Assembly (NCBI GenBank): GCA_002726235.1
Contig: PBSN01000008.1
Location: 386,635 to 450,634 of the forward strand
Direction: 5' to 3'
From: Nitrospiraceae bacterium
GTDB taxonomy: Bacteria; Nitrospirota; Nitrospiria; Nitrospirales; UBA2166
Length of the DNA stretch: 64,000 bases
The notes beneath the pieces were generated by a model. That model was given only the letters and a program-made list of their open reading frames with translations. It made no database searches and was not told the DNA's origin. Below, piece after piece: positions 1-64,000 of this stretch. The position numbers and the translations under genes are program-made. How positions within the stretch are numbered: position 1 is the first letter of the stretch; every line of letters begins with the position of its first letter.

Positions 1-276
1 CACCAAGAATCCCAAGATGCTTGAGCGGGAGCTTTGTCAATGTTGCACAATCCACATACACGTTGTTGGAACGCTACTATGAAGAACTTACGACACCTTA
101 CACTTCATCTAACGAAGGATCAAGAAATGCAACGATTCAGCCACTCCCTTTTGCACATAACAGCGTTGTTGTGCGCTCAAACACTTACGGATTTCTATAC
201 GCACGGATTTGCGCACCTCAGATCTCCTTCGAACTCGAAATCAGAGAACCTAAGTCCTTGCGATGGGAAGTCATCC

Positions 277-305
277 TTGACAATCTACCTTTGAACTCTT
301 AGCAT
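277..305 (+). promoter_or_regulatory. Putative sigma70 promoter of purA
   Basis: TTGACA (277-282), 17-nt spacer, TAGCAT (300-305), about 70 nt upstream of the purA start. Confidence 0.5.
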
Positions 306-377
306 AAACACATGATGCTCTGGTCAATGTGGCCAGAGCTTTTTTGTGCGGTGTTATCGCAAAATTCGAGGAGAAAC

Positions 378-1679
378 ATGCCGAATATCATCGTTGTAGG
401 AACGCAATGGGGAGATGAAGGCAAAGGGAAGATTGTGCATCTTTTAGCCAAAGATGCGGATGTGATTGTTAGGTATCAGGGAGGCGCAAATGCCGGCCAT
501 ACCGTAATTGATCATCGCGCGCAGTATACGTTTCACATGATACCATCAGGCATTTTGCATCCAGGGAAAACATGTATTCTTGGCAATGGCATGGTCATCG
601 ACCCTGCCGCTCTCCTTGAAGAGATTGAACTTCTTGAGTCCCAACAGATTCCCGTGCGAGAGAATTTTTTGATCAGCCATCGTGCACATTTAATCCTGCC
701 CTATCATCGAGCTATTGAGAGAGCAAACGAGAAGCTTAAGGGCCCCAGGCGGATCGGCACAACTGGTCGTGGGATTGGGCCTTCATATGCCGATAAAATG
801 GGACGCACGGGTATTCGCATGTGTGACCTGCTTGATCCAACTGGGTTTCGAAAAATACTCGAGGCAAACCTGGCTGAAATGAATTTACTCTTTAATCGCC
901 TCTATGACGCTGAAAGCATGGATCTCGAAAAAATTTTTGAGACCTACTGTGGCTATGGGGAGCGTTTAAAAAGTCATGTCGTTGACATCTCCTTACTTAT
1001 TAACGATCTCATTGACCGCTCCAAAACAGTGCTTTTTGAAGGAGCGCAAGGCACACACCTTGATGTTGACCATGGGACATATCCTTTTGTCACCTCATCA
1101 AGTTCGACGGCCGGTGGCGCGTGCACCGGAACAGGTGTGGGGCCAACTCGAATCAACGAAGTTATCGGTGTTACAAAGGCCTATACCACGCGTGTCGGGA
1201 GCGGCCCATTTCCAACCGAACTCCTTGGAGATGCCGGCAATGGCCTAAAAACACGCGGTAACGAATTTGGAGCAACAACGGGCAGACCACGCCGATGCGG
1301 CTGGTATGATGCCGTCGCGGTCAAATATGCGGTTCGTGTCAATGGTTTGTCGTCTCTTGCGGTGACGAAGCTCGATGTGCTGGACGGAGAGCCAGAAATA
1401 AAACTATGCACAAGTTATCTCTATGATGGGAAACACTATACAGATATGCCTCTCAATGAGGCGATTATCAATTCCTGCGAGCCTGTCTACGAGGTGTTGG
1501 AGGGTTGGGAAACCCCAACAAGTGGAGCGACCTTATATCAGGAATTACCTGAACCTGCAAAACGTTTTATTGAAAGGGTTGAAGTGCTTGCTGGGTGCAA
1601 GGTTGATATCGTTTCAACCGGCTCCCGCGAAAATGAAACAATTATCATAAGAAATCCCCTTGTTACGGAAAAGCAATAA
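378..1679 (+). CDS. purA: Adenylosuccinate synthetase
   Basis: Motifs GTQWGDEGKGK, RYQGGANAGHT, IGTTGRGIGPSY, EGAQG, EFGATTGRPRRCGW. Start moved from 312 to the ATG at 378, which follows a GAGGAG RBS. Confidence 0.98.
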   Translation: MPNIIVVGTQWGDEGKGKIVHLLAKDADVIVRYQGGANAGHTVIDHRAQYTFHMIPSGILHPGKTCILGNGMVIDPAALLEEIELLESQQIPVRENFLISHRAHLILPYHRAIERANEKLKGPRRIGTTGRGIGPSYADKMGRTGIRMCDLLDPTGFRKILEANLAEMNLLFNRLYDAESMDLEKIFETYCGYGERLKSHVVDISLLINDLIDRSKTVLFEGAQGTHLDVDHGTYPFVTSSSSTAGGACTGTGVGPTRINEVIGVTKAYTTRVGSGPFPTELLGDAGNGLKTRGNEFGATTGRPRRCGWYDAVAVKYAVRVNGLSSLAVTKLDVLDGEPEIKLCTSYLYDGKHYTDMPLNEAIINSCEPVYEVLEGWETPTSGATLYQELPEPAKRFIERVEVLAGCKVDIVSTGSRENETIIIRNPLVTEKQ

Positions 1680-1747
1680 CAAAGGGATGCTTGAAAAGAA
1701 TCGACGTGTTGAAACTGGCAGTGAGTAGTAGCGTGCGAAGAAGCAAT

Positions 1748-1779
1748 GTGATGCGCGACACTCAAGTGCCGCACATCAC
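1748..1779 (-). terminator. 14-bp hairpin just downstream of the cold-shock gene (terminator or 3' stabilising stem between convergent purA and csp)
   Basis: Minus strand GTGATGTGCGGCAC-TTGA-GTGTCGCGCATCAC pairs fully with two G-U pairs; U tail is weak. Confidence 0.5.
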
Positions 1780-1789
1780 GCGCCTCCTA

Positions 1790-1999
1790 CTACGAATCCT
1801 GAGATTTAGTGACGTTTGACGCTTGCGGGCCTTTTGCGCCCTGAATGATTTCGAATTCGACTTCCTCTCCCTCTTTCAGGGTTTTGAAACCATCCCCTTG
1901 GAGCGCAGAATAATGCACAAAGACATCGCCCCCATCTTCAAGTTTAATAAACCCAAAGCCTTTTTTCTCATTGAACCATTTGACTGTTCCAGTACTCAC
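1790..1999 (-). CDS. cspA: Cold-shock domain protein (CspA family)
   Basis: [15 protein letters not shown] (RNP1), DVFVHYSAL (RNP2), [11 protein letters not shown] start with AGGAGG RBS. Confidence 0.95.
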
Positions 2000-2092
2000 A
2001 ACTGCCTCCTTCTTGATGCCAAAACTAAGGTTGATGCTAGAAAACTAAGACCTAGAGGGCATCTCTTTAAGCCGTAGTTGGGTGCAGGACAG

Positions 2093-2124
2093 AAAAAACC
2101 GTAGAAGGACAACTCCTCCTACGG
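2093..2124 (-). terminator. Intrinsic-terminator-like hairpin upstream of the csp gene
   Basis: Minus strand CCGTAGGAGGA-GTTG-TCCTTCTACGG followed by TTTTTT (11-bp stem with one G-U). Confidence 0.5.
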
Positions 2125-2384
2125 CATACGCTGTCATCAAAGCCTAAAAATCTGTCCATGCGTGAACTAGTACAAAAACGTCCCCACAATAGCTGAATTG
2201 ACCGCCGTGGTCAAGCACAGCAGTCAAGATACTTTTATCGACTGCCAATTCACCCCCCCCTCTGCATGGAGAGCTTGTTATCCTCGCCTGCCGAATTTAC
2301 ACGATAGCACTCATCGGCTATCATACCTAGGTTTTCAACCCATTTGCGTGAATCAGCATTCTCGTCTTCCCATCGCAGGTCTTT

Positions 2385-3488
2385 ATGCGTTCCCTAACAC
2401 TTAACCGGTATATTTTATCGGAATTGTGCCTTCCATTCTCCTTGGCCATTGGCGGATTGTTGTTTGTACTGCTGACTAGGGAGATGACACGGGTAGCAGA
2501 GTTACTAGTGGTGCAAGGCGTTTCGACACTTATGGTCCTCAAACTTATTGCGTACATCCTTCCTTCGTTTATGATTTTGACACTTCCCATTGCCACCCTC
2601 ATTGCATCAACCTGTGCCTTTAGCAGGCTCGCAGCCGATCACGAACTCATTGCTATACAAGCAAGTGGCATCGGGATTCGACAACTTCTTATTCCGGTTT
2701 CAGTATTTTCTATCTGCATTTATGTAGTGGCCTTTTCCCTTTCATTGTGGGCACAGCCCTGGAGTGGGGCGTCACTGAAAACGCTCGCTCTGGGTATGAT
2801 CAAGGAACAGCTGATGCTTCCTCTCGATGAGGGCATGTTCAACGATCCCGTCGATGGGCTTATGATTTATATCCCGCAAACGGACACAGCATCCAAAGGA
2901 ATTTTCATTGCTGATTCCCGGAATGATGAAGGGAACAGAATCCTCGTCGCACAAAACTGGACACTGTTAAGTGATCCGGAAAGCGAACGCATAGGTCTCC
3001 GCCTGATAAACGGGAGCATCCATATCAAAACTCAAATCCCCAATGCAAGTCAGCGCGTGACATTTGATACATACGACATGCAACTAGAATTCGATAAGGG
3101 TTTTCAAACACCCATGACGGATATTCTAGACCTCAACGGCATTTATACGCGTCTTCATGCGTCAGATTGGACGGATGTCAGCGCATTGAAACAACTTGAG
3201 GCATACCACCGGACTTGGGCAATACCAGCAGCATGCCTAATCTTTGGATTCATTGGTGTTCCGCTCGGTGTTCGCTCCGGCGTTGCTGGCCGGATCGGAG
3301 GACTTGGCGTGGGCGTTGCTGGCATCCTCTTTTACTACCTGCTCAACATCTTTGGCGATTTCTTAGTATCCACGCGTACCATGACCCCATGGATCGCGGC
3401 GTGGCTTCCCAATGCCATCTTTATTGTGTTATCCGCATTTCTCTTCCGCTTGGTCTTGCCTTCCGCACCTCAACTGAGGTATCGCTGA
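2385..3488 (+). CDS. lptF: LPS export ABC transporter permease LptF
   Basis: N-terminal LNRYILSE, LPIATLIASTCAFSRLAADHELIAIQASGI coupling helix, 3+3 TM layout, C-terminal AAWLPN. Confidence 0.9.
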   Translation: MRSLTLNRYILSELCLPFSLAIGGLLFVLLTREMTRVAELLVVQGVSTLMVLKLIAYILPSFMILTLPIATLIASTCAFSRLAADHELIAIQASGIGIRQLLIPVSVFSICIYVVAFSLSLWAQPWSGASLKTLALGMIKEQLMLPLDEGMFNDPVDGLMIYIPQTDTASKGIFIADSRNDEGNRILVAQNWTLLSDPESERIGLRLINGSIHIKTQIPNASQRVTFDTYDMQLEFDKGFQTPMTDILDLNGIYTRLHASDWTDVSALKQLEAYHRTWAIPAACLIFGFIGVPLGVRSGVAGRIGGLGVGVAGILFYYLLNIFGDFLVSTRTMTPWIAAWLPNAIFIVLSAFLFRLVLPSAPQLRYR

Positions 3489-3503
3489 GAGAGGATTGAC
3501 GCA

Positions 3504-4601
3504 TTGGCAATCTGGCTTTTAGATCGATACCTCATATCCAAATACCTCAGGATTCTGGGTATTGCAACGACGGCATTGCTCTCAATTTACCTGACCATTG
3601 ATTTTGTTGAGCAGATACGTAAATACTTAAAAGATGACACTCAACTTCTTGATATAATTAGCTATTTAGGGCTTAAGATCCCTGCTATCATTTATCAACT
3701 AACTCCCCTTGCCATCTTACTCGCGACGCTTATCACGCTTGGAACCCTCTCGTACGACAATGAAATTACCGCCATGCGAGCGGGCGGTATCAACCTTTGG
3801 CGTATTACTGCCTCCTTCCTTATCTTTCCATTGGCCCTCAGCCTTCTTCTGCTCGCAGCCGATCATTCGTTGCTTCCAACCACAAATGACCGAGCCCACT
3901 ATGTGCGAACGACTGTTCTTGAACAACATCCCGAGCAAGCGCTTTTCACACAAAACCGTATTTGGTTGCGAGTATCAGCAAACACTTTCATGAATGTGCA
4001 ACTTGTTGATCTTAGTCAGTCAACGCTCTTTGGGATTAGTTTGTATCGGCTCAGCCAGGACTTCGCGTTGCAAGAGATGATTGACGCGCAAGAACTTCGA
4101 CACGATAACGATCAATGGATACTGATATCTGGCATCAAGAGACATTTTCTTGACGACGGGAGAATCCAAACGATCCCGTTTTATCAGGAACCCGTTGACT
4201 TGAAATATGAGCCACTCGAACTTAGGAAGCGGTTAACCATCACGCCTGACAATCTGACCCTACCAGAGCTTGCAAACTATATTGATCGTTTAGAAGAAAG
4301 CGGATACCCCTCGTCCAAATACTCCGCGAATTACTATGGCCGGTACGCTTTTCCTTTTGCTTCTCTTGTTATGGCGATACTTGGGATTTCCATCACCATG
4401 ATGGAACTCAGAACTCGTAGAAAACACTTTGCACGAAGCATAGGATTCACGCTCCTTATTGGGTTTCATTATTGGATCATTCATTCATTTGCCATCGGAA
4501 TAGGCCGTGGTGATGTGATACCTCCAGCGGTCGCAGGATGGACTGCGAACACCCTCTTCCTTACTATTGGATTTTTTCTCATGTCACGAATCCGTCAGTA
4601 G
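3504..4601 (+). CDS. lptG: LPS export ABC transporter permease LptG
   Basis: LLDRYLIS, PLAILLATLITLGTLSYDNEITAMRAGGI, C-terminal PAVAGWTAN; follows lptF. Confidence 0.9.
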   Translation: MAIWLLDRYLISKYLRILGIATTALLSIYLTIDFVEQIRKYLKDDTQLLDIISYLGLKIPAIIYQLTPLAILLATLITLGTLSYDNEITAMRAGGINLWRITASFLIFPLALSLLLLAADHSLLPTTNDRAHYVRTTVLEQHPEQALFTQNRIWLRVSANTFMNVQLVDLSQSTLFGISLYRLSQDFALQEMIDAQELRHDNDQWILISGIKRHFLDDGRIQTIPFYQEPVDLKYEPLELRKRLTITPDNLTLPELANYIDRLEESGYPSSKYSANYYGRYAFPFASLVMAILGISITMMELRTRRKHFARSIGFTLLIGFHYWIIHSFAIGIGRGDVIPPAVAGWTANTLFLTIGFFLMSRIRQ

Positions 4602-4678
4602 AGGCGGTTGCAAAAGTCCATCACACCAATGTTATCGTCCCATTGTCGTTTTCACGCACTCCATATACACTTACGCGC

Positions 4679-4783
4679 CGACGACCCTGAAGTCTTGCGG
4701 TCAAGAATTTTAGCCCCCCCCCATAATACTCCTGACACTTGAGAGAATTAAAACCTTCTAAAATTTGTGACTTCGAGTCGTCG
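4679..4783. other. Interrupted long inverted repeat, candidate structured RNA, between convergent genes
   Basis: Nested complementary blocks CGACGAC/GTCGTCG, GAAGTC/GACTTC and AATTTTAG/CTAAAATT. Confidence 0.3.
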
Positions 4784-4915
4784 CTGGGCCTTTCAAAAAG
4801 CCGTGTTCTGGCAGAAAACTAAGAGGATGCTTCCATGAAAATTTACAATTTATGGAAAGCATATTATGGCCATTCTGAAAAAAGCGCAGGCTGAATTGTC
4901 TATTTCAAGGTCATA

Positions 4916-5593
4916 TCAAAATTGATGAGCAGGAGGCGAAAAGGAATATGAGGATTGATCGTAAACCTGAATAGCTTGAGAAGCCTCGAATAGTTTCGAC
5001 CAGACATCACTCGGATCAGGATTAAAAATAAAATTCGCATCCCCTTGCAATAGATGCCATGCACCTTGTGCCATCTCAGATGCAAGTTGACCTGGGGACC
5101 ACCCCGCATGACCTGAATAGACTCGCAGTACCCCTTCAAGTGCAGAACTGTCACGAAGCGGCTGAAGCACATCGAAACTCGTGCTCACGTAAACATCCGA
5201 AAATACGTGTTGTCCATCCTGGAGCTTCTCAGGATAGCGAAAGAGAAAAATTGGGTTTTCCATGGCAACAGGCCCACCGAAATACAACATCAAATCTACG
5301 CCCCTTAATGCAGTTACCTGTGGCAGTGCTTGAGAAAGAGAGATATCTCTGGGACGATTAATAATGACTCCGTGCGTTCCATGTTCCCCGTGATTCCACA
5401 ACAATACAACCGTCTGCCGAAAATACGGATCACTCATCGCTGAATCCGCAATGAGAAATACTCCTGGCTGAATAGAGGGATTCTCCACGCTTGGAAAGGC
5501 GTCTGCAGACACACCCTGACCAAGGAGCAAAAAAAGAGTGGCACACACGACACGACAGTACTGTTCAACATTTGCACCTCGACACATGAACAT
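4916..5593 (-). CDS. YqgE/AlgH (DUF179) family protein with an N-terminal signal-like segment
   Basis: MSDPYFRQTVVLL, GVIINRP, YFGGPV, YSGHAGWSPGQLASEM..GAW. Confidence 0.88.
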   Translation of the reverse strand: MFMCRGANVEQYCRVVCATLFLLLGQGVSADAFPSVENPSIQPGVFLIADSAMSDPYFRQTVVLLWNHGEHGTHGVIINRPRDISLSQALPQVTALRGVDLMLYFGGPVAMENPIFLFRYPEKLQDGQHVFSDVYVSTSFDVLQPLRDSSALEGVLRVYSGHAGWSPGQLASEMAQGAWHLLQGDANFIFNPDPSDVWSKLFEASQAIQVYDQSSYSFSPPAHQF

Positions 5594-6561
5594 TAATCAA
5601 TACGGACCGGCCAAGGCACATCTTTCAAGACATAAGTCGCAAGGCGTTTTGCCATCTCAATTTGCTTCCCAGTATCATTTTCGTTCAAAACATCTCTCAA
5701 CCCTTGACCAAATAGCTTATCCCTCACCAAGATAAACTGAAGCTCTTCAGCTGCCGAGACATGCCACAGACCTCGCAGGCGAAACCAAGAGAAGACGACC
5801 TGGTCAAGAAAAGTCGGTAATAGATATCGAGCACGATCTGGATGATCGGTCGCCTCTTGCATCTTCCCAAGCCAATGGTAACACTCTGCTTTCAGAGATA
5901 TTTTTTCATTAACAGAGGGGTAGGGAGGACCCTGTCGAAATCGCCGAGTAGCCACGTCTAGAATTTTCGAAGCGATCCCATCGCGCTCAAACAATACTCG
6001 CGCTTTGCGAAGAAATGAGGGAAGATGCAGTGATGTCTGAAGTTCTTCTTCAAGTCCTTTTTGGCCCCGATAGGAGATATCAATTAGCTGTCGTTTCACA
6101 CGAATCCATTGTGCGCTCTGTTCTTCACCCTTGATGATAACGAGGATGAAATGTTTTCCTCTACGCTTTGACCGAGCATCGTAGGCTGCCGCGGGCATAA
6201 TAATCCCGAGCAAATCTCCACCTCGCTTTGCTTTTATATGTCGTAGCGCTATGGGAAGAAGTTCATTAAGTTCATCGCCAAACTCGTCCGCAAGCCAGAT
6301 TGGCAAGGAAGGTTCGGGAAGTTGACTCTCACCATCAGCGATTATCGTACTCGATGTTTCCTGGGGAGATTCATGTGTTGCAGAGAGATTCATCTCATTT
6401 TGTGTAAGATCAGTTTGAATTACTGCTGATGCGTCTAAATCAACATGCGGACGGTTCACATCCACGTCATCTTTCGAAGAGGCTACATAGCCATCTGGCT
6501 GAATTACATGCGCGACTTCAGATGCTTCGGGTTGAGCACCCATCGTTTGTTCTCTATTCAT
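5593..6561 (-). CDS. Hypothetical protein; acidic low-complexity N-terminus, then a possible degenerate nucleotidyltransferase-like plus helical domain
   Basis: 322-aa ORF coupled (TAATG) to the DUF179 gene. IDISY and ARVLFERDG segments resemble NTase-fold proteins, but the GS..DxD motif is absent. Confidence 0.6.
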   Translation of the reverse strand: MNREQTMGAQPEASEVAHVIQPDGYVASSKDDVDVNRPHVDLDASAVIQTDLTQNEMNLSATHESPQETSSTIIADGESQLPEPSLPIWLADEFGDELNELLPIALRHIKAKRGGDLLGIIMPAAAYDARSKRRGKHFILVIIKGEEQSAQWIRVKRQLIDISYRGQKGLEEELQTSLHLPSFLRKARVLFERDGIASKILDVATRRFRQGPPYPSVNEKISLKAECYHWLGKMQEATDHPDRARYLLPTFLDQVVFSWFRLRGLWHVSAAEELQFILVRDKLFGQGLRDVLNENDTGKQIEMAKRLATYVLKDVPWPVRID

Positions 6562-6566
6562 TTTGG

Positions 6567-7529
6567 CTACCCCTTCGCACGATACCTTAGTATCGTGCCC
6601 TCAGCCCCAACTGCCAACCCAAAAGAAGGAGTGACAAAGTCTAGACTCCACAATGTTTTTGTTGTAGGACTTTTCCATTTCGTCCACGTTGCACCGCCAT
6701 CAACGGTATGAAGAAGACTCCCAAGCTCACCAACCGTCCATCCCTTATTCACATCGAGAAAGTCAATTCCGGTCAGTTCTATATCAATATCGCTGGGTTG
6801 AAAATTCCATCGTCGCCCAGCATCGTGGGTCACGGCAATAATTCCACCATCCCCACTTGCCCATCCGTGAGTATTATTCATAAACGACAAGTCAGTGAGG
6901 CGCATTGAAATCCCAACTGGAGAAAAGCCTATGACATTCATAGGTTCCCATGTGTTTCCGCCGTCAGCAGTATGATAAATCTCCCCTTGAACTCCACCTA
7001 TCCAACCATGAGTAGGGTTAACAAATGTGACGGCAGAAAACCATCCGACATCTGGAATATCGTGTGCAGTCCAATTTTTCCCTCCATCCGTTGTATGAAA
7101 GACCTCACTAAAGGTTCCAACAGCCCATCCGTGAAGTTCATCAAAAAAATCTACTGCAAGAAATGCATTCTTGTTGTCGTGCTTCTGAATCTCCCACGTA
7201 TCTCCTCCATCAGTCGTATGAAGAATGGTCATCATATCACCTACGACCCATCCTTTATCAGTAGTGACAAAGTCGACACTATAAAGACTTGATGAAACTC
7301 CACTTGGAAGAACAGTCCACCGATCACCCCCATCACTCGTACGTAAAATCGTCCCCGACTCTCCCACTATCCAGCTAGTTTTGTCGTCGAAAACCGACAC
7401 CCCTGCAAGATTGTATGTTGTATTACTATTCCGAGCCGTCCAGTCTTCATGCTCTCCCGGACAGCCAAGCACAAAAGCCATTGACAAAATACTCAAGGTG
7501 CATAACACCCTAGACCATGATACCTTCAT
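6567..7529 (-). CDS. YCF48/BNR-repeat (Asp-box) beta-propeller, probable lipoprotein
   Basis: Repeated GW.VG..G.I.HT.DGG..W units; VLGC lipobox-like signal. Confidence 0.85.
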   Translation of the reverse strand: MKVSWSRVLCTLSILSMAFVLGCPGEHEDWTARNSNTTYNLAGVSVFDDKTSWIVGESGTILRTSDGGDRWTVLPSGVSSSLYSVDFVTTDKGWVVGDMMTILHTTDGGDTWEIQKHDNKNAFLAVDFFDELHGWAVGTFSEVFHTTDGGKNWTAHDIPDVGWFSAVTFVNPTHGWIGGVQGEIYHTADGGNTWEPMNVIGFSPVGISMRLTDLSFMNNTHGWASGDGGIIAVTHDAGRRWNFQPSDIDIELTGIDFLDVNKGWTVGELGSLLHTVDGGATWTKWKSPTTKTLWSLDFVTPSFGLAVGAEGTILRYRAKG

Positions 7530-8509
7530 GGAATCACAACGATACCATGAGGATCTTTTCCAACGGGAATACTGGCCACAACAGTGTGTGTAGATAGCTC
7601 AATCACTTCGACAGTTTCGGTATCTCGACTCGTCACATACAATTCCTTGCCATCAGGAGAAAACACAGGAATATCAGGACGTTTTCCAACCGGGATTGTC
7701 ACAATAGGAACGCGATGCCGAACATCAATAAGTGAAACTGTGTCATCACCTCGGTTTGCAACCGCAGCAAGCTTTCCATCAGATGTTATAGCGAGACCAT
7801 GAGTATCTTTTCCAAGCGCAATCTCAGCGACAACTGTACGTGTCGCTGTATCAATCACCGACACCTGATCTTCGCCGCCTTCGGTAACCCACAGCTCTCC
7901 GCCACTCGGTGTGATGCTGATTCCCATTGCATCCTTCCCCGCAAACACATCCTGAACTGTTTGCCGTTCCCAAGTATCAATCACTGAGATATCCGCTGAA
8001 CCACCATTACTCACATAAGCGTAGTGACCATCAGGACTAAATACGGTAAGCATCGGTTTTTTTCCCACAGGTATTGTGTCAATGACTTTCTGCTCTGCCA
8101 ACGAAATAATCGAAACCGTATTTGCCCCCACATTTGCAGTGTAAAGATATTGACCATCAGGTGTTACCGAAACTCCATGTGTTTTCGTTCCAGCTGGAAT
8201 GCTTACCACTTCTCGTTTGGCTACGGTATCAAACACCACAACATTGTGACTTCCGACGTTTGCAATATACAGGTGTTTTCCGTCTAAAGATGCCACAAGA
8301 TTGTGTGGTTTCTTGCTTGAAAGTGGAATAGTGTGGGTTACCTCTTTCGTTGTGGAATCAATAACCGACAAGGAATTCGAAGCTTGATTTCCTACATAAA
8401 TTGTCGCGGCGTGGACAGGAACACTGAAACAAAGCACGGCAGACATACACATTAGCCCCAAATGGACTATCCGTTTATTTCGAAGTAGCGTCATCATGGG
8501 TACCTCCAT
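7526..8509 (-). CDS. YVTN/YncE-family seven-bladed beta-propeller, exported
   Basis: Repeats of SPDG..LYV.N..S..VSVID......TIPVG..P; signal peptide ending VHA. Confidence 0.88.
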   Translation of the reverse strand: MEVPMMTLLRNKRIVHLGLMCMSAVLCFSVPVHAATIYVGNQASNSLSVIDSTTKEVTHTIPLSSKKPHNLVASLDGKHLYIANVGSHNVVVFDTVAKREVVSIPAGTKTHGVSVTPDGQYLYTANVGANTVSIISLAEQKVIDTIPVGKKPMLTVFSPDGHYAYVSNGGSADISVIDTWERQTVQDVFAGKDAMGISITPSGGELWVTEGGEDQVSVIDTATRTVVAEIALGKDTHGLAITSDGKLAAVANRGDDTVSLIDVRHRVPIVTIPVGKRPDIPVFSPDGKELYVTSRDTETVEVIELSTHTVVASIPVGKDPHGIVVIP

Positions 8510-8933
8510 GTTGATCCGATGCCGAAAACATCGTGCGTAGGAAGTTTACAACATGCCACCGATCTTCTTCTGATAATTGCAACTGCCAGTTTGGCATGGC
8601 CCGCCGACCGACAGTGATTTTCCAGTAGAGACTGCCATCAGATTGTCGTTGTATCGCTGGATCCATGAAATTCGCCATGGCAACGCCCAAACTCAGTGAC
8701 GATGGGCCATCTCCATCACCTCGCGAACCATGACACACTTGGCAATTCTTGGCGTACACCAATATCCCACGTCCAATTGAAGCTTGTGTCGGAAGAATCG
8801 GGTTTTGACGTTGTTTGGCTTCGCCTGGAATATCCCAAGACGTTGACCGTTCGATCGCAAAAAGGGGAGTAGAGCAAAAAACAAGAAATGCAATGCTAAG
8901 GAGAAAAGCGCGACTCAAATGAATTGTTAACAC
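8475..8933 (-). CDS. Monoheme class I cytochrome c, exported
   Basis: Signal peptide, CQVCH, GDGDG, SDGSLYWKI..G..AMP (distal Met), W.VVNFLR. Confidence 0.9.
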   Translation of the reverse strand: MLTIHLSRAFLLSIAFLVFCSTPLFAIERSTSWDIPGEAKQRQNPILPTQASIGRGILVYAKNCQVCHGSRGDGDGPSSLSLGVAMANFMDPAIQRQSDGSLYWKITVGRRAMPNWQLQLSEEDRWHVVNFLRTMFSASDQHGGTHDDATSK

Positions 8934-8942
8934 GTAGCACCC

Positions 8943-9332
8943 TTACCCCTCGGTAAATCGAAGCATCGTGGATGCTTCATACGCTTTCTCGTCACTGCTG
9001 GTGAAGACGACCCTAATTTGGCCTTCCTCTGAGGCTCGAAGTTTAAATGTCACAATTGGATCATCACTAAGTGCAGCGCTCATCTCATAGGTTGACACTA
9101 ACGCGTCACGAAAAAACACTTCCATCTTGTTAATGTAAAATGCTGGCTCGCCTTTGGCAAAAACATGTTCCGCTATCATTCGAAGCCCTGTCCTAGCTGG
9201 ATGGCGCATCTTGGCCTGCACTTTTATGACTTTCCCTCTGGAAATCCGTATGGGCAACCGAATGCGAGGAGGTGCAATCAGCTGTGAAGAGGAAATTGGA
9301 TTCTGATGATGTTGCTTGTGCTGCTCTGCCAT
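8943..9332 (-). CDS. soxZ: SoxZ-like sulfur-carrier subunit
   Basis: HPARTGLR (canonical HPMETGLR), EPAFYI, SAALSDDPIVTFKL; no signal peptide; directly downstream of the SoxY-like gene. Confidence 0.7.
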   Translation of the reverse strand: MAEQHKQHHQNPISSSQLIAPPRIRLPIRISRGKVIKVQAKMRHPARTGLRMIAEHVFAKGEPAFYINKMEVFFRDALVSTYEMSAALSDDPIVTFKLRASEEGQIRVVFTSSDEKAYEASTMLRFTEG

Positions 9333-9354
9333 GTCAAACTACCCGTCGCCCAGT

Positions 9355-9867
9355 CTAACACCCACCAACGGCCACATCTATACTGTGTTCAGTGACCCAT
9401 TTTCCATGCTGATTACACTCCGCAATAACATAAACTGTAGATTCACCAGAATCAATTCGAAGTTGGGTGTACAGATACACTTCGCCATTGTCTGGAGTAA
9501 AACTAAAGGTGCCTTTCCAGATGATTGGATCATGGTAGTCAAGAATTTGCACACTGGTTATGTAATGGTCCTGTTCCATAGGATGGTCCATTGCGACGAT
9601 AATGGGGGCGTTGGCACCATCCTCAACAACATCAGGCATCCGTATCATTGGAATATGCAGCTTCTCAAAAGGAGTTAGGCTCTCTCGGTCACGAGGAAAC
9701 TGAATCAGCTCAGGCAATGTCGACGCGCTCGCCACAGGTCTGCCGAGAAACCCAGATATGCCGAACGCGCCGAGGCTCCCAAACCATGCCCAGAGCATCT
9801 CTCGCCTAGTCAAATTCTTGGCAAATCGAGCCATGGAACGCACCCCATTAAACGAATACTGCCTCAC
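9355..9867 (-). CDS. soxY: SoxY-like carrier with Tat signal and superoxide-reductase-type metal-ligand motifs
   Basis: Tat motif TRREML; PDVVEDGANAPI; C-terminal VAVGGC; also EKLHIP, HPMEQDHYI and CNQHG. Alternative start at 9834. Confidence 0.7.
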   Translation of the reverse strand: MRQYSFNGVRSMARFAKNLTRREMLWAWFGSLGAFGISGFLGRPVASASTLPELIQFPRDRESLTPFEKLHIPMIRMPDVVEDGANAPIIVAMDHPMEQDHYITSVQILDYHDPIIWKGTFSFTPDNGEVYLYTQLRIDSGESTVYVIAECNQHGKWVTEHSIDVAVGGC

Positions 9868-9898
9868 CCATTTATCTCCACAGGTACTAGTAAAATAG

Positions 9899-10729
9899 CT
9901 AGAGCTTCAGATCCCATTTGAGACTTGTTAAGTAAGCATTCACTGCATTGAGTTCATCAGAAGATAAATTGAAACTTGGCATGAAAGTCCGTGGTTTCAT
10001 TTTTTGCGGGTCGGTGAGCCAACTATCCCTCCATTCCGGTCGAATTTTACTTCCCACAAATGTCAGGTCAGGGTAGCCAAAAACACCTCTGGCATCGTCA
10101 TCCTCACCAATGGTGTGGCAGGCTCGACAATCATAGGCATCAGGGGCGGCCAGAGCCTCTCCGATTTTCTCCAACGACTTCCCTGATGAGAGAATTGTGG
10201 CCGGGTCAAAATCAACCTTCAGGGTTTCAAGAAAGGCAATCACATCCGCAACCTCTTGATCACCTGCCCAGTCAAAAACTGGCATCTGAGTCTGTGGAAA
10301 CATTTCCGTGGGATCCCAAATCCAGTTAAACAGCCACTGTTTGCTTCGCCGAGCCGTCACCTGGTTGAGTGTTGGGCCTGTCTCACCCCCAATATATTCA
10401 CCATCTTGCAAGACACTGTGGCATTGAAGACACTGCACACCATCACCCCAGTCCTTTTGGAACAATGCCTCACCGCGCTTTGCATCACCTGCTGGGATCT
10501 CTGCCAATTCTCCTCCAAGCGGACCGGCGGCCGGGGCAAAACGAACCGACGGATGCATATCATCAAACGAAACAACAACTGGCGCCGGCGGTGACGATGA
10601 AGTTGCCTCAGACGTGATTTCTTCAGAATTGGTCGCGCATCCGGCCAACAGAAAGATGCAACCAATCACTAGCGGCACATAGGTTTTCCACGATAACGAT
10701 CGCATTGTTTGCATTTTTGGAATGACCAT
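9899..10729 (-). CDS. Diheme cytochrome c lipoprotein
   Basis: Lipobox LAGC; CLQCH..GPTL..TQMP and CRACH..PDL..TFMP (two class I domains with His/Met ligation). Confidence 0.88.
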   Translation of the reverse strand: MVIPKMQTMRSLSWKTYVPLVIGCIFLLAGCATNSEEITSEATSSSPPAPVVVSFDDMHPSVRFAPAAGPLGGELAEIPAGDAKRGEALFQKDWGDGVQCLQCHSVLQDGEYIGGETGPTLNQVTARRSKQWLFNWIWDPTEMFPQTQMPVFDWAGDQEVADVIAFLETLKVDFDPATILSSGKSLEKIGEALAAPDAYDCRACHTIGEDDDARGVFGYPDLTFVGSKIRPEWRDSWLTDPQKMKPRTFMPSFNLSSDELNAVNAYLTSLKWDLKL

Positions 10730-10768
10730 TGGTTCCTCCCATTATTAATTGTCTTACTTTCATGAATA

Positions 10769-12103
10769 CTACTGCTTAATGGAAATCGCACTAAAGTAAA
10801 TATCGCTACACTGGACTGGGGGACAGGGCGACAACAATCCAGTATCATGTCGTTGATCCGACCACATGACAAGAAAACGTTTTGACTCACTCACAGCAAG
10901 ACTCGGAAAAAGCTGATCTTCTGACCCTCCATCGTCATCAATCTGAACATTTTTTGTAAACGTTTTCCCTCTGTCACGACTCAGGGAGAAAAAAATATCA
11001 AAATTGTCATATCGCTTGTCCTCCCAAACCACACCAATCGTGCCATCGGAGGTAACTGCGATACTCGGATGAAACTGAAAGGCATCAGAAGAGTCATCGC
11101 TCACCTTAATGTTAAGACCAAATGATTTCCCGCCATCGACACTCTTTCCAAAATAAATATCTGGCTGGCTATTATTTCGAAGATCGTGCCAAGCAATATA
11201 TATATGACCTTTCGCATCAACTGCCAGACTTGGGTTGAATTGGTGCGTCTTCGTTTCATCATCACTGACCATCAGATTGCGACTAAATGACTCGCCGCCA
11301 TCAGTGCTTCTTGCAAAGAAAATATCCGCATTGCCTTTCCGATGATCATGCCACGCAAGAACAATCGTCCCGTCCGGACTCACAGCCAACGTTGGGTAGA
11401 GCTGCCCAGCACTGCCAAATTCGTCAGTGACCTTGACATTGCGGCGAAATGTTCGACCTCCATCCATGCTCTTTGAAAAATAGATGTCGGCCTGCGCACG
11501 TCGATAGTCTTGCCATACAACGTAAATCTCCCCTTTAGTTCCTAAAGCAACCATAGGATGTGTTTGAAACGCAGCTGGTTCAACGTATTCAGGATCTCCA
11601 AATTCATCGACTGCAGGCTCGCGGGTTTCATCATCATTCACCTTGACACTCGCAGTGAAGCCCCCAGTAACACCAAGAGAGATACTACGAGCAAAATAAA
11701 TATCCTGATCTCCATCACGTTCGTCTAGCCAAACGACGTACACATGCCCCTGCGCATCAATGGCTGAGGTTGCTCCATACAAATGAGCCTTATCTGGGAT
11801 ATCATTTACACGAACCGACGGAGCGAACGTCGCTCCATCATCTAGGCTTTGGACAGCAAAGATGTTTGATCGCCCTGCCCGCTCATCCGACCACACCGCC
11901 ACAACAAGCTGTTCATCAGTCTCAAGCTTTCGAGATACCAAGCCTCGTTGACCGGCAGACAGCGTCATTGCGGTGACCTTCCCAACGGGATAATCAGAAA
12001 TCCGCATGTTTGACTGGCCTGCTGTTTGTCCCATCCGACCACTCCCAATCCAAAGGATCACTAGTCCAAGCAGGAGAATAATGAGGAAAAAACCGCGTCG
12101 CAA
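10769..12103 (-). CDS. Asp-box (BNR, sialidase-like) beta-propeller, exported or membrane-anchored
   Basis: Seven W-x-D-x-R motifs with DI[FY]F..S.DGG.[ST]F..N..V.DD repeats; hydrophobic N-terminal helix. Confidence 0.8.
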   Translation of the reverse strand: MRRGFFLIILLLGLVILWIGSGRMGQTAGQSNMRISDYPVGKVTAMTLSAGQRGLVSRKLETDEQLVVAVWSDERAGRSNIFAVQSLDDGATFAPSVRVNDIPDKAHLYGATSAIDAQGHVYVVWLDERDGDQDIYFARSISLGVTGGFTASVKVNDDETREPAVDEFGDPEYVEPAAFQTHPMVALGTKGEIYVVWQDYRRAQADIYFSKSMDGGRTFRRNVKVTDEFGSAGQLYPTLAVSPDGTIVLAWHDHRKGNADIFFARSTDGGESFSRNLMVSDDETKTHQFNPSLAVDAKGHIYIAWHDLRNNSQPDIYFGKSVDGGKSFGLNIKVSDDSSDAFQFHPSIAVTSDGTIGVVWEDKRYDNFDIFFSLSRDRGKTFTKNVQIDDDGGSEDQLFPSLAVSESKRFLVMWSDQRHDTGLLSPCPPVQCSDIYFSAISIKQ

Positions 12104-12113
12104 TGGTGGACTA

Positions 12114-12830
12114 CTATTTCAAGCTCTCAAGATATGTCGTAATTGCTGTGATAGCATCCTCAGAGAGATTGAAGTCTGGCATAAACGTTCCCTCGATGAT
12201 ATCGTCGGGGTTCCTCAACCAGATATGCTCCCATTCCCGATAAATCTTACTCCCAACATGGGTCAGGTCGGGATACATCGCCCGACCACCTCCAGCCTCC
12301 CCTTCCCCTATTGTATGACAGGCTCGACAATCATAGGCATTGACCAACACTTCTCCTGCCGCAATGTTCGCACCCCCGTGTTGAGTGATAACAGCCGCGA
12401 CATCAGGCGGCGTTGCAGTGGACATAAGAAACGCGGCAATGTCAGCAGATTGTTGTAGGTTTTCCCATGGAAATTGCGGCATCGGCGTCTCTGGATAAAT
12501 CGATCGCGGTTCATTCACAAATTCGAAAAGATGGTCTTCCGACCTGCGCAACCCAACCTCGGTAAGAGTTGGACCGACTCTTCCACCTGCCAACAATTTA
12601 GAACCATCTGGTTGTGCTTCATACAATGCCTCATGGTCAATGATATGACAATTTACGCAAAGGCTCTTCTTATACAGTTCTACACCCTTTACGGGATCTC
12701 CAACCAGCGGTTGCTCCTCCGCAAATCCAATAGTTCCCCCTAGGAACATGCCACTCAACAATACAGCAGCCCCGACATACCATATTCCTGTCCAGCGCAT
12801 GGAATCGTGTTTCTGTTGCTTCATTGCCAC
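12114..12830 (-). CDS. Diheme cytochrome c, paralog of 9899-10729
   Basis: Signal peptide; CVNCH..GPTL..TPMP and AYDCRACHTIGE..YPDLT.VGSKI..TFMP. Confidence 0.88.
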   Translation of the reverse strand: MAMKQQKHDSMRWTGIWYVGAAVLLSGMFLGGTIGFAEEQPLVGDPVKGVELYKKSLCVNCHIIDHEALYEAQPDGSKLLAGGRVGPTLTEVGLRRSEDHLFEFVNEPRSIYPETPMPQFPWENLQQSADIAAFLMSTATPPDVAAVITQHGGANIAAGEVLVNAYDCRACHTIGEGEAGGGRAMYPDLTHVGSKIYREWEHIWLRNPDDIIEGTFMPDFNLSEDAITAITTYLESLK

Positions 12831-12921
12831 CCTCCTCTAGCAAAGAATTAACGACGTACTATCCGCCCAAGTTTAACAACTCACGTACCGTATAATAGCA
12901 AACTCGCTCGCCCAAAGGGAT

Positions 12922-12963
12922 AAAAAAAGGGGGAGAAGATTTCTTCTCCCCCCCCCTTTTTTT
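12922..12963. terminator. Bidirectional intrinsic terminator after the three Cys-ligated cytochrome genes
   Basis: A7, GGGGGAGAAG stem, short loop, CTTCTCCCCC stem, T7. Confidence 0.75.
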
Positions 12964-12994
12964 CTAGCACTCAGTTGAAACAGGAAACGCGATC

Positions 12995-13639
12995 TTACAT
13001 GGCACCTGCAACCGGACCAGCCGGTAGAATTTTCTTGGCACCTGGTTTCCACTTCTTCCCTTTGCTAAAAGACGAGATATAGTTCGCAAGATCGACTGAG
13101 GCCTGAGTGTTTTGATCAATCCATTGGCCTTTGTTGAACGCCGAAATGCACATATTGTTCATAGCCGGAAGGTTCACCATAAACCCACGACGCGGCCCGC
13201 GTGGCTTCGGAAAGCTTACCGCAGCGCCTTTGAGGGTCGGAATCGACAATTTCGGACGAAACACGAATCCACCGGGTTTAATGACCTCAGTTGTAGCTGC
13301 CCCACCAATTGATCCTCCACCTTCATGACAACTCGCACAACTTTGTCCGGCATTCCCATTACCAAGCGTTGGATCGTGATAGATCTTCTTGCCTCGCTCC
13401 AACGAAGCTTCCATGGTATCTGGGGCGCTATTTTGCATTGCCTTCATTAACTCAGCCACCTCTGCATCCGACAAATACGGATCCGCCATCATTCTGATAT
13501 CTATGGGCTTAGCGTTGGCTAATTTCGCTTCCATTGAATCGGCCCCAATTCCTTTACCGGCACCAGCCGTTGTACCTCCACCTGCACATGACGCGAAAGC
13601 AAACAGAGGTATGGCTAAGAGACTGATATATCGTTTCAT
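12995..13639 (-). CDS. Monoheme cytochrome c with SoxA/TsdA-type distal Cys motif, lipoprotein (paralog 3)
   Basis: Lipobox FASC; GQSCASCH; LKGAAVSFP; NLPAMNNMCISAFNKG; DLANYISSFSKG. Confidence 0.8.
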   Translation of the reverse strand: MKRYISLLAIPLFAFASCAGGGTTAGAGKGIGADSMEAKLANAKPIDIRMMADPYLSDAEVAELMKAMQNSAPDTMEASLERGKKIYHDPTLGNGNAGQSCASCHEGGGSIGGAATTEVIKPGGFVFRPKLSIPTLKGAAVSFPKPRGPRRGFMVNLPAMNNMCISAFNKGQWIDQNTQASVDLANYISSFSKGKKWKPGAKKILPAGPVAGAM

Positions 13640-13696
13640 TTCATCCTCCCATTGTCAGAGATCCTTAAGAACCTCATACCATTACCACATCTTTGC

Positions 13697-14233
13697 TTAT
13701 GGCAAGGTTGGCTTACCACCCGGCTCATACCGCTTTCCTTTGCTCAAACTGGCAACATAGGACTCAAGATCAATCGCCTGGTGAGAATTTCTGTTTAAAG
13801 GTTTCCCCTTCAAAAATGTCATCAGGCACATGTTGTTCATGCCAGCGAGGTCAGTGACGACCTTCATCGGACCTCGCACGGCCGGAAAATGCGCAGCAGC
13901 ACCCTTCAGGGTAGGAATGGCCACCTGCATGGCCTGTCCTTTCCACTTCATCTCTGTCGCACCCCCAACCGATCCACCACCTTCATGGCAACTCGCACAA
14001 CTTTGCCCAGTGGTGTTATGCCCTAGCTTTGGATCATTGAACATTTTATTACCGGCTTTAACAGAATCCTTTAATGTCACGATGTCCATGTCAGCCATGG
14101 TACCCATCCCAACCATGCCGGTTTCCGGTGACAACAACTTCATCCCCGGAAGAGACGCTGCTCCAGCATACGTAACCACCCCGAGCAATATCGCGACGCT
14201 CCCCAAAAGCAAAATAACTTTTGCCATTTTCAT
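13697..14233 (-). CDS. Monoheme cytochrome c with SoxA/TsdA-type distal Cys motif (paralog 2)
   Basis: Signal peptide; GQSCASCH; LKGAAAHFPAVR; DLAGMNNMCLMTFLKGKPL; DLESYVASLSKG. Confidence 0.8.
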   Translation of the reverse strand: MKMAKVILLLGSVAILLGVVTYAGAASLPGMKLLSPETGMVGMGTMADMDIVTLKDSVKAGNKMFNDPKLGHNTTGQSCASCHEGGGSVGGATEMKWKGQAMQVAIPTLKGAAAHFPAVRGPMKVVTDLAGMNNMCLMTFLKGKPLNRNSHQAIDLESYVASLSKGKRYEPGGKPTLP

Positions 14234-14257
14234 CGCATTCCCCCTTAGGTTGGTAGA

Positions 14258-14827
14258 TTACATCGCCCCAGGAATTGGAGTCGGGACGATCTTTTTTCCG
14301 CCAATTTTATACCGTTTTCCCTTGCTGAGAGACCCTATATAAGTCTGAAGATCGACAGCCGGCCGCATGTTTTTGTTCAACGGCAAGCCCTTCATGAAGG
14401 TCATAATGCACATGTTATTCATGTCCCCAAGATCAGCAATCCGCTTCATCGGACCACGAATAGCGGGGAAATTCACCGCAGCGCCTTTCAAGGTTGGAAT
14501 GGCAACCATCATTTTCATGCCCTTCCAATTCATTTCCGCAGCGCCGCCGACCGATCCACCACCACTATGACAGGTTGCGCAAGACTGGCCCGTCTCGTTC
14601 TTACCCAACTTGGGGTTATTGAACATCTTTTCCCCACGCATTAACGAAGCTTCAAGGGTGTCTGGCTTCATGTTCATCATCATTTCTTTCATCTTCATGA
14701 CTTTCTCTTTCGGGATATATGGGTCCGGCATTGCCCCCTTCATACCCTCGCCGGCTATCGCATACAGCGACACCCCAAAGACTGCAACCGCAATCGCGGC
14801 ACTGATCAAAACTACTTTCTTACTCAT
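14258..14827 (-). CDS. Met-rich monoheme cytochrome c with SoxA/TsdA-type distal Cys motif (paralog 1)
   Basis: Signal peptide; GQSCATCH; LKGAAVNFPAIR; DLGDMNNMCIMTFMKGLPL; GGAGGA RBS. Confidence 0.8.
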   Translation of the reverse strand: MSKKVVLISAAIAVAVFGVSLYAIAGEGMKGAMPDPYIPKEKVMKMKEMMMNMKPDTLEASLMRGEKMFNNPKLGKNETGQSCATCHSGGGSVGGAAEMNWKGMKMMVAIPTLKGAAVNFPAIRGPMKRIADLGDMNNMCIMTFMKGLPLNKNMRPAVDLQTYIGSLSKGKRYKIGGKKIVPTPIPGAM

Positions 14828-14923
14828 CAGCTGACGTCCTCCCTTCTTGATCCTGAATTAATTGAACACAAATCTCTACCAATTTACGTCACACCAGAGT
14901 GTAGCAACGCTCACGCAACATCA

Positions 14924-14941
14924 TATATCATTAGTGATATA
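14924..14941. promoter_or_regulatory. Palindromic candidate operator TATATCA-N4-TGATATA
   Basis: Perfect 7-bp inverted repeat immediately downstream of the putative -10 box of the cytochrome cluster. Confidence 0.45.
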
Positions 14942-14948
14942 GCACACA

Positions 14949-14978
14949 AAAGTACCACACGAAATTCAGGCTTGTCAA
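14949..14978 (-). promoter_or_regulatory. Putative sigma70 promoter of the cytochrome/SoxYZ-like cluster
   Basis: Minus strand TTGACA (14978-14973), 18-nt spacer ending in TGG, TACTTT (14954-14949). Confidence 0.55.
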
Positions 14979-15167
14979 GAAATGAATATCCTTCCTCAAA
15001 ATTCACAAATCGTTGTGAAATCACTGCTTTTTATCATCTTTTCATCATCGGAAGTATCCATTCTAGGCACTTCTACCAAGCTTGAAATGCCGACAATTAC
15101 CACCCAGCAATAACAACACCACTTTGCATGTCCATAGCGTTTCCTTTATCATCAGTTATCATCAGTC

Positions 15168-16130
15168 GTGCGCCATCTCGCAAGACATTGGGGACGGTCG
15201 CACCTTTTCCTTTACAGCCCTTATCCTTACTCACAAACAACTAGGCACATCCCATTGAAAGATACGGATACAAGCACCTCTCTTCTCCATTATAGCCCCC
15301 TCCAGCAATACCTTGCAGAGGTGCGCCGATATCCACTTTTGACACGAGAGAAGGAAGCGCGGCTTATCAACGAGTACCGCGAATTTGGAAACCGCGACTC
15401 AGGAATTCAGCTAATTCTAGCAAATTTACGCTTGGTCGTCTCAATTGCCGGTCCCTACGCCCGTCCTGGAATGGAACAGCTTGACCTCATACAAGAAGGC
15501 AATATCGGATTGCTACAAGCCCTCAAACGCTATGACCCGTCAAAGGGCACGCGGTTTGGATCCTATGCGGCATGGTGGATTCGAGCCTATATCTTACGAT
15601 ATGTGGTCGCAAACTTTCGTTTGGTTAAACTTGGAACCACGCAGGATCAGCGAAAGCTCTTCTATAACTTGAAGAAAGAGCGGCAAAAGCTTGAATTGCA
15701 AGGGTTTGTTCCAGACACAAAACTTCTTGCCGACCGCTTGAGCGTGCGCGAGAGGGATATATGGCAAATGGAACAACGTCTCGGAAATCGGGAAATTCCA
15801 CTGCACCAACCACTCGGAAATGATTCCGAGCAGACGCTTCTCGACATCCTCCCTTCCGCAGAAGAGCAGATCGACAAAAAACTTGCGGAAAAGGAACTCA
15901 AGGCGTTGTTTCGGAAAACGTTACGCGAATTTACTGAAACTCTTAACGATCGAGAGCGCTTTATCATGACACATCGCATTCTCTCCGAATCTCCGGTCAC
16001 ACTGGAAGAGCTTGGAAAACGGTTTGGGGTAACAAAAGAAAGGAGCCGCCAATTGCAAAATAGGATTATCGAGAAACTTCGCGACTTTGCAAAAGACAGA
16101 ATTAAGGACTTTGGGCAACTCAGTTTTTAG
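15168..16130 (+). CDS. rpoH: RNA polymerase sigma factor, RpoH (sigma32) type
   Basis: LILANLRLVVSIA, DLIQEGNIGL, SYAAWWIRAYI, RpoH-box-like KLGTTQDQRKLFYNL, region-4 HTH TLEELGKRFGVTKER. True start may be the TTG at 15255. Confidence 0.9.
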   Translation: MRHLARHWGRSHLFLYSPYPYSQTTRHIPLKDTDTSTSLLHYSPLQQYLAEVRRYPLLTREKEARLINEYREFGNRDSGIQLILANLRLVVSIAGPYARPGMEQLDLIQEGNIGLLQALKRYDPSKGTRFGSYAAWWIRAYILRYVVANFRLVKLGTTQDQRKLFYNLKKERQKLELQGFVPDTKLLADRLSVRERDIWQMEQRLGNREIPLHQPLGNDSEQTLLDILPSAEEQIDKKLAEKELKALFRKTLREFTETLNDRERFIMTHRILSESPVTLEELGKRFGVTKERSRQLQNRIIEKLRDFAKDRIKDFGQLSF

Positions 16131-16145
16131 GGTTTAGCCTACCTC

Positions 16146-16982
16146 TCAGGCACCAGTGAAATCACCATCGCTACCACCAGTTGATGGTCCTTGGGATCCT
16201 AAATAAATCATCCCATTCTCAATGTCATCCTTCACTTGCTGAACCCCAAAGTACATAAATTTTGCTTCGTCAGGACATTCGCGGCACAACAATAAACTCC
16301 GTCTGTCCGTTTTATGATGTCGCTGGTCTTGCTGAATCGTCTCAAGAAATTTTGATTCATCCATCTTGATACGAAGTCCACAAAAGTCGAGTAGCCGCTG
16401 TATTTCACACATTGGATCCTGAAAATAGTCATCATAGAAGGTCACGAACATTGGAATCCCAATGCTATGCCTAAATGCGATGTCCATATACTGCTTCCAA
16501 AGGACCATGCCGGACTGAATAGACCACCCATGCCGAGTTGCAAGTGAGTGAGCAACATCCACAGGATTCCGAATCACTAACACCAGACGCAATGCACTAA
16601 CCACACGTCTCCAAAATGGTAGCGTGAGCGTCGTTCGCGGATCTTTCCATCCCCAATGCAATGCCCCACGACGCCCGTATGCCCGATGGAGGATGGCGAC
16701 GGCCTCTTCCATTAGAAGGGGTATGTCCGACGCTCTTTCCCAGCCATTCTGCCATTGAGAAGGTTTCATCCAAGTGCCTCCTTGGGAAGCCAAAAGACGA
16801 TCGTTAAGATCCATAATTTCTCGATTTTCCCAAAAACCTAAAGGATTGTCGTCTTGGGGATCTAAGAATCGTTCTGGATCACCAAGATCAAGCCCCGCAC
16901 GATTGAGAAGACGAGCCACCATTGATGTTCCACTACGATGCATTCCAATGATGCAAATCGCAGATCCAGCAAGAGGTGTCAT
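16146..16982 (-). CDS. Sulfotransferase family protein
   Basis: 5'-PSB GMHRSGTS, DNPLGFWE, WGWKDPR, 3'-PB IRNPVDVAHS. Confidence 0.88.
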   Translation of the reverse strand: MTPLAGSAICIIGMHRSGTSMVARLLNRAGLDLGDPERFLDPQDDNPLGFWENREIMDLNDRLLASQGGTWMKPSQWQNGWERASDIPLLMEEAVAILHRAYGRRGALHWGWKDPRTTLTLPFWRRVVSALRLVLVIRNPVDVAHSLATRHGWSIQSGMVLWKQYMDIAFRHSIGIPMFVTFYDDYFQDPMCEIQRLLDFCGLRIKMDESKFLETIQQDQRHHKTDRRSLLLCRECPDEAKFMYFGVQQVKDDIENGMIYLGSQGPSTGGSDGDFTGA

Positions 16983-17014
16983 ATGTCCACGGCCATGGCA
17001 GACAGAATCATCTG

Positions 17015-18334
17015 TTATCGGTTTACCTCTTCACGTGATTCGACCTTCTCCTTCACTCTCACGGAGATGTTGGTCTCCATATAAGCCAAACCGACAAAAC
17101 GCTTCGCACTGTGGACTTGAAAGACAAGAAGGTCTTTTCGCTTGTCCAACATACGAACATGGGTGCCAAGCTTCTCTGTCACACCACAGCTTAGAATATA
17201 GTTTCCTGCGTGAAACTGCGTAAGGATTGAAAAATCAATGGTCAAGACCGTACCTGCTACCTGAGGGTCTAAGGGAAAATCAGCGTTATCAGTGCTGATA
17301 CCGTATACGGCAACACCAACTGGAGTGTGGATTGCCATCCCTACACTCGGCGTTGTGATATCACGATGAAAGGAAATGGTCATTGCGATCGTAACCCAGC
17401 TCCCCCTCTGCACAGCCCGACACGGCATATTTTTGTGATCGTAAAGCTCAACCTCAAGGATCTCTGCAGCACGCGAACCAAACCTATATTCCTCTCCTTC
17501 TAAGGCTGGCTGAAACCCAACATCTTCCAAGCCACGTTCACCATCATCGAGCCAATATGCCCGAGACCCTTGTGTCAACTTCAAACGCTCGACATATTCT
17601 TCTTCCCGGCGAGACAACAACTCCCTATAGGAGTGAAAAACATTTACTGGAGGGCCTGCAGTAAGCATTGTTCCATGATCAAGTAAAATGGCTTCGTCAC
17701 ACACGGTTTGTATCACCTGCGCACTATGCGAAGCCAATACAATCGTTTTCCCATCCCTCTTCGCCTGTTCAAGACGCCGGAAACATCGCCGCTGAAACAT
17801 GCTATCACCAACTTGAAGTGCCTCGTCGAGAATGAAGATATCAGCATCAATGTTTGCCGCAATAGCAAACGCCAGTCTAATGTACATTCCAGATGAGTAG
17901 GTCTTGACCGGTTGATCAAGAAACGTACCAATTTCCGCAAAGTCCACGATCAGATCAAAGCGTTCTTCCATCTCAGCACGATCAATCCCAAGAATAGCGC
18001 CGTTAAGATACACATTGTCGCGTCCAGTAAACTCGGGATCAAACCCTGCGCCCAACGCCAACAAAGCTGCGATTCTTCCCTGAAGCTGGATTGTCCCTGT
18101 TGTAGGTTGCAGAACGCCTGCGAGGAGCTGCAGCAACGTACTTTTTCCTGCTCCGTTTTGTCCAACCAAGCCAATAATTTTGCCCCGTTCGACCTCAAAA
18201 GAAATATCGCGTAACGCCCAATACTCTTCATGATAGCTTCTGCGTCGAATGGAAAACAGTTCACGTAATCGATCCACTGGACGACGATAAAGATTGTAAG
18301 ATTTGGATAAGTTGTGCACGACAACCGTGTTCAT
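17015..18334 (-). CDS. wzt: Polysaccharide ABC exporter ATP-binding subunit with C-terminal Wzt_C domain
   Basis: Walker A GQNGAGKST, GAGFDPEFTGRDN, KTYSSGM signature, ILDEAL, C-terminal RFGS.. extension. Confidence 0.93.
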   Translation of the reverse strand: MNTVVVHNLSKSYNLYRRPVDRLRELFSIRRRSYHEEYWALRDISFEVERGKIIGLVGQNGAGKSTLLQLLAGVLQPTTGTIQLQGRIAALLALGAGFDPEFTGRDNVYLNGAILGIDRAEMEERFDLIVDFAEIGTFLDQPVKTYSSGMYIRLAFAIAANIDADIFILDEALQVGDSMFQRRCFRRLEQAKRDGKTIVLASHSAQVIQTVCDEAILLDHGTMLTAGPPVNVFHSYRELLSRREEEYVERLKLTQGSRAYWLDDGERGLEDVGFQPALEGEEYRFGSRAAEILEVELYDHKNMPCRAVQRGSWVTIAMTISFHRDITTPSVGMAIHTPVGVAVYGISTDNADFPLDPQVAGTVLTIDFSILTQFHAGNYILSCGVTEKLGTHVRMLDKRKDLLVFQVHSAKRFVGLAYMETNISVRVKEKVESREEVNR

Positions 18335-18382
18335 CCGCTTCTCTCACCACACACTGCTGCGACAATCGCAAACTGTTTAGGT

Positions 18383-19204
18383 TTATAAAACATCGGCAAA
18401 TGCGGGTTTGGATCGCATGAAAAATAGATACCCAAATGCGGCAACCATCACCATGACACACGTCAATATGAGCAATCCTGCTATGTCTGGAACAGTCCCT
18501 TCAATGATTGCAAGTCGATAACCTTTGACCAGATGGGCCATAGGATTGATCACCAACAGTATCTTCAACGATTCCGGAACTAGTTCGGCCGGATAAATGA
18601 TAGGCGTGAGAAACATCCACATCTGGGTACCCAAGCCAATCGCATGCCCTGTATCACGTACGAATACCCCAAGACATGCAATCGTCCAAGTTAATCCAAT
18701 CGTAAACAAAAGCTGAAGACACACCAACAGCGGAACAAACACGACCGTCCACGTCAATGGTGTAAAAAATACGCCGACTACACCCAGCAATAATGTAAAT
18801 CCAATCCCAAGCTGAATCATTCCGGAAAGTGATACTGATAAAGGGAGAATCTCCACCGGAAAAATGATACGCTGCACAAAATGTGCGTTTTCTCGTATCA
18901 GCGATGCTGATCGATTCAGCGCGTCGCTAAATGTAAGCCAAGGAATCATGCCACACAGAAAATACACTACAAAATCAGCACTTCGCCCTCCCCCGAAACG
19001 TACCTTAAGGATTGTCGAGAAGACAAATGTAAAGATAAGGATGATACAAAGTGGCGTGATGACCGCCCAGGTAAACCCCATTGTCGTCCCTTTGTATTTT
19101 CCAACAAAGTCTTTGCGAATAAAGTCCGCAATAAGGCTTCGCGACCGATAGAGAGAGAGCAACAATGTGAATTTAAGCACGGCACGCTTCCTGGCTCGCA
19201 TCAC
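18383..19204 (-). CDS. wzm: Polysaccharide ABC exporter permease
   Basis: KYKGTTMGFTWAVITP, FPVEILP, RDTGH, FLTPIIYP, INPMAH, FADVL. Confidence 0.93.
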   Translation of the reverse strand: MMRARKRAVLKFTLLLSLYRSRSLIADFIRKDFVGKYKGTTMGFTWAVITPLCIILIFTFVFSTILKVRFGGGRSADFVVYFLCGMIPWLTFSDALNRSASLIRENAHFVQRIIFPVEILPLSVSLSGMIQLGIGFTLLLGVVGVFFTPLTWTVVFVPLLVCLQLLFTIGLTWTIACLGVFVRDTGHAIGLGTQMWMFLTPIIYPAELVPESLKILLVINPMAHLVKGYRLAIIEGTVPDIAGLLILTCVMVMVAAFGYLFFMRSKPAFADVL

Positions 19205-19210
19205 GCTGCA

Positions 19211-20032
19211 TCACGTCTCAAAAGAATAACCGGACAAAAAATCATAGGATGCCATCTGCGCACGCACCCGCTCGATGTCGTCCTGATCCCAATCAATCTT
19301 ATGGCGACTCTTGTTTGGGGAAGAAAACACAACCTGAGAACATGCCGTCGTATAGTCGTCCGGACAATTAATCCCCAAAAACTTACACAGGGTCTGTAAC
19401 CACAAAACTGGGCGTTCAATCATTGCTTCATGAGGAATATCGAGCATGTCTTCGCTCGCCACTCGTCGCTTAATATCTGCCACTGTCTGATACAGTAGAA
19501 AATGCTCTTCAATAAGGCTTTGAAAATCTACCGTCCCGTGTCGCAAACGCTTCAAGTACTTGGTCGCGATATTATCGTAGGGGTTCCGAATGACATGGAT
19601 CAATTTCACTGGAAGAGCAATCGTTTGCTCCAACTTCCACAGAAGTTTGGGGTCATCACGCAAATGCAAGGTGGCTTGCTGCCCCTTCTTATCTCCAATC
19701 ACACGCATCGAGGTGAAGCGGCCTTGCCATTGATTGGAAACACCGTACAAATGGCCTCCCCGCGCCCTCCCGCGCTGCACACTCAACTGAGAATTGTGGA
19801 GAATTAACTCAAAGAGATGTTGTTTTCCAATGCCGTCTTGAATATATTTCATGGCATCAAGTTGATCGGCAATAATCACATTGGGATGAGCATCAAGCAA
19901 TGCCCCAATAAGTGAGTGTCCGCTTCGTGCATAGCCAACAAACATGCAGTAGGTAGCGATGTCGTCAAAGATCGTTGAACTGTCCATCCTGCCCTGGGGA
20001 GAAATCAAATGCTGTTTTGACATCACTAGCAA
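19211..20032 (-). CDS. Sulfotransferase family protein
   Basis: GYARSGHSLIGALLDAHP, IGDKK, IHVIRNPYDNIAT. Confidence 0.85.
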   Translation of the reverse strand: MLVMSKQHLISPQGRMDSSTIFDDIATYCMFVGYARSGHSLIGALLDAHPNVIIADQLDAMKYIQDGIGKQHLFELILHNSQLSVQRGRARGGHLYGVSNQWQGRFTSMRVIGDKKGQQATLHLRDDPKLLWKLEQTIALPVKLIHVIRNPYDNIATKYLKRLRHGTVDFQSLIEEHFLLYQTVADIKRRVASEDMLDIPHEAMIERPVLWLQTLCKFLGINCPDDYTTACSQVVFSSPNKSRHKIDWDQDDIERVRAQMASYDFLSGYSFET

Positions 20033-20081
20033 TCTAAAACAACATACTTCGATTGAAACATTCTACTGCCCGCCCTTACTA

Positions 20082-20936
20082 TCAATCATAGGAATATCCA
20101 TTCAAAAAACTAAACGGTTTCATCTTCTCACAAACTATCTCAATATCTTCCGGTTCCCATTCGATATCATTTCGAGTTTTGCGAGGCGCCCGAAACACAA
20201 TCTGCGAGCACTGTTCAGCATAGTCGGTCGGACACTCAATCCCCAAGAACTCACACACGGTCTGTAAACATTGAGCCGGATCTTCAATCATCAATTCATG
20301 GTAGATTTCAAGGTATTCCTCCTCACTTAACTTACCTTTCACATCAGAAACGGTTTGACATTGGGCAAAGTGTTGTTCGATGACATGCCGAAGGTTTGCT
20401 GGTCCGCGTTGCAAACGTCTGCGATACTTAGTAGCAATATTGTCATAGGGATTTCTCACAACATGAAATATCTTCAGGGGAAGTTCAATCGTCTTGCGTA
20501 GTATTTGAAGCAGCTCGGGATTTTCTCGAAGCCGCAAACTCGACTTGCCTCCCTTTTTGTCCCCAATAACACGTAAGGTCGTATATCTCCCCTGCCACTG
20601 ATCCTTGATTTCATAGCTATACCCAGTCGCTTTGCGCCCACGAAACGCGTGAGCTTTGGAATTTTCCCGCAACAGATGAAAGATCTGATATTTCGTAAAA
20701 CCCGCGTGAACATACTTAAGCACATCAAGTTCATGAGCTAGGATGACATTCGGGTGTGCATCAAGCAATGCACCAAATAAAGATGTTCCGCTTCGGGCAT
20801 AGCCGAGAAACATGCAGAATGTCTCAAGCTGCGTAAATTGAGCACGATGTTTTATCCCACCATATCCCGAAAGAAGATACCCCTTTATCAACTCTAAAAC
20901 ACTGGACCCAATGGGATTGTGGGAGAAAAGACTCAT
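20082..20936 (-). CDS. Sulfotransferase family protein, paralog of 19211-20032
   Basis: GYARSGTSLFGALLDAHP, IGDKK, HVVRNPYDNIAT. Confidence 0.85.
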   Translation of the reverse strand: MSLFSHNPIGSSVLELIKGYLLSGYGGIKHRAQFTQLETFCMFLGYARSGTSLFGALLDAHPNVILAHELDVLKYVHAGFTKYQIFHLLRENSKAHAFRGRKATGYSYEIKDQWQGRYTTLRVIGDKKGGKSSLRLRENPELLQILRKTIELPLKIFHVVRNPYDNIATKYRRRLQRGPANLRHVIEQHFAQCQTVSDVKGKLSEEEYLEIYHELMIEDPAQCLQTVCEFLGIECPTDYAEQCSQIVFRAPRKTRNDIEWEPEDIEIVCEKMKPFSFLNGYSYD

Positions 20937-21838
20937 TGCTGATGAAACGTCGCCGCATATCGTTGCTCAAACAACGCAGTTGCAAATCGATAAAGTTCAC
21001 TATCAAGAGATGTATAGGATTCAATCTGAGCTATGGTTTCGTGCGAAAGGGTTTCCTCCGTAAGTGCTGGATCGCGTAGCGCGTTCAGATGGGGAACATC
21101 CATCGTAGTCGTCCAGCCAAACGTAGCTAGCAAAAGCTCCATCGACTCCGCAAAACGATCTGTAATACCAACAAATTCAAACGAGGCAAGACGCTGCTTG
21201 GCTTTTTCCAGTAGCTCATCATCACTCATATTTGTCGTTGTATAGGAAAGCAACTTTGCTTGTTTTGGAAGAATTTCTTTCCCATCGTCATCGTAATATG
21301 TTTGGGTTAGATCAAAATCTATTGCAAGATTACGTACTTGAAAGTTGGTAATAAGTCGTCGCGTCGGAGGAAAGGAAAGAAAATCCTCAATGGTTACGTT
21401 GGGATCAAGAAACCGCTCATGGCCCACTGATTTCCTGACACGATTTCGCATCAAATTTTTAAAACGTGAGATTGTTCGGCTAACCGGTTCCCGAATCATC
21501 GTGATAACACGAGGCACTTGCGGAAGCAATGCGATGAGTGTATGGCCTAGATGACCGGCAAACAATGAGTAATTAGCAAGTTCATTTTTGTCCCGCTTCA
21601 CGATATCGGCAAGTTCATGCATGTAAGAGAATGGCGCGATATGATCTTTTGAAAACTGTTCCTCAATGACGGATCGTAGCGAAGTTCCGGCCGTTTTTGG
21701 AATGTGGAGAAAGTAAGTTTGAGTTTTTTTAGCTTCGTTATGCATCAGCTTTTTCGACTCATCATTCAGCGCAACCGTATGATCATGGCGAGACCAATAT
21801 GTTTTGTAGCATGCGGTGATAGCGTCGTCCAAATACAA
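20933..21838 (-). CDS. Sulfotransferase family 2 protein
   Basis: YFLHIPKTAGTS, TMIREPVSRTIS, FEFVGITDRF, LDSELY; start uncertain. Confidence 0.87.
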   Translation of the reverse strand: MYLDDAITACYKTYWSRHDHTVALNDESKKLMHNEAKKTQTYFLHIPKTAGTSLRSVIEEQFSKDHIAPFSYMHELADIVKRDKNELANYSLFAGHLGHTLIALLPQVPRVITMIREPVSRTISRFKNLMRNRVRKSVGHERFLDPNVTIEDFLSFPPTRRLITNFQVRNLAIDFDLTQTYYDDDGKEILPKQAKLLSYTTTNMSDDELLEKAKQRLASFEFVGITDRFAESMELLLATFGWTTTMDVPHLNALRDPALTEETLSHETIAQIESYTSLDSELYRFATALFEQRYAATFHQQ

Positions 21839-21937
21839 TTTTTAGGTTGTTGTAATTGTGGCGCAGGGTAAGACGCAAAGACGGCCGAAGCGGAAGATAT
21901 CTTGAAATACGTAAAGATCGATCCCATAGCAACACTG

Positions 21938-22756
21938 TCATGAGGCAAAAGGGAAGTGTCCTGAAAAATTATGTTCAAATATTTCAGTAGCAAACCTATA
22001 CAACTCAGCATCAAGCGATGTACATGCCTGTATATCAGCAAGCGTCTGATTCGAGAGTGGCCGAGCAAGCCCAAGTGACGTAGATGAGGCATTGAGAAAC
22101 GGGCTATCCATCGTGCCCTCCCAGCCAAATGTTGAACACAAAAGATCAAGCGAGTCTCTAAATCGCTCGGTAACTCCCACAAATTCAAACGAGGCTAGGC
22201 GCCTTTTGGCCCTGCTCAACAAATCATGATCACTCAACCCCGTTGATGTATAAGCGAAGAGTTTGTTCATCTTCGGAACAATAGGATTGCCGGAAAAATC
22301 TGTATAAGTCTTGGTTAAATCAAAATCCTGTGCAAGATTGCGAACCTGAAAATTTGTGATGAGTCGTCGTGTGGGTTCAAATGCCAAAAAATCATCAATG
22401 CTGACATCAGGATCTAAAAAACGATTGTGCCCCCACGGAGCGCGTCCCGAACGTGCAGCATGTAGCCTCATATAGTTGAATCGTGAAATCGTGCGTGCAA
22501 CAGGATCACGAAGCATAGTAATCACGCGTGGCGGCGTTGGAAGAAGAGAGAGCAGGGTATACCCCATATGTCCCGCAATCACTGGATAGGTGGCAAGCTC
22601 ACTGACGTCCCGTCTCACCACGTCCGCCAATTCCTGCATGACAGAACAGGGACAGATTTCTTCGGGTTCAAATTGAGCTTCAATTATTTTTCGAAGAGAC
22701 GTTCCAGCTGTTTTTGGAATATGGAGAAAGTAGATTTGCCGTAGATCTGCCGTCAT
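21938..22756 (-). CDS. Sulfotransferase family 2 protein, paralog of 20933-21838
   Basis: YFLHIPKTAGTS, TMLRDPVARTIS, FEFVGVTERF, LDAELY. Confidence 0.87.
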   Translation of the reverse strand: MTADLRQIYFLHIPKTAGTSLRKIIEAQFEPEEICPCSVMQELADVVRRDVSELATYPVIAGHMGYTLLSLLPTPPRVITMLRDPVARTISRFNYMRLHAARSGRAPWGHNRFLDPDVSIDDFLAFEPTRRLITNFQVRNLAQDFDLTKTYTDFSGNPIVPKMNKLFAYTSTGLSDHDLLSRAKRRLASFEFVGVTERFRDSLDLLCSTFGWEGTMDSPFLNASSTSLGLARPLSNQTLADIQACTSLDAELYRFATEIFEHNFSGHFPFAS

Positions 22757-22788
22757 TGGAAGGGCGAAATCGTGTCTCGAAGTCGTAG

Positions 22789-24195
22789 CTACCTAAAACA
22801 CCTGACAATGTCATGACGGCACGGCGACAAGACAACATCCAGTATCATAGGCTCGGTCAGGTTAAGCATGACAAACGATTTCTCCTTTTGAAACCCCTTT
22901 GTTTTTGTCACAACTCGGTATTCACCCTCCGGAAGTCCGGTAAAAAAATAACGCCCTTCCTCGTCAGTCAAAGCTTTGTGCTTGAATACCGTTTTCCCAT
23001 CATTTCGCTGTTTGAGTACAATTTGCGCGCCAAGCACGGCCTTTTCATCGCCCTCATCATCTACACGCGTCACCATGCCACTTAATGCTGTTGACGCATT
23101 GCCTGACGGAGGAACGAGCCGAAACACCGCATCAAACGTCGTGTAGTAGAGATTACCATCGGCTCCAGTTTTCACATCTAAAGTCCCGACAGGCCCTTCA
23201 TCTACAAAATTTTCCAATACACCAACCTGATCATAGGATGGAGGCATAAGTTTGATGCGTTGCACCCGACCAGTATTACAGTCGGTAAAAAAAAGATCAT
23301 TGCGGTATTGCTCCGGAAAGGTATTCCCAGAATAAAAGTCCATTCCGGTTGGACAAATGGATGGGTTGAAGTTGACAATTGGGTCGATAAAGATTGTGTT
23401 GGGTGTTTCACAGCCCCCCATGCAAATGGGCCAACCATAGTTTCCGCCTGCCTTCAACAGGTTAATCTCATCATCATTTCTCCCATTCTCGCTGAAGAAT
23501 ACTCTCCCAGTTATGGGATGAACGGCAATGCCAAAACTATTGCGGATTCCAGATGCAAAAACGGGAGAGCCTTCACTAGGATTGTCCACAGGAATCGACC
23601 CATCCGCATTCACCCGAATGATCTTACCCTGTACGACCTCATCGTCCTGCGCAAGATCTTGAAATCCCGTATCCCCTCTGGTAATCAATAAAGTATTGTC
23701 GGGTAAAAATACAATCCGTCCACCATTATGTTTACCGTCTCCTGGCTGCCTCAAGATTTCAACTTCATCAATTCCAATCCCTTCAACATCACGAAACCGT
23801 GATACCACGATTTCAGTAGGGGTTGGTGTATACAGCACATACAGAAACTGGTTGGTGGCAAAGTCAGGATCAGCAGTCAAAGCAAGCAACCCCAGTCCAC
23901 GAGCACCTCCAACATCAAACGACGTCGCGACAGTAAGCGTGACAAAGGGCTCCGGCTCGAGAATGCCATCCTTGAGCACACGAACCGACCCGGTAAGCAA
24001 CTCGGCATAGAAGAGCCGACCATCGGGAACTGGTGCAAGAGAGACTGGAATCGCAGCGTCTGTGACGAGGGTCTCGACCTGAAAACCTATCGGTGGATGT
24101 GAATCCACCTCTGAAACACCAAGCAGCGCAAAAAAACAGACCCACATAAGACGTAGCATGATGAACCTCTCACGCTGGCTGCTGGCACTCCACAA
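22789..24195 (-). CDS. Glucose/sorbosone (PQQ-dependent aldose sugar) dehydrogenase-family propeller with C-terminal carboxypeptidase-regulatory-like domain
   Basis: GLLALTADPDF, HNGGRIVF, GIRNSFG, DEINLLKAGGNYGWP; C-terminal TDEEGRYFFTGLPEGEY; signal peptide. Confidence 0.85.
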   Translation of the reverse strand: MWSASSQRERFIMLRLMWVCFFALLGVSEVDSHPPIGFQVETLVTDAAIPVSLAPVPDGRLFYAELLTGSVRVLKDGILEPEPFVTLTVATSFDVGGARGLGLLALTADPDFATNQFLYVLYTPTPTEIVVSRFRDVEGIGIDEVEILRQPGDGKHNGGRIVFLPDNTLLITRGDTGFQDLAQDDEVVQGKIIRVNADGSIPVDNPSEGSPVFASGIRNSFGIAVHPITGRVFFSENGRNDDEINLLKAGGNYGWPICMGGCETPNTIFIDPIVNFNPSICPTGMDFYSGNTFPEQYRNDLFFTDCNTGRVQRIKLMPPSYDQVGVLENFVDEGPVGTLDVKTGADGNLYYTTFDAVFRLVPPSGNASTALSGMVTRVDDEGDEKAVLGAQIVLKQRNDGKTVFKHKALTDEEGRYFFTGLPEGEYRVVTKTKGFQKEKSFVMLNLTEPMILDVVLSPCRHDIVRCFR

Positions 24196-24234
24196 CTACG
24201 CAATACATTTGACCTAACCTCATATAGCGTATAG

Positions 24235-27036
24235 CTAATTTCCAACAGCTGTACCCTGAACAATAGTCACATCTTGGCATGAGGAGTTGGATTGTGGACA
24301 CGTTTGCCCATCCCAAACGGATAAGCGAACTGGGATCCCAACAATACTAATCGTATACGCAAAACCTCCAAGCACTGGGTCAACTATCGGCAACCCCGCC
24401 TCCCCCAGAACCGCTACCAACGCATCTGGGCTAAAAGTAAGTGAACCCGGAGCAACTCCCGTAGTTAACACACCGTTATTTGTTAATGGCGTTGTTGATA
24501 CCACCTCGAGTCCATCCTCATCCCTACCAACAAAAGCAATCCTGGTCGCCGAGAGATCGATCAGAACAGATTCTTTGGACACGGCAAACGTCACTGGCGA
24601 AAAACTCGCGGTCGATACTTTAGGATTGCCAAGAACATCGAGCCCTATAACCAGCGCGCCACTGCGTGTGCCCGTTCCTTGATCTGGATGAACGGTAAAG
24701 TCAAATTTTACAGTCGCCGCATTCAGCGAATTCCCTGGAACTCCCAGAGTCGCCACAGCAGCGCTAATCTCGTTGACAGAAACAAACTGCACTTGACTGT
24801 CATCACGCATCACAAGGCCATTCCCCAGCAAAGTTATACTGAAATTGTCCTTTCCTAAGATAATCTCCCCCAAATTGGTAATACCACCTGGTACAGCCAG
24901 TACGGCTTGAGAACTGTTCGTCACATCACCACTCGTCACAGATGCCCGAATGGTAAACGGATTCGTCGCACACAATACCCCATTTGGTCCAGCAGGCACG
25001 TTAAGCACGGTGAACGATCCATCCGCACGAGTCATCACCGGTCCAACACCTGGAAGAGTCACCGCCACTCCAGCAACCGGTGTTACGGCAATGTTCTGCG
25101 AGCGCACAAGCCCAACTACCGTAGTACGTCGACAGGGAGAAGATGTAATCGCAGTGTGATACCACCCAAGCTTAAGTGGAGTTGGAAGCGGACCACACTG
25201 GACCTTGTCATCCAAATCATTCGCCTCGCCGTCCGTATCAACATCTATCACAGTGCACGAATCCCCAATCGGCTGCAACAGGCCATTCTTAATCCCATTG
25301 AGCGTTGGTACGTCGGCCACATTAAATCTATCAATATTGTCAAAGACAACGGACAGCACCGACCCAGCAGGACAATTCACATCTATCCCACTCGGATGAA
25401 ACGTTCCAAGCAATGTGGAACTCTGACCAGGTGGTAATGGAATCGGAAGCATGGCTGGATTAACCCTTGTGATTGAAAGCAATGGTGAATCCATTACTGG
25501 CGGCATAAGCAAGCATCCTTCGGAAAATCGAAGTTTGAGACCAGCATTGTTCACCACAAGCGACTCACCAAACTTCACCTGAAATACTCCCTCCCCGACA
25601 TCAGCGATGAGGTTAGACGGATCACTCAAATTTACCGCTCCATCGAGATCAAGTTCTGGCAAAGATACATCACGGAATACATTATCTACTCCGCCATTTA
25701 TAAAAACGGGCAAATCACGAATCGTCAGAAACTGTCCACTAGTGCCTCCATCCACCGTGACGTCTGTTGCGCGTATCCCAGCAAAAACGTCTGTTGCGCG
25801 TGCCCCATCAAAGGTAACCCTCGTCACCCCCGTCGCCCCAACGGGAACACTCATTCGAAATAGGCCATTGGCATTTGTCTCTCCCGTGATGAGTCCTGTC
25901 CCAAGTTGGACACTGACCCCCGATAATGCATTCCCAACTCCATCAAACACACGGCCTCGAAAAACCGTTCCAAATTCTCCGGAAGCAACTATGGCAACCC
26001 CTGTTGCACCAAAATTCGACGCAACTGCGTCAACATCGAGCATATTAATAACATCGTCAGAAATCAGATCGAGCCCATCAAGATATCCCACCTCACCTGC
26101 TCGTACTCCCAAGCGGTTTATCAAGATGGGAACATCCAAGCCATCAACCAAACCATCATCATTGGTGTCTGCAATTGAAGCATCAACCAAGGGTTCTTTC
26201 ACGGTGCCAACTTGAAGATCAAACGTTATTGCAACTTTATTTCCCGCAAAGTCTTTCGCAAAAATCTGCAATGGAATCGGTTCCGTATCAAGAGGGGTAA
26301 ACGAGACACGGATGGTAAACACACCATCCCCAGCCAAAACATCTCCCCCAGTTCCATCATCGAGAAGTCGACCAAGTTTTCCCGCACGCCTTCTGGCCCC
26401 AGGTTCAGCTAATTGATATAACTTGACATTCTTGAGGTCACCAATTGGGAAGCCGATCGTTTTATCCGCCTGGGGATCCAGAACCCTCACCGAAACCACA
26501 ACAACTTGTTTTCCACCTTGAGGGTCGAGAACGCTTGGCTGCACAGTGAGTTCACTCAACACAGGGGTAGCTGTGTGGTTGACAATCGAAAGAATGGCAC
26601 CGCGTTTGGTTTGATTCCTTTCCTGATCCGTTGCCTTTACTTTTAGAAACACACGTTCTGCAACCTCAGTATCCACAATCAACTGAGCCGTGAAACGCCC
26701 ATCTTCCGCTACCTCATCACCTCCAGTACCATCGTCAGTTAACTTCACTGTTTTCTTGGTCACACCTTTGCGGTTCACCACAACCTTCACAGTTTTGAGA
26801 TTCAAATCCGGATCAAACACAAGCGCGGATACCGTGACCACCTGTACGCCTATGCCTTGCTCCAGCACTGTAGGCTCAACGGTCACATCACTCAATGTGG
26901 GAGGTAGCGCTACCACGATGCTTGGAAGACACACCACCCCACATGCCACTATGAACACAACCAGTAACGGAAAACGCGCCAAATAATTCGATGTGATTAA
27001 TTTGACATATGCCACGCCGCATTGTATCACAGACAC
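24235..27036 (-). CDS. Large exported multidomain surface protein (two DDG..GD..xGDG repeats, dockerin-like paired EF-hand, carboxypeptidase-regulatory-like domains)
   Basis: LTDDGTGGDEVAEDGRFT and LLDDGTGGDVLAGDGVFT; ADTNDDGLVDGLD and LDLISDDVINMLD; GETNANGLF, TRADGSFTV; signal peptide. Confidence 0.7.
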   Translation of the reverse strand: MSVIQCGVAYVKLITSNYLARFPLLVVFIVACGVVCLPSIVVALPPTLSDVTVEPTVLEQGIGVQVVTVSALVFDPDLNLKTVKVVVNRKGVTKKTVKLTDDGTGGDEVAEDGRFTAQLIVDTEVAERVFLKVKATDQERNQTKRGAILSIVNHTATPVLSELTVQPSVLDPQGGKQVVVVSVRVLDPQADKTIGFPIGDLKNVKLYQLAEPGARRRAGKLGRLLDDGTGGDVLAGDGVFTIRVSFTPLDTEPIPLQIFAKDFAGNKVAITFDLQVGTVKEPLVDASIADTNDDGLVDGLDVPILINRLGVRAGEVGYLDGLDLISDDVINMLDVDAVASNFGATGVAIVASGEFGTVFRGRVFDGVGNALSGVSVQLGTGLITGETNANGLFRMSVPVGATGVTRVTFDGARATDVFAGIRATDVTVDGGTSGQFLTIRDLPVFINGGVDNVFRDVSLPELDLDGAVNLSDPSNLIADVGEGVFQVKFGESLVVNNAGLKLRFSEGCLLMPPVMDSPLLSITRVNPAMLPIPLPPGQSSTLLGTFHPSGIDVNCPAGSVLSVVFDNIDRFNVADVPTLNGIKNGLLQPIGDSCTVIDVDTDGEANDLDDKVQCGPLPTPLKLGWYHTAITSSPCRRTTVVGLVRSQNIAVTPVAGVAVTLPGVGPVMTRADGSFTVLNVPAGPNGVLCATNPFTIRASVTSGDVTNSSQAVLAVPGGITNLGEIILGKDNFSITLLGNGLVMRDDSQVQFVSVNEISAAVATLGVPGNSLNAATVKFDFTVHPDQGTGTRSGALVIGLDVLGNPKVSTASFSPVTFAVSKESVLIDLSATRIAFVGRDEDGLEVVSTTPLTNNGVLTTGVAPGSLTFSPDALVAVLGEAGLPIVDPVLGGFAYTISIVGIPVRLSVWDGQTCPQSNSSCQDVTIVQGTAVGN

Positions 27037-27148
27037 TTAAGTAACCTCACTGTGAGAATAGTCGCAACCACGGATAGTCGCAACGGTTTCCTCCTCATTC
27101 ATCAATATGCGGAAACCGAAGAAACGTCAGAATGAGATAGAAACATTT

Positions 27149-28024
27149 TTACAGATCATGATATCCAAACCACGCGGCAGAAGCAGCACACATCGATTCG
27201 ATACACTTTTTCTCTTCTATGCTCATCGCGCAACGCTCCTCCTCATTATTCCGGCTCACCAACGGTTTAACCGATCCAATCATCTGGTCTGGAAAAAACT
27301 GCTGGTAGATCCGCTGCAAATGAGGAAGAGGATCGACAATCAAATCTTCATATCTGATGATCGTATCGAAATCCGCACACATGATAATCTCTGTCGCCAA
27401 ATAGTTCCATAGGCCAGCTCGTCTGGTCGACTCATCTGCAACTGCAGCTAGCTTAAGCAGAATAGCCCTCTGTCGTTCATCGGCAAATTTAAACACCGCT
27501 GAATTGAGAATAGTCGCATGTCGAAGATGAGAAAAGGTCTTCTTCCAGGACCCAATGGTGTAATAGGGATGTCTCACCAGGATCACTATTTTCGCTCCTG
27601 GAAATACCCTGCGGATAGTCATCAATTGCGTCAAGTATGCGAGAGGGTTCTTCGTTCCTAACACAAAATCTTCGCGGGTTACCAGTGGGCGGTATAAACG
27701 ACGCTCCCCGTCATTCCAAGTATCGGAGACAACCATATTATCCACACACTGATTTTCAATCGCCTCGCCATTGGCGATCTTCGTTCGCCATGTCTTATAT
27801 GAAGAAAAAAATCCTTCTAATGATGGGGTTTCAAATAAAAAGGGAAGTTCACGAGGCTCGTTAAGAATGGCGAGATTTGGGAGATGATCGAGTAGATGTG
27901 CCAGTAAACTGGTCCCACTGCGTGGGATACCCGTAATAAAGAGCATTCGCTCAGATTCCTGAACAGTGAGGGTGAACGGTGGTGATGGATGCTGTTGACT
28001 CATGACATGTCTGGTAGACATCAC
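27149..28024 (-). CDS. Sulfotransferase family protein
   Basis: ITGIPRSGTS, LNEP, LVRHPYYTIGS, IRYEDL. Confidence 0.85.
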   Translation of the reverse strand: MMSTRHVMSQQHPSPPFTLTVQESERMLFITGIPRSGTSLLAHLLDHLPNLAILNEPRELPFLFETPSLEGFFSSYKTWRTKIANGEAIENQCVDNMVVSDTWNDGERRLYRPLVTREDFVLGTKNPLAYLTQLMTIRRVFPGAKIVILVRHPYYTIGSWKKTFSHLRHATILNSAVFKFADERQRAILLKLAAVADESTRRAGLWNYLATEIIMCADFDTIIRYEDLIVDPLPHLQRIYQQFFPDQMIGSVKPLVSRNNEEERCAMSIEEKKCIESMCAASAAWFGYHDL

Positions 28025-28884
28025 GCTTCTTGCTCTACTTGTCTACCCTTCCCCCTCGCATAGCGACCGTTTTGAAAAGCCAGAATATGTGGCGCATGCC
28101 GCTCGATTATCTGCCACACTCGTTCCGCTTCAGAATGATCGTAGTACATACTCGAATTCCTTGATTTAAGTTTGGATACCGGTCTAGATATCTTGAATCC
28201 AATTGCTGCCACTGCGTTATCAGGATCAGTCATGAGGTCCTCGTAACATATGATCGCGTGAGCAGAAAGATGTGACATGACACGTCCGAAAATCCAATTG
28301 AGGATCTTCACCTGCCTCACGAGAAGATCCGGTTCATTGACTAGAATCCGCAGTTCGGACGAAATCCGTTCTGCAGAATGCAAATGGCCGCGTGAAATCG
28401 GAAGATCGAGAGATCTCCAGGAAAGTATCGTTGATACTGGATCACGTAGCATAGCAAGCACTGAAATATCTTCACGTGCGACAAGACGATCGATCACGGC
28501 AACCAGCGGCGCATTGCGTTTTACCAAAAGCTGGAACCGAGACTCTGGAATAGGGAGCAATTGCGTTTGCCATTGAAATCCCGACTCTACAACCCAACCA
28601 TCGGCGCTGTGTTCATGGCGAACAGCGTAATTCTCTGCAAGAGCTCCGGTATGCGGATCGATACGATTTTCAATTGGCGTTCCACGCAAAATGTCTTCAC
28701 GGATTTTCGCAATAAACGCGACCAAGCCAGCGACAAACTCCTCTGGTGCGCTTGACTGTTCAGTCAGTGCATCAATCTTCCGCGGTTCACTCAAACAGAT
28801 AACATCAGGCGGATTATGCAACAAGCTTGTCAGGAGTGAAGTACCGCTTCGCGGTGCACCCAAAAGAATGACGTTGTTTTTCAC
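28021..28884 (-). CDS. Sulfotransferase family protein
   Basis: LGAPRSGTS, LSEP, LRDPVSTILS, CYEDL; 4-nt overlap with the downstream gene. Confidence 0.85.
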   Translation of the reverse strand: MKNNVILLGAPRSGTSLLTSLLHNPPDVICLSEPRKIDALTEQSSAPEEFVAGLVAFIAKIREDILRGTPIENRIDPHTGALAENYAVRHEHSADGWVVESGFQWQTQLLPIPESRFQLLVKRNAPLVAVIDRLVAREDISVLAMLRDPVSTILSWRSLDLPISRGHLHSAERISSELRILVNEPDLLVRQVKILNWIFGRVMSHLSAHAIICYEDLMTDPDNAVAAIGFKISRPVSKLKSRNSSMYYDHSEAERVWQIIERHAPHILAFQNGRYARGKGRQVEQEA

Positions 28885-29096
28885 AGTCTAGCCATGGCTC
28901 CCTTAAAAAGGTTTTGGCAGTCGTTGGAAGTACCAATCAATTCTGCATTATATACATGTATACATGCCTCAGCATGAATCCACGGCAGAAACATGTCGTC
29001 CATACCAAAAACCATGTCTATCTTCTCGTTCTAAGTCAATCCTTCCGAAGATTCGTGATACACTTGATACTCACTGTCTGTCTCGACTTTGTAACA

Positions 29097-29882
29097 ATGG
29101 CGTTCAAAAAGCTTTTCACACGGTTCTCACGACACAATACTGGCGATGTTTTCGTGTTCGATCAATCAGCATTATCAGCACTCGCCCACACGCACAAAAG
29201 CGCCTACGCCGAGGCAAAACCATTTCCTCACGTGGTGATCAATGATTTCTTACCGCCCTGTGTGGCAAACCGCGCTCTTGAGGAATTCCCTCCCCCCGAC
29301 GCTCCACTTTGGCTTGATTGGAGGAAACGTGACACAGTACACCAGCCGAAGAAACTCGGAATCGGTTCCGCAAAACGCCTAGCACAAGCATCTCCATCCC
29401 TACAACATATTCTATTCACATTGAATTCACACACCATGCTCGAATTCCTGGAGGACCTGACTGACATTCATGGCCTCATCCCAGACCCTCACTTTACTGG
29501 AGGAGGCCTACATCAAATTCTATCTGGGGGCAAGCTTGCGATTCACAGCGATTTTAATTTTGACCGCCGCCTAAAGCTCTATCGGCGAATTAATGTCCTG
29601 ATTTTTCTGAATAAAGATTGGAAGGAAGAATACGGAGGGCACTTAGAGCTTTGGGATCCTGCCATGACACACTGCATACGACGCGTCTTGCCCACATTTA
29701 ATCGATGCGTTATTTTCAACACCAATAAGGATTCTTGCCACGGTCATCCGGAACCGCTGAATACACCGAATGATATCACGCGAAAATCACTTGCCCTCTA
29801 TTATTACTCACGCGATTCCAACGAAGGTGATAACAGTATACGAAGTACAGATTGGCGCATTCGGCCAGGAGAAAATGGGTAA
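29097..29882 (+). CDS. 2OG-Fe(II) oxygenase (prolyl-hydroxylase-like)
   Basis: PFPHVVINDFL, GGGLHQ, LAIHSDFN (HxD), GGHLELW, HGHP (distal His), RKSLALYYY. Start taken at ATG 29097 rather than 28914. Confidence 0.87.
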   Translation: MAFKKLFTRFSRHNTGDVFVFDQSALSALAHTHKSAYAEAKPFPHVVINDFLPPCVANRALEEFPPPDAPLWLDWRKRDTVHQPKKLGIGSAKRLAQASPSLQHILFTLNSHTMLEFLEDLTDIHGLIPDPHFTGGGLHQILSGGKLAIHSDFNFDRRLKLYRRINVLIFLNKDWKEEYGGHLELWDPAMTHCIRRVLPTFNRCVIFNTNKDSCHGHPEPLNTPNDITRKSLALYYYSRDSNEGDNSIRSTDWRIRPGENG

Positions 29883-30083
29883 CCACGCATGACAGGTATC
29901 GGACCTCATGACTAAACTGTCTGAGTCACACTCAGGGCTTGTGCAAGAATAATTTCATATTCCACAGCACCAATCCATACCAGTTGGCAACGTTGCTCAT
30001 TATCATTTATGTACCTCCCAGGATTCTCGCTCGTCGCATTCTGCCAAGTGGAACCTCAACGCCTTTAATCTTGGAATTCATTT

Positions 30084-31244
30084 TTGCGCGAACTCTATAA
30101 ACATGCTCGCACTTGGCTGCGAGATGTGAGTCGCCAGTCAAGACGTCGCCTGCATACACAAACTCGTACAGCATTACGCTTACGAAAACACGGTCTGCCC
30201 ATGAGTTCAATGCTATTCGTGATGCCAACGTCAGCGGTTGGAGGAGGAAATGTGAAAATTATCCATTATCTTTCACATGCCCGCTCGCTTGGTCTTCGCG
30301 TGGGTTTGTGGGTGACTCAGGATAACGATCCCATCAATTGGTCTCCTCAATCAGTCGCAGACATTCACATCCGAACCCCAGAAACCCTAAAAGAATGGGA
30401 CACAATTTTTTTCACCTGGGCTCCAGATTGGCCAAAGATTTCAGAACGGCTGACATCTCCGCTGTCCGAACAACACATCATTCATATCATCCAACATATT
30501 CGACATATCAATCCCGATTTCCTTAATGGATACGCACTTCATTTGCTGCAGACAAAAGCCTTTTCTCGCATCTGTGTCTCGCCGGAAGTAGCAGAGACAA
30601 TTACCCCATACGTAAAAAACACTGCACTTATGAAAACGATTCCGAATGTGATAGATACCCGCCTGTTTCACCCAACCTTTCGCTGGATTACGCCATCGCG
30701 GCCATTAAAGGTGCTATATGCAAACTGGAAAACCACTTTTGGTAATCGGATCCGCGATTACTGGCAATCTACGCACGCACGGGATACCATTATCTTTGAA
30801 TCAATTGATCATCCTCTTTCGCAGCAAGCGTTTGCCCATCGAATGCGGGCTGCAGATATTTTTATCGGGACCCCGAACAAAACAGAAGGCTTTTACCTCG
30901 CGCCATTAGAAGCCATGGCAAGCGCAGTTGCAGTCATCTGTCCCGACGTTATCGGAAACCGTTCATTTTGCCTACGGAATGTGACTTGTTTGATGCCAGT
31001 CTACGATGATCTGGACGGGCACGTCAGCACATTGCGCCAATTCCTCGATGATCCAAACTTACGACACACCATTGCGCGTAACGGTTACCAAAAAGCACGT
31101 TCGCGTCAGTGGTGGGATGAACGCGGCGATTTTCTTTGTTTTCTACAGCGTCTGACCCCAATTTCCAGCACAACTTCCCATTGTGATGAGAATGTGGCCA
31201 CGACAGTTACATCACACGAGACGATGGCAAATCTGCGGGATTAA
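30084..31244 (+). CDS. Glycosyltransferase family 4
   Basis: GGGNVKI, IPNVIDTRLF, EGFYLAPLEAMAS (ExF..E). Start may be 30201. Confidence 0.85.
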   Translation: MRELYKHARTWLRDVSRQSRRRLHTQTRTALRLRKHGLPMSSMLFVMPTSAVGGGNVKIIHYLSHARSLGLRVGLWVTQDNDPINWSPQSVADIHIRTPETLKEWDTIFFTWAPDWPKISERLTSPLSEQHIIHIIQHIRHINPDFLNGYALHLLQTKAFSRICVSPEVAETITPYVKNTALMKTIPNVIDTRLFHPTFRWITPSRPLKVLYANWKTTFGNRIRDYWQSTHARDTIIFESIDHPLSQQAFAHRMRAADIFIGTPNKTEGFYLAPLEAMASAVAVICPDVIGNRSFCLRNVTCLMPVYDDLDGHVSTLRQFLDDPNLRHTIARNGYQKARSRQWWDERGDFLCFLQRLTPISSTTSHCDENVATTVTSHETMANLRD

Positions 31245-32523
31245 GAATCCGCTGTAATCCGAAAAATAACCCAGCCAACATCCAAAACAGCACCGCTAAC
31301 ATCCCAAGAAACATCACATCAAATGTGATCCTGATTATCATGCCCACGGTCATCAAAAGAAGTCCAAGCGCAAGCATTCGCTGAAATTCAGATGACCCAC
31401 TCAGAAATCCAGTCCAGAAGGTGCGTAGAATGCGAAGCAGTAGCCATAAAAAAAAGCACAGAGCGGGAATGCCAGCACCAAACGCAAAATCCCCATAACT
31501 GCTATGAATATTATGAAGTTGTGGGGGACATCGCGATATGTGAATATCATGGTACTTTCGAGCGAACGTCTTCGTTCCATATCCCCATCCGGCGATCGGG
31601 CGCTCAATCACATCTTTGATGCCGAGTTCCCAAATATGAATTCGGCACCATAGTGTGCTTAAGTTCATCGTGTCTCCTTCAGCCTCCATACTTCCATGTT
31701 TCTCCGATGCATTCTTTGGCTCATTCTGCATGATCGCAACAATCAATGTACCCAACGCAAACACGAGCATCCCAGCAAGGACAATCTTCATCACGTTCGG
31801 CCCTTTCAGTGTGACAAGCACACAAGCTTGAACGGCGACGGCAATCCACGCACCACGCGTATATGTGAGGAACAGGGCGAATGTTGCGACAACCAACGTC
31901 ACCACAAGCACAAAACGCCATTCCCGATGATTTGTTGACAATGCCCATACCATAACAATTGGCAACCCCATCATGAGGTAGGTGCTGAACCAATGATACT
32001 CTGAAGTCAGAGCATCCGCACGAAGCGTGCGTTGATGCCATTGCTCCACGAGTGACCCATTGGCAAGAAAGAATTCGACAATGCCGTAGATACTCATCAG
32101 AAACATACCGACGACAAACGCTCCAAGGATCCGCTTAACCTGCACTTCTTCTGAAATAAAGTTCACCATTAGAAAAAACATCAGTATATGGGCAAACAGC
32201 TTTCGCCATTCAGAAAAACTATACGCAAAGTCGGTTGCACTGAACACAGAGATGAGAACCCATCCAAGAAGAAGAAGGATCGGAAAATCTAACGACGTCC
32301 GGGCCAATCGCCGATTACGACTCGCGATCTGACGCGTCAGCACAACAATCGCAAGCGTGATGAAAAGATATTCCAGCAGGTGATTGAGGTCAGCAACAAG
32401 AATTGCCGCAGCGATAACCATGAGGCCACACTCGACCCCTCGGTCCAGAAGCCTATCGGTCTGAAAGCAAACCTGCCGCGAAAAGGCAGACGCTGTCCAG
32501 CTATTCTGATTCTTTTCGCTCAA
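31207..32523 (-). CDS. waaL: O-antigen ligase family protein
   Basis: Multi-TM; TYTRGAWIA, R..IW..G....ERPIAGWGYG, HNIHS motif. Confidence 0.8.
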   Translation of the reverse strand: MSEKNQNSWTASAFSRQVCFQTDRLLDRGVECGLMVIAAAILVADLNHLLEYLFITLAIVVLTRQIASRNRRLARTSLDFPILLLLGWVLISVFSATDFAYSFSEWRKLFAHILMFFLMVNFISEEVQVKRILGAFVVGMFLMSIYGIVEFFLANGSLVEQWHQRTLRADALTSEYHWFSTYLMMGLPIVMVWALSTNHREWRFVLVVTLVVATFALFLTYTRGAWIAVAVQACVLVTLKGPNVMKIVLAGMLVFALGTLIVAIMQNEPKNASEKHGSMEAEGDTMNLSTLWCRIHIWELGIKDVIERPIAGWGYGTKTFARKYHDIHISRCPPQLHNIHSSYGDFAFGAGIPALCFFLWLLLRILRTFWTGFLSGSSEFQRMLALGLLLMTVGMIIRITFDVMFLGMLAVLFWMLAGLFFGLQRILNPADLPSSRVM

Positions 32524-32583
32524 CAGACCCCACTTTCCATCGCAATGAACTTCTAGTCTAACTGGCTCCTATAGCACTGAAGT

Positions 32584-33090
32584 TCATCTCCTCTGAAGCT
32601 GGAGAATCACGTCACTCATCTCCCGAACGGCTCCTGCGCCGCCATTGCGTTCACAAATAAAATCAACAACCTCCTTGACCACAGACACGGCATCCGCAGG
32701 AGCGACGGAGAACCCAACATGTTTAAGCGCATCGAGATCATTGACATCATCACCGATAAAAGCAACATCATGCATGCCCAAGTTATACTTTACACAGAGT
32801 TCAGAGAGAACATTCTTTTTTTCGAAGGTCCCTTGGTGGATCTCCGGCACCTTGAGTCGATCGCCTCGTCGCTGAACGAGATTGGTCTGTTCCGAAGTTA
32901 CAAATGCAGTGATGATTCCAGCAGCTTGTAACAACTTGATCCCCATTCCATCTCGGCTATGAAACTTTTTCATCTCATCCCCTGAGTCCGAATAGTACAT
33001 TCCCCCATCCGTTAGGACCCCATCTACATCCATCGCGACAAGTCTGACTCGGCGAATCTTTGTCTGCAGATCAGCAGTCAGCTCTCGCAT
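32584..33090 (-). CDS. kdsC: 3-deoxy-D-manno-octulosonate 8-phosphate phosphatase
   Basis: MDVDGVLTDG, RDGMGI, FIGDDVND, GGAGAVRE. Confidence 0.92.
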   Translation of the reverse strand: MRELTADLQTKIRRVRLVAMDVDGVLTDGGMYYSDSGDEMKKFHSRDGMGIKLLQAAGIITAFVTSEQTNLVQRRGDRLKVPEIHQGTFEKKNVLSELCVKYNLGMHDVAFIGDDVNDLDALKHVGFSVAPADAVSVVKEVVDFICERNGGAGAVREMSDVILQLQRR

Positions 33091-34139
33091 GCGGTAAATT
33101 GTCCCTTCTCGTTTTTTGTCATTAGCAAGTCGTTAATCGCGTCCACCACTTCGTCAACAGAAATCTGCGCCATGCAACTCTGCGAACCTAAACGACAACC
33201 GGGCACAAAACATGATCGGCAGTCAAAATTCTTGAAGAATACTCGATGTCTCGCACCCCATGGCCCCCATACTTTCGGATTCGTTGGGCCGAACAACGCA
33301 ACAACAGAACACCCCATCGCAACCGCCATATGCATTGGACCATTATCATTTCCAATAAATAGAGCACATCGCTTCATGACTGCAGCAAGCTGAAGCACCG
33401 TTGTTTGTCCTACAATTGACACAGATGTCGTCAACATCTTCTCTTGTATGCTCTGAACCCGAGTACGCTCCTTTTCACTTCCGGCAAATACAATGCGAGT
33501 AGATCTCGAACTCTGAACGGTGTCAGCGACTGCAGCAAAGCGATTCAGCAACCACGACTTGGCTTCCCAACGAGACCCTGGATGAACCATTACCAATTGC
33601 TCCTCACGATTGATGCCGTGATTGAGCAAAAGCTCATTAGCATATTCTTCATCATTAGGCCCCAAAAAAAGCGTTGGAGCCTGCACCATCACATTGAGAC
33701 CAATTTCCTTTACAGCATGCAAGTGATAATCCACGGAGTGCATCTTATCTGGGTCAGCATCGATGATCTGATCATAACAACGTCCTCTCCAGCGATGCTC
33801 AGCATTGTAACCAACACGATATCGTGCGTTCATAAGCCAGGTTATAATTGCTGCCCTGTCCCCATCGGTCAAATCGAGCACAAGGTCATACCGAGACTTC
33901 CGTAAGCACATAACTGCCCGACAACTTTCAATAAAATAACGTCGATCAATCGCGACAAGGTGATCCACAGAGGGGTGATTCTGTAGGATAGACTCGGTGC
34001 CCTTATTGACCATAACTGTCACGTTAGCGTGTGGCAGATTTTTCTTGATAGCCTGCAAACACGGCGTCATAAGCAGCACATCCCCTAAATACCTCAATTT
34101 AATGATAAGAACATCTTTAATGGTCAAGGGATCAATCAT
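33078..34139 (-). CDS. GT9 LPS heptosyltransferase (RfaQ/heptosyltransferase III-like)
   Basis: IKLRYLGDVLL, HPGSRWEAKSW, IGNDNGPMHMA, ALFGPT. Confidence 0.85.
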   Translation of the reverse strand: MIDPLTIKDVLIIKLRYLGDVLLMTPCLQAIKKNLPHANVTVMVNKGTESILQNHPSVDHLVAIDRRYFIESCRAVMCLRKSRYDLVLDLTDGDRAAIITWLMNARYRVGYNAEHRWRGRCYDQIIDADPDKMHSVDYHLHAVKEIGLNVMVQAPTLFLGPNDEEYANELLLNHGINREEQLVMVHPGSRWEAKSWLLNRFAAVADTVQSSRSTRIVFAGSEKERTRVQSIQEKMLTTSVSIVGQTTVLQLAAVMKRCALFIGNDNGPMHMAVAMGCSVVALFGPTNPKVWGPWGARHRVFFKNFDCRSCFVPGCRLGSQSCMAQISVDEVVDAINDLLMTKNEKGQFTACES

Positions 34140-34145
34140 ATGCTT

Positions 34146-35240
34146 TCAAAACACACCAGTGTATACCGCAAGGGTATTGCGCGCGGTCTGCTCCCAAGAA
34201 AACTCTTTTACTCGAGATAGCCCTTTCTGCCTAAGGCTCTCTCCGATACTAGCGTCGTTAAGAATGGCTTTTATCGATTGAGCCAATGTGGCCGGCTGCA
34301 ACGGATCCACCAGAACTGCCGCATCGCCGACGACTTCGGGGAGAGAAGATGTGTTGGATGTGATGACCGGAATTCCACTTGCCATTGCTTCCAATGGTGG
34401 AATTCCGAACCCCTCGTAGAGTGACGGATAGACAAAGAGTGAGGCGTGTCTATAGAAAGCAGCGAGATGCTCCTGTGCAACATAGCCAGTGATTACCACA
34501 TCGTTAGTTAAGTCAAGCTGACGCATCTTCTGTGCAATTTGCTCCATCCACCTTCCCATTCCACCAACAAGAACAAGTTGGTAGCGCCGTCGAAGATCTC
34601 CAAGCATGGAATAGGCCTCCAAGAGGCCCGAAATGTTTTTCCGCGGCCCCCCCCCCCCAACATGCAAAATATATCCGCCACCGTGAAGCCCATAACGCTG
34701 CTTTAGAAACTCCAGCGTAATATCCGTATGATCAACATTCCTTGCGAGTGAGCCTCCATGATGGACAACATTTATCCGCTCCAATGGAATTCGATAATAG
34801 TCATGAAGATCCTGAGCGGTCTGGTGAGACACCGCAATAATACGATCTGCCCTCGCAAACGCCCGACTAGACCGCCACGAAGCCCATCGTTGTCCGAATA
34901 TTTTTTTAGAATGCTGCGGAAATCTCTCGAGAGCAAGATCGTGCACCGTGATTACACTTCTATATCTCCCGTAAGCCGCCAGTCGATAATTCGTTCCATG
35001 AAATACCTCGATAGCATCTCGTCGCACTTGGCGCCTCATACACCACTTTGGAACCTCCACAGACGAGAAGTTATGTTGATTGATAGATGGATCAATAGGA
35101 AATTGCGACGAGGCGTCATGGTAAAGCACATAGGTGTTTTCATGATCAATGCGCGCAAGAGAAGTCGTAAGATGATAAGCATACCAGCCGATTCCACCAC
35201 GTTCACGAAACATCGGGGTTGCATCGATCCCAATTCTCAT
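34146..35240 (-). CDS. Glycosyltransferase family 4 containing an in-frame G12 tract
   Basis: [45 protein letters not shown]. Confidence 0.9.
34647..34658 (-). repeat. Poly-G12 homopolymer (C12 on + strand) within the GT4 gene
   Basis: 12 consecutive C on +, read as four GGG codons on the coding strand. Confidence 0.9.
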
Positions 35241-36412
35241 ACGCTATCTGTCCAAACTCCAGTTCTTAGTGGCGCTTGACCTAGGAGTTCTGCATAGAGA
35301 TCTTCGAACTTCGCGATCTCGGTTTTAATTGAGAAACAGGACTCGACACGCTCACGACCGCGCTTCCCCATCGCCGCTGCCTGTTCAGGGTTTGCCAAGA
35401 GATGGGAAACTGTACGAGCCAATGCTAGCGAATCCTTAGCTTTAACCAACAATCCGGTTTGTCCATGAATGACGACCTCAGGGATCCCTCCAACGGATGT
35501 AGCAACCACTGGTTTATTCATCGCCATGGCCTCAAGAAGCGCGATCCCAAATCCCTCACTCGTCGATGCAAGAACAAACACATCCATCACTGAGATGAGC
35601 GGATACACATCGTCACAAAACCCGGTAAAGATGACATGGTCGCTTACGTTAAGTTCATGCACGAGAGCATACAACGTTCTAGCATATGCCCGATTTCCAT
35701 CACCGACAATCAAACAGAGAATAGATGGGATAACTGTTTTGATATGTGCAACGGCTCGAATCAAAAATTCATACCCCTTCACCGCAAGAAGATTTCCAAC
35801 TGCCCCAATCACAACACGTTCTGGAGCAATTTTGTAACGGGTTTGTATCAAGGCAACATCTTGATGGTCCTCGATTTGCGAGAGATCAATTCCACTATAC
35901 ACCAAGCGTATACGAGAAGGATTGACCCCTGCACCTTCCAGAGACCGTCCCACTGCTTTGGAGACCGGCACACATATTTGACCGGCCTTCAGGCGATATC
36001 GACTAATATGCCGCGGCGCGTAATCTGCTCTGACGTGCGTAATGCAGGGAATATCAGCCAGCCGTGCCGCGGCAAGACCGATTGGAGCCCACCAGAGATC
36101 GTTAATGTGCAACACATCGATCTTGTGATTCACTAGGATCCGAAACAAGCGATACATCGCAGGCAGAATCAGCGGAAAAGCCTTGATCTTTCTCCACGGC
36201 GGCATATTCATGCAGATGACGGGCACTCCAATTTTACGGACCAAAGACACCAACGGATCCTGACAGGGACACACCACAACCGGATCAAACCCACGCAACG
36301 CTTTGATAATCGCCAGAAGGTCTCGCTCAGCGCCACCAATAGAGGTAATGCCATGGAGGAAAAGAACTCGCCCAGAAGCAGAGGTAACCGTTGTTGAGCC
36401 AAGGGTCCTCAT
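35237..36412 (-). CDS. Glycosyltransferase family 4
   Basis: IGGAERDL, VGNLLAVKG, EGFGIALLEAMA. Start set at the ATGA overlap at 36412. Confidence 0.9.
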   Translation of the reverse strand: MRTLGSTTVTSASGRVLFLHGITSIGGAERDLLAIIKALRGFDPVVVCPCQDPLVSLVRKIGVPVICMNMPPWRKIKAFPLILPAMYRLFRILVNHKIDVLHINDLWWAPIGLAAARLADIPCITHVRADYAPRHISRYRLKAGQICVPVSKAVGRSLEGAGVNPSRIRLVYSGIDLSQIEDHQDVALIQTRYKIAPERVVIGAVGNLLAVKGYEFLIRAVAHIKTVIPSILCLIVGDGNRAYARTLYALVHELNVSDHVIFTGFCDDVYPLISVMDVFVLASTSEGFGIALLEAMAMNKPVVATSVGGIPEVVIHGQTGLLVKAKDSLALARTVSHLLANPEQAAAMGKRGRERVESCFSIKTEIAKFEDLYAELLGQAPLRTGVWTDSV

Positions 36413-37227
36413 AGGGGCTTCTGCGGCCGCCGTACCTTGCGAGAGGCTTCCCATGTTTTGGCGTACTTCAGAAAGGTATACATGGCAGAGAAGAGACTAT
36501 TGATGAAACCTACCACACCGTCCCGCACTCCTTGCTTCAGGAAAGAGACCTTACACAGGGTAAGCAGAGGATTAAATAGAAGGTGGTACCAGGACACAGA
36601 GGAAAATGTTTCCAATTTTCTTCTCGCTGCAAGCGTTGTGTACTCATCCATCTTTTTCAAATGATCCCCAATGCATCGTTCTGTATAGTGATCAAGAGGA
36701 TTACGTAACGTCCCAATGGACCCTTTTACGAGAAGATTTTCATGAATAAACACGTCGTTATAGAGGGCAGTCTCTTTCTTAAACAAGCGTATTTGATAAT
36801 CGGGATACATTCCTCCATAGCGAACCCAATGCCCCCAGAGAAAGTTACGCCGCGGGATACGGTAGGCAACAGTACCAAGACCTGGGTAACACAATAGATT
36901 CTGGATTTCGTGCTGTAAGGCAAGAGTCACACGTTCATCGGCATCAAGAATCAGAACCCAATCCGACGATGCCTGCGCGATCCCAAAATTCTTCTGCGGA
37001 CCAAATCCTGGCCAGGGTCGCGTAAAAACGCGAACCCCTGGATTCATTCCTCGCGCAATCTCCACGGTTTGATCGGAACTCTCCCCATCGACAAGAATAC
37101 GCTCATCGACCCATTGCACACTTTCAAGACAGTCCGTAATGTTTCGCGCTTCGTTCTTCGCAATCACGACAACTGAGATGGTCATACGACCAACTAGCTT
37201 TCCAGATGAAAGAAGTCGAACATCCAT
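36409..37227 (-). CDS. Glycosyltransferase family 2 (WaaE/KdtX-like beta-1,4-glucosyltransferase)
   Basis: ISVVVIAKNEA, GFGPQKN, LDADE, YPDYQIRL, HE. Start may be 37185. Confidence 0.88.
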   Translation of the reverse strand: MDVRLLSSGKLVGRMTISVVVIAKNEARNITDCLESVQWVDERILVDGESSDQTVEIARGMNPGVRVFTRPWPGFGPQKNFGIAQASSDWVLILDADERVTLALQHEIQNLLCYPGLGTVAYRIPRRNFLWGHWVRYGGMYPDYQIRLFKKETALYNDVFIHENLLVKGSIGTLRNPLDHYTERCIGDHLKKMDEYTTLAARRKLETFSSVSWYHLLFNPLLTLCKVSFLKQGVRDGVVGFINSLFSAMYTFLKYAKTWEASRKVRRPQKPL

Positions 37228-37674
37228 GTTTACGAAACACCGTCTGAAGTCGCTGGAAATATTTTCTTATACTGGAGAAGCCTCCTCACACAAAAGAGAT
37301 CGCTACAGTTTTCCATCAACGCCTTTTACATCTCGAGCAACCGCCAAACAGACTTCATCCTAAATATAGCGCCAAACCTAGTTTCTCACCTCAACGCAAA
37401 AGATGCGGGTCCACTGGAATATTGTGCCTTGCCGTGCATCGCACCTAATACTGTACATGTCCCAGGTTCCACAACATCAAACAAGTCATGAATGAATTTC
37501 CCCTTCAGACATCGACAAAACCACATGGTCATATCACGTGCCTTAAGTTAAAAATCAATCTGAAGGATTGGTGGAAGCGAATGCGTTAGCCATCCCAGTG
37601 ATAACCGTCAGACAGGTGATGGCTACAACATACATCGCGCCGTCTATCATCCTCAAGAAAGGCAAACCGTTTCA

Positions 37675-38475
37675 TTAGCGAGCGCGGTCATAGTGCTCCC
37701 AAAGCTTGGCATATTTGGTAAACACGTAGGCGGCATATAAGCCTGCCAGGACGAGTCCAGGCATGCCATCCCGAAACCCTTGTCGGGCAATGTACATTTT
37801 GACGAACGTAAACAGCGGATGCGAGACAAGCTGGTGGGCGTAAAACCGGCGCCCTTTACGAAACATAGCCTCTGCACCCAAATTAGAATAGCGATGCATC
37901 TTTCCAAGATATTGACTGATTGTGTGGAAAGGATATTGAAAAACATGGCCATGGAGATACCCCAATTTTCCATCAATCCCATCAAAAAACTCAAAACTTT
38001 CATGAACCATATCCTCTCGATAACGCATTCGTGCCCGGTGGAAGAATTGAGGCTGACGATAATCCGGATACCAGCCTCCATAGCGAATCCACTGACCCAA
38101 AAAATGGCTTTTTCGTGGAACGTAAAACGCATCAGATAGTGAGCCACGTTGCAGGATCGTGGTAATCTCATCACGCAATTCATTCGAAACCCGTTCATCC
38201 GCATCCACGCTCAAAATCCAATCATGCGTCGTATGCGCAATAGCCTGATTACGCAGTCGCCCAAAACCCTCAAACTCGTGCTGAAAAAATCGATCTGTAA
38301 ACTCGCGGCAAATTTGTTCCGTCTTGTCAGTGCTGAATGAATCGACAACGACAATCTCGTCTGCCCACACTACACTCTCCAAGGCTGCACGAATGTTCGC
38401 TTCCTCATTGTGTGTCAACAGATAGACAGAGATGGGGGCTTTAGCGGATTCAATCAAGTGGCTTGGCTTCCTCAA
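37675..38475 (-). CDS. Glycosyltransferase family 2 (WaaE/KdtX-like)
   Basis: THNEEANI, VVDSFSTD, VDADE, WYPDY, VHE. Confidence 0.88.
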   Translation of the reverse strand: MRKPSHLIESAKAPISVYLLTHNEEANIRAALESVVWADEIVVVDSFSTDKTEQICREFTDRFFQHEFEGFGRLRNQAIAHTTHDWILSVDADERVSNELRDEITTILQRGSLSDAFYVPRKSHFLGQWIRYGGWYPDYRQPQFFHRARMRYREDMVHESFEFFDGIDGKLGYLHGHVFQYPFHTISQYLGKMHRYSNLGAEAMFRKGRRFYAHQLVSHPLFTFVKMYIARQGFRDGMPGLVLAGLYAAYVFTKYAKLWEHYDRAR

Positions 38476-38620
38476 TCAACATTACCGGAATGTCGTCGGT
38501 GATAGGATAGATGCGACGACAGGCGTTACACATCAAACCATCATTCTGCACTGTCAATACCACCTTTCCTTTACATTTTGGGCAGGCAAGAAGCTCCAGA
38601 AGTGGTCGGTCAATGGTCAT
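38450..38620 (-). CDS. Trm112-like (YcaR/UPF0434) small protein
   Basis: LLELLACPKCKG..C..C.RIYPITDDIPVMLIEEA; start at 38620 follows a GAGGA RBS. Confidence 0.9.
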   Translation of the reverse strand: MTIDRPLLELLACPKCKGKVVLTVQNDGLMCNACRRIYPITDDIPVMLIEEAKPLD

Positions 38621-38630
38621 TGTGCTATCC

Positions 38631-39671
38631 TCACCGTAGTTGAAGCATTCTCTGTGCCGCCAATACGACATCTCTCACGGATACCTTGCGCAGACACTCG
38701 TTTGTGTTTGAGTTATGGCAGTAACGCCGAAAGCATGGACGACACTCAACAGGCGACGTTAATACAGCATGGCCATCCCCGTATGGCCCGGTACACGCCT
38801 GGCTGGTCGGGCCAAATACAGCCACCACCGGAGTCCCAACCGCCGCTGCTACATGCATTGGACCGGAATCATTGGTAATGAGCAAGCAAAGTCGCCGCAC
38901 CACTGCCGGGAGATCACCCAGCGTCGTCAGCCCGGTCAAATCAGCTGCTTTGGTTTTCATTGCCTGCTTCACCCTCGCAATTTCGCTCTTCTCGTTGGCC
39001 GCGCCAATGAAAACAACTCTATTACGCCCCTCATGCTGCAATTGATCTGCAACCGCCGCAAATGATTCAGCAACCCACCGTTTTGTCACCCACCGCGCCG
39101 CAGGAGCAATCCCGATAAGTTTCGAAGCACCATCAAGTCCAACCTTAGTATACAAGGCTTGTCTTCGTCCTTCTTCATCCGGCGAGTCTGGCAACACAAA
39201 CTCTGGTTGACGTTCTTTTGCCCCCAATGCAGAGGCAAGGCGAAGATATCGGTCGACCGCATGCATCTTACGCATTGATCCACAAATACGCTGCGTGTAA
39301 AAGAAAGAACTCCCCTCCCGTGCATCAGCGAATCCAATACGCACTGGGGCTCCAGAGAGTAAGGAGAGTACTCCAGTTCGAAGCAACCCTTGTAGATCCA
39401 CGACGACATCAAACCGACGTGCCCGCAGAGAAGCAACCAAGGCAAACAGTTTAGTAGCTGAAAACTCCCCCTCAATGATATCGTCAAGCATTGGATGCCG
39501 GTAAAGAATGGGTGCCCATTCCTTCTTCACAAGCCACGAAATACACGCCGCTGGAAAGGTTCTGCGAATAGCCGCAAGCGTCGGAAGCGCATGAATAATA
39601 TCGCCCAACGAACTCGGTTTGATGAGGAGAATGCGTTCAGGAAGTGTTGAATAATTCAACAATTGTCTCAT
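38631..39671 (-). CDS. waaC: LPS heptosyltransferase I (GT9)
   Basis: IKPSSLGDIIHALP, DLQGLLRT, MHAVDR, TNDSGPMH. Confidence 0.8.
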   Translation of the reverse strand: MRQLLNYSTLPERILLIKPSSLGDIIHALPTLAAIRRTFPAACISWLVKKEWAPILYRHPMLDDIIEGEFSATKLFALVASLRARRFDVVVDLQGLLRTGVLSLLSGAPVRIGFADAREGSSFFYTQRICGSMRKMHAVDRYLRLASALGAKERQPEFVLPDSPDEEGRRQALYTKVGLDGASKLIGIAPAARWVTKRWVAESFAAVADQLQHEGRNRVVFIGAANEKSEIARVKQAMKTKAADLTGLTTLGDLPAVVRRLCLLITNDSGPMHVAAAVGTPVVAVFGPTSQACTGPYGDGHAVLTSPVECRPCFRRYCHNSNTNECLRKVSVRDVVLAAQRMLQLR

Positions 39672-39841
39672 ACCCGCTCACCTTGGAAGCACACGCGGGA
39701 TCACTTGAGCATGAGGCGGGGAACAAAAAATATCCGTCCAGCAAAGCCTCAGCTGTTTTAATGCGTGGAGGGTACAGGTCGTACACGCGCACGACAAAGG
39801 AGCGAGAATGCAGCCGGTAGTTTTTTTCATCCAGTTCATAA

Positions 39842-41470
39842 TTATCTAGCGTTGCTCCGTAGATCCGCAAGCACCCAATCAACTGCCTCACGAATATCCT
39901 CAGCAATATAGTTTGGCTGTATACCCACTGTCCGAAGTTGATTTAACTCATCACCAAAATCGTGATGAGTTTTCACCAACAGCCCTTTTAGCCCGGCATT
40001 CGCTGCAAGCATAATGTCCGAGGCTTTATCACCAATCATATATGACCGTCCAATGTCCAAATGAAGATCATTAGATGCTCGAATCACCATCTCCTGACGA
40101 GGCTTTCGACACTGGCATTCATCATCGGGGTGATGAGGACAATAGTAAATTCCGTCAAGCGTTGCACCCGCTTCCTCCCTCAGAAGATCACGCAGTCGAT
40201 CGTGTACTTCAGCCAATGTGGACTCGGTAAACAAACCTCGCCCAACTCCAGATTGATTGGAAACAACAACAGTCGTAACGCCTTCACCGTTGAGACGCGC
40301 AATCGCTGTTGACGCGCCCGGCAAAAGGGTCAGGGCTCTGGAATCTGAAAGATATCCTGGGTCGTAGTTGATGGTTCCATCTCGATCCAAAAATACCGCG
40401 ACATCGGTCGTTGCCTTAGAACGTTTCAGCAGTGCCAGTGCTGCCTCAAACACCTCCTGTTCCTCAATGCCATTCATACACGCATGATCGATCGGACATG
40501 CCCGCAACAGACATGGAGAACACCCAATCATTGTCGTTACCACGGCATGTTGTGTTCCGTCCGGAGCTGTTGCTCTAGGATCTGTTGGTCCAAAAATAGC
40601 AACAACTGGCACACCTAATGCCGATGCCACATGCATAGGGCCGGTATCGTTCGTGAGAAGCATGTGACATCGTTTTAACAAAGCCATAAGTTCCCGCACC
40701 GAAGTCTTTCCACTAAGGAGCACGGAACGGGCCTTCATCATTTCAGCAATTCGAGAACCTAACTCCTCTTCACCAAATCCACCAAAGATAATAATTTTCG
40801 CTCCGGTTGAGGACACAAGACGGTCGGCAACTGCTGCATAACGCCGGAACGACCACTGTTTTGCAGTTCCATACACTGCCCCAGGATTAAGCCCAATAAG
40901 CAAATCCATTGACCCAAGGCCATGTGTTGCAAGCATAGCCGCAGCATGTTCATCCTCTTCCGGAGTCGTATGAAGCACAGGAGCACTCTCTCCAGGTGTA
41001 ATACCTAATGTGGCAAGGAGTCCACAAAAATAGCGAACCAAGGGTTCACGGCCAGCTTGATGCGGTCGAGCAACTGGATGCGTAAGCAACCTCCCCCGCC
41101 CATCAGTGTCATACCCGAGTCGAATAGGGATGGCAGCTAAACGAGCGACAACCGCAACCCCAATAGCATTCTGAAATAGAATCGCAAGATCATATTCCCT
41201 TTCCTTCAGATCCCTCCCCAACTTCAAAAGTCCGCGCCATCCAGAATGAATGCCAGGATCTCGGTAGAGGACGACTTCATCAATATCCGGAGATTGCTCG
41301 AATAGCGCTGCAGAAGCTGGTTTAGCAAGAAGAGAAAGATGCCACTGCGGAAAAGCGTGTCGGATAGCAGCCAGTGCTGGCGTAAACATAACTGCATCCC
41401 CAAGCCAATTTGGGGACCGGATAAGGACTCGCTGTATTCGACCGAGATCGAGATCCACTACTAACTCCAC
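39842..41470 (-). CDS. waaF: Fusion of heptosyltransferase II (WaaF) and D,D-heptose 1,7-bisphosphate phosphatase (GmhB)
   Basis: N-terminal RSPNWLGDAVM, NPGAVYGTAKQW, TNDTGPMH; C-terminal VFLDRDGTIN, SNQSG, CPHHPDDECQCRKP, MIGDKASD. Confidence 0.9.
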   Translation of the reverse strand: MELVVDLDLGRIQRVLIRSPNWLGDAVMFTPALAAIRHAFPQWHLSLLAKPASAALFEQSPDIDEVVLYRDPGIHSGWRGLLKLGRDLKEREYDLAILFQNAIGVAVVARLAAIPIRLGYDTDGRGRLLTHPVARPHQAGREPLVRYFCGLLATLGITPGESAPVLHTTPEEDEHAAAMLATHGLGSMDLLIGLNPGAVYGTAKQWSFRRYAAVADRLVSSTGAKIIIFGGFGEEELGSRIAEMMKARSVLLSGKTSVRELMALLKRCHMLLTNDTGPMHVASALGVPVVAIFGPTDPRATAPDGTQHAVVTTMIGCSPCLLRACPIDHACMNGIEEQEVFEAALALLKRSKATTDVAVFLDRDGTINYDPGYLSDSRALTLLPGASTAIARLNGEGVTTVVVSNQSGVGRGLFTESTLAEVHDRLRDLLREEAGATLDGIYYCPHHPDDECQCRKPRQEMVIRASNDLHLDIGRSYMIGDKASDIMLAANAGLKGLLVKTHHDFGDELNQLRTVGIQPNYIAEDIREAVDWVLADLRSNAR

Positions 41471-42034
41471 TTAGGATCATAGCAGGAACGCTTAAGAATG
41501 GAACACCTCGCAATGCAGTCGTACCAAGTTAATAGAAAATCTCATAGATTGTGTCGTACTGCAAACCTAACCTTGCCTCTCCCCTGGCAGGTACATGGCA
41601 GGGAGAAAAAATTGTTCGCAACCTATCGAGCCGTAGATTGCGCTCAGTTTTAAAGAGATGTGTGAGGCTCTGATTTTCTATGCCTGCATTCTTACGGCAT
41701 CACGACAGTAACACGTGATCCCACAAATGGACGCACTCACAGAAAGACTACGTCCTACCTCATCCCCAAGAAAGCGAGCCGCCTTGCAGGAGGTCCTGGA
41801 ATGTCAAGATCTATTGGGAATATCGTCTGCCTTCCCACTTCCCGCATTGAGAAGCGGGTTCTGAAAAACCAAAAGACGCGCCGCTCACAAGGCAAAATCA
41901 TCAAACTGGTGAGGCGATCACAATTCCAAGCACCTAGCTAACGCGATGATTTAGCACAAACCTCTTCCGCAGTAGTGTTGATGGCGACTTCCAGTTCCAC
42001 CGCAAATCGTTTTCAACGCCTAATTACTTGCGAA

Positions 42035-43231
42035 TTATAAAGCAGGTGCCCGTTGGGAGGTCGGCTGCCCAGACAGCGGGAATTGCTCGGGTGTGCCAAA
42101 TGGTAGAGTTTCGACGTACAACGAGGTCGAAGGGAACGCGAATCCAGCGCCATGTCCTCCAACGATCTCTTTGACTCGATAGGCCAGACGCTCCTTCACC
42201 CGAAGCCACTCACCCCATTCTGTGGTCTTGGTAAAACAGTACAGCATGACGTCAACACTTGATGCTCCAAAGGAGTCGACAAACACAAACGTCTTGGTTT
42301 TTTTCGGATCCGTTTCAAACTCCGGATCTTCATTGAGAAATTTTGAAATGTCGTGAACAATAAACTGAAGCTGTTCTTTGGTAGTCCGATACTCCAAGCC
42401 AATCATCCAGTAAATTCGGCGATTGGTCATGCGTGAAAAATTGATGAGCGCTTCACCCGCTAACCGTGCATTCGGAATGGTCACCACGGCCTTATCAAAG
42501 CGTCGAATTTTTGTTGCCCGAAACCCGATGTCCTCCACTATCCCATCAATATCAGGTGTCTGAATCCAGTTCCCTTTCTCAAAGATTCGGTCAAGAAAAA
42601 TAGTGAGTCCTGCAAAAAGATTAGCGATAAAATCCTTAGCACCAAGCGCAACGGCCATCCCGACGAGTCCTAGACTACCCAACACCGCCGCAACATTGAA
42701 TCCCCATTCCTGAAATACCGCCGCGACTCCCAAACAAATCACGACAAATTTGGTCAGCTTAACCAGGAAGTCTTTCATGGTATCTCGCATACTGGGACTT
42801 CCAATCATCCCCAGAGCGCGGTCTATTAATACGGACAATGGGGTCAGCGCTCGAAAAAGAGTCCAAAAAAGGGTAAAGGCAATCAGAGACCGGACAAACT
42901 TTGCAAAAACATCTGCGACATGCTCGGACATCGGGACTACTTGGCCCGCAACATAGAAGCCCATGACCACAAATGCAAACTCAAGTGGCTTTTCAAATGC
43001 CACCAACAGCATGTCATCCAAATTAGTTTTGGTTTTTTTTGTCACCTTGATAACGGTTGCAACCACGAATCGGAAAAATACCCGACGGATCACTAAAAAA
43101 AGAATGAATATCCCGAAGGCGGCAAACACGTCCCCAAGGCTGACCCCCAAGACCCCAGCATCCGATACGGCTACAATGACCTTCCAAAAGTCACTGAGTG
43201 AGTTCACACCAACGCCTCCGCACAACACCAA
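42035..43231 (-). CDS. Mechanosensitive channel, MscS family (YnaI-like, extra TM helices)
   Basis: LGLVGMAVALGAKD..ANLFAG, GIVEDIGFRATKIR, IPNA, AFPS. Confidence 0.9.
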   Translation of the reverse strand: MVLCGGVGVNSLSDFWKVIVAVSDAGVLGVSLGDVFAAFGIFILFLVIRRVFFRFVVATVIKVTKKTKTNLDDMLLVAFEKPLEFAFVVMGFYVAGQVVPMSEHVADVFAKFVRSLIAFTLFWTLFRALTPLSVLIDRALGMIGSPSMRDTMKDFLVKLTKFVVICLGVAAVFQEWGFNVAAVLGSLGLVGMAVALGAKDFIANLFAGLTIFLDRIFEKGNWIQTPDIDGIVEDIGFRATKIRRFDKAVVTIPNARLAGEALINFSRMTNRRIYWMIGLEYRTTKEQLQFIVHDISKFLNEDPEFETDPKKTKTFVFVDSFGASSVDVMLYCFTKTTEWGEWLRVKERLAYRVKEIVGGHGAGFAFPSTSLYVETLPFGTPEQFPLSGQPTSQRAPAL

Positions 43232-43264
43232 GCCACTTTCAAAACCCCGCTAGATGAAAGGATA

Positions 43265-43693
43265 TCAGGTATCATATCGAAACTTCATATATGCAACGCC
43301 CGCGGCTAAGGCCAAGCGCCACGCCAACTCGACATCGACGTTGTAATCAGGATCGTGTTCTCTGACTGTATCAAGCAAACTATCGATCCAGAAATCATAC
43401 AGCCAAGGTTCAATATTCTTCTGACTGCGGCTATGCAACGCCGCAACATACGACAACTCTTCTGGCACTTTCAGATCGCTGTATAGGTTGATCACGTGCA
43501 CGAGAGACTTCTGGAGCATCCGTTTCTGTCGCCGAAGATCAACATGCCGAAATTTCTCAGCGACGATGGGTGATGATGCAATGAATTTATCATAGAACAT
43601 ATCGAAAAAACGCTCCTTGCTATCCTCTCTACTCACGCGAGCATAGCTTTCCTTAAAAACAACTTTGTAATCACCCGTTCCTTTCAGTGTCAT
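43265..43693 (-). CDS. Single-domain globin
   Basis: FY (B9/B10), F (CD1), QKRML (E7 Gln), LH (F8 His), Y..W..SL, AW in helix H. Confidence 0.85.
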   Translation of the reverse strand: MTLKGTGDYKVVFKESYARVSREDSKERFFDMFYDKFIASSPIVAEKFRHVDLRRQKRMLQKSLVHVINLYSDLKVPEELSYVAALHSRSQKNIEPWLYDFWIDSLLDTVREHDPDYNVDVELAWRLALAAGVAYMKFRYDT

Positions 43694-43816
43694 GGGGTCT
43701 CTCAGTTTTCTCCGAACGTACTCAGGACCGCAAAACTATTCCTACATCTAATCCTAGCACATGCATTGATTACTGTGAGACAACAAGACCCACAGCAGTA
43801 GCTCGACCAGCACATC

Positions 43817-44911
43817 TCACCCTTGATTTACGGCGTACATCAGATGTTCTTCTAGCGATTCTTGTCCTTCCTTCCACTCAAGTTCCATCCTAGCAGCGAC
43901 AACTTCCAATGATGCGGGGAGCCGATGGCAAATCTTGACGGCATCTTTCTCTGTGGTGATGACAAGTTTTGGAGAACATCCTTCAGTGCTATTCCATATG
44001 GTTTGAAGATCCTCTGACGTGTATCGCCAATGATCTGAAAAACTCAGAAACTCATGAATCGTCACGCCCGCGCCTTCCAACATGGAAGAAAATGAGTTCG
44101 GATTTGCGATTCCGCAAAAGGCAATACAACGCTTTCCAGATAGCGCCTCTGGCGAGAGAAGTTCACCTGTCCGAAGGTTCACGAAACCTGCCAAAAAAAA
44201 ATTTGATATTGCAATAGGCATCTCCAGTGAAGCTGAGGTGCACAACTGCGCGATTACACTATTTTTAGTGGACGATGCCCTCGTGACAATCAGTGCCGTC
44301 GCACGCTCAATGCCTATGGATGGCTCGCGCAACGGGCCTCGCGGTAAAAGATATCCATTACCGAAACGTGATTCTTCATCAACGAGGAGAAGGTTAGCAT
44401 CACGTTTTAATGCCAAGTGTTGGAATCCATCATCCAGAATAAGCACATCGCACAAAAACTGACTAAGAAGTTGTCTTCCAGCAGCATATCTATTAGTTCC
44501 AACGATGACCGGAATTCCTGGGCATCGCGTAGCGATAAGAATTGGCTCATCACCTGCTTTCTGTGAGTCAAGCAAAATTTTCTTACCATCGGAGACCAGG
44601 AGAATCTGTTTTTCATCGTTTCGTCCATAACCACGACTGACCACTCCGACACGTTTTCCTTGATTGTGAAGCCACTGAGCCAGCGCGATAACAAGGGGGG
44701 TCTTCCCTGTCCCCCCAACAGTGAGATTTCCAACGCTGATGACAGGACAACTCAAAGATCGCGTTTTCAAAAACCCCAATCGGTACAAGTAGGAGCGAAA
44801 TCTTCCGCCTACGCCGTACGCAAATGCAAACGGAACAAGGGCGAGATCAAGTGCGGGCGACAAAGTCCCATTCCGAATGTGCTGTTGAAACCACATTATA
44901 AGTCGTTGCAT
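43817..44911 (-). CDS. lpxK: Tetraacyldisaccharide 4'-kinase
   Basis: VGNLTVGGTGKTP, SRGYG, GDEP, LDDGFQH, PRGPLRE, TTEKDAVK. Confidence 0.96.
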   Translation of the reverse strand: MQRLIMWFQQHIRNGTLSPALDLALVPFAFAYGVGGRFRSYLYRLGFLKTRSLSCPVISVGNLTVGGTGKTPLVIALAQWLHNQGKRVGVVSRGYGRNDEKQILLVSDGKKILLDSQKAGDEPILIATRCPGIPVIVGTNRYAAGRQLLSQFLCDVLILDDGFQHLALKRDANLLLVDEESRFGNGYLLPRGPLREPSIGIERATALIVTRASSTKNSVIAQLCTSASLEMPIAISNFFLAGFVNLRTGELLSPEALSGKRCIAFCGIANPNSFSSMLEGAGVTIHEFLSFSDHWRYTSEDLQTIWNSTEGCSPKLVITTEKDAVKICHRLPASLEVVAARMELEWKEGQESLEEHLMYAVNQG

Positions 44912-44929
44912 ACTGACAAATGTGCAGTG

Positions 44930-46306
44930 CTAAATTGCCGCACGAGACTGATCACCCAGTACTAAGTCGAGGACTCGCATTGTGCGATCAAGCGCACCCT
45001 GATTATCCTTAACGACTTGCTTTGCCGCATTTCCCACCCACTCACGCTGTTTCTTATCTCGCAAGAGTCCTGTCATTCTCGTGGTCATTTCTTCCAATGA
45101 GAATATCTGAATTCCACCGCCACCTGCGACCATCATTTTCGCCATCTCAGCGACATGATCCATATACGGTCCGAACAACACCGGCTTTCCCCATTGCGCC
45201 GGCTCCATCAGATTGTGCCCGCCCACTGGGACCCAACTTCCCCCAACCCACACAATGGTCGCGAACTGAAATATGGCCGCCAGTTCACCATAAGTATCAA
45301 GAATCAGCACACGCTTTGAAACATTGCTTCCGGCATCCATCCTCGTAGTGGAGAGAAGATGATTCTGGCTAGCATTGGATGCCAATGTTTTGCGGAGAGG
45401 GACGAAGCTGTGGGAACGTATCATCGACTCAAGTTCTGACACGCGATCGAGATGTCTAGGTGCAAGCAACAATACCAACGAAGGAAACGTTTCAAGGAGC
45501 CTTTTGTACACTGTCAAAATCGCGTCCTCTTCACCCTGATATGTACTTGCTGCAACAAGCACATCTTCCCCTTCCGCCATTTTCACAAACGCTCCTAATG
45601 TTTTTTCGATCCGAGGGTTTGAGAGAGGCAACTCCTGATCACACTTGATGCTTCCCGTCATCACCACTTGTTCCGCATTTGCCCCCAATGCACGTATTCG
45701 GTCGACATCGCGTTTAGACTGCATGGCACAGAGCGATATGGACTGAATCACGTGCTTCATGAATGGTCTAATTTTCATGTAGCGGCCAAATGATTTTGAC
45801 GAGAGTCGCCCATTAATAAGCAACGTGGGAGTCCGTCGGCGCTGTAATGCATGAAGCAAATTAGGCCAGAGTTCGGTATCGACAAACATGAATACGTGAG
45901 GATTGATTCTATTGAGTACGCGATTAACGATAACCACATAGTCAAAAGGGAGATACAAATGTTCTGCAAGACCATGAAGCTTATTCAGTACCACGTCACG
46001 ACCGGTATCAGTGATCGTCGAGACAAATACTCTGGAGTTCGGATAAGCATCCTTAATTCGAAAGACCAGCGGGACGATAGCCATCGCTTCACCCATGGAC
46101 ACCGCATGAATCCACAGCACAAGATTATCGCTGTGGCCGACAGCAGGATTCCGGGAGAACACACCGAATCGTTCCAACAACCCAGCACGAGATCGTTGCT
46201 TGGCAATCAGAAGAAAGAGGATCACGGGTAATCCGATGGTCAGAAGAAAATTATATAAGGTATACCATCCACTCCTGCTAGGAGAGGCAATATTGATCGG
46301 CTTCAT
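44930..46306 (-). CDS. waaA: 3-deoxy-D-manno-octulosonic acid (Kdo) transferase
   Basis: WIHAVSMGE, ELWPN, NGRLS, APRH, DTYGEL, GGHNLMEP. Confidence 0.95.
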   Translation of the reverse strand: MKPINIASPSRSGWYTLYNFLLTIGLPVILFLLIAKQRSRAGLLERFGVFSRNPAVGHSDNLVLWIHAVSMGEAMAIVPLVFRIKDAYPNSRVFVSTITDTGRDVVLNKLHGLAEHLYLPFDYVVIVNRVLNRINPHVFMFVDTELWPNLLHALQRRRTPTLLINGRLSSKSFGRYMKIRPFMKHVIQSISLCAMQSKRDVDRIRALGANAEQVVMTGSIKCDQELPLSNPRIEKTLGAFVKMAEGEDVLVAASTYQGEEDAILTVYKRLLETFPSLVLLLAPRHLDRVSELESMIRSHSFVPLRKTLASNASQNHLLSTTRMDAGSNVSKRVLILDTYGELAAIFQFATIVWVGGSWVPVGGHNLMEPAQWGKPVLFGPYMDHVAEMAKMMVAGGGGIQIFSLEEMTTRMTGLLRDKKQREWVGNAAKQVVKDNQGALDRTMRVLDLVLGDQSRAAI

Positions 46307-46928
46307 CGCACACTCGATTTAACTCATCCTCAATTTCTTTACATTTCTCTTCGCGCTCGATTTTTCCAGATTCGCGATGAACCCACAGCGGTTCACCCCA
46401 CACAAAAACACTTCGTGTCCAAGGCAAGGGAAGCTGGAACCTATCCCAACTCTGAAACACGTATTTCTTGGCGGCACCAAAAGCCAAGGCTACAATTGGC
46501 AATCCGGTTTTCTGGGCGACATATGCAATACCTGATTGTGCCACACAACGCGGCCCTCGTGGACCATCTGGCGTAAACACAAGATCCGAACCAGCTTGGG
46601 CCAACGAAAGCAATTCGCCAACCGCGCGCATCCCTCCCCGCGTAGTTGACCCCCGCACGGTCCCAAAACCCAAACGTTGCAGGATTCCGTGAATATATTC
46701 ACCATCCCGATGCTGACTCACCAGCACATATCCTGATTTCCCTCGATAGGCAAACGGCATCATCAACTGGCGACCATGCCAAAAAGCAATGATCACGGGC
46801 ATCCGCTTTTTATGAAACTGATCGATACGCTCTGGATACAGCGTGTGGATGCGCAAGGTTTTAGCATATATCCGCAGCAACGCTGTCCCGAGCAGAGGAA
46901 ACACTCGCCTTATGAAGAACTGTTCCAT
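46278..46928 (-). CDS. DUF374 lysophospholipid-acyltransferase-like protein
   Basis: FWHGRQ, VSQHRDGE, VRGSTTRGG, TPDGPRGP, SWDRF. Confidence 0.88.
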   Translation of the reverse strand: MEQFFIRRVFPLLGTALLRIYAKTLRIHTLYPERIDQFHKKRMPVIIAFWHGRQLMMPFAYRGKSGYVLVSQHRDGEYIHGILQRLGFGTVRGSTTRGGMRAVGELLSLAQAGSDLVFTPDGPRGPRCVAQSGIAYVAQKTGLPIVALAFGAAKKYVFQSWDRFQLPLPWTRSVFVWGEPLWVHRESGKIEREEKCKEIEDELNRVCDEADQYCLS

Positions 46929-46939
46929 AGTCTACCTGT

Positions 46940-48676
46940 TCAACCTTGCATTCGGTGGAGATGGGTATAGACTCCATCCTGACGTAGCAGGGCTTCATGG
47001 CCCCCAGTTTCAATAATCTTCCCATGATTGAGCACGACAATCCGATCAGCCTGTCGGATTGTTGAGAATCGATGTGCAACTACAAACGTGGTTCGCCCCT
47101 TCATGAGATTGAGCAACGCAAGTTGAACCATCTGTTCAGATTCAGCATCTAAAGCAGCTGTGGCTTCATCGAGAATGAGGACTCGTGGATTACGCAGCAT
47201 TGCACGTGCAATCGCAATGCGCTGACGCTCCCCTCCAGAAAGTTTGATGCCATTCTCTCCGATGATGGCATCATACTCATCCGGCAATTGAGTGATGAAG
47301 TTGTGCGCATACGCGCCTTCTGCTGCCGCAACGACTTCACCTATTCCAAGATCGTCACGTCCATACGCAATATTGCTACGAATTGTCCCTTCAAATAGCA
47401 GTACATCCTGTGAGACCATGCCAATCTGTTGCCTCAATGATTGAAGTGACACTTCACGTATGTCATGCCCATCGAAAAGAATTCTCCCTTCTGTCGGATC
47501 ATAGAATCGAGGGATAAGGTTCACGCATGTCGTTTTTCCACTCCCACTAGGCCCCACCAATGCCACAACCTCGCCTGCTCCTGCGGTAATGTCAATCTCG
47601 ACAAGCGCAGGCATCTCTGTCTCCGCATAATAGAAAGTCACACCTTGAAGCTCAATGGTGCCTTTCACCGCAGGAAGTACACGCTGACCCCGATCAAGGA
47701 CACATTCAGTTTCTTCATCGAGGACCACAAAAATTCGCTGGGCTGCCGCTAAGGCACGTTGAATCGTATTATTGGCATGGGCCAGTCGACGGATAGGATT
47801 GTAGAGTAGAAACACAGCTGTCAGGAAGGAAGCAAAGGCGCCAGGAGTCATGACGTCTTGGATCACGAGATAGCCGCCATACCACACTACGCCAGCAACA
47901 CCGATCGACCCCACAAACTCCATCACCGGAGACGTGAACGCTGCGACTTGCGCGCCTTTCATGGTGGCTCGAAAGTAGTTCGTATTAACGTCATGAAAAC
48001 GACCTGCCTCAAAGGTTTCACGCACAAACGCTTTGACGACTCTAATGCCCGTGAGACTTTCCTTGATAAGCGCAGAAAGATCAGCAATCCGCTCTTGACC
48101 GGTCAAGGCAATTCTTCGAAGACGTTTGCCTAACTGCAACATGGGATAAATCGATAACGGGAGCACCACTACCGCAAGGAGAGCTAATTTCGGATTCTGA
48201 TAAAAAATCACAGCGACGAGAACGAGAACGGTCAAACTCTGTTGAACAACATCTTTAAACATTCCGGAGACCGCCTCTTGAAATAGATGGACATCATCAA
48301 GTACTCGTGCCAATAAACGTCCGGATGCGTTCTTGATATGGAACGTAAGAGGCAAACGAATCAGGTGTTCGTATAACTGATCCCGGACATCAGCCACCAC
48401 GCGTAACCCAACATAGTTCATCAGATACGCTTGGGCATAGGTAAACAGCCCTTTCAGCAGGGAAATCGCAAGAAGAACGAGCGGTAAGATGATGAGCATC
48501 TGCATATTTTTGTTGATGAAGATATCGTCCAAAACCGGTCGTGCGAGGTAGGCGTACATTCCAGTAAAACCAGACACAAACGCAGAACACACCACCGCGA
48601 TTGCAAGGCGTTTCCAATATGGACCCAAATAACGGAGAAGTCTGAGGTAGTTTGTGATGCCTTCGGAGCGTTCCAT
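46940..48676 (-). CDS. msbA: Lipid A export ABC transporter MsbA
   Basis: 6-TM domain plus NBD (GPSGSGKT, LSGGERQR, ILDEAT); located in the lpx cluster. Confidence 0.92.
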   Translation of the reverse strand: MERSEGITNYLRLLRYLGPYWKRLAIAVVCSAFVSGFTGMYAYLARPVLDDIFINKNMQMLIILPLVLLAISLLKGLFTYAQAYLMNYVGLRVVADVRDQLYEHLIRLPLTFHIKNASGRLLARVLDDVHLFQEAVSGMFKDVVQQSLTVLVLVAVIFYQNPKLALLAVVVLPLSIYPMLQLGKRLRRIALTGQERIADLSALIKESLTGIRVVKAFVRETFEAGRFHDVNTNYFRATMKGAQVAAFTSPVMEFVGSIGVAGVVWYGGYLVIQDVMTPGAFASFLTAVFLLYNPIRRLAHANNTIQRALAAAQRIFVVLDEETECVLDRGQRVLPAVKGTIELQGVTFYYAETEMPALVEIDITAGAGEVVALVGPSGSGKTTCVNLIPRFYDPTEGRILFDGHDIREVSLQSLRQQIGMVSQDVLLFEGTIRSNIAYGRDDLGIGEVVAAAEGAYAHNFITQLPDEYDAIIGENGIKLSGGERQRIAIARAMLRNPRVLILDEATAALDAESEQMVQLALLNLMKGRTTFVVAHRFSTIRQADRIVVLNHGKIIETGGHEALLRQDGVYTHLHRMQG

Positions 48677-48700
48677 TAATCAATCATGCAGTAGAGTGTG

Positions 48701-49846
48701 CTACTCCACGAGAACATGCCTCAGATGTTTCACGATCACAGCGGCAGCGCGATCCGCCGCCCCTGGAGGACTAAATTTTGTTCGAACAGCAGACAACTCG
48801 TCGACCATACGTTGATATGTTACTTCGTCAGACACTAGCGTTTGAATCAACTCTGCAAGCCGAGAAGGCGTCGCTTGGTGTTGAATAAGTTCCGGTACTA
48901 CACTCCGGCCCATGACGATATTCACGAGACCAATCCATTTAATTTTGACAAGCCAGCGCGCCAAACAGTACGTCAACCAAGACGTGCGATACACTATAAT
49001 CATGGGAATTCCAAGAAAACCAGCTTGTAACGTGGCCGTTCCAGATGCAACGAGCACCACGTCCGCAGATCTCATCACGTCAATAGCCCGTCCGGAAACA
49101 CATTTCACGTCAAAGGAATACTGTCGACACACGGCCTCAACACTCGGCTGATCGACAGACTGGGCAATGGGAAGAATAGTCTGAAAATGCATAGACTGAC
49201 TAACCTGCGTCAAAGACTCAAGCATTAACGGGAGATGCGTCTTGATTTCGCGCGCACGACTACCAGGAAGAATTGCAACCACGAGGTCACTTTCCTCAAG
49301 CAAAAAATGCTTGCGTATGTCTTTTTTCGTGCCATGACTCTGCATCTCGATTTCGTCAAGCAATGGATGCCCGACAAAGGTGCACGGAACACCGGCAGAG
49401 CGAAACACTTCTTCTTCAAATGGCAAAATAACGATCAGATGATCGACAACCCGAGCAATCAGTTTTAATCTCTCCCGATGCCAAGCCCATACTTGAGGTG
49501 CAACATAGTAAATAACTGAAATCCCTAAGCTTTTTGCCAGTGAGGCAAGTCTTAGGTTGAGCCCAGGATTATCAATGAAAATAATTAAATCTGGGGGTGT
49601 TGATTTGAGAAAATTGCGAACGGAAAAGTAGGTTCTTAATGCCGCTCTAGCCTGCTGAAAGCCAAAGGTCCCGACGACATCGAGATGTGCAATGCCATGG
49701 ATCAGATCAACACCAGCTTCCTTCATGTTGCGTCCGCCAACGCCACGAAGGATGATCGATTGATCTATCCGTCTCAGTGCCTTGGCAAGCCTAGCGCCAT
49801 GCATATCCCCCGACAACTCACCGGCAACGATAAGCAATCGTTGCAT
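48701..49846 (-). CDS. lpxB: Lipid-A-disaccharide synthase
   Basis: VAGELSGD, YYVAPQVWAW, LPFE, VGHPL, LPGSR, SGTATL. Confidence 0.96.
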   Translation of the reverse strand: MQRLLIVAGELSGDMHGARLAKALRRIDQSIILRGVGGRNMKEAGVDLIHGIAHLDVVGTFGFQQARAALRTYFSVRNFLKSTPPDLIIFIDNPGLNLRLASLAKSLGISVIYYVAPQVWAWHRERLKLIARVVDHLIVILPFEEEVFRSAGVPCTFVGHPLLDEIEMQSHGTKKDIRKHFLLEESDLVVAILPGSRAREIKTHLPLMLESLTQVSQSMHFQTILPIAQSVDQPSVEAVCRQYSFDVKCVSGRAIDVMRSADVVLVASGTATLQAGFLGIPMIIVYRTSWLTYCLARWLVKIKWIGLVNIVMGRSVVPELIQHQATPSRLAELIQTLVSDEVTYQRMVDELSAVRTKFSPPGAADRAAAVIVKHLRHVLVE

Positions 49847-49847
49847 A

Positions 49848-50888
49848 CTATCCTAGGCTAATAACGGGTTCGACCTTAGTAGGAAGGGGCTCACTCACAC
49901 TGGCGGTGAGTGGATCAGACAGTGTATCCCCCTCTTGAGAGAAACGGGAGCGAATCGTCTCAAGCACATGATGCGCAAGCTTCAAGGCTGCCAAGCCATC
50001 GTGACCGGAAACGAGCGGTGCTGTTCCTTGTTGAATACATCCAAGGAAAGAATCAAGCTCTCTCCAGAGCGGCTCATCGCTGTGCCCAGCAAATTCGTGT
50101 CCAGGGCACTCTTTATCTGACCTCATTTGCTCAAGAGTTGGATACACACAAACAGTGCCGGATGCAAGATTCGCGAGGAGAACATTCTCTGGCTGTGCAA
50201 TCGTCATAGTCCGTACATTCTCAGATGAGACCCTACTTGCAGACACGTTCGCAACACATCCGTTTCGAAATACGATTCTGGCATTAGCAATATCCAGACT
50301 GGAAGATCGAACACTCACGCCCGATGCTTGAACGTCCTCTACCTCACTCCCAACAAGCCAAAGAAGAAGATCTAAATCATGGATCATGAGATCAAGCACC
50401 ACATCAACGTCCACACTACGACCTGAGAACACACTCAAGCGATGGCTATCGATAAAATACGGGGCGGTAATCATATCGTGGAGGGCAACCAGTGCCGAAT
50501 TAAACCGTTCAAGATGCCCTACCTGATAGACACATTTTCGATTCTCTGCGAGCGCGACACAATGCCTGCCGTCCTCAACAGTCGCCGCAATAGGTTTTTC
50601 AACCAGGACATGTACTCCGCGCTCGAGACATTGCTTGGTGATCTCAGCGTGCTGAACGGCTGGGACCACAAGACTGACGGCATCGACTGCAGTCAACAAT
50701 GTATCAAGATCTGAAAACTTCTCACACTCATAATGCTGCGCAATGTCGCTCGCGCGCCCAGGGAAAGGATCTAAAACACCAACGAGTCTTGCAGCGGAAT
50801 GCTGCGCATAGATCCGTGCATGATGCTGACCGAAGGATCCCACGCCAATCACTCCCACGTTCACAACATTCTGACTCATGTGCAACAA
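49848..50888 (-). CDS. Gfo/Idh/MocA NAD-dependent oxidoreductase, GnnA-like (UDP-GlcNAc 3-dehydrogenase)
   Basis: GVGSFG Rossmann motif, LVEKP, GHLERFN, DLMIHD; position between lpxI and lpxB. Confidence 0.8.
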   Translation of the reverse strand: MLHMSQNVVNVGVIGVGSFGQHHARIYAQHSAARLVGVLDPFPGRASDIAQHYECEKFSDLDTLLTAVDAVSLVVPAVQHAEITKQCLERGVHVLVEKPIAATVEDGRHCVALAENRKCVYQVGHLERFNSALVALHDMITAPYFIDSHRLSVFSGRSVDVDVVLDLMIHDLDLLLWLVGSEVEDVQASGVSVRSSSLDIANARIVFRNGCVANVSASRVSSENVRTMTIAQPENVLLANLASGTVCVYPTLEQMRSDKECPGHEFAGHSDEPLWRELDSFLGCIQQGTAPLVSGHDGLAALKLAHHVLETIRSRFSQEGDTLSDPLTASVSEPLPTKVEPVISLG

Positions 50889-51022
50889 CGCAAATTACTT
50901 CGATGTTGGCTCAGGAGAAGGCGCAATGAACACAGGATCTGGCATATTTAGCAATACATGGGAATCCAATCACCCCAGCAACGTCATCTTGGAGAAGAGA
51001 AGAATAACTTGAGCAGTTATAT

Positions 51023-51829
51023 TCATGTAGGCAATCCCACCACTGTAATTCCAGCTTTATTGGCTACAGAAAGCATGACCGACTTCTCCAGCATCACACA
51101 CTTTCCAGCCTCTAGAGCCAATGCCGTCGCACCTACTTCTTTCATCACCTTGACGGTCTGTGGTCCTACCGTCGGCAGGTCAAACCGAAGATCTTGCTGA
51201 AGTTTACTACGCTTGATCACCGAGGCTCCAGCCTTCGCAAAGCGCCCCCCACGCTCGATGGTTATATCGGTGCCCTCCACTGTTTCAACAGCGACGATCA
51301 CATTATCCTTGACCACCACACATTGGCCAATGTCCATACGACCGATCTCTTTCACTATATCCCAACCATAATCGATATCTGCCTTTTCAGCGGCTTTTGG
51401 TTTACGCGCCGTCAGGACTCCTTCATCAGCTAACACCTCAGTGAGTCCAAACGTCTGTTCAATAATTTCAATCCCTTCGGTCGCGAGCTCTTCAGCGATT
51501 GCGCGAAGCAATAGATCGTCTTCACGTCCGCCCACTCGACGCAACAAAGCTAACCCTCTCATATCAGGTCGGATCTTTGAAAAAAAATGGGTCTTTTTTA
51601 CACCACCGATCATCACCGCTTTGGTAATACCGTCATCCTTCAATGCCTTAATCAAACGACCGAGCTGCCCAAGTTTGACCCAATGGATATGATCGACAAC
51701 CTCTTCTAGATTGGGATCGGTTTCCTCTGTATGTGCAACCGCACTCACCGAATATCCAAGACGCCGTGCATTTTTTGCGAACAAACGCGGAAACTGCCCG
51801 TTCCCCGCAATTAGGCCAATTTTGGTCAT
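51023..51829 (-). CDS. lpxI: UDP-2,3-diacylglucosamine diphosphatase LpxI
   Basis: GLIAGNGQFP, DIGQCVVV, AVETVEGTD, QDLRFDLPTVG. Confidence 0.92.
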   Translation of the reverse strand: MTKIGLIAGNGQFPRLFAKNARRLGYSVSAVAHTEETDPNLEEVVDHIHWVKLGQLGRLIKALKDDGITKAVMIGGVKKTHFFSKIRPDMRGLALLRRVGGREDDLLLRAIAEELATEGIEIIEQTFGLTEVLADEGVLTARKPKAAEKADIDYGWDIVKEIGRMDIGQCVVVKDNVIVAVETVEGTDITIERGGRFAKAGASVIKRSKLQQDLRFDLPTVGPQTVKVMKEVGATALALEAGKCVMLEKSVMLSVANKAGITVVGLPT

Positions 51830-52662
51830 AGGCGCGCCGTCAGTTCTTCCACTCGTTCATCTCCATTGGTCACCTTCGGAAGACCCGAGCGACATATTCC
51901 GCGTTTTGTCCCCTCAATAAATTGGACCAACTCAGAAACTTCTGCAGTATTCTGTGCAGCATCGCGAAGCATCTGAATGGATTCGGTTTGCTTCAAATCA
52001 GAACGAAATAGCGTTCTGTAGGCGGATTTAAGGGATTGAATAGTCTCACTCGAAAAGCCGTTTCGACTTAACCCGACAGAGTTCAGACCAATCAAATGTG
52101 CCCGATACCCCCCTGCTGCTCGCGTAAATGGGGGGACATCTTGCCCCAATGCAGAACAGCCCCCAACCATCGCAAATCTCCCTATACGGACATATTGATG
52201 AATCCCAACGAGGCCACCGATCACAGCATGGTCTCCTATAGAAATATGTCCTGCGAGGGTCGCCGCGTTCGCCATCAAGATGTGATTCCCCAGCAAACAG
52301 TCATGGGCAATGTGAACATAAGCCATGAGCAAATTGTTGTCTCCGATCTTGGTTACTCCACCTCCAAATTCCGTCGCTCGATTAACCGTCACGAATTCAC
52401 GAATGGTGTTGTTGCGGCCAATTGTTACCAAAGTATCTTCGCCTTGGTACCGAAAATGTTGAGGAGAAGTTCCGATTGAGACAAATGGCGAAATCTTACA
52501 GTCTTCACCAATATCAGTTCGGCCTTCGATCACCACATGGGAACCAACCGTGGTACCAGCCTCAATCGTGACGTTCTCACCGATGACCGCATAGGGACCG
52601 ATATCAACACTATCCGCCAAGACGGCCTTCGGATGGACCACTGCCGTTGCGTGAATCGTCAC
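51826..52662 (-). CDS. lpxA: Acyl-ACP--UDP-N-acetylglucosamine acyltransferase
   Basis: Hexapeptide repeats, IREFVTVNRAT, MAYVHIAHDC, HQYVRIG, QDVPP, GLNSVGL. Confidence 0.96.
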   Translation of the reverse strand: MTIHATAVVHPKAVLADSVDIGPYAVIGENVTIEAGTTVGSHVVIEGRTDIGEDCKISPFVSIGTSPQHFRYQGEDTLVTIGRNNTIREFVTVNRATEFGGGVTKIGDNNLLMAYVHIAHDCLLGNHILMANAATLAGHISIGDHAVIGGLVGIHQYVRIGRFAMVGGCSALGQDVPPFTRAAGGYRAHLIGLNSVGLSRNGFSSETIQSLKSAYRTLFRSDLKQTESIQMLRDAAQNTAEVSELVQFIEGTKRGICRSGLPKVTNGDERVEELTARL

Positions 52663-53171
52663 GACCCTGCCCCATCAATGATCGCCGCAGTTGTAGACAC
52701 CGACGAGACAGCGTCTTTCTCTCCGGCAAACATCGCAAGAAGTTCTGCCTCACACACCACCTTCGATTCAACATAGACCCACCCTTTGGTCTTCCAGTAT
52801 GGCGTACGTTTACGAAGAACCTTTACTTCCATCCGAAGTTGGTCCCCTGGCACCACAGGTTTTCGAAATTTTGCTTGGTCGATTCCCATGAAATAGACAA
52901 GATTGCCATCATGCCCATCAGATGATTTATAGGCCAGAACAGCGCTTATTTGTGCAAGAGCCTCAATCAATAAAACTCCAGGCATGATTGGACGGTCAGG
53001 AAAATGACCCGGGAAAAATGGTTCGTTGATTGTGACATTTTTTACTCCAACGATTCGCTCTCCAAGCTCAAGCTCAAGAATGCGGTCGACTAACAAAAAG
53101 GGATACCGATGCGGCAAAATACGCAGAATCTCGCATATATCAACAGATTGTGATTGGTGGTGATCTCCCAT
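52659..53171 (-). CDS. fabZ: 3-hydroxyacyl-ACP dehydratase
   Basis: LPHRYPFLLVD, GHFP..PIMPGVLLIEALAQ, FRKPVVPGD. Start trimmed to ATG 53171. Confidence 0.96.
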   Translation of the reverse strand: MGDHHQSQSVDICEILRILPHRYPFLLVDRILELELGERIVGVKNVTINEPFFPGHFPDRPIMPGVLLIEALAQISAVLAYKSSDGHDGNLVYFMGIDQAKFRKPVVPGDQLRMEVKVLRKRTPYWKTKGWVYVESKVVCEAELLAMFAGEKDAVSSVSTTAAIIDGAGS

Positions 53172-53184
53172 TCCACTCTCTCCC

Positions 53185-53802
53185 CTAGGGTTTTTTCGGC
53201 ATGGGCCCAGATTTTGACTTTGCCTTTGAGGATTTTCCCCCGCGATCAATCTCTTTAATCACCTGAGGAGTGATATCCAGCGAGCCGTGGTGAAAGAGCA
53301 CCATTCCACTATCAGGCATCTTCGCGAGAACAAGTGTGAGACCTCCCCGCTTTGCCACTCTCGCAACTGCAGCTTTCAGCAATTTTGCATACTTATCCGA
53401 CTCTACTTTGCGTCGTTCTTGTAGCCCACGATTAATCTCGTTAGCCTTCTGCTGATAGGCCATCACCTTCTGCTGATAGGATTCCTGTTTTGCCTCCCTC
53501 GCCGCCGCGCTGAGGAGAGGACCTTGTGTTCTTAGCTCATCCTCAAGTTTACGCAACACCGCCTCCTCAGTATCGATCACTTTCTGACTTCGTTCCAGAT
53601 ATTTGGTCAGCGTCGCTTTCATAGTCTTCCCTAACGCTGTCTCATCCGCTACACGCTCTGGTTCAATCACAGCGATTCTAAACTCTGCACTTAGGCTCGG
53701 AGACGATAACGCAACAAGCAGCAGACCTACAATCAGCACGATACTCATTATCCATTGTGTTTTATAACGCTTTGTCCAATCCAACATACGTACCATCACC
53801 AC
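53185..53802 (-). CDS. skp: Periplasmic chaperone Skp/OmpH
   Basis: Signal peptide, RIAVI, coiled-coil body, LDITPQVIKE; located between bamA and fabZ. Confidence 0.85.
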   Translation of the reverse strand: MVMVRMLDWTKRYKTQWIMSIVLIVGLLLVALSSPSLSAEFRIAVIEPERVADETALGKTMKATLTKYLERSQKVIDTEEAVLRKLEDELRTQGPLLSAAAREAKQESYQQKVMAYQQKANEINRGLQERRKVESDKYAKLLKAAVARVAKRGGLTLVLAKMPDSGMVLFHHGSLDITPQVIKEIDRGGKSSKAKSKSGPMPKKP

Positions 53803-53809
53803 CCCCTAG

Positions 53810-56176
53810 CTAGAATAAAGACCCAATAGAGAATTCGAGCAGGCCAGGAGCCTCATTGTCTCGCTTATCCACCTTTAACCCATACGCCACGCGTAGCGGT
53901 CCAAATGGTGAAATCCAACGAAGCTCAATCCCAGCACCCTGCCGTAAAGTTGTTGGATCCAGCGTTTCTCCCGTTTCAAATCCACGACCAAGATCCAGAA
54001 AAAGCGCCGCATTAATCTGTGCTTCTTTTACAACCGGCAAAATATACTCAAAGGTGAACCCCATGGCTCGATCGGCACCAAGAACCTCATCGGTATTTTC
54101 GACCATAGGCCCCGCTTTTCCATATCCAAACCCTCGCACCTGAGGAAACCCATTAATACTTCCCACAAACAACCGCTCAGTCAATGGAATATCATTATCA
54201 GCACCATACGGCTCGCTAACTCCCAGTACACCACGCACTGAAAAAACATGGTCAAACCACCAAAGTGGAGCGTAATGGACCGTAGTTCCCAGAATCTTGA
54301 CGAAGTCGTTGTTGCCTCCAAAAAAGTGACTCGCAATTTCTACTGAGGCAGTTTGCCGTGACCCGCTAGTTGGATCAAGATGGTAGTCACGTGTATCACT
54401 TGAGATATTCGCCCCAATAGAACTTACCGCCTGCGTCCCCTTTTGCTCTGTGATAAATGGGGGAAGAAACTCGAGTCTCTCCTCCTCAGTACACACAATA
54501 TCAAAAGCCTCATCGCATGTGAGAAGATTGCTAATCCTGACCCGCTCATACGCAATATTCACCCCTCCATACAAATACTCTCCGAAAGGTTGGGTGAGTG
54601 AAATCCCTCCTCCGGTTCGAGCTTCCTCATAGGTATAAACATCAAACGCTTGGTGAAATAGGTCAAACTGCGTCGAAATCTCAGTATCTAAAAAATAAGG
54701 CTCCCGGAAACTGATATTTGCATAGTTGCGCCGCTCACCTAATTGTGCATTCAAACGAAGCAATTGTCCATTTCCAAAGAGATTTCCTTCCACAATATCG
54801 AAAATTGCGGTGAGTCGGTCCAACGAACTAAATCCACCCCCGATACTGAACGAGCCTGTGGCTTTTTCCTTCACTCGAATATTCAAGTCGACTTCGCCAT
54901 CATCTAAAGGCTCAGGAACCAGCTCCACGGTTTCAAAGAAGTTCAAGTTATTGAGTCGTTGGAAACTTCGCTGAATAGCAGTCGTCTCAATGACTTCACC
55001 TTCATTGACACGCACCTCGCGTCGAATAACCTTATCCCTCGTCTTGTCATTCCCGGCAACATTGATACGTCGAATGCTGACAAGATCTCCTTCCGTCACG
55101 GAAAACGTCACATCAGCTTTATGCGTTTCGTCATTTGGTACGACCATCGGATTAGCATCTGCAAACACGTAACCTTTTGACCCATAGAGATCGGTAATGC
55201 GCTCGACTTCTTCCCGCATGACTTGCCGTTGAAACACGTCACCAGACTTCACCTCAAGCGTCGTTTTCAACTCATCGTCAGTGAACTCTTCATTGCCGGT
55301 AAACTCCACCTCTCCAACCTGAAACTCTTCACCCTCCGAAATCGGGAACGAGATGTGAAACCACGCCTTATCATCGCTCAAAACGACATCGGGAAGACCC
55401 ACCTTGGCGTTGATATATCCTTTGTTCGCATACAGGTCTTTAATGCGTTCAACGTCGTTTGGAATTTCATCCTTCTTGTAGGCCCCGGTCCCTGCCAGCC
55501 ATGAGGTGAAAAAGGAGTACTTCCGTGTTGCAATCCCTCCACTCAGCTCTTCTGCTAGGATGTTTTTGTTGCCAACAAAGTCAACGTGCTTTATCCGTGC
55601 GAGCGGTCCTTCCTTGATGTAGAACGTCAGGGTCGATTTGTCTTCACCTGTGGACTGAATTACTGGAATGACCCTGGCATCGTAATATCCATCCCCACGA
55701 TAAAGAGTCCGTAAGGCCTTCACACTTTCCTCAACCTGGTTTTGATCAAGAAAGGTGTTGGTGCGAACAGTCACCTCATCTTTGAGTTTGGCAGTTTTGA
55801 GGTTTTCGTGGCCATCATAGTAAATATTCGTCACAAACGGATTTTCCTTCACGATGACAATAAGACCAAGACCACCCGAAGTCGGATCCGTTTCGAGTTG
55901 AACATCTTCAAAGTATCCCATACCGTAAATCGTTCGAATTGCTTTAGGAATGAGCGTTGTAGAGAACACCTCACCAATTTTTACTCCCATTCTAGAGAGA
56001 ATGGTTGTAGACTCAATTCGCTTATTCCCCCGAACATCGATAAAGGAGATGGTGGGACCCTCACGCAGATCCATTTCTTGAGCAAAGAGATGCCCCCCAT
56101 AGTCTGCATTGACGCAAGCCACAAGGATAATGAGCACACATGCTCCATATTTAATCCGCCCTAAAAGGCTCTGCAA
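53810..56176 (-). CDS. bamA: Outer membrane protein assembly factor BamA
   Basis: POTRA repeats (VRGNKRI, GNDKTRDKVIRRE), VRGF motif, WISPFGPL, C-terminal Phe. Confidence 0.96.
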   Translation of the reverse strand: MQSLLGRIKYGACVLIILVACVNADYGGHLFAQEMDLREGPTISFIDVRGNKRIESTTILSRMGVKIGEVFSTTLIPKAIRTIYGMGYFEDVQLETDPTSGGLGLIVIVKENPFVTNIYYDGHENLKTAKLKDEVTVRTNTFLDQNQVEESVKALRTLYRGDGYYDARVIPVIQSTGEDKSTLTFYIKEGPLARIKHVDFVGNKNILAEELSGGIATRKYSFFTSWLAGTGAYKKDEIPNDVERIKDLYANKGYINAKVGLPDVVLSDDKAWFHISFPISEGEEFQVGEVEFTGNEEFTDDELKTTLEVKSGDVFQRQVMREEVERITDLYGSKGYVFADANPMVVPNDETHKADVTFSVTEGDLVSIRRINVAGNDKTRDKVIRREVRVNEGEVIETTAIQRSFQRLNNLNFFETVELVPEPLDDGEVDLNIRVKEKATGSFSIGGGFSSLDRLTAIFDIVEGNLFGNGQLLRLNAQLGERRNYANISFREPYFLDTEISTQFDLFHQAFDVYTYEEARTGGGISLTQPFGEYLYGGVNIAYERVRISNLLTCDEAFDIVCTEEERLEFLPPFITEQKGTQAVSSIGANISSDTRDYHLDPTSGSRQTASVEIASHFFGGNNDFVKILGTTVHYAPLWWFDHVFSVRGVLGVSEPYGADNDIPLTERLFVGSINGFPQVRGFGYGKAGPMVENTDEVLGADRAMGFTFEYILPVVKEAQINAALFLDLGRGFETGETLDPTTLRQGAGIELRWISPFGPLRVAYGLKVDKRDNEAPGLLEFSIGSLF

Positions 56177-56426
56177 TGACTCACAATTCCTTCAAAAACG
56201 AAGCAATTATACCCATCTCAGAAAAGTGAAGTAAAGGAGGGTGTAGCGACCACATCACGGGGTTTTTATCACTTTTTCTCTTTTCCTGTGCACAGCAAAA
56301 ACTCAATGACAGCAAACCTTCTGAGACCCTTGCCCGACTCACTACCCCCATGCTAGGCTGTCGAGTTACAGTCAGTAGTGCAATTACCCATCCAACGACG
56401 CGCCTGCTGTACCATAAAGACTCGCT

Positions 56427-58841
56427 ATGGCTATCCACCCCCTTTCAGATCAGGAATCATCCGCGACATACGAAGTCGATATCCCTGACCTTCTACCTTT
56501 GCTACCTGTCCGAGACATCGTTGTCTTCCCACATATGCTCGTTCCACTTTTTGTTGGCCGAGAAATGTCGATGCGAGCAATTGAACACGCGCTCTCGGCA
56601 AACAGACTAATGTTTATTGCGGCACAACGATCGCGAGACCTCGAAGACCCGAAACCCAACGATATCCATACCGTAGGAACGTGTGTCACCATCATGCGCA
56701 TGCTCAGGCTTCCCGATGAACGAATCAAAATCCTCGTACAAGGACTGACCAAGGCCAAGATTACCAAATATGTACAGGAAGGTTCGTTTTATCAGGTAAA
56801 GATTACCAAACTCATTGACTCTAAGGTAACAGGATCACACGCCATTGAAGTCGAAGCAGTGATGCGCACGGTGAAGGAACAGCTCGAGCAAATAGCAAGC
56901 CTCGGAAAAGCTATCACGCCAGATGTTATTGCCATGATTGAGGGGATAGAGGATCCAGGTCGCCTAGCAGATATGGCCACAGCCAATCTTGGATTAAAAG
57001 TCCAGGAAACGCAGGAAGTTCTTGAGACCATCAATCCACTTGCACGACTAAAACGGGTAAGTGAACTCCTAAGGAAAGAGATCAAACTGCTATCGATGCA
57101 ACAAAAAATCCATGCCGATGCTAAAGGTGAAATCGACAAGACACAACGAGAATACTTCCTTCGAGAGCAGTTGAAAGCCATCCAAAAAGAGTTAGGCGAG
57201 TTGGATGAACGTGCGGGGGAAATTTATGAATTCAGGGAACGCATCAAGGCCGCAGCAATGCCGGAGCACGTACTCAAAGAAACAGAAAAGCAACTGAAAC
57301 GCCTAGAAAAAATGCATCCTGACACTGCCGAAGCTACAACTGTCCGCACCTATCTCGAATGGATGGTTGATATTCCCTGGAGCACAAGCACTAAAGACCG
57401 CCTCAATCTCAAAGTCGCCGCGGCAATTCTCAATAACGACCATTACGATCTAGAAAAGGTCAAGGAACGCATTCTGGAATACCTGGCGGTTCGCAAACTC
57501 GGGGCAAAGATGAAAGGCCAAATTCTCTGTTTCGTTGGCCCTCCTGGGGTTGGAAAAACCTCTCTTGGTAAATCCATCGCACGCGTACTCGGGCGTGAAT
57601 TTGTCCGCATTTCTTTAGGTGGAGTTCGCGATGAAGCCGAAATTCGAGGCCATCGACGCACATACGTGGGGGCCTTACCTGGGCGGATCATTCAGGGTCT
57701 AAAACAGGCGAAATCAAATAACCCTCTGTTCATGCTCGATGAGATCGATAAGCTTGGCGCAGATTTTCGTGGAGATCCATCCGCGGCACTCTTGGAAGTG
57801 CTCGATCCTGAACAAAATCATTCATTCAGCGACCATTACCTCGGCGTTTCATTTGACCTTTCAAACGTAATGTTCATCACAACCGCCAATCTTGTTGACC
57901 CAATTCTTCCTGCATTGCGTGACCGCATGGAGACGATCGAAATTGCTGGCTATTCCCAAGAGGAAAAAATCGGCATCGCCAAGCGCTTTCTAATCCCCAG
58001 GCAACTCGAAGAACATGGGATCACAAAAAAACACATTAAGATTTCGGATGCTGTACTTCGAAATATCATTGCGCACTACACTCGCGAAGCTGGGGTGCGA
58101 AACTTGGAACGTTCTCTCGCAGCCCTGATGCGAAAAGTTGCCAAACATCTCGCAAGTGGCCGACGCAAGCTACACTCGATCACCCCCAACGTCCTACACA
58201 ATTATCTTGGCGTCCCCAGATTCACACTCGAGTCCGACCAAAAAAAGGGGGAAGTTGGGGTGGCTACTGGGCTTGCTTGGACCGAAGCAGGAGGAGAGAT
58301 CCTTCAAGTCGAGGCGACGGTGATGAAGGGAAAGGGAGCCCTCACCCTGACAGGACAGCTCGGCGATGTGATGAAAGAGTCCGCACAAGCCGCACTAAGT
58401 TACATTCGCTCACGCGGAAGCCACTTTGCTCTCGAAGAGAACGTCTTCTCGGAAATCGACATTCATCTGCACGTACCTGCAGGCGCCATTCCTAAGGATG
58501 GGCCATCGGCCGGCATCACATTGGCATCCGCTTTAACCTCAGCATTGACAAACATTCCTGTCCGACACAACATCGCCATGACTGGTGAAGTGACATTGCG
58601 TGGACGTGTCCTGCCTGTTGGAGGCCTCAAAGAAAAGCTTCTCGCTGCACGCCGAGAGAAATTATCTCGTGTTATTCTACCCAAACGAAATCGGAAGGAT
58701 TTTGATGACATTCCAAAGCATCTTCTGCGCGGAATGCATTTCGTCTTCGCAGAAACTATGGATGATGTCCTTCGTGCTTCTCTCCGTTCCATGAACTTTA
58801 AGCCAACTACCCGGGTTCGAGGACCCCGCAAGCCTCTCTAG
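56427..58841 (+). CDS. lon: ATP-dependent Lon protease
   Basis: LON-N domain, GPPGVGKTS, RTYVGALPG, DEIDK, PKDGPSAG (Ser), GGLKEK (Lys). Confidence 0.98.
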   Translation: MAIHPLSDQESSATYEVDIPDLLPLLPVRDIVVFPHMLVPLFVGREMSMRAIEHALSANRLMFIAAQRSRDLEDPKPNDIHTVGTCVTIMRMLRLPDERIKILVQGLTKAKITKYVQEGSFYQVKITKLIDSKVTGSHAIEVEAVMRTVKEQLEQIASLGKAITPDVIAMIEGIEDPGRLADMATANLGLKVQETQEVLETINPLARLKRVSELLRKEIKLLSMQQKIHADAKGEIDKTQREYFLREQLKAIQKELGELDERAGEIYEFRERIKAAAMPEHVLKETEKQLKRLEKMHPDTAEATTVRTYLEWMVDIPWSTSTKDRLNLKVAAAILNNDHYDLEKVKERILEYLAVRKLGAKMKGQILCFVGPPGVGKTSLGKSIARVLGREFVRISLGGVRDEAEIRGHRRTYVGALPGRIIQGLKQAKSNNPLFMLDEIDKLGADFRGDPSAALLEVLDPEQNHSFSDHYLGVSFDLSNVMFITTANLVDPILPALRDRMETIEIAGYSQEEKIGIAKRFLIPRQLEEHGITKKHIKISDAVLRNIIAHYTREAGVRNLERSLAALMRKVAKHLASGRRKLHSITPNVLHNYLGVPRFTLESDQKKGEVGVATGLAWTEAGGEILQVEATVMKGKGALTLTGQLGDVMKESAQAALSYIRSRGSHFALEENVFSEIDIHLHVPAGAIPKDGPSAGITLASALTSALTNIPVRHNIAMTGEVTLRGRVLPVGGLKEKLLAARREKLSRVILPKRNRKDFDDIPKHLLRGMHFVFAETMDDVLRASLRSMNFKPTTRVRGPRKPL

Positions 58842-59855
58842 ATGCCCTCGCCAAATCGACTCGAAGAATTCGCACTGATCCAGCGTATCGCGAAGCGGTT
58901 TGGAGGACTTCAAAATCACACCATCGTCGGAATCGGCGACGATTGTGCGGTCACACAACCCAATTCGAAAAACCTACAGCTGATTACGACGGATCTCCTA
59001 GTCGAGGATGTTCACTTCAATCGACGCTTCACAAACTCTCGTGATATTGGCTACAAGGCAATGGTCGCAAACCTCAGCGATATTGCCGCTATGGGAGGAG
59101 TTCCCCGGCAGTTTCTTGCTTCGATCGCGATTCCACCATCATTTTCCAGAAACGATGTGGACGCGCTGTATGAAGGAATGATGGAGCTAGGAAAGACAGC
59201 AGGCGTTGCCTTAATTGGGGGAGATACCTCCACAGCCAAGAAGCTCCTTCTTTCACTCACGTTAATCGGCGAGGTTAAACCTTCACACGTTGTCCAACGA
59301 ACCGGACTACGAGTCGGCGATGCGATTTTCGTTACCGGAACCTTAGGTGATTCCAATGCGGGACTTCGTATTCTTCAGACACCTCCCCGCAAACATGTTC
59401 CCCTCGCATGCCGAACATGGCTTTCCCAACGACACCTTCGCCCAACAGCTCGCCTTAATGCAGGACAACGACTGGCAAAATGTAAAATCGCCACGGCAAT
59501 GATTGACCTATCCGATGGATTAAGCGGGGACTTGGCTCACATATGCGAATTAAACGCTGTTGGAGCCACGATCAATATCACTCATCTCCCCATTTCTGAC
59601 GCATTACACACATACGCACATCACCTCGATAAACCAGCATACGAGATCGCGCTCCAAGGTGGAGAAGATTATGAACTCCTCTTTACCACCAGACCGGAAT
59701 CTCTTTCACGCATTAAACGGTGGAACACACATGGCCTTCTCGATGCATCCCATATCGGAACCATTACACCAAAACAGCAGGGGCTTCAAATGATCACACC
59801 AACAGGCTTAACCCGGCCCATACGCATCCAAAGCTATGAACACTTTCGTAGCTAG
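58842..59855 (+). CDS. thiL: Thiamine-monophosphate kinase
   Basis: EFALI, GIGDDCA, NLSDIAAMG, GGDT, DLSDGL, GGEDYEL. Confidence 0.96.
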   Translation: MPSPNRLEEFALIQRIAKRFGGLQNHTIVGIGDDCAVTQPNSKNLQLITTDLLVEDVHFNRRFTNSRDIGYKAMVANLSDIAAMGGVPRQFLASIAIPPSFSRNDVDALYEGMMELGKTAGVALIGGDTSTAKKLLLSLTLIGEVKPSHVVQRTGLRVGDAIFVTGTLGDSNAGLRILQTPPRKHVPLACRTWLSQRHLRPTARLNAGQRLAKCKIATAMIDLSDGLSGDLAHICELNAVGATINITHLPISDALHTYAHHLDKPAYEIALQGGEDYELLFTTRPESLSRIKRWNTHGLLDASHIGTITPKQQGLQMITPTGLTRPIRIQSYEHFRS

Positions 59856-59908
59856 ACGGGCTTAGACATTACGCCAAGCAAAGAGATGGGCAACAAGTAA
59901 GTACACCG

Positions 59909-61327
59909 ATGGACGCACCAGAAGACTCAGCACCCTCTCGTGCATACGATGGCCCAACTATGTACGATGGGCTCTCCCTCCTTGCCGATCCCATCCACAA
60001 GTATATTTCGCTTACCGTGCCCACTGCGTCATACCCTGAGGAAACGACAGAAAAAGATCTCATTGATTCCCTTTGGGTTCAGCGACTGCGTTCCATCTAC
60101 CAGCTGCAAAGTACGCGTTGGGTCTATCCTTCTGCCGAACACAGCAGATTTCAACATTCGATTGGTGCGATGCATGTTGCAGGCCTCTTTGCCCGTCATC
60201 TCTACCCATCATTAAAACAAACGTTTCCTGATCTCCCCTCCCCCTACTACGTTGAAGAGCTCTTACGAATTGCGGCTTTGCTCCATGACATTGGACACGG
60301 TCCATTTTGCCATTTCTTTGACCAAAACATCCTAGCTCCGTTTCACCTCACGCATGAACAGATCGGTCAAACAATCATCACAGACCAACTTGGAGATTTG
60401 ATTAAAACCTTATCGCGAAGCCCTCATGCTCCCTTCTTACCAGGAGAAACAATTGACCCATCACATATTGCTTTTCTCATTCTCAAAGACCCCACCAAGA
60501 GCACTGAAAACTATCCGCAATGGCTGAACGCCCTTCAGCCAATTCTCGGTGGAGTCTATACCGCCGACAACTTGGATTATGTCCTCCGAGATGCCTATAT
60601 GTGTGGAATCGCGATCGGTCCGGTCGACCTCACTAGGATTATCCACTATACGTTTATAACACCGCGGGGTTTAACTATTCATAAGGCCGGCATTCCAGCA
60701 CTTCAAATGTTTCTGAATGCTCGCTTGTATCTCTATTCAAATGTCTACTACCATCGAACGACCCGAGCAATTGACATTCATCTTCGTGATATTTTCAGAG
60801 AAACAATGCAGGTTATTTTCCCACACCACCCACTCGAGAACCTTGATAAATATTTATTTCTGACAGACACGGCACTCCTTGAAACTGTACGCCAATGGCC
60901 CCTCTCCTCCGATCCAACGAAACAACGACTCGGGAATGAATGGCATCGAGTGTTGTACCGGAAACCAAAATGGAAAACGGCATATGAGATGAACCTTCCT
61001 GCTCGTAATTATCAATGGGGATACCAAACATTTGATACCGAATATTTCGAACGGCAGGTCAGAGCATTTCTCCCAGATGCCTTGAAAAACATTGAATTCA
61101 GAGTTGATATGGCCAACAAAGACGGACGCCCAGTCAACCCATTGAATATGGGAAATTTTCAGATCTATGTGTATGATCCATCGACAAAAACGGTCTCGAC
61201 GGAAGCCCTCAAAGATAGCTTGGATTACATCCCATCGCACATTGCTCACTTGAGGATCTTTGCGCTCAACCACGATGCTGATACCGAGCTTTCATACGCG
61301 GCAAAGGCAGCTCTAGACTTCCTCTAG
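59909..61327 (+). CDS. HD-domain phosphohydrolase (dNTP triphosphohydrolase-like)
   Basis: DPIH, QRLRSIYQL, EHSRFQHSIG, LLHDIGHGPFCH, ADNLDY, VYYH. Confidence 0.88.
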   Translation: MDAPEDSAPSRAYDGPTMYDGLSLLADPIHKYISLTVPTASYPEETTEKDLIDSLWVQRLRSIYQLQSTRWVYPSAEHSRFQHSIGAMHVAGLFARHLYPSLKQTFPDLPSPYYVEELLRIAALLHDIGHGPFCHFFDQNILAPFHLTHEQIGQTIITDQLGDLIKTLSRSPHAPFLPGETIDPSHIAFLILKDPTKSTENYPQWLNALQPILGGVYTADNLDYVLRDAYMCGIAIGPVDLTRIIHYTFITPRGLTIHKAGIPALQMFLNARLYLYSNVYYHRTTRAIDIHLRDIFRETMQVIFPHHPLENLDKYLFLTDTALLETVRQWPLSSDPTKQRLGNEWHRVLYRKPKWKTAYEMNLPARNYQWGYQTFDTEYFERQVRAFLPDALKNIEFRVDMANKDGRPVNPLNMGNFQIYVYDPSTKTVSTEALKDSLDYIPSHIAHLRIFALNHDADTELSYAAKAALDFL

Positions 61328-61404
61328 CATGATTCGTTCGTTGCGCCCACAGCCTAAGTTTGATACACTAAGCTTCTTCAAAATACGAAACCCCACGGAG
61401 TGCA

Positions 61405-61746
61405 ATGTTCGGAATTGGAATGCCAGAGCTTGTCATTGTTCTGTTAGTGGCCTTTTTGCTTTTCGGCCCACAGAAACTTCCTGAGCTAGGTCGATCAATT
61501 GGGAAAGCCATCAAAGGGTTTCGCAATGTCACCGACGACGTCAAGCAATCGATCGAGCCAGACCTTAATGCCGTTCAGCACGAGTTTACGACTCTTCAGG
61601 AAAACATTGCGACTTCGGCAAGCGAAGTTGAAAATAACCTTTCCTTGAATCCCACCGATAATGCCGCCAATCCCTCTGCAGATCTTAAGCTCGATACTGA
61701 TCTCGAATTGACACACACCCGCTCCGATCCCTCTAGGGACGCCTGA
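61405..61746 (+). CDS. tatA: Twin-arginine translocase TatA/TatB family subunit
   Basis: MFGIGMPEL, FGPQKLPELGRSIGKAIKGF. Confidence 0.85.
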   Translation: MFGIGMPELVIVLLVAFLLFGPQKLPELGRSIGKAIKGFRNVTDDVKQSIEPDLNAVQHEFTTLQENIATSASEVENNLSLNPTDNAANPSADLKLDTDLELTHTRSDPSRDA

Positions 61747-61788
61747 TAACCAAAAAAGTTGTACGAGTGCCTCACATAACTAATCTGC

Positions 61789-63282
61789 TTGTCTCAGATG
61801 CTCATCACCTCTCCTAACCACGGAACACGAAAAAATACGACCTTCCCTCTCAGGGTCGCGATGCTAGGCCTTGCACTTACGGTTACCCCTCTTCTCGTGC
61901 CAATCAGCCAAGCGGAGGAACATCCGTTACCACTGCGCGGCTTTTCCGATATCGTGAAAACCGTTAGCCCCGCAGTCGTATTCATCTCTTCGGAAGGAAG
62001 CGAAGTCGCCAAGAACGGGCCAGAAACACTCCCCCCTATGCCCAAACCGCCATTCCCCTTTCCTCCCGACGCACCATTCCCATTTCCATTTCAACCCCCA
62101 GAGCCAGCACCCCAAAAACGCTCGGGATCTGGAATCTTAATTAACCCAAGTGGCTACATCGTCACCAATAATCACGTTGTTGAAGGGGCAACTGAGGTCA
62201 CCGTCACACTTTCCGACAGGAGAGAACTTAAGGGAACCATTGCCGGAACAGACCCGCAGACAGACTTAGCTGTTGTTGTCATTCAAGGCGATGATCTCCC
62301 CGCAATGAAGTGGAGCGATTCTGACCAAGTCGATGTCGGTGATCTCGTTCTGGCTATTGGAAGTCCTTTCGGATTAACACAGACAGTCACAATGGGGATT
62401 ATCAGTGCACTTGGCCGCGGCAACGTTGGAATCACAGAGTATGAAGACTTCATTCAAACCGATGCCGCTATTAATCCAGGAAATTCTGGTGGCCCCCTAG
62501 TTAATATGGCCGGCAACCTGATCGGAATAAACACCGCAATCTTTTCCCGCACTGGAGGCTCGGAAGGCATTGGCTTTGCCATTCCAAGTAATATCGCGCA
62601 ACACATCGTCAATAGCTTAATCCAAACCGGAAGTGTCGTTCGCGGCTGGCTTGGAGTGTCTATCCAAGATATGACCCCTGCTCTCGCTGAAGCGTTTGGT
62701 CTTCAAACGATGAAAGGCGCGCTCATTGGCCAAATACTTGCTGATAGCCCTGCAGAGAAAGCTGGCCTTCAACAGGGAGACATCATCATTAGATACGCTG
62801 ATAAGCTGATTGACAACATGAGTCAGATCCGCAATGCCGCCGCGCAATCTCCGATAGGAAAGAGTGTCGATGTCACCGTTATCAGAGATGGACAAGTACA
62901 CACCCATCAGGTCATCGTTACGGTCCGACCGGCCGATCTCTCCGCAAGCGCTGGTTCATTTTCAGGAGAGAGCGAAAACCTTAATAATGTCTTGGCTAAT
63001 CTCCGTGTCCGAGATCTTGATCTTGAGACGTTAGAGCGTCTTGATCTTCCAAGCGACACCTCGGGTGTGCTAGTAGAAGCTGTGCGCCAAAACTCTCCGG
63101 CTGACCACGAGGGCATACGACACGGAGACATTATTCAGCAGATTCGATTTGCCGGCACACAGATGCAAATTACGAACATGACCGATTTCCGTGCTGCTGT
63201 GCGAACAATTGAGAAAGACGACATGATCATTCTGCTTATCCAGCGGCGGGGAAGCAACCTGTTTGTCCCACTTCAGCCCTAA
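61789..63282 (+). CDS. degP: Periplasmic serine protease, DegP/DegQ (Do) family, two PDZ domains
   Basis: TNNHVV, DPQTDLA, QTDAAINPGNSGG; two PDZ domains; signal peptide. Confidence 0.92.
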   Translation: MSQMLITSPNHGTRKNTTFPLRVAMLGLALTVTPLLVPISQAEEHPLPLRGFSDIVKTVSPAVVFISSEGSEVAKNGPETLPPMPKPPFPFPPDAPFPFPFQPPEPAPQKRSGSGILINPSGYIVTNNHVVEGATEVTVTLSDRRELKGTIAGTDPQTDLAVVVIQGDDLPAMKWSDSDQVDVGDLVLAIGSPFGLTQTVTMGIISALGRGNVGITEYEDFIQTDAAINPGNSGGPLVNMAGNLIGINTAIFSRTGGSEGIGFAIPSNIAQHIVNSLIQTGSVVRGWLGVSIQDMTPALAEAFGLQTMKGALIGQILADSPAEKAGLQQGDIIIRYADKLIDNMSQIRNAAAQSPIGKSVDVTVIRDGQVHTHQVIVTVRPADLSASAGSFSGESENLNNVLANLRVRDLDLETLERLDLPSDTSGVLVEAVRQNSPADHEGIRHGDIIQQIRFAGTQMQITNMTDFRAAVRTIEKDDMIILLIQRRGSNLFVPLQP

Positions 63283-63311
63283 CAAGATGGGTGCCCTCTA
63301 GAGACGACACC

Positions 63312-64000
63312 ATGCCATCGCCCAACTCTGAGCAATCCACATCCACTAGGTTTTTTCAACGGATCCACGACAAAATGTTTCCGTCCATTGATGACAAGAG
63401 GATGCCAATCCTTGTCCATCTGACGGAACTGCGAACACGGCTACTTCGCGCTGCAGTGATCATGAGCATTATCTTTCTAGGCGCCTTTTATTTCGCGCCA
63501 ACTCTTATGACATGGGTCCAAGCTCCTTTATATTCCTATTTCTCACCTTCAAAAATGACATGGGTTGCTTCGGGATTGTCGGACATCACATTTATCTTCC
63601 TCTCCCCGGCTGAAGCATTCTGGAACAGCATCAAAGTCGCAGCGGTTGTCGCAATTTTTATTGTCATGCCTTATGCCCTCTACGAACTATGGAAGTTTGC
63701 CGAGCCTGGCCTTCGTGTCCACGAGCGACGCTTTACGCTCCCCTTTGTCACGTTATGTAGTACCATGTTTTATCTTGGCATCTCGTTTTGTTACCTCGTC
63801 GTTCTTCCGTTTGCGCTCAACTTTCTCGTCGGATACGGCATCGATGCAGGATTTACCCCTCAGCTCTCAATTGGCATTTTCGTTGGCTTTAATTTGTGGC
63901 TACTACTTGTCTTCGGCCTGATTTTTGAACTGCCGATGCTGATGACATTACTGGCCAAGTTAGGGCTTGTAGATGCTCCTTGGCTCCGAAGGTATCGAAA
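63312..64000 (+). CDS. tatC: Twin-arginine translocase subunit TatC (runs off the window end)
   Basis: Own translation from ATG 63312: MPILVHLTELRTRL, SPAEAF, YELWKFAEPGL..HERR, FGLIFELP. Absent from the ORF track because there is no stop in the window. Confidence 0.93.
   Translation, partial: MPSPNSEQSTSTRFFQRIHDKMFPSIDDKRMPILVHLTELRTRLLRAAVIMSIIFLGAFYFAPTLMTWVQAPLYSYFSPSKMTWVASGLSDITFIFLSPAEAFWNSIKVAAVVAIFIVMPYALYELWKFAEPGLRVHERRFTLPFVTLCSTMFYLGISFCYLVVLPFALNFLVGYGIDAGFTPQLSIGIFVGFNLWLLLVFGLIFELPMLMTLLAKLGLVDAPWLRRYR

Follow-up and report, generated by a model that had tools for sequence, protein, structure and literature searches.

A Sox-related periplasmic operon in marine Nitrospirales combines SoxA- and SoxX-like cytochromes with a SoxY carrier bearing a superoxide-reductase-type ligand set

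The window, that is, the whole 64,000-nucleotide stretch of DNA analyzed here, from an uncultured Nitrospiraceae bacterium, contains thirteen tightly packed, co-oriented open reading frames between positions 4916 and 14827, all on the minus strand. Neighboring genes overlap or are separated by at most 57 bases, with the sole exception of a 164-base gap between the genes for c3 and dh1. In the direction of transcription, the features are as follows.

14258..14827, minus strand: c1, exported monoheme cytochrome with a single SoxA/TsdA-type heme domain, 189 aa, CATCH at 83 (PF21342, 35.2 bits)
13697..14233, minus strand: c2, paralogue of c1, 178 aa, CASCH at 79, Cys136 (PF21342, 40.7 bits)
12995..13639, minus strand: c3, third paralogue, lipoprotein-like, 214 aa, CASCH at 101 (PF21342, 25.8 bits)
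12930..12956, minus strand: terminator-like hairpin, a consensus match only, with a 10-bp stem and T run
12114..12830, minus strand: dh1, diheme class-I cytochrome c, SoxX/FixO-like, 238 aa (TIGR04485 SoxX, 59.7 bits)
10769..12103, minus strand: BNR/Asp-box six-bladed propeller, exported, 444 aa (BNR_2, 40.6 bits)
9899..10729, minus strand: dh2, diheme SoxX-like lipoprotein cytochrome c, 276 aa (TIGR04485 SoxX, 88.6 bits)
9355..9867, minus strand: metallo-SoxY, Tat-exported, C-terminal -GGC (PF13501 SoxY, 60.6 bits, and PF01880 Desulfoferrodoxin, 44.6 bits, in one protein)
8943..9332, minus strand: SoxZ, signal-less, 129 aa (PF08770, 59.1 bits)
8475..8933, minus strand: cytochrome c, exported monoheme class-I, 152 aa (Cytochrome_CBB3, 46.9 bits)
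7526..8509, minus strand: YVTN seven-bladed propeller, exported, 327 aa (TIGR02276 repeats, 199.6 bits)
6567..7529, minus strand: Ycf48-like propeller lipoprotein, 320 aa (PSII_BNR, 195 bits)
5593..6561, minus strand: 322-aa protein with no signal, assigned to the operon by position only
4916..5593, minus strand: AlgH/YqgE-like protein with a hydrophobic N-terminal segment, 225 aa, last gene (DUF179, 121.6 bits)

Eight CxxCH motifs occur in six proteins, one each in c1, c2, c3, and the cytochrome c adjoining SoxZ and two each in dh1 and dh2, and export-like hydrophobic N-terminal segments are present in 11 of the 13 proteins, SoxZ and the 322-residue protein being those without one. Our recount and the reading-frame layout agree with the original prediction, which had described thirteen co-oriented genes with short or overlapping junctions at the same coordinates, eight heme motifs in six proteins, mostly exported products (Sec, lipoprotein, or Tat), and a window lacking SoxB and SoxCD, neither of which is present there. 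The hairpin lies within the c3/dh1 gap and, from its sequence, is a possible attenuation point; terminator-like sites number 17 in the region compared with 9.0 ± 3.3 in shuffles.

The operon is not a chance assembly, because the same gene order occurs in 4 of 14 genome loci, those with full synteny being L001–L004, and in 6 of 80 metagenome loci. Thus, the conservation in other genomes on which the original prediction had been staked was found. The whole arrangement recurs only in UBA2166, a marine, non-nitrite-oxidizing (non-nitrifying) family of the Nitrospirales, and in our sample of the order the carrier was present in three of the four other UBA2166 genomes and in 0 of 116 genomes from three other families. 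RNA-library contigs at least 99% identical to parts of the operon, from four runs (at most three samples, three studies), suggest that it may be expressed, carry-over of DNA being another possible source. The operon is composite, and its two modules each occur separately in other genomes. Module A consists of the three paralogous monoheme cytochromes (c1–c3) and the two SoxX-like diheme cytochromes (dh1, dh2). Module B consists of the Tat-exported SoxY-like carrier, signal-less SoxZ, and a monoheme cytochrome c, alongside propeller proteins.

The carrier, metallo-SoxY, probably starts at 9834, giving a 159-residue form, and the representative of its cluster (P0001) is 159 residues long. Its Tat motif is TRREML. 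An extra metal site on SoxY had been predicted, and we found a complete ligand set of the superoxide-reductase (SOR) centre II type (H71, H95, H101, C151, and H154, plus E68) together with a terminal Cys arm. All 17 sequences compared share these six residues and the terminal -GGC unchanged, and in 15 of them a Lys or Arg accompanies the conserved Glu near the metal site. A PDB profile search matched both SoxY (4uwq_B) and SOR (4brj), with whose ligands those of the carrier align, and Foldseek returned SOR 4brv_A first (E 7.4e-8) and SoxYZ 2ox5_E next (E 8.3e-6). Judged by alignment, metallo-SoxY keeps all five ligands of the SOR Fe(His)4Cys centre, and its metal is predicted to be mononuclear iron. 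The strand layout probably puts the Cys arm at one end of the sandwich and the metal site at the other, making direct arm–iron chemistry within one subunit doubtful. Among the 150 best relatives of the carrier, 65 have the arm without the metal site. Metallo-SoxY coexists with canonical GGCGG SoxY in other Nitrospirota, and locus L156 holds the two side by side, which argues that these forms are not interchangeable.

Metallo-SoxY and SoxZ constitute a SoxYZ pair, the only one in the genome. A model of their complex gave an ipSAE of 0.89 compared with 0.01 for the best control; 116 of 157 solved complexes attained that mark, as did 2 of 215 mismatched pairs. At least 97% of contacts were shared between runs, with a partner pLDDT of 85 or more. 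Physical pairing is thus modeled, and because SoxYZ complexes have already been solved the pass may mirror likeness only. SoxZ scored 47.4 bits against TIGR04490 (cut-off 76), and NCBIfam equivalog cut-offs were missed by SoxY, SoxZ, SoxA, and SoxC candidates alike. Homologues of the adjoining cytochrome c follow SoxZ in loci L001–L009 and L012–L014 and in 45 of 68 metagenome loci of a second operon type, type G; this cytochrome is conserved in both the Nitrospirales type and type G.

The original prediction had taken c1–c3 for Cys-ligated SoxA-like cytochromes. Against a PF21342 (SoxA/TsdA cytochrome c domain) cut-off of 27, c1 and c2 score above and c3 just below; c3 is 46–50% identical to c1 and c2 and has a lipobox-like Cys (FASC, read by eye), and c1 reached 29.5 bits against TIGR04484 SoxA (cut-off 110). 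The CxxCH motif and the Cys of MNNMC are invariant among 17 aligned sequences of the family, and c3 keeps the Cys column. When the family profile was aligned with the N-terminal heme domain of 10 true Nitrospirota SoxA proteins (hhalign probability 98.5%, E 3.7e-15), CxxCH paired with CxxCH and the invariant Cys136 of c2 paired with the invariant Cys125 of SoxA. By this comparison, c1–c3 are single heme domains homologous to the SoxA N-terminal domain, and His/Cys ligation of their hemes is predicted from the conserved Cys position. An AF2 model of c2 had a pLDDT of 44, too low for a check of the fold. The SoxX-like role proposed for both diheme proteins fits their TIGR04485 scores, dh2 lying above the cut-off of 61 as the sum of two domains and dh1 below it. 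dh1 matches Cytochrom_C (58 bits) over two stretches, with CVNCH at 58 and CRACH at 168, and dh2 has CLQCH at 100, CRACH at 201, and an LAGC lipobox.

Like canonical Sox (Kelly-Friedrich: SoxXA, SoxYZ, SoxB, SoxCD), the operon encodes a Tat-exported carrier with a Gly-Gly-Cys arm, a signal-less SoxZ, a SoxA-type heme domain with the Cys-ligand position, and SoxX-like class-I cytochromes, all periplasmic and in one operon. By contrast, the arm ends in -GGC rather than -GGCGG, the SOR-type metal site has no counterpart in canonical SoxY, SoxA is represented by three single-heme proteins and SoxX by two diheme proteins, three propellers are added, and neither a SoxB nor a SoxC over the cut-off was found. 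The 1.87-Mb genome (90.65% complete) contains no match to SoxB TIGR04486, and two relatives with completeness of 98% and 96% likewise yielded no SoxB. The lack of SoxB noted for the window thus extends to the genome as assembled. Three periplasmic SorA/SoxC-like Mo enzymes, none passing its NCBIfam equivalog cut-off, are encoded elsewhere in the genome. Nor is this SoxYZ pair, unique in the genome, explained by canonical soxAB at another locus.

We see an even balance for and against the reading that the operon encodes a non-canonical Sox-type periplasmic system that oxidizes an inorganic sulfur compound, probably by an undescribed route. This reading starts from the observed gene content, homologies, conserved ligands, and synteny and from the modeled SoxY–SoxZ pairing. 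The setting of type-G loci, where SoxB-like and YeeE/TsuA-like genes accompany the carrier, and the SorA/SoxC-like enzymes and bd-like oxidases of this genome also speak for it. No characterized operon in the literature searched matches the cluster, in keeping with the undescribed Sox-related module originally proposed; published work on UBA2166 mentions only "soxYZ homologues", and an article in ISME J 2025 (PMC12342949) independently suspects a sulfur-cycling role for this family.

In such a Sox-type system, module A would be the SoxXA counterpart, oxidatively coupling thiosulfate or sulfide, as the sulfur anion, to the carrier's terminal Cys170. The Tat-exported SoxY-like protein would bring signal-less SoxZ along and hold sulfur on its -GGC arm, and its putative SOR-type mononuclear Fe(His)4Cys centre might act as a one-electron redox or catalytic site replacing the SoxB/SoxCD steps. 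Electrons would exit via the diheme and monoheme cytochromes c to two bd-like oxidases, which are encoded in the genome with flanking cytochromes c, a diheme paralogue adjoining one of them. Sulfite, if released, could be oxidized by the three SorA/SoxC-like Mo enzymes. With no SoxB found in the genome or in either relative, a carrier-bound sulfonate would have no known way off. In diheme SoxA, the N-terminal heme domain is not the catalytic one, and the alignment of c1–c3 to that domain counts against a SoxXA-like role. The missed equivalog cut-offs, the coexistence of two SoxY forms in L156, the likely distance between arm and metal site, and the occurrence of either module on its own elsewhere also weigh against this reading.

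The modules could instead be two independent, co-regulated systems side by side, module A being a carrier-independent thiosulfate dehydrogenase or tetrathionate former of the TsdA/TsdB kind (His/Cys heme plus diheme acceptor) and module B a separate system, an arrangement that we consider unlikely. As in TsdA/TsdB, a SoxA/TsdA-type heme domain with a conserved Cys adjoins a diheme cytochrome c acceptor, and this pair also occurs alone; each of the 3 other Nitrospirota genomes bearing it lacks a SoxY over the cut-off, so the pair can work without the carrier. Rhodanese and thiol-disulfide oxidoreductase genes neighbor it at one of these three loci, and in the operon the hairpin parts c1–c3 from the remaining genes. 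No TsdA-specific model was matched. Module B likewise occurs alone, in the marine type-G cassette (YeeE – YVTN – metallo-SoxY – SoxB-like – SoxZ – cyt c – DUF302 – SCO1 – thioredoxin-like). Gammaproteobacteria and Chloroflexi have the metallo-SoxY/SoxZ pair together with a SoxB-like gene and without SoxA; SoxA was absent from 5 of 5 other carrier-bearing genomes tested, so the carrier can work without it. The type-G cassette shares metallo-SoxY (43–50% identity), SoxZ followed by cytochrome c, and a nearby YVTN-class propeller with the Nitrospirales operon. It differs in its SoxB-like gene (407–472 bits against TIGR04486) between soxY and soxZ, directly after metallo-SoxY in 58 of 68 metagenome loci, and in having a SoxA-like or diheme gene in 0 of 68, the Nitrospirales type being the reverse; YeeE/TsuA-like, SCO1, and thioredoxin-like genes accompany the carrier there. 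Three results speak against separate systems. First, in 4 of 4 UBA2166 genome loci and in two metagenome loci, the carrier has both diheme genes directly upstream. Second, TsdA has two hemes in one chain, whereas c1–c3 have a single CxxCH each. Third, only loci with the carrier show the expansion to three c and two dh paralogues.

It is improbable that the operon serves periplasmic defense against oxidative stress, with the SoxY-like protein as a Tat-exported SOR that receives its electrons from cytochromes c while the peroxide is cleared by the small CCP-like cytochromes. The carrier shares with 1Fe SOR/neelaredoxin (PF01880) the fold, the five centre II ligands, the Glu, and the nearby Lys/Arg, SORs are its best Foldseek matches, and c1–c3 match CCP_MauG weakly (20.8–27.7 bits, only c2 exceeding the 25.6 cut-off). 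TAT-SOR, a sequence class recognized in the SORGOdb description (PMC3116461), also has a Tat signal. Metallo-SoxY, however, scores 27.8 bits against TIGR00332 (cut-off 61.9), has one extra residue between Glu-Lys and the first His, and lies in a Sox-like rather than a rubredoxin or oxidative-stress context. A stress function would leave unexplained the invariant SoxY-type -GGC arm, the SoxZ partner, the SoxB-like neighbor in type-G loci, and the SoxA-type Cys of c1–c3, and separate full-length CCP/MauG diheme enzymes exist elsewhere in the genome. There is equally little to be said for another chalcogen or redox-active species (selenium, thio-arsenic, NO) in place of inorganic sulfur, a reading in which the Cys arm and iron site would bind or relay that species. 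In its favor, NO and small anions can bind to SOR-type iron, the genome encodes an arsenite-oxidase-like Mo enzyme, and type-G neighbors show selenium-linked NCBIfam matches (YedE/FdhT 120.7, UshA-like selenoprotein 90–92, TsoB 48.2 bits). Those matches, however, fall far under their cut-offs, none lies inside the window, and the strongest family signals there are all Sox-related (SoxA/TsdA, SoxX, SoxY, SoxZ).

The operon shares its trio of carrier, YVTN propeller, and small cytochrome c with the quinoprotein-dehydrogenase-associated SoxYZ-like system (TIGR04557, TIGR03866 propeller, PedF-type cytochrome c). Scores here are nevertheless all below the cut-offs (TIGR04557, 43.6 and 46.9 versus 140; TIGR03866, 192.6 versus 287.3; PedF, 19.7 versus 122 bits), and the window contains no PQQ dehydrogenase. 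Fused metallo-SoxYZ relatives scored 52.9–99.4 bits against TIGR04557, below the cut-off in 13 of 13 tested.

Family matches identify the three predicted propellers as Asp-box/BNR, YVTN, and Ycf48-like; any link of theirs to the chemistry is putative. The BNR propeller gene sits between the two diheme genes in L001–L004, and in the Atlas its product falls among generic BNR/sialidase-like clusters. The YVTN propeller is only 21–24% identical to that of the gammaproteobacterial cassette. The Ycf48-like propeller has a lipobox-like Cys (VLGC, read by eye) and a paralogue at C7:133939-134919, and a Ycf48-like gene also follows the c–diheme pair at L044. The 322-residue protein, with 0 Pfam or NCBIfam matches, is conserved in L001–L003 only. 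One comparison placed an AlgH-like homologue at the operon position in L003 only, the tail pair being assigned to the closer relatives L001–L003 and not to L004, and a second AlgH-like copy lies in the genome at C8:462788-463276.

Thirteen open reading frames, all on the minus strand, filled positions 4916-14827 of the window, forming the co-oriented and closely packed gene set that the original prediction had described. The c3-dh1 junction was 164 bases long and contained a strong terminator-like hairpin (12956-12930); all other junctions were overlaps or gaps of no more than 57 bases.

Products of the 13 genes (window 4916-14827, minus strand), as identified with Pfam and NCBIfam models
c1, c2, c3: small monoheme cytochromes with a SoxA/TsdA cytochrome c domain
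dh1, dh2: diheme SoxX/FixO-like cytochromes
SoxY-like protein (the carrier): matches SoxY at 60.6 bits and also Desulfoferrodoxin at 44.6 bits in Pfam
SoxZ; class-I monoheme cytochrome c
BNR propeller; YVTN propeller; Ycf48-like propeller
322-residue protein of no family; AlgH-like protein

A regular-expression count over these proteins found eight CxxCH motifs in six of them. Export-like hydrophobic N-terminal segments were present in 11 of the 13, with a twin-arginine motif (TRREML) in the SoxY-like protein and a lipobox (LAGC) in dh2, and such a segment was looked for and not found in SoxZ and the 322-residue protein. The earlier description of the genes is therefore accurate, including its heme-motif count, its Sec, lipoprotein or Tat signals on most products, and its Asp-box, YVTN, and YCF48-like propellers. 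A promoter scan of the operon region performed no better than shuffled sequences (13 sites versus 14.2 ± 3.4). In an Atlas search the BNR propeller matched only generic BNR/sialidase-like clusters. The YVTN protein matched hydrazine-synthase- and NosZ-like NCBIfam models (133 and 103 bits; cut-offs 560 and 700), which was discarded as generic propeller similarity. The AlgH/YqgE family is usually regarded as cytoplasmic; the member encoded here (4916-5593) has an N-terminal hydrophobic segment, and a second copy lies at C8:462788-463276.

This operon is real, conserved, ordered, and of the Sox kind, with a metallo-carrier at its center, and several lines of evidence point to a predicted iron site of the superoxide reductase (SOR) type on that carrier. 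First, the carrier passed the Pfam cut-offs for the SoxY domain (28.4 bits) and for PF01880 (22.2 bits). It scored below TIGR04488 'SoxY_true_GGCGG' (44.6 bits; cut-off 125), having no GGCGG arm, and below the TIGR00332 superoxide reductase model (27.8 bits; cut-off 61.9). Second, residues E68, H71, H95, H101, C151, and H154 and the terminal G168-G169-C170 were invariant across all 17 relatives compared (45-83% identity), which come from Nitrospirales, Gammaproteobacteria, and Chloroflexi, and every chain ended in -VGGC with nothing beyond the Cys; position 69, after E68, was Lys or Arg in 15 of the 17. The carrier is thus a candidate for an SOR center II, defined by four His and one Cys ligands, a Glu and a Lys near the open site, and the domain score. 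Third, a profile of the 17 carriers matched Thermus SoxY (4uwq_B; E 9.9e-6) and Ignicoccus SOR (4brj; E 6.6e-5), and the carrier motifs HPxxxxH and CNxHG aligned residue for residue with the 4brj ligands, which canonical SoxY does not have. The full SOR-type ligand set bears out the proposal of an extra metal site on SoxY, and the metal, judging from sequence, is predicted to be iron. Finally, the AF2 model of the carrier (mean pLDDT 75; most of the fold in blocks of 88-96, falling to 66 at residues ~111-120) was matched by Foldseek best to an SOR (4brv_A; E 7.4e-8, TM 0.76 by target) and next to SoxYZ (2ox5_E; E 8.3e-6, TM 0.80).

An exhaustive profile search collected 856 family representatives at E ≤ 1e-3, and the best 150 of these were assigned to motif classes.

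Motif classes of carrier relatives (best 150 of 856)
9 of 150: stand-alone, full HHHCH set plus terminal arm Cys
17 of 150: HHHCH set plus internal arm Cys, followed by ~120 residues
7 of 150: metal site, no aligned arm
65 of 150: canonical SoxY-like, with arm and no site
52 of 150: fragments or partial patterns

The internal-arm proteins were SoxY-SoxZ fusions in all 13 scanned of the 17 (NCBIfam), and none of the 13 reached the cut-off of TIGR04557, the quinoprotein-associated SoxYZ-like carrier. That carrier is recognized as a fused SoxY-SoxZ above cut-off with an adjoining PQQ dehydrogenase, whereas the genes are separate in the UBA2166 operon, the scores there were 43.6 and 46.9 bits (cut-off 140), and no PQQ dehydrogenase adjoins it; the sole glucose/sorbosone dehydrogenase-fold gene in the window is 8 kb off, in an O-antigen cluster. 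No curated NCBIfam model covers the metallo-SoxY family, and a plasmid tblastn search with a fused metallo-SoxYZ (P0117) gave no match. A literature search returned no relevant paper linking SoxY or SoxYZ with desulfoferrodoxin, superoxide reductase, or neelaredoxin, and the available portion of the SORGOdb article (PMC3116461) defines a TAT-SOR class and does not mention SoxY.

The whole source genome encodes one soxY and one soxZ. SoxZ scored 59.1 bits with PF08770 and 47.4 bits with TIGR04490 SoxZ_true (cut-off 76). As for a SoxY/SoxZ heterodimer, its gene adjoins that of the carrier, it has no signal of its own, and it is modeled to bind. With carrier residues 53-170 (iron included) and SoxZ both supplied as alignments, the complex model scored 0.89 against 0.01 for the best control; because SoxYZ structures have already been solved, this value speaks for resemblance to a known pair and is not independent proof. 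Of 157 solved complexes, 116 attain the mark applied, as do 2 of 215 mismatched pairs; three runs shared at least 97% of contacts, with partner pLDDT of at least 85. The modeled interface takes in Cys170 and Met97, the latter between two iron ligands. In the carrier model, the last β-hairpin has both iron-ligand loops at one end and the start of the arm at the opposite end, from which we infer that arm and iron site probably occupy opposite poles of the carrier, both beside SoxZ.

The cytochromes c1, c2, and c3, which together with dh1 and dh2 constitute module A, are paralogs (46-56% pairwise identity), and a word-indexed search found 62 relatives, whose names go no further than "hypothetical", "cytochrome c", or "cytochrome c peroxidase". 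On PF21342, the SoxA/TsdA domain (cut-off 27), c1 scored 35.2, c2 40.7, and c3 25.8, just below; taking a score over cut-off plus a Cys at the axial-ligand position as the mark of this domain, we judged it to be present. Both CxxCH and the Cys of MNNMC (Cys136 of c2) were invariant in 17 of 17 aligned family members, and Cys125 and Cys235 were the only invariant Cys residues outside both CxxCH motifs in 10 aligned true SoxA proteins. Profile-profile alignment of the two families by hhalign (probability 98.5%, E 3.7e-15) placed c2 residues 55-170 on SoxA residues 66-159, covering the N-terminal heme domain only, with heme motif on heme motif and Cys136 on Cys125. So c1-c3 are, on these alignments, single stand-alone SoxA-type heme domains that retain the axial-Cys position, with putative His/Cys ligation, in line with the small heme-thiolate domains originally proposed. 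The N-terminal heme domain of diheme SoxA is not known to be its catalytic one. True SoxA is defined by the TIGR04484 equivalog score (cut-off 110) and a catalytic C-terminal domain with a His/Cys(persulfide) heme; c1-c3 scored 29.5, 32.3, and 23.3 bits, no protein of the source genome matched TIGR04484 at E ≤ 1e-10, and 13 of 301 sampled Nitrospirota genomes held a SoxA over the cut-off. TsdA thiosulfate dehydrogenase has two hemes per chain (His/Cys and His/Lys-Met), and c1, c2, and c3 each have a single CxxCH. Sequence searches of the PDB with c2 and with the family profile were insignificant (best E 0.21 and 0.015), the weak matches being confined to the heme-motif region of CCP/MauG and SoxA, and the AF2 model built for c2 on alignment A2 was too poor for fold comparison (mean pLDDT 44.4).

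Two diheme proteins had been proposed to take a SoxX-like role. Both are diheme, and dh2 exceeded the TIGR04485 SoxX cut-off of 61 (88.6 bits); dh1 fell short (59.7), and each score sums two domains because the proteins are diheme. SoxX is defined by the equivalog score and as a monoheme His/Met cytochrome that pairs with SoxA. Against the PDB, dh2 gave generic class-I cytochrome c matches, with SoxX 1h31_B at E 0.0015.

The window had been read as lacking SoxB and SoxCD, and the search was extended to the genome (1.87 Mb, 27 contigs, 90.65% complete; window at C8:386635-450634). SoxB (TIGR04486) had no match at E ≤ 1e-3 in this 90.65%-complete assembly and none in five other genomes (G009, G017, G336, G197, G138). 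Three periplasmic sulfite-oxidase-family enzymes are encoded, all outside the window (197, 422, and 235 bits on SorA; cut-off 600), one of them adjoined by a SorB-like cytochrome. Their best SoxC score was 206.4 (TIGR04555; cut-off 420) and all scored higher on SorA, so that none of the three was identified as part of a SoxCD, which is defined by the SoxC equivalog score and an adjacent SoxD. Heme-copper oxidase (PF00115) and YeeE (PF04143) were likewise not found, which in an assembly of this completeness leaves their absence unproven. The genome does encode a cytochrome b complex and two Nitrospira-type bd-like oxidases with c-type cytochromes alongside, and a diheme paralog of dh1/dh2 adjoins one of these oxidases.

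Subunit I homologs of the bd-like oxidases, each between c-type cytochromes
L048:2721-4487 (contig C7:100720-102486)
L049:1511-3460 (contig C8:275510-277459)

Also outside the window is an arsenite-oxidase-like pair (L050:4080-7367; C13:60079-63366), comprising a Rieske small subunit and an 897-residue molybdopterin subunit with an N-terminal Rieske_3 3Fe-4S domain, flanked by two CCP/MauG diheme proteins and a cytochrome c; it may provide a second lithotrophic electron donor. A 583-residue protein (L051:1979-3730; C6:25978-27729) combines a cytochrome P460 domain (85.3 bits) with three CxxCH motifs.

Carrier loci were found in 14 places in other genomes, the nearest from Nitrospirales MAGs (best, "Nitrospiraceae bacterium UBA2166", 83% carrier identity). 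Four of them (L001-L004, type N) repeat the operon order diheme - BNR - diheme - carrier - SoxZ - cytochrome c - YVTN - Ycf48, so that synteny extends to other genomes, and the small cytochromes upstream are also visible in L003 and L004. The other 10 (type G; Gammaproteobacteria and one Chloroflexi) have the order YVTN - carrier - 1.7-kb gene - SoxZ - cytochrome c; L010 breaks off within the carrier gene, and in the Chloroflexi locus L007 SoxZ directly follows the carrier, with the SoxB-like gene farther downstream. The 1.7-kb gene is SoxB-like (407 and 472 bits; cut-off 550), and type-G flanks include YeeE/TsuA-like, DUF302, SCO1, and DsbH-like thioredoxin genes. No metal-ligand set common to the YVTN propellers of both types was found (one invariant His, 21-24% identity), and we claim neither orthology nor a copper site for them. 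In L005, L006, L008, L009, and L011-L014, the cytochrome c after SoxZ has an extra N-terminal domain of ~120 residues that by eye resembles a heavy-metal-associated fold without CxxC, and a SCO1 gene follows. Among the best 80 metagenome loci, 68 were type G, 6 type N, and 6 too short for typing; the gene after the carrier was SoxB-like in 58 and SoxZ in 5. None of the 68 type-G metagenome loci had a SoxA-like or diheme gene, and none of five genomes holding type-G loci had SoxA.

Within Nitrospirota, the carrier occurred in 4 of 121 sampled Nitrospirales genomes, the source genome included, in 3 of 4 other UBA2166-family genomes (the exception is 73% complete), and in 0 of 116 genomes from three other Nitrospirales families. 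At E ≤ 1e-5, the small-cytochrome profile had matches in 82 of 301 Nitrospirota genomes, mostly through short stretches around the heme motif, and full length (E ≤ 1e-82) only in the source genome and three others. In those three, a diheme cytochrome comes immediately after the small cytochrome, and no SoxY over cut-off and no SoxB were found; at one of these loci, the pair is accompanied by a rhodanese gene, a Ycf48-like gene, and two genes for thiol-disulfide oxidoreductases. A fused-form carrier query matched 23 of the 301 genomes, and five of six of these regions examined encode carriers with HPxxxxH, CNKHG, and terminal GGC, L158 being left out of the motif count. At L156 (G143:C405), an iron-site SoxY ending in GGC, SoxZ, and a DsbH-like thioredoxin gene (1782-4270) are separated by ~7.5 kb from a second set (9988-13426) in the order canonical SoxY (GGCGG at its end, without the ligands) - SoxZ - SoxA - SoxB. 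With both on one contig, the iron-site and canonical SoxY are therefore paralogs with different jobs. Taking Nitrospirota, Gammaproteobacteria, and Chloroflexi together, at least three types of operon contain the iron-site carrier, which is also common among contigs from marine metagenomes.

Given a SoxXA-like heme complex, a SoxYZ-like carrier, sulfite-oxidizing enzymes, and cytochrome-c-fed oxidases, we favor a reading to which we give about an even chance, in which thiosulfate or sulfide is oxidatively attached to Cys170. The parts would make up the opening half of a Sox cycle, with a SoxXA-like heme complex beside a SoxYZ-like carrier: the c/dh cytochromes would couple thiosulfate or sulfide onto Cys170, electrons would pass through c-type cytochromes to the bd-like oxidases, and the carrier iron center would serve as an additional redox or catalytic site. 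Several results count against a simple Sox reading, namely that no SoxB was found, that modules A and B (the carrier, SoxZ, and monoheme cytochrome c) each occur alone elsewhere, that the carrier coexists with canonical SoxY, and that c1-c3 match the non-catalytic half of SoxA.

Tentatively, the carrier might itself be catalytic, its Fe(His)4Cys site and the adjacent cytochrome c loading or oxidizing sulfur on the -GGC arm of a neighboring subunit and replacing other Sox parts. SoxAX would then be dispensable in the gammaproteobacterial cassette, and SoxB and SoxCD in UBA2166; the modeled placement sets arm and iron apart on one carrier. If this is true, the metallo-SoxY family would be an extant link that connects SoxY to the superoxide reductases, and marine UBA2166 Nitrospirales, the closest relatives of Nitrospira that do not nitrify, would have in this operon the core of their energy metabolism. 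Two independent systems, module A being TsdA-like, would suit the separate occurrence of the modules; with the single hemes of c1-c3 and the shared type-N order, we consider this rather unlikely. Periplasmic superoxide defense would draw on the SOR-type ligands and is improbable beside the invariant arm and the SoxZ partner, and a substrate other than inorganic sulfur is similarly doubtful for an operon of Sox kind.

The accessible text of a 2025 ISME J study (PMC12342949) describes UBA2166 as marine and the sole Nitrospirales family without nitrite oxidoreductase, with carbon fixation by the rTCA cycle, TauE, two enzymes of the sulfite oxidase family, and "genes homologous to soxYZ"; of the other components it says "the remaining sox genes ... 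were not found". PMC11033732, which it cites on this point, contains in its accessible part no analysis of this cluster. SoxA- and SoxX-type cytochromes directly beside the soxYZ of UBA2166 provide a testable sulfur-oxidation pathway. What is new is a Nitrospirales operon type that unites an iron-site carrier with SoxA-like and SoxX-like cytochromes without SoxB. The carrier joins the sulfur carrier SoxY and the SOR iron center, which have been regarded as distinct families, and its biochemistry would bear on Sox evolution, dark-ocean sulfur cycling, and the role of a periplasmic SOR-type iron site.

Among the matches listed, twenty sequencing runs from 14 studies contain at least part of the stretch, those with a small share or not aligned to it in detail being left out as habitat evidence. 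Four RNA libraries (at most three samples, three studies; labeled hydrothermal vent or marine metagenome) had contigs of at least 99% identity over 21, 14, 14, and 5 of 30 bins, with DNA carry-over possible. Covered bins included c1-c3, dh1, BNR, and dh2, and the carrier and SoxZ in two runs; these are assembled contigs, whose depth is no basis for ranking genes, and the parts of the operon that had none, such as bins between 6902 and 8225 in all four runs, have no bearing on expression there. At position 11796, in the BNR gene, contigs of runs X17 and X19 (one sample) have one base fewer than the window, which may reflect either an assembly error or a strain whose BNR gene is frameshifted.

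Elsewhere in the window, four Sulfotransfer_3-family genes (minus strand) lie around a Wzm/Wzt-type ABC exporter.

Sulfotransfer_3-family genes
16146-16982, minus strand
19211-20032, minus strand
20082-20936, minus strand
27149-28024, minus strand

The exporter (17015-19204) lies among these genes (16146-28024), and heptosyl-/glycosyltransferase and lipid A genes (33078-52662) are next to them; together these genes suggest a sulfated O-antigen or capsule.

Follow-up and report, generated by a model that had tools for sequence, protein, structure and literature searches.

Bacteria that oxidise thiosulfate and sulfur rely on SoxYZ as the central carrier, a protein so far treated as cofactor-free. 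In the window, the whole 64,000-nucleotide stretch of a Nitrospiraceae contig analysed here, one open reading frame (9355-9867, minus strand) encodes a hybrid of SoxY and superoxide reductase (SOR), which we call SoxY*; its SoxZ-like partner is called SoxZ*. The questions that this locus raises are whether SoxY* holds the metal ligands of an SOR next to the arm of a sulfur carrier, and what a metal bound there might do. A complete SOR-type iron site in a conserved branch of the family would put a redox metal on the carrier itself.

SoxY* carries features of both SoxY and SOR

The gene and its motifs are as follows.

9355..9867, minus strand: SoxY* gene, SoxY/SOR hybrid (170 aa; GTG start; stop codon 9355-9357)
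9724..9867, minus strand: Tat-type signal peptide (residues 1-48; RR residues 21-22 at 9802-9807)
9655..9666, minus strand: E68-K69-L70-H71, corresponding to E-K-H of SOR but one residue longer (EKLHIP, residues 68-73; aligned to 4brj)
9613..9636, minus strand: PDVVEDGA, SoxY-type motif of the carrier pole (residues 78-85)
9565..9585, minus strand: H95-P-M-E-Q-D-H101, two His ligand positions (HPMEQDHYI, residues 95-103; matches SOR HPxxxxH)
9406..9417, minus strand: C151-N-Q-H154, positions of the Cys ligand and the fourth His ligand (CNQHG, residues 151-155; matches SOR CNLHG)
9358..9366, minus strand: GGC swinging-arm end with the carrier Cys last (G168-G169-C170)

The preliminary description had read a Tat signal, PDVVEDGA, EKLHIP, HPMEQDHYI, CNQHG and a terminal GGC from this gene, and all of them were found in the translation. 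It had also noted the lack of a trailing GG, which is correct because the Cys170 codon (9358-9360) runs straight into the TAG stop (9355-9357). The twin-arginine stretch LTRREML occupies residues 19-25, and its RRxFL consensus is kept in the family alignment; the signal peptide would likely be cleaved after VASA. An alternative gene-caller start at M12 gives a product of 159 aa (P0001). SoxY* is a small, soluble protein.

Two curated Pfam families match SoxY* above their cut-offs on the same approximately 100 residues: SoxY (PF13501) at 60.6 bits against a cut-off of 28.4 (residues 75-170) and Desulfoferrodox (PF01880) at 44.6 bits against 22.2 (residues 67-159). This dual resemblance exceeds chance. 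Every NCBIfam cut-off was missed, with 44.6 versus 125 bits for TIGR04488 (SoxY_true, the GGCGG-type SoxY of thiosulfate oxidation), 27.8 versus 61.9 bits for TIGR00332 (neela_ferrous, a ferrous iron-binding domain) and 43.6 versus 140 bits for TIGR04557, a family of fused carriers; SoxY* is unfused. Searching PDB chains with phmmer recovered both an SOR, that of Ignicoccus hospitalis (4brj_A, E 7.8e-05), and a SoxY, that of Thermus thermophilus (4uwq_B, E 0.0015).

The ligand positions are conserved across phyla

In the alignment to 4brj, H71, H95, H101, C151 and H154 fall on the His of 'ek-htp', on 'HPneaaH' and on 'CnlHg', and the SOR has a one-residue gap after E-K opposite SoxY*. The aligned residues of solved SORs are their Fe ligands; the Glu of SOR, the sixth ligand, binds only the oxidised iron, and in the E-K-H motif a catalytic Lys immediately precedes the His. 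The proposal of a full ligand set with one extra residue in the EKH motif thus stands, as E68, H71, H95, H101, C151 and H154 all align with Fe-site residues of solved SORs.

An alignment of 25 homologues, the most distant at 44% identity, shows E68, H71, H95, P96, M97, H101, C151, H154, G168, G169 and C170 to be invariant. We collected 60 further complete copies, from genomes titled Nitrospirota, Nitrospinota, SAR324, Gammaproteobacteria, Chloroflexota, Rokubacteria and Methylomirabilia, which span several phyla and 36-83% identity. H71, H95, H101 and C151 are each present in 60/60, as are P96 and M97, and H154 in 58, the other two having Asp. E68 is found in 53/60. Position 69 is K or R in 55, with one extra residue between it and H71, and position 156 is K or R in 52. 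The SoxY-type motif is similarly kept (E82 in 56/60, D83 in 58/60, G84 in 57/60), and the carrier Cys is present in all 60, terminal in 54 and internal in six fused forms. Both Pfam families, SoxY and Desulfoferrodoxin, match 39/39 homologue clusters. A subclade of three members has Q68, two of them with D154 as well, and still possesses the arm and SoxZ. Three proteins (P0044, P0045 and P0056) have lost the ligands and retained GGC. Since these ligand-poor forms still carry the arm, the metal site is dispensable for the carrier.

The dual Pfam match and the near-invariance of ligands and arm support the earlier view of a hybrid and show it to be real and conserved, with selection on the features of both families. 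We consider it very probable that SoxY* is a carrier of the SoxY type in which the ligands of an SOR-type site are conserved.

Comparison with known carriers and reductases

Canonical SoxY (Paracoccus pantotrophus 2ox5/2oxg, T. thermophilus 4uwq, Chlorobium 2nnc) shares with SoxY* the Tat signal, the Ig-like sandwich, the E(N/D)G motif and the C-terminal GGC Cys, as well as a SoxZ gene next door and further neighbours of SoxB or SoxXA type. In hhalign comparisons PDVVEDGA aligns with the iaE(N/D)G of canonical SoxY and has no counterpart in the SOR alignment. The two differ at the metal site: canonical SoxY has S/H-P-M-x-x-x-D and no C-x-x-H, whereas SoxY* has the complete SOR ligand set. SoxY* also differs in ending at the Cys and in the YVTN propeller and cytochrome c that are its constant partners.

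The 1Fe SORs, or neelaredoxins (I. hospitalis 4bk8/4brj, Thermotoga maritima 2amu), have the four His, the Cys and the Glu aligned with those of SoxY*, which shares their HPMxxxHYI and CNxHG motifs. Unlike SOR, SoxY* has the extra residue of E-K-x-H, the EDGA motif, the GGC arm and a SoxZ partner, and the residue after CNxHG is K/R where SOR has L. SORGOdb recognises SORs with a Tat signal as a TAT-SOR class (PMC3116461). SoxY* has this signal in common with that class, of which a member could conceivably belong to the SoxY* family. The true Tat-SORs of the protein library (P0173 and P0188) have EKHVP and CNLHGLW and are without any SoxY feature.

A third point of comparison is the quinoprotein dehydrogenase-associated fused SoxYZ-like carrier of TIGR04557, exemplified by PP_2677 in the ped cluster of Pseudomonas putida, which like SoxY*/SoxZ* joins a SoxY-like and a SoxZ-like part with a GGC Cys. 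Its context is PQQ alcohol dehydrogenases, whereas that of SoxY* is sox genes. The 16 fused SoxY* relatives that we scanned score 44.7-99.4 bits against TIGR04557, all below the cut-off of 140, and none of the four His/Cys ligands was found in eight true TIGR04557 carriers. In the ped cluster, genes for a YVTN-type beta-propeller and cytochrome c550 accompany that of the SoxYZ-like carrier (PMC12997753). Our search of the literature joining SoxY with SOR, neelaredoxin, desulfoferrodoxin or non-heme iron found no account of the hybrid family.

Evolutionary position

Profile-profile comparison (hhalign) placed the hybrid family close to canonical SoxY (E 2.7e-31 over 150 columns) and to SOR (E 2.7e-20 over 130 columns), and canonical SoxY and SOR also matched each other (E 2.9e-10). 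In the tree, the ligand-bearing forms lie between SOR and one single clade of canonical SoxY. The possible evolutionary link between the two families that the preliminary description suggested fits this intermediate branch and these E-values, and its statement that canonical SoxY lacks the SOR ligands agrees with the sequence and hhalign comparisons. The sequence evidence suggests that SoxY and SOR share an ancestor, and most simply canonical SoxY would be a derived branch in which the ligands were lost. This would offer a concrete origin for SoxY in a periplasmic SOR-like ancestor.

Ligands and arm lie at opposite poles of the predicted fold

The AlphaFold2 (AF2) model of the whole chain is middling (mean pLDDT 69.8, pTM 0.58), with pLDDT below 50 in the signal region, where residues 21-36 form a helix. 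Its top structural matches are SORs, and the model shows the SOR fold. We derived the geometry of the two poles from the order of secondary-structure elements. In this order all six ligand positions belong to loops that share one pole of the sandwich, and the EDGA motif and the C-terminal arm are at the other, one full 12-residue strand away. The preliminary description had proposed a possible catalyst acting on arm-bound sulfur; with the ligands predicted opposite the carrier arm, catalysis by SoxY* on the sulfur of its own arm is unlikely.

The SoxY* gene belongs to a conserved module

In the window SoxY* lies within a run of genes on the minus strand.

6567..7529, minus strand: Ycf48-like BNR propeller (320 aa; Pfam PSII_BNR 195 bits; syntenic in L001-L006)
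7526..8509, minus strand: YVTN 7-bladed beta-propeller (327 aa; signal peptide; Pfam YNCE 87.7 bits, TIGR02276 repeat 199.6 bits)
8475..8933, minus strand: mono-haem c-type cytochrome (152 aa; Pfam Cytochrome_CBB3 46.9 bits)
8943..9332, minus strand: SoxZ-like partner SoxZ* (129 aa; signal peptide absent; Pfam SoxZ 59.1 bits, cut-off 25)
9899..10729, minus strand: SoxX-like di-haem cytochrome c lipoprotein (276 aa; TIGR04485 SoxX 88.6 bits, cut-off 61, two stretches)
10769..12103, minus strand: BNR-repeat protein (444 aa; Pfam BNR_2 40.6 bits; syntenic in L001-L006)
12114..12830, minus strand: second SoxX-like di-haem cytochrome (238 aa; TIGR04485 59.7 bits, just below the cut-off of 61; Pfam Cytochrom_C 58 bits)
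12995..14827, minus strand: three short mono-haem cytochromes in tandem, SoxA/TsdA-like (214, 178 and 189 aa)

The SoxZ-like gene does adjoin that of SoxY*, as had been stated. The Ycf48-like gene is the last conserved gene of the Nitrospirales-type cluster, and the SoxX-like lipoprotein was found only in the six Nitrospirales-type loci of the 61 that we compared. The tandem cytochromes score 25.8, 40.7 and 35.2 bits with Pfam SoxA-TsdA_cyt-c, and both their CxxCH and one additional Cys are invariant with SoxA of a canonical cluster. We found neither SoxB nor a second SoxY in the window's genome (90.65% complete); in this lineage the SoxX/SoxA-like cytochromes stand in place of SoxB. A promoter scan was at chance (13 found; shuffled mean 13.7). 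RNA-library contigs at least 99% identical span 9306-9572 (inside the SoxY* gene) and other parts of the cluster and leave 9591-9871 and most of 6781-8185 bare; with strand and level not readable and DNA possibly in the library, they have no bearing on expression.

Across relatives the conserved order is YVTN beta-propeller, SoxY*, in most lineages a SoxB-like gene, a SoxZ-like gene and cytochrome c, as in the SAR324 locus L025 and the gammaproteobacterial locus L083, which have all five. A SoxZ-like gene is downstream in 56 of 61 loci, a propeller is present in 54, a cytochrome c on the same strand within 6 kb in 50 and a SoxB-like gene within 6 kb in 43, the loci without a given neighbour being mostly ended by a contig edge. 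Six loci have natural SoxY*-SoxZ fusions, with more fused forms in the protein library. SCO1/SenC, DUF302 and thioredoxin-like genes come next in the SAR324 and gammaproteobacterial loci, and these genomes also carry canonical SoxYZ, in G002 within 8 kb. The SoxB-like gene of the module is the top TIGR04486 match in G001-G004 (399-413 bits, the others only 112-128 bits). The window's propeller has 1l0q_A as a PDB match (E 6.1e-51), and the propeller hub contains conserved His residues. We set aside a hub metal site, a weak lead only, as the nearest solved relatives are plain non-enzymatic YVTN proteins.

What the metal site might do

The reading that we favour, with a probability of roughly 0.5 for the whole, is that of a carrier with an SOR-type site and redox chemistry independent of its arm. 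SoxY* would form the SoxY-type half of a SoxYZ-like sulfur carrier in the periplasm and would retain the ligands of the mononuclear Fe(His)4Cys(+Glu) site known from SORs. It would be exported by the Tat route together with the signal-less SoxZ*, and Cys170 would hold sulfur intermediates as in Sox. The metal centre would most likely work as a one-electron redox site whose open position has conserved positive charges, K/R69 and K/R156, on its flanks; it would reduce superoxide or otherwise exchange electrons via the co-encoded c-type cytochrome and may thereby service or protect the carrier in oxic water. Such a redox role of its own, in which the site would either reduce superoxide or pass electrons to and from the neighbouring cytochrome, is our best guess; taken by itself, the suggestion that SOR-like or electron-exchange chemistry would proceed independently of the protein's own arm is tentative and falls somewhat short of even odds.

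SoxY* could instead be a divergent SoxY whose SOR-like residues are inherited scaffolding, with a metal for loop stability or none, and with no redox role. Canonical SoxY keeps a partial motif, xPMxxxD(Y/V), without the ligands, the Q68/D154 and ligand-loss lineages retain the arm, and the AF2 topology sets the metal pole well apart from the arm, all of which such a relic would explain. However, the fixation of four His/Cys positions in every one of the 60 relatives, with the Glu and the flanking positive charges nearly as constant, is greater than expected for a relic and therefore counts against it, and we judge it unlikely. In a trans version of the preliminary idea, the iron centre of one SoxY* would act on sulfur carried by the arm of a different SoxY*Z* or by canonical SoxYZ, for instance by oxidising or oxygenating sulfane sulfur in place of SoxCD or by loading sulfide; this is improbable. 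The module is always beside sulfur-oxidation genes and includes a dedicated SoxB-like hydrolase, canonical SoxYZ is at hand in the SAR324 and gammaproteobacterial genomes, and an open metal position with nearby positive charges would suit anions; against this, the window's genome has no detected SoxB or second SoxY, and we know of no such sulfur chemistry at an Fe(His)4Cys site. Equally doubtful is a broader version, in which the SOR-type iron centre is a working catalytic site of a previously undescribed periplasmic sulfur-oxidation module (propeller, SoxY*, SoxB, SoxZ* and cytochrome c) of genomes whose titles name SAR324, Arenicellales, Nitrospinota and marine Nitrospirota, where it would act in trans on sulfur anions, either free or bound to the carrier, and might for instance take the place of SoxCD with O2 or superoxide as oxidant, and in which the whole SoxY family arose from a periplasmic SOR that acquired a Cys arm.

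The constancy of the propeller (54/61 loci) and cytochrome c (50/61) would also fit a metal pole that is a docking or electron-transfer site for either of them, perhaps with Cu or Zn, making SoxY* a carrier and redox adaptor. The SCO1/SenC, DUF302 and thioredoxin-like genes that follow in SAR324 and gammaproteobacterial loci point the same way. The same trio of propeller, SoxYZ-like carrier and cytochrome c550 recurs in PQQ-dehydrogenase ped clusters (PMC12997753), to which weak PedF and TIGR03866 matches also relate. Yet the true ped-type carriers have none of the ligands (0/8) and the nearest solved propeller relatives are non-enzymatic, which leaves a docking role highly improbable. We give very little credence to SoxY* being chiefly a periplasmic SOR of the TAT-SOR class whose C-terminal Cys is not a sulfur carrier. 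The Tat-signal SORs defined by SORGOdb (PMC3116461), the SOR matches of the model and the hybrid's place as the only SOR-family gene in the 51 genomes tested speak for it, but the family is nearer to SoxY than to SOR in the hhalign comparisons, the GGC-stop, EDGA, SoxZ-like partner and SoxB-like neighbour are all conserved, and the true Tat-SORs P0173 and P0188 lack SoxY features.

For the favoured reading of a carrier with its own redox site, we also considered the distribution of superoxide dismutases (SODs). The hybrid is the sole Desulfoferrodoxin-family match in 51/51 hybrid-bearing genomes tested, and 35 of these 51 had no Fe/Mn, Cu/Zn or Ni SOD match, the Ni-SOD control profile being silent in all control genomes. 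Fe/Mn SOD was found in 3/19 hybrid-bearing genomes with a gammaproteobacterial title versus 110/151 of a sample of the class, and in the sample of the window's phylum in 4/10 hybrid-bearing genomes versus 106/191 others, kin that are not independent. The SOD link is ambiguous because of this phylum contrast and because hybrid-free sister families are also without SOD; we rejected the anticorrelation as evidence for an SOR role and regard it as a lead. An SOR in the periplasm would leave the cytoplasm unprotected.

The compact gene module is flagged, by genome titles, in SAR324, Arenicellales, Nitrospinota and marine Nitrospirota. In SAR324 and gammaproteobacterial genomes the best SoxB match is inside this module, and sulfur-cycle inventories may therefore count a different machine as 'Sox'. 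Standard annotation names the module's carrier 'soxY', 'desulfoferrodoxin' or 'hypothetical'. Traces of the hybrid family outside this analysis are automatic names and one figure legend, in which such proteins serve as an outgroup.

A SoxY-type carrier with a superoxide reductase ligand set

Judged from its sequence and those of its relatives, the hybrid (SoxY*) represents a real, conserved branch of the SoxY-type carriers whose putative metal site, of the superoxide reductase (SOR) type, is intact, and it is embedded in a compact sulfur-oxidation module. Its gene (9355-9867, minus strand) encodes 170 amino acids from a GTG start with GGAGA ahead of it; the gene caller's alternative start at M12 gives a 159-residue product (P0001 in the protein search). 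The protein contains these features:

LTRREML, followed by a hydrophobic segment and VASA: twin-arginine (Tat) signal
Residues 68-73: EKLHIP
Residues 78-85: PDVVEDGA, SoxY-type motif
Residues 95-103: HPMEQDHYI
Residues 151-155: CNQHG
Final three residues: GGC

All of the motifs on which the preliminary description had based a SoxY/SOR hybrid are thus present, and two curated Pfam cut-offs are passed, those of SoxY (60.6 bits versus 28.4) and Desulfoferrodoxin (44.6 versus 22.2), with both matches covering the same ~100 residues. The Cys codon lies immediately 5' of a TAG stop, so the arm does end at Cys170 with no trailing GG. In the SOR alignment, four His and the Cys align with the H, HPxxxxH and CxxH of SOR, where they are the iron ligands, and a one-residue gap after E-K agrees with the extra residue noted earlier in the EKH motif. 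The top PDB sequence match is the SOR of Ignicoccus hospitalis (4brj_A, E 7.8e-05), and Thermus SoxY is also among the best (4uwq_B, E 0.0015). Because SoxY* falls below every NCBIfam cut-off, namely those of SoxY_true (44.6/125), the fused SoxYZ-like family (43.6/140), the AACIE-arm paralogue (38.7/172) and the neelaredoxin ferrous domain (27.8/61.9), it stands outside all curated equivalog families.

We regard the hybrid as a new, undescribed branch of these carriers. Openly accessible literature, PDF supplements excepted, that pairs SoxY with SOR-family proteins or non-heme iron, or SoxZ with SOR, contained nothing on it. The TAT-SOR class of SORGOdb combines active site II with a Tat signal (PMC3116461), and a periplasmic TAT-SOR is reported to be transcribed in a study of Sulfurimonas (PMC10066037); excerpts of both accounts make no mention of a SoxY arm. 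Excerpts of a SoxY-diversity study require the 'GGC' motif and describe arm signatures, with no mention of iron or His ligands (PMC11237559), and the word 'superoxide' is absent from a 2026 paper on Sox evolution (PMC13500833). According to a supplementary figure legend in PMC6382920, a SoxY tree took 'desulfoferredoxin-family proteins' as its outgroup with no further remark, so SoxY/SOR kinship has tacitly been used already. Databases name members of the family 'hypothetical protein', 'desulfoferrodoxin (superoxide reductase-like protein)', 'thiosulfate oxidation carrier protein SoxY' or, automatically, 'Desulfoferrodoxin/Sulfur oxidation protein SoxY domain-containing protein'.

Conservation of ligands and arm

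A word-indexed protein search gave 52 candidates, 39 of them clusters at E <= 0.001, and both Pfam families were pre-annotated on all 39 homologue clusters. Down to 44% identity, E68, H71, H95, P96, M97, H101, C151, H154, G168, G169 and C170 are invariant in an alignment of 25 sequences. Scanning a single genome for each species turned up 91 relatives, the best 80 of which comprise 61 loci of the hybrid family (L001-L061), one partial match (L062) and 18 ordinary SORs with 25-39% identity (L063-L080). By record title, the hybrid family occurs in Nitrospirales/Nitrospiraceae, Nitrospinota, SAR324, Gammaproteobacteria (Arenicellales, Thiotrichales and 'Ca. Poriferihabitaceae'), Chloroflexota, Rokubacteria and Methylomirabilia.

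Residues kept in 60 of the 61 hybrid loci (L059, cut by a contig end, is left out)
H71, H95, H101 and C151: 60/60 each
H154: 58/60; Asp in 2
E68: 53/60; 3 Gln, 3 Asp, 1 gap
K or R at 69: 55/60
K or R at 156: 52/60
Carrier Cys: 60/60; terminal GGC-stop in 54, internal in 6 fused SoxY*-SoxZ proteins

On these counts, the SOR-type ligand set and the SoxY-type features are both under selection. In one subclade (L010, L012 and L043, with SoxY* genes near 8001-8480; SH-aLRT 95), E68 is replaced by Gln and G(K/R)WA by G(L/M)FA, and two of the three proteins also carry Asp where H154 would be. The GGC arm is retained in all three, as are the neighbouring SoxZ and cytochrome genes; by its residues, the subclade is a natural variant of the putative metal site.

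At E <= 0.001, a full HMMER search of 1.84 billion representatives with the hybrid profile returned 730 hits, of which 151 have E <= 1e-10 and 24 have E <= 1e-30. The ligand columns of the best 150 of the 730 form a continuum:

Unfused hybrids
Fused hybrids, 236-306 aa
Ligands present, Cys arm absent: P0053, P0068, P0069, P0096
Arm kept, partly degenerate: P0044, P0045, P0056
Canonical SoxY: unlike the hybrid, S/H-P-M-x-x-x-D and GGCGG, without ligands
True Tat-signal SORs (P0173, P0188): unlike the hybrid, EKHVP and CNLHGLW, without SoxY features

None of the eight true quinoprotein-associated SoxYZ-like carriers examined (TIGR04557, 255-283 bits) has the ligands, and all 16 fused hybrids scanned lie under that model's cut-off (best 99.4 versus 140).

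Position between SoxY and SOR

Profile-profile comparisons (the canonical SoxY set being sequences recovered by the hybrid profile itself)
Hybrid versus canonical SoxY (35 sequences): probability 99.9%, E 2.7e-31, 150 columns
Hybrid versus SOR (20 sequences): probability 99.3%, E 2.7e-20, 130 columns
Canonical SoxY versus SOR: probability 96.8%, E 2.9e-10, 47 columns, centred on D(H/S)PMxxD(H/D)Y(I/V)

In a quick maximum-likelihood tree of 93 rows and 102 columns, which include the ligand columns and in which SOR rows are poorly filled, canonical SoxY is a single clade (SH-aLRT 98), SOR forms one side (support 81) and the forms with ligands, unfused as well as fused, lie between the two as an unresolved grade of several lineages. 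Profiles and tree together place the hybrid between both families, in keeping with the evolutionary link proposed for it. With the root assumed rather than inferred, the simplest reading is that the ligands were lost once, on the branch to canonical SoxY.

Gene cluster and neighbours

The genes of the window cluster, in transcription order, are:

14827-12995, minus: three short SoxA/TsdA-like mono-haem cytochromes
12830-12114, minus: SoxX-like di-haem cytochrome
12103-10769, minus: BNR-repeat protein
10729-9899, minus: SoxX-like di-haem lipoprotein (TIGR04485, 88.6 bits, above the cut-off of 61)
9867-9355, minus: SoxY*
9332-8943, minus: SoxZ-like protein (SoxZ*) without signal peptide
8933-8475, minus: mono-haem cytochrome c
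8509-7526, minus: YVTN beta-propeller
7529-6567, minus: Ycf48-like protein

A strong bidirectional terminator-like hairpin at 12929-12956 divides the SoxA-like trio from the SoxX-like gene and the remainder.

Same-strand neighbours within 6 kb (9 kb for SoxX/SoxA-like genes) over 61 loci; contig ends truncate most loci where a neighbour is missing
SoxZ-like: 56/61
Propeller: 54/61
Cytochrome c: 50/61
SoxB-like: 43/61
SoxX-like: 6/61
SoxA-like: 4/61

The SAR324 locus L025 reads persulfide-dioxygenase/rhodanese-type protein, YeeE/YedE sulfur-transport proteins, propeller, SoxY*, SoxB-like (418 bits versus a cut-off of 550), SoxZ*, cytochrome c, DUF302, SCO1/SenC and thioredoxin-like. In four genomes (G001-G004) no SoxB match scores higher than the SoxB-like gene of the module, at 399-413 bits and also below 550, the sole others scoring 112-128 bits; these genomes also carry canonical SoxY (107-122 bits). 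On the gammaproteobacterial chromosome of G002 (C1, 3296000-3315900) the module and a canonical soxX-Y-Z-A set are convergent; the top-scoring SoxB is found between SoxY* and SoxZ*, and the canonical set has no SoxB of its own.

The window's genome (1.87 Mb, 90.65% complete) yielded no SoxB match, no further SoxY or SOR family match and no DsrA above cut-off; it has five sulfite-oxidase-family (Oxidored_molyb) genes. With SoxX/SoxA-like cytochromes and SoxY*Z* but neither SoxB nor DsrA over cut-off, its sulfur-gene set is unusual for a Sox-bearing organism. The Nitrospiraceae genome G005 likewise has the hybrid and no canonical SoxY. Among 201 genomes sampled from the window's phylum, the hybrid occurs in the window's genome, in 6/6 of one family and 3/3 of another, and in none of the remaining 191; of 151 genomes sampled from the class of G002, G002 alone has it.

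Predicted structure and likely function

An AF2 model of SoxY* built on the 25-sequence alignment (mean pLDDT 69.8, pTM 0.58) has low confidence in the signal peptide and one loop (111-120) and pLDDT 83-91 in the ligand-bearing blocks. Its order is H71, strand, EDGA, strand, H95/H101, strand, loop 110-119, strand, loop, strand, loop, strand, C151/H154, strand 155-166, GGC. In an up-and-down sandwich this order would put all six ligand positions (E68, H71, H95, H101, C151 and H154) at one pole; at the opposite one would lie the arm, the DP...KG loop and the SoxY-type EDGA motif. The preliminary description had envisaged a possible catalyst of arm-bound sulfur; the two-pole topology inferred from strand order argues against action of the metal on the protein's own arm.

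We favour a carrier bearing an independent site for SOR-like chemistry or electron exchange: SoxY* would function as a SoxY-type carrier and, at its far pole, bind iron as well. The Cys arm, the SoxZ partner gene, the natural fusions and the sulfur-oxidation neighbours support the carrier side, and the constant c-type cytochrome would be a plausible electron partner of the metal site. Conservation of the Glu, which in SOR binds oxidised iron only, and of two flanking positive charges points to a redox-active site that, like that of SOR, would leave a position open for an anion; it speaks less for a structural metal. The next most probable reading is that the SOR-like residues are a relic or a structural site.

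Catalysis in trans on sulfur, which the sulfur-oxidation neighbours would fit, we place behind a relic or structural site; less probable again is a metal pole at which the propeller or the cytochrome, both frequent neighbours, would dock. Least probable is that SoxY* is just a Tat-SOR, which would leave the arm and SoxZ partner without a place.

On an SOR role of the hybrid, gene content gives mixed signals. The hybrid is the sole Desulfoferrodoxin-family match in all 51 hybrid-bearing genomes. Of the superoxide dismutases (SODs) in these genomes, Fe/Mn SOD is found in 10, Cu/Zn SOD in 7, Ni SOD in 4 (its model matched no control genome), any of the three in 16 and none in 35. Fe/Mn SOD occurs in 3 of 19 hybrid-bearing genomes titled Gammaproteobacteria, Thiotrichales, Arenicellales or Poriferihabitaceae, against 110/151 in the class sample (108/149 without the unpublished genomes G089 and G191). 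In the window's phylum, however, the figures are 4/10 hybrid-bearing genomes against 106/191 others, and related genomes are not independent, so this is only a lead towards an SOR role. The SOD-free set includes genomes recorded as 'chromosome: 1', and hybrid-free families of the window's phylum are also commonly without SOD.

Environmental occurrence and further observations

Parts of the cluster DNA occur in 20 of the 24 metagenome runs listed, from 12 studies (marine, seawater and hydrothermal-vent). Contigs of four RNA libraries, >= 99% identical, cover parts of the cluster, with neither strand nor level readable and DNA possibly contained in the libraries: one run covers 9306-9572 within SoxY*, two runs of one sample cover 8788-9019 across the cytochrome c and SoxZ* genes, and all four cover SoxA-like genes. 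At position 11796, in the BNR-repeat gene, one base is missing in contigs of X16 and X18 (one sample), and X17 covers it without difference; this is either a strain variant or a contig or assembly error.

The SoxA/TsdA-like genes (12995-14827, minus strand) are tandem paralogues of 178-214 aa with a single haem each. Their CxxCH and one more invariant Cys (in MNNMC) align with canonical-cluster SoxA, the extra Cys falling on its Cys, so a His/Cys-ligated haem is possible. The cluster closes with a 322-aa ORF (5593-6561, minus strand) without Pfam match, whose homologues in the three closest Nitrospirales loci (L001-L003) are 51-65% identical.

The propeller (7526-8509, minus strand) has His at blade-equivalent spots (H69, H111, H237 and H321) and M195 in 10 sequences. 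A 430-aa SAR324/gammaproteobacterial type (for example L025 6494-7774) keeps H97, H98, H147, M238 and H361 in 17 sequences, and its loci have SCO1/SenC, DUF302 and thioredoxin-like genes downstream. These residues could form a hub metal site, but among solved structures the propeller's nearest kin are plain YVTN proteins (1l0q, YncE and hydrazine synthase beta).

Elsewhere in the window, 16146-28884 looks like a sulfated-polysaccharide export cluster, with five sulfotransferase-family genes and an ABC transporter of the Wzm/Wzt type (17015-19204); it also includes a glucose/sorbosone-dehydrogenase-like gene (22789-24195) and a 933-aa ORF without Pfam match (24235-27036).
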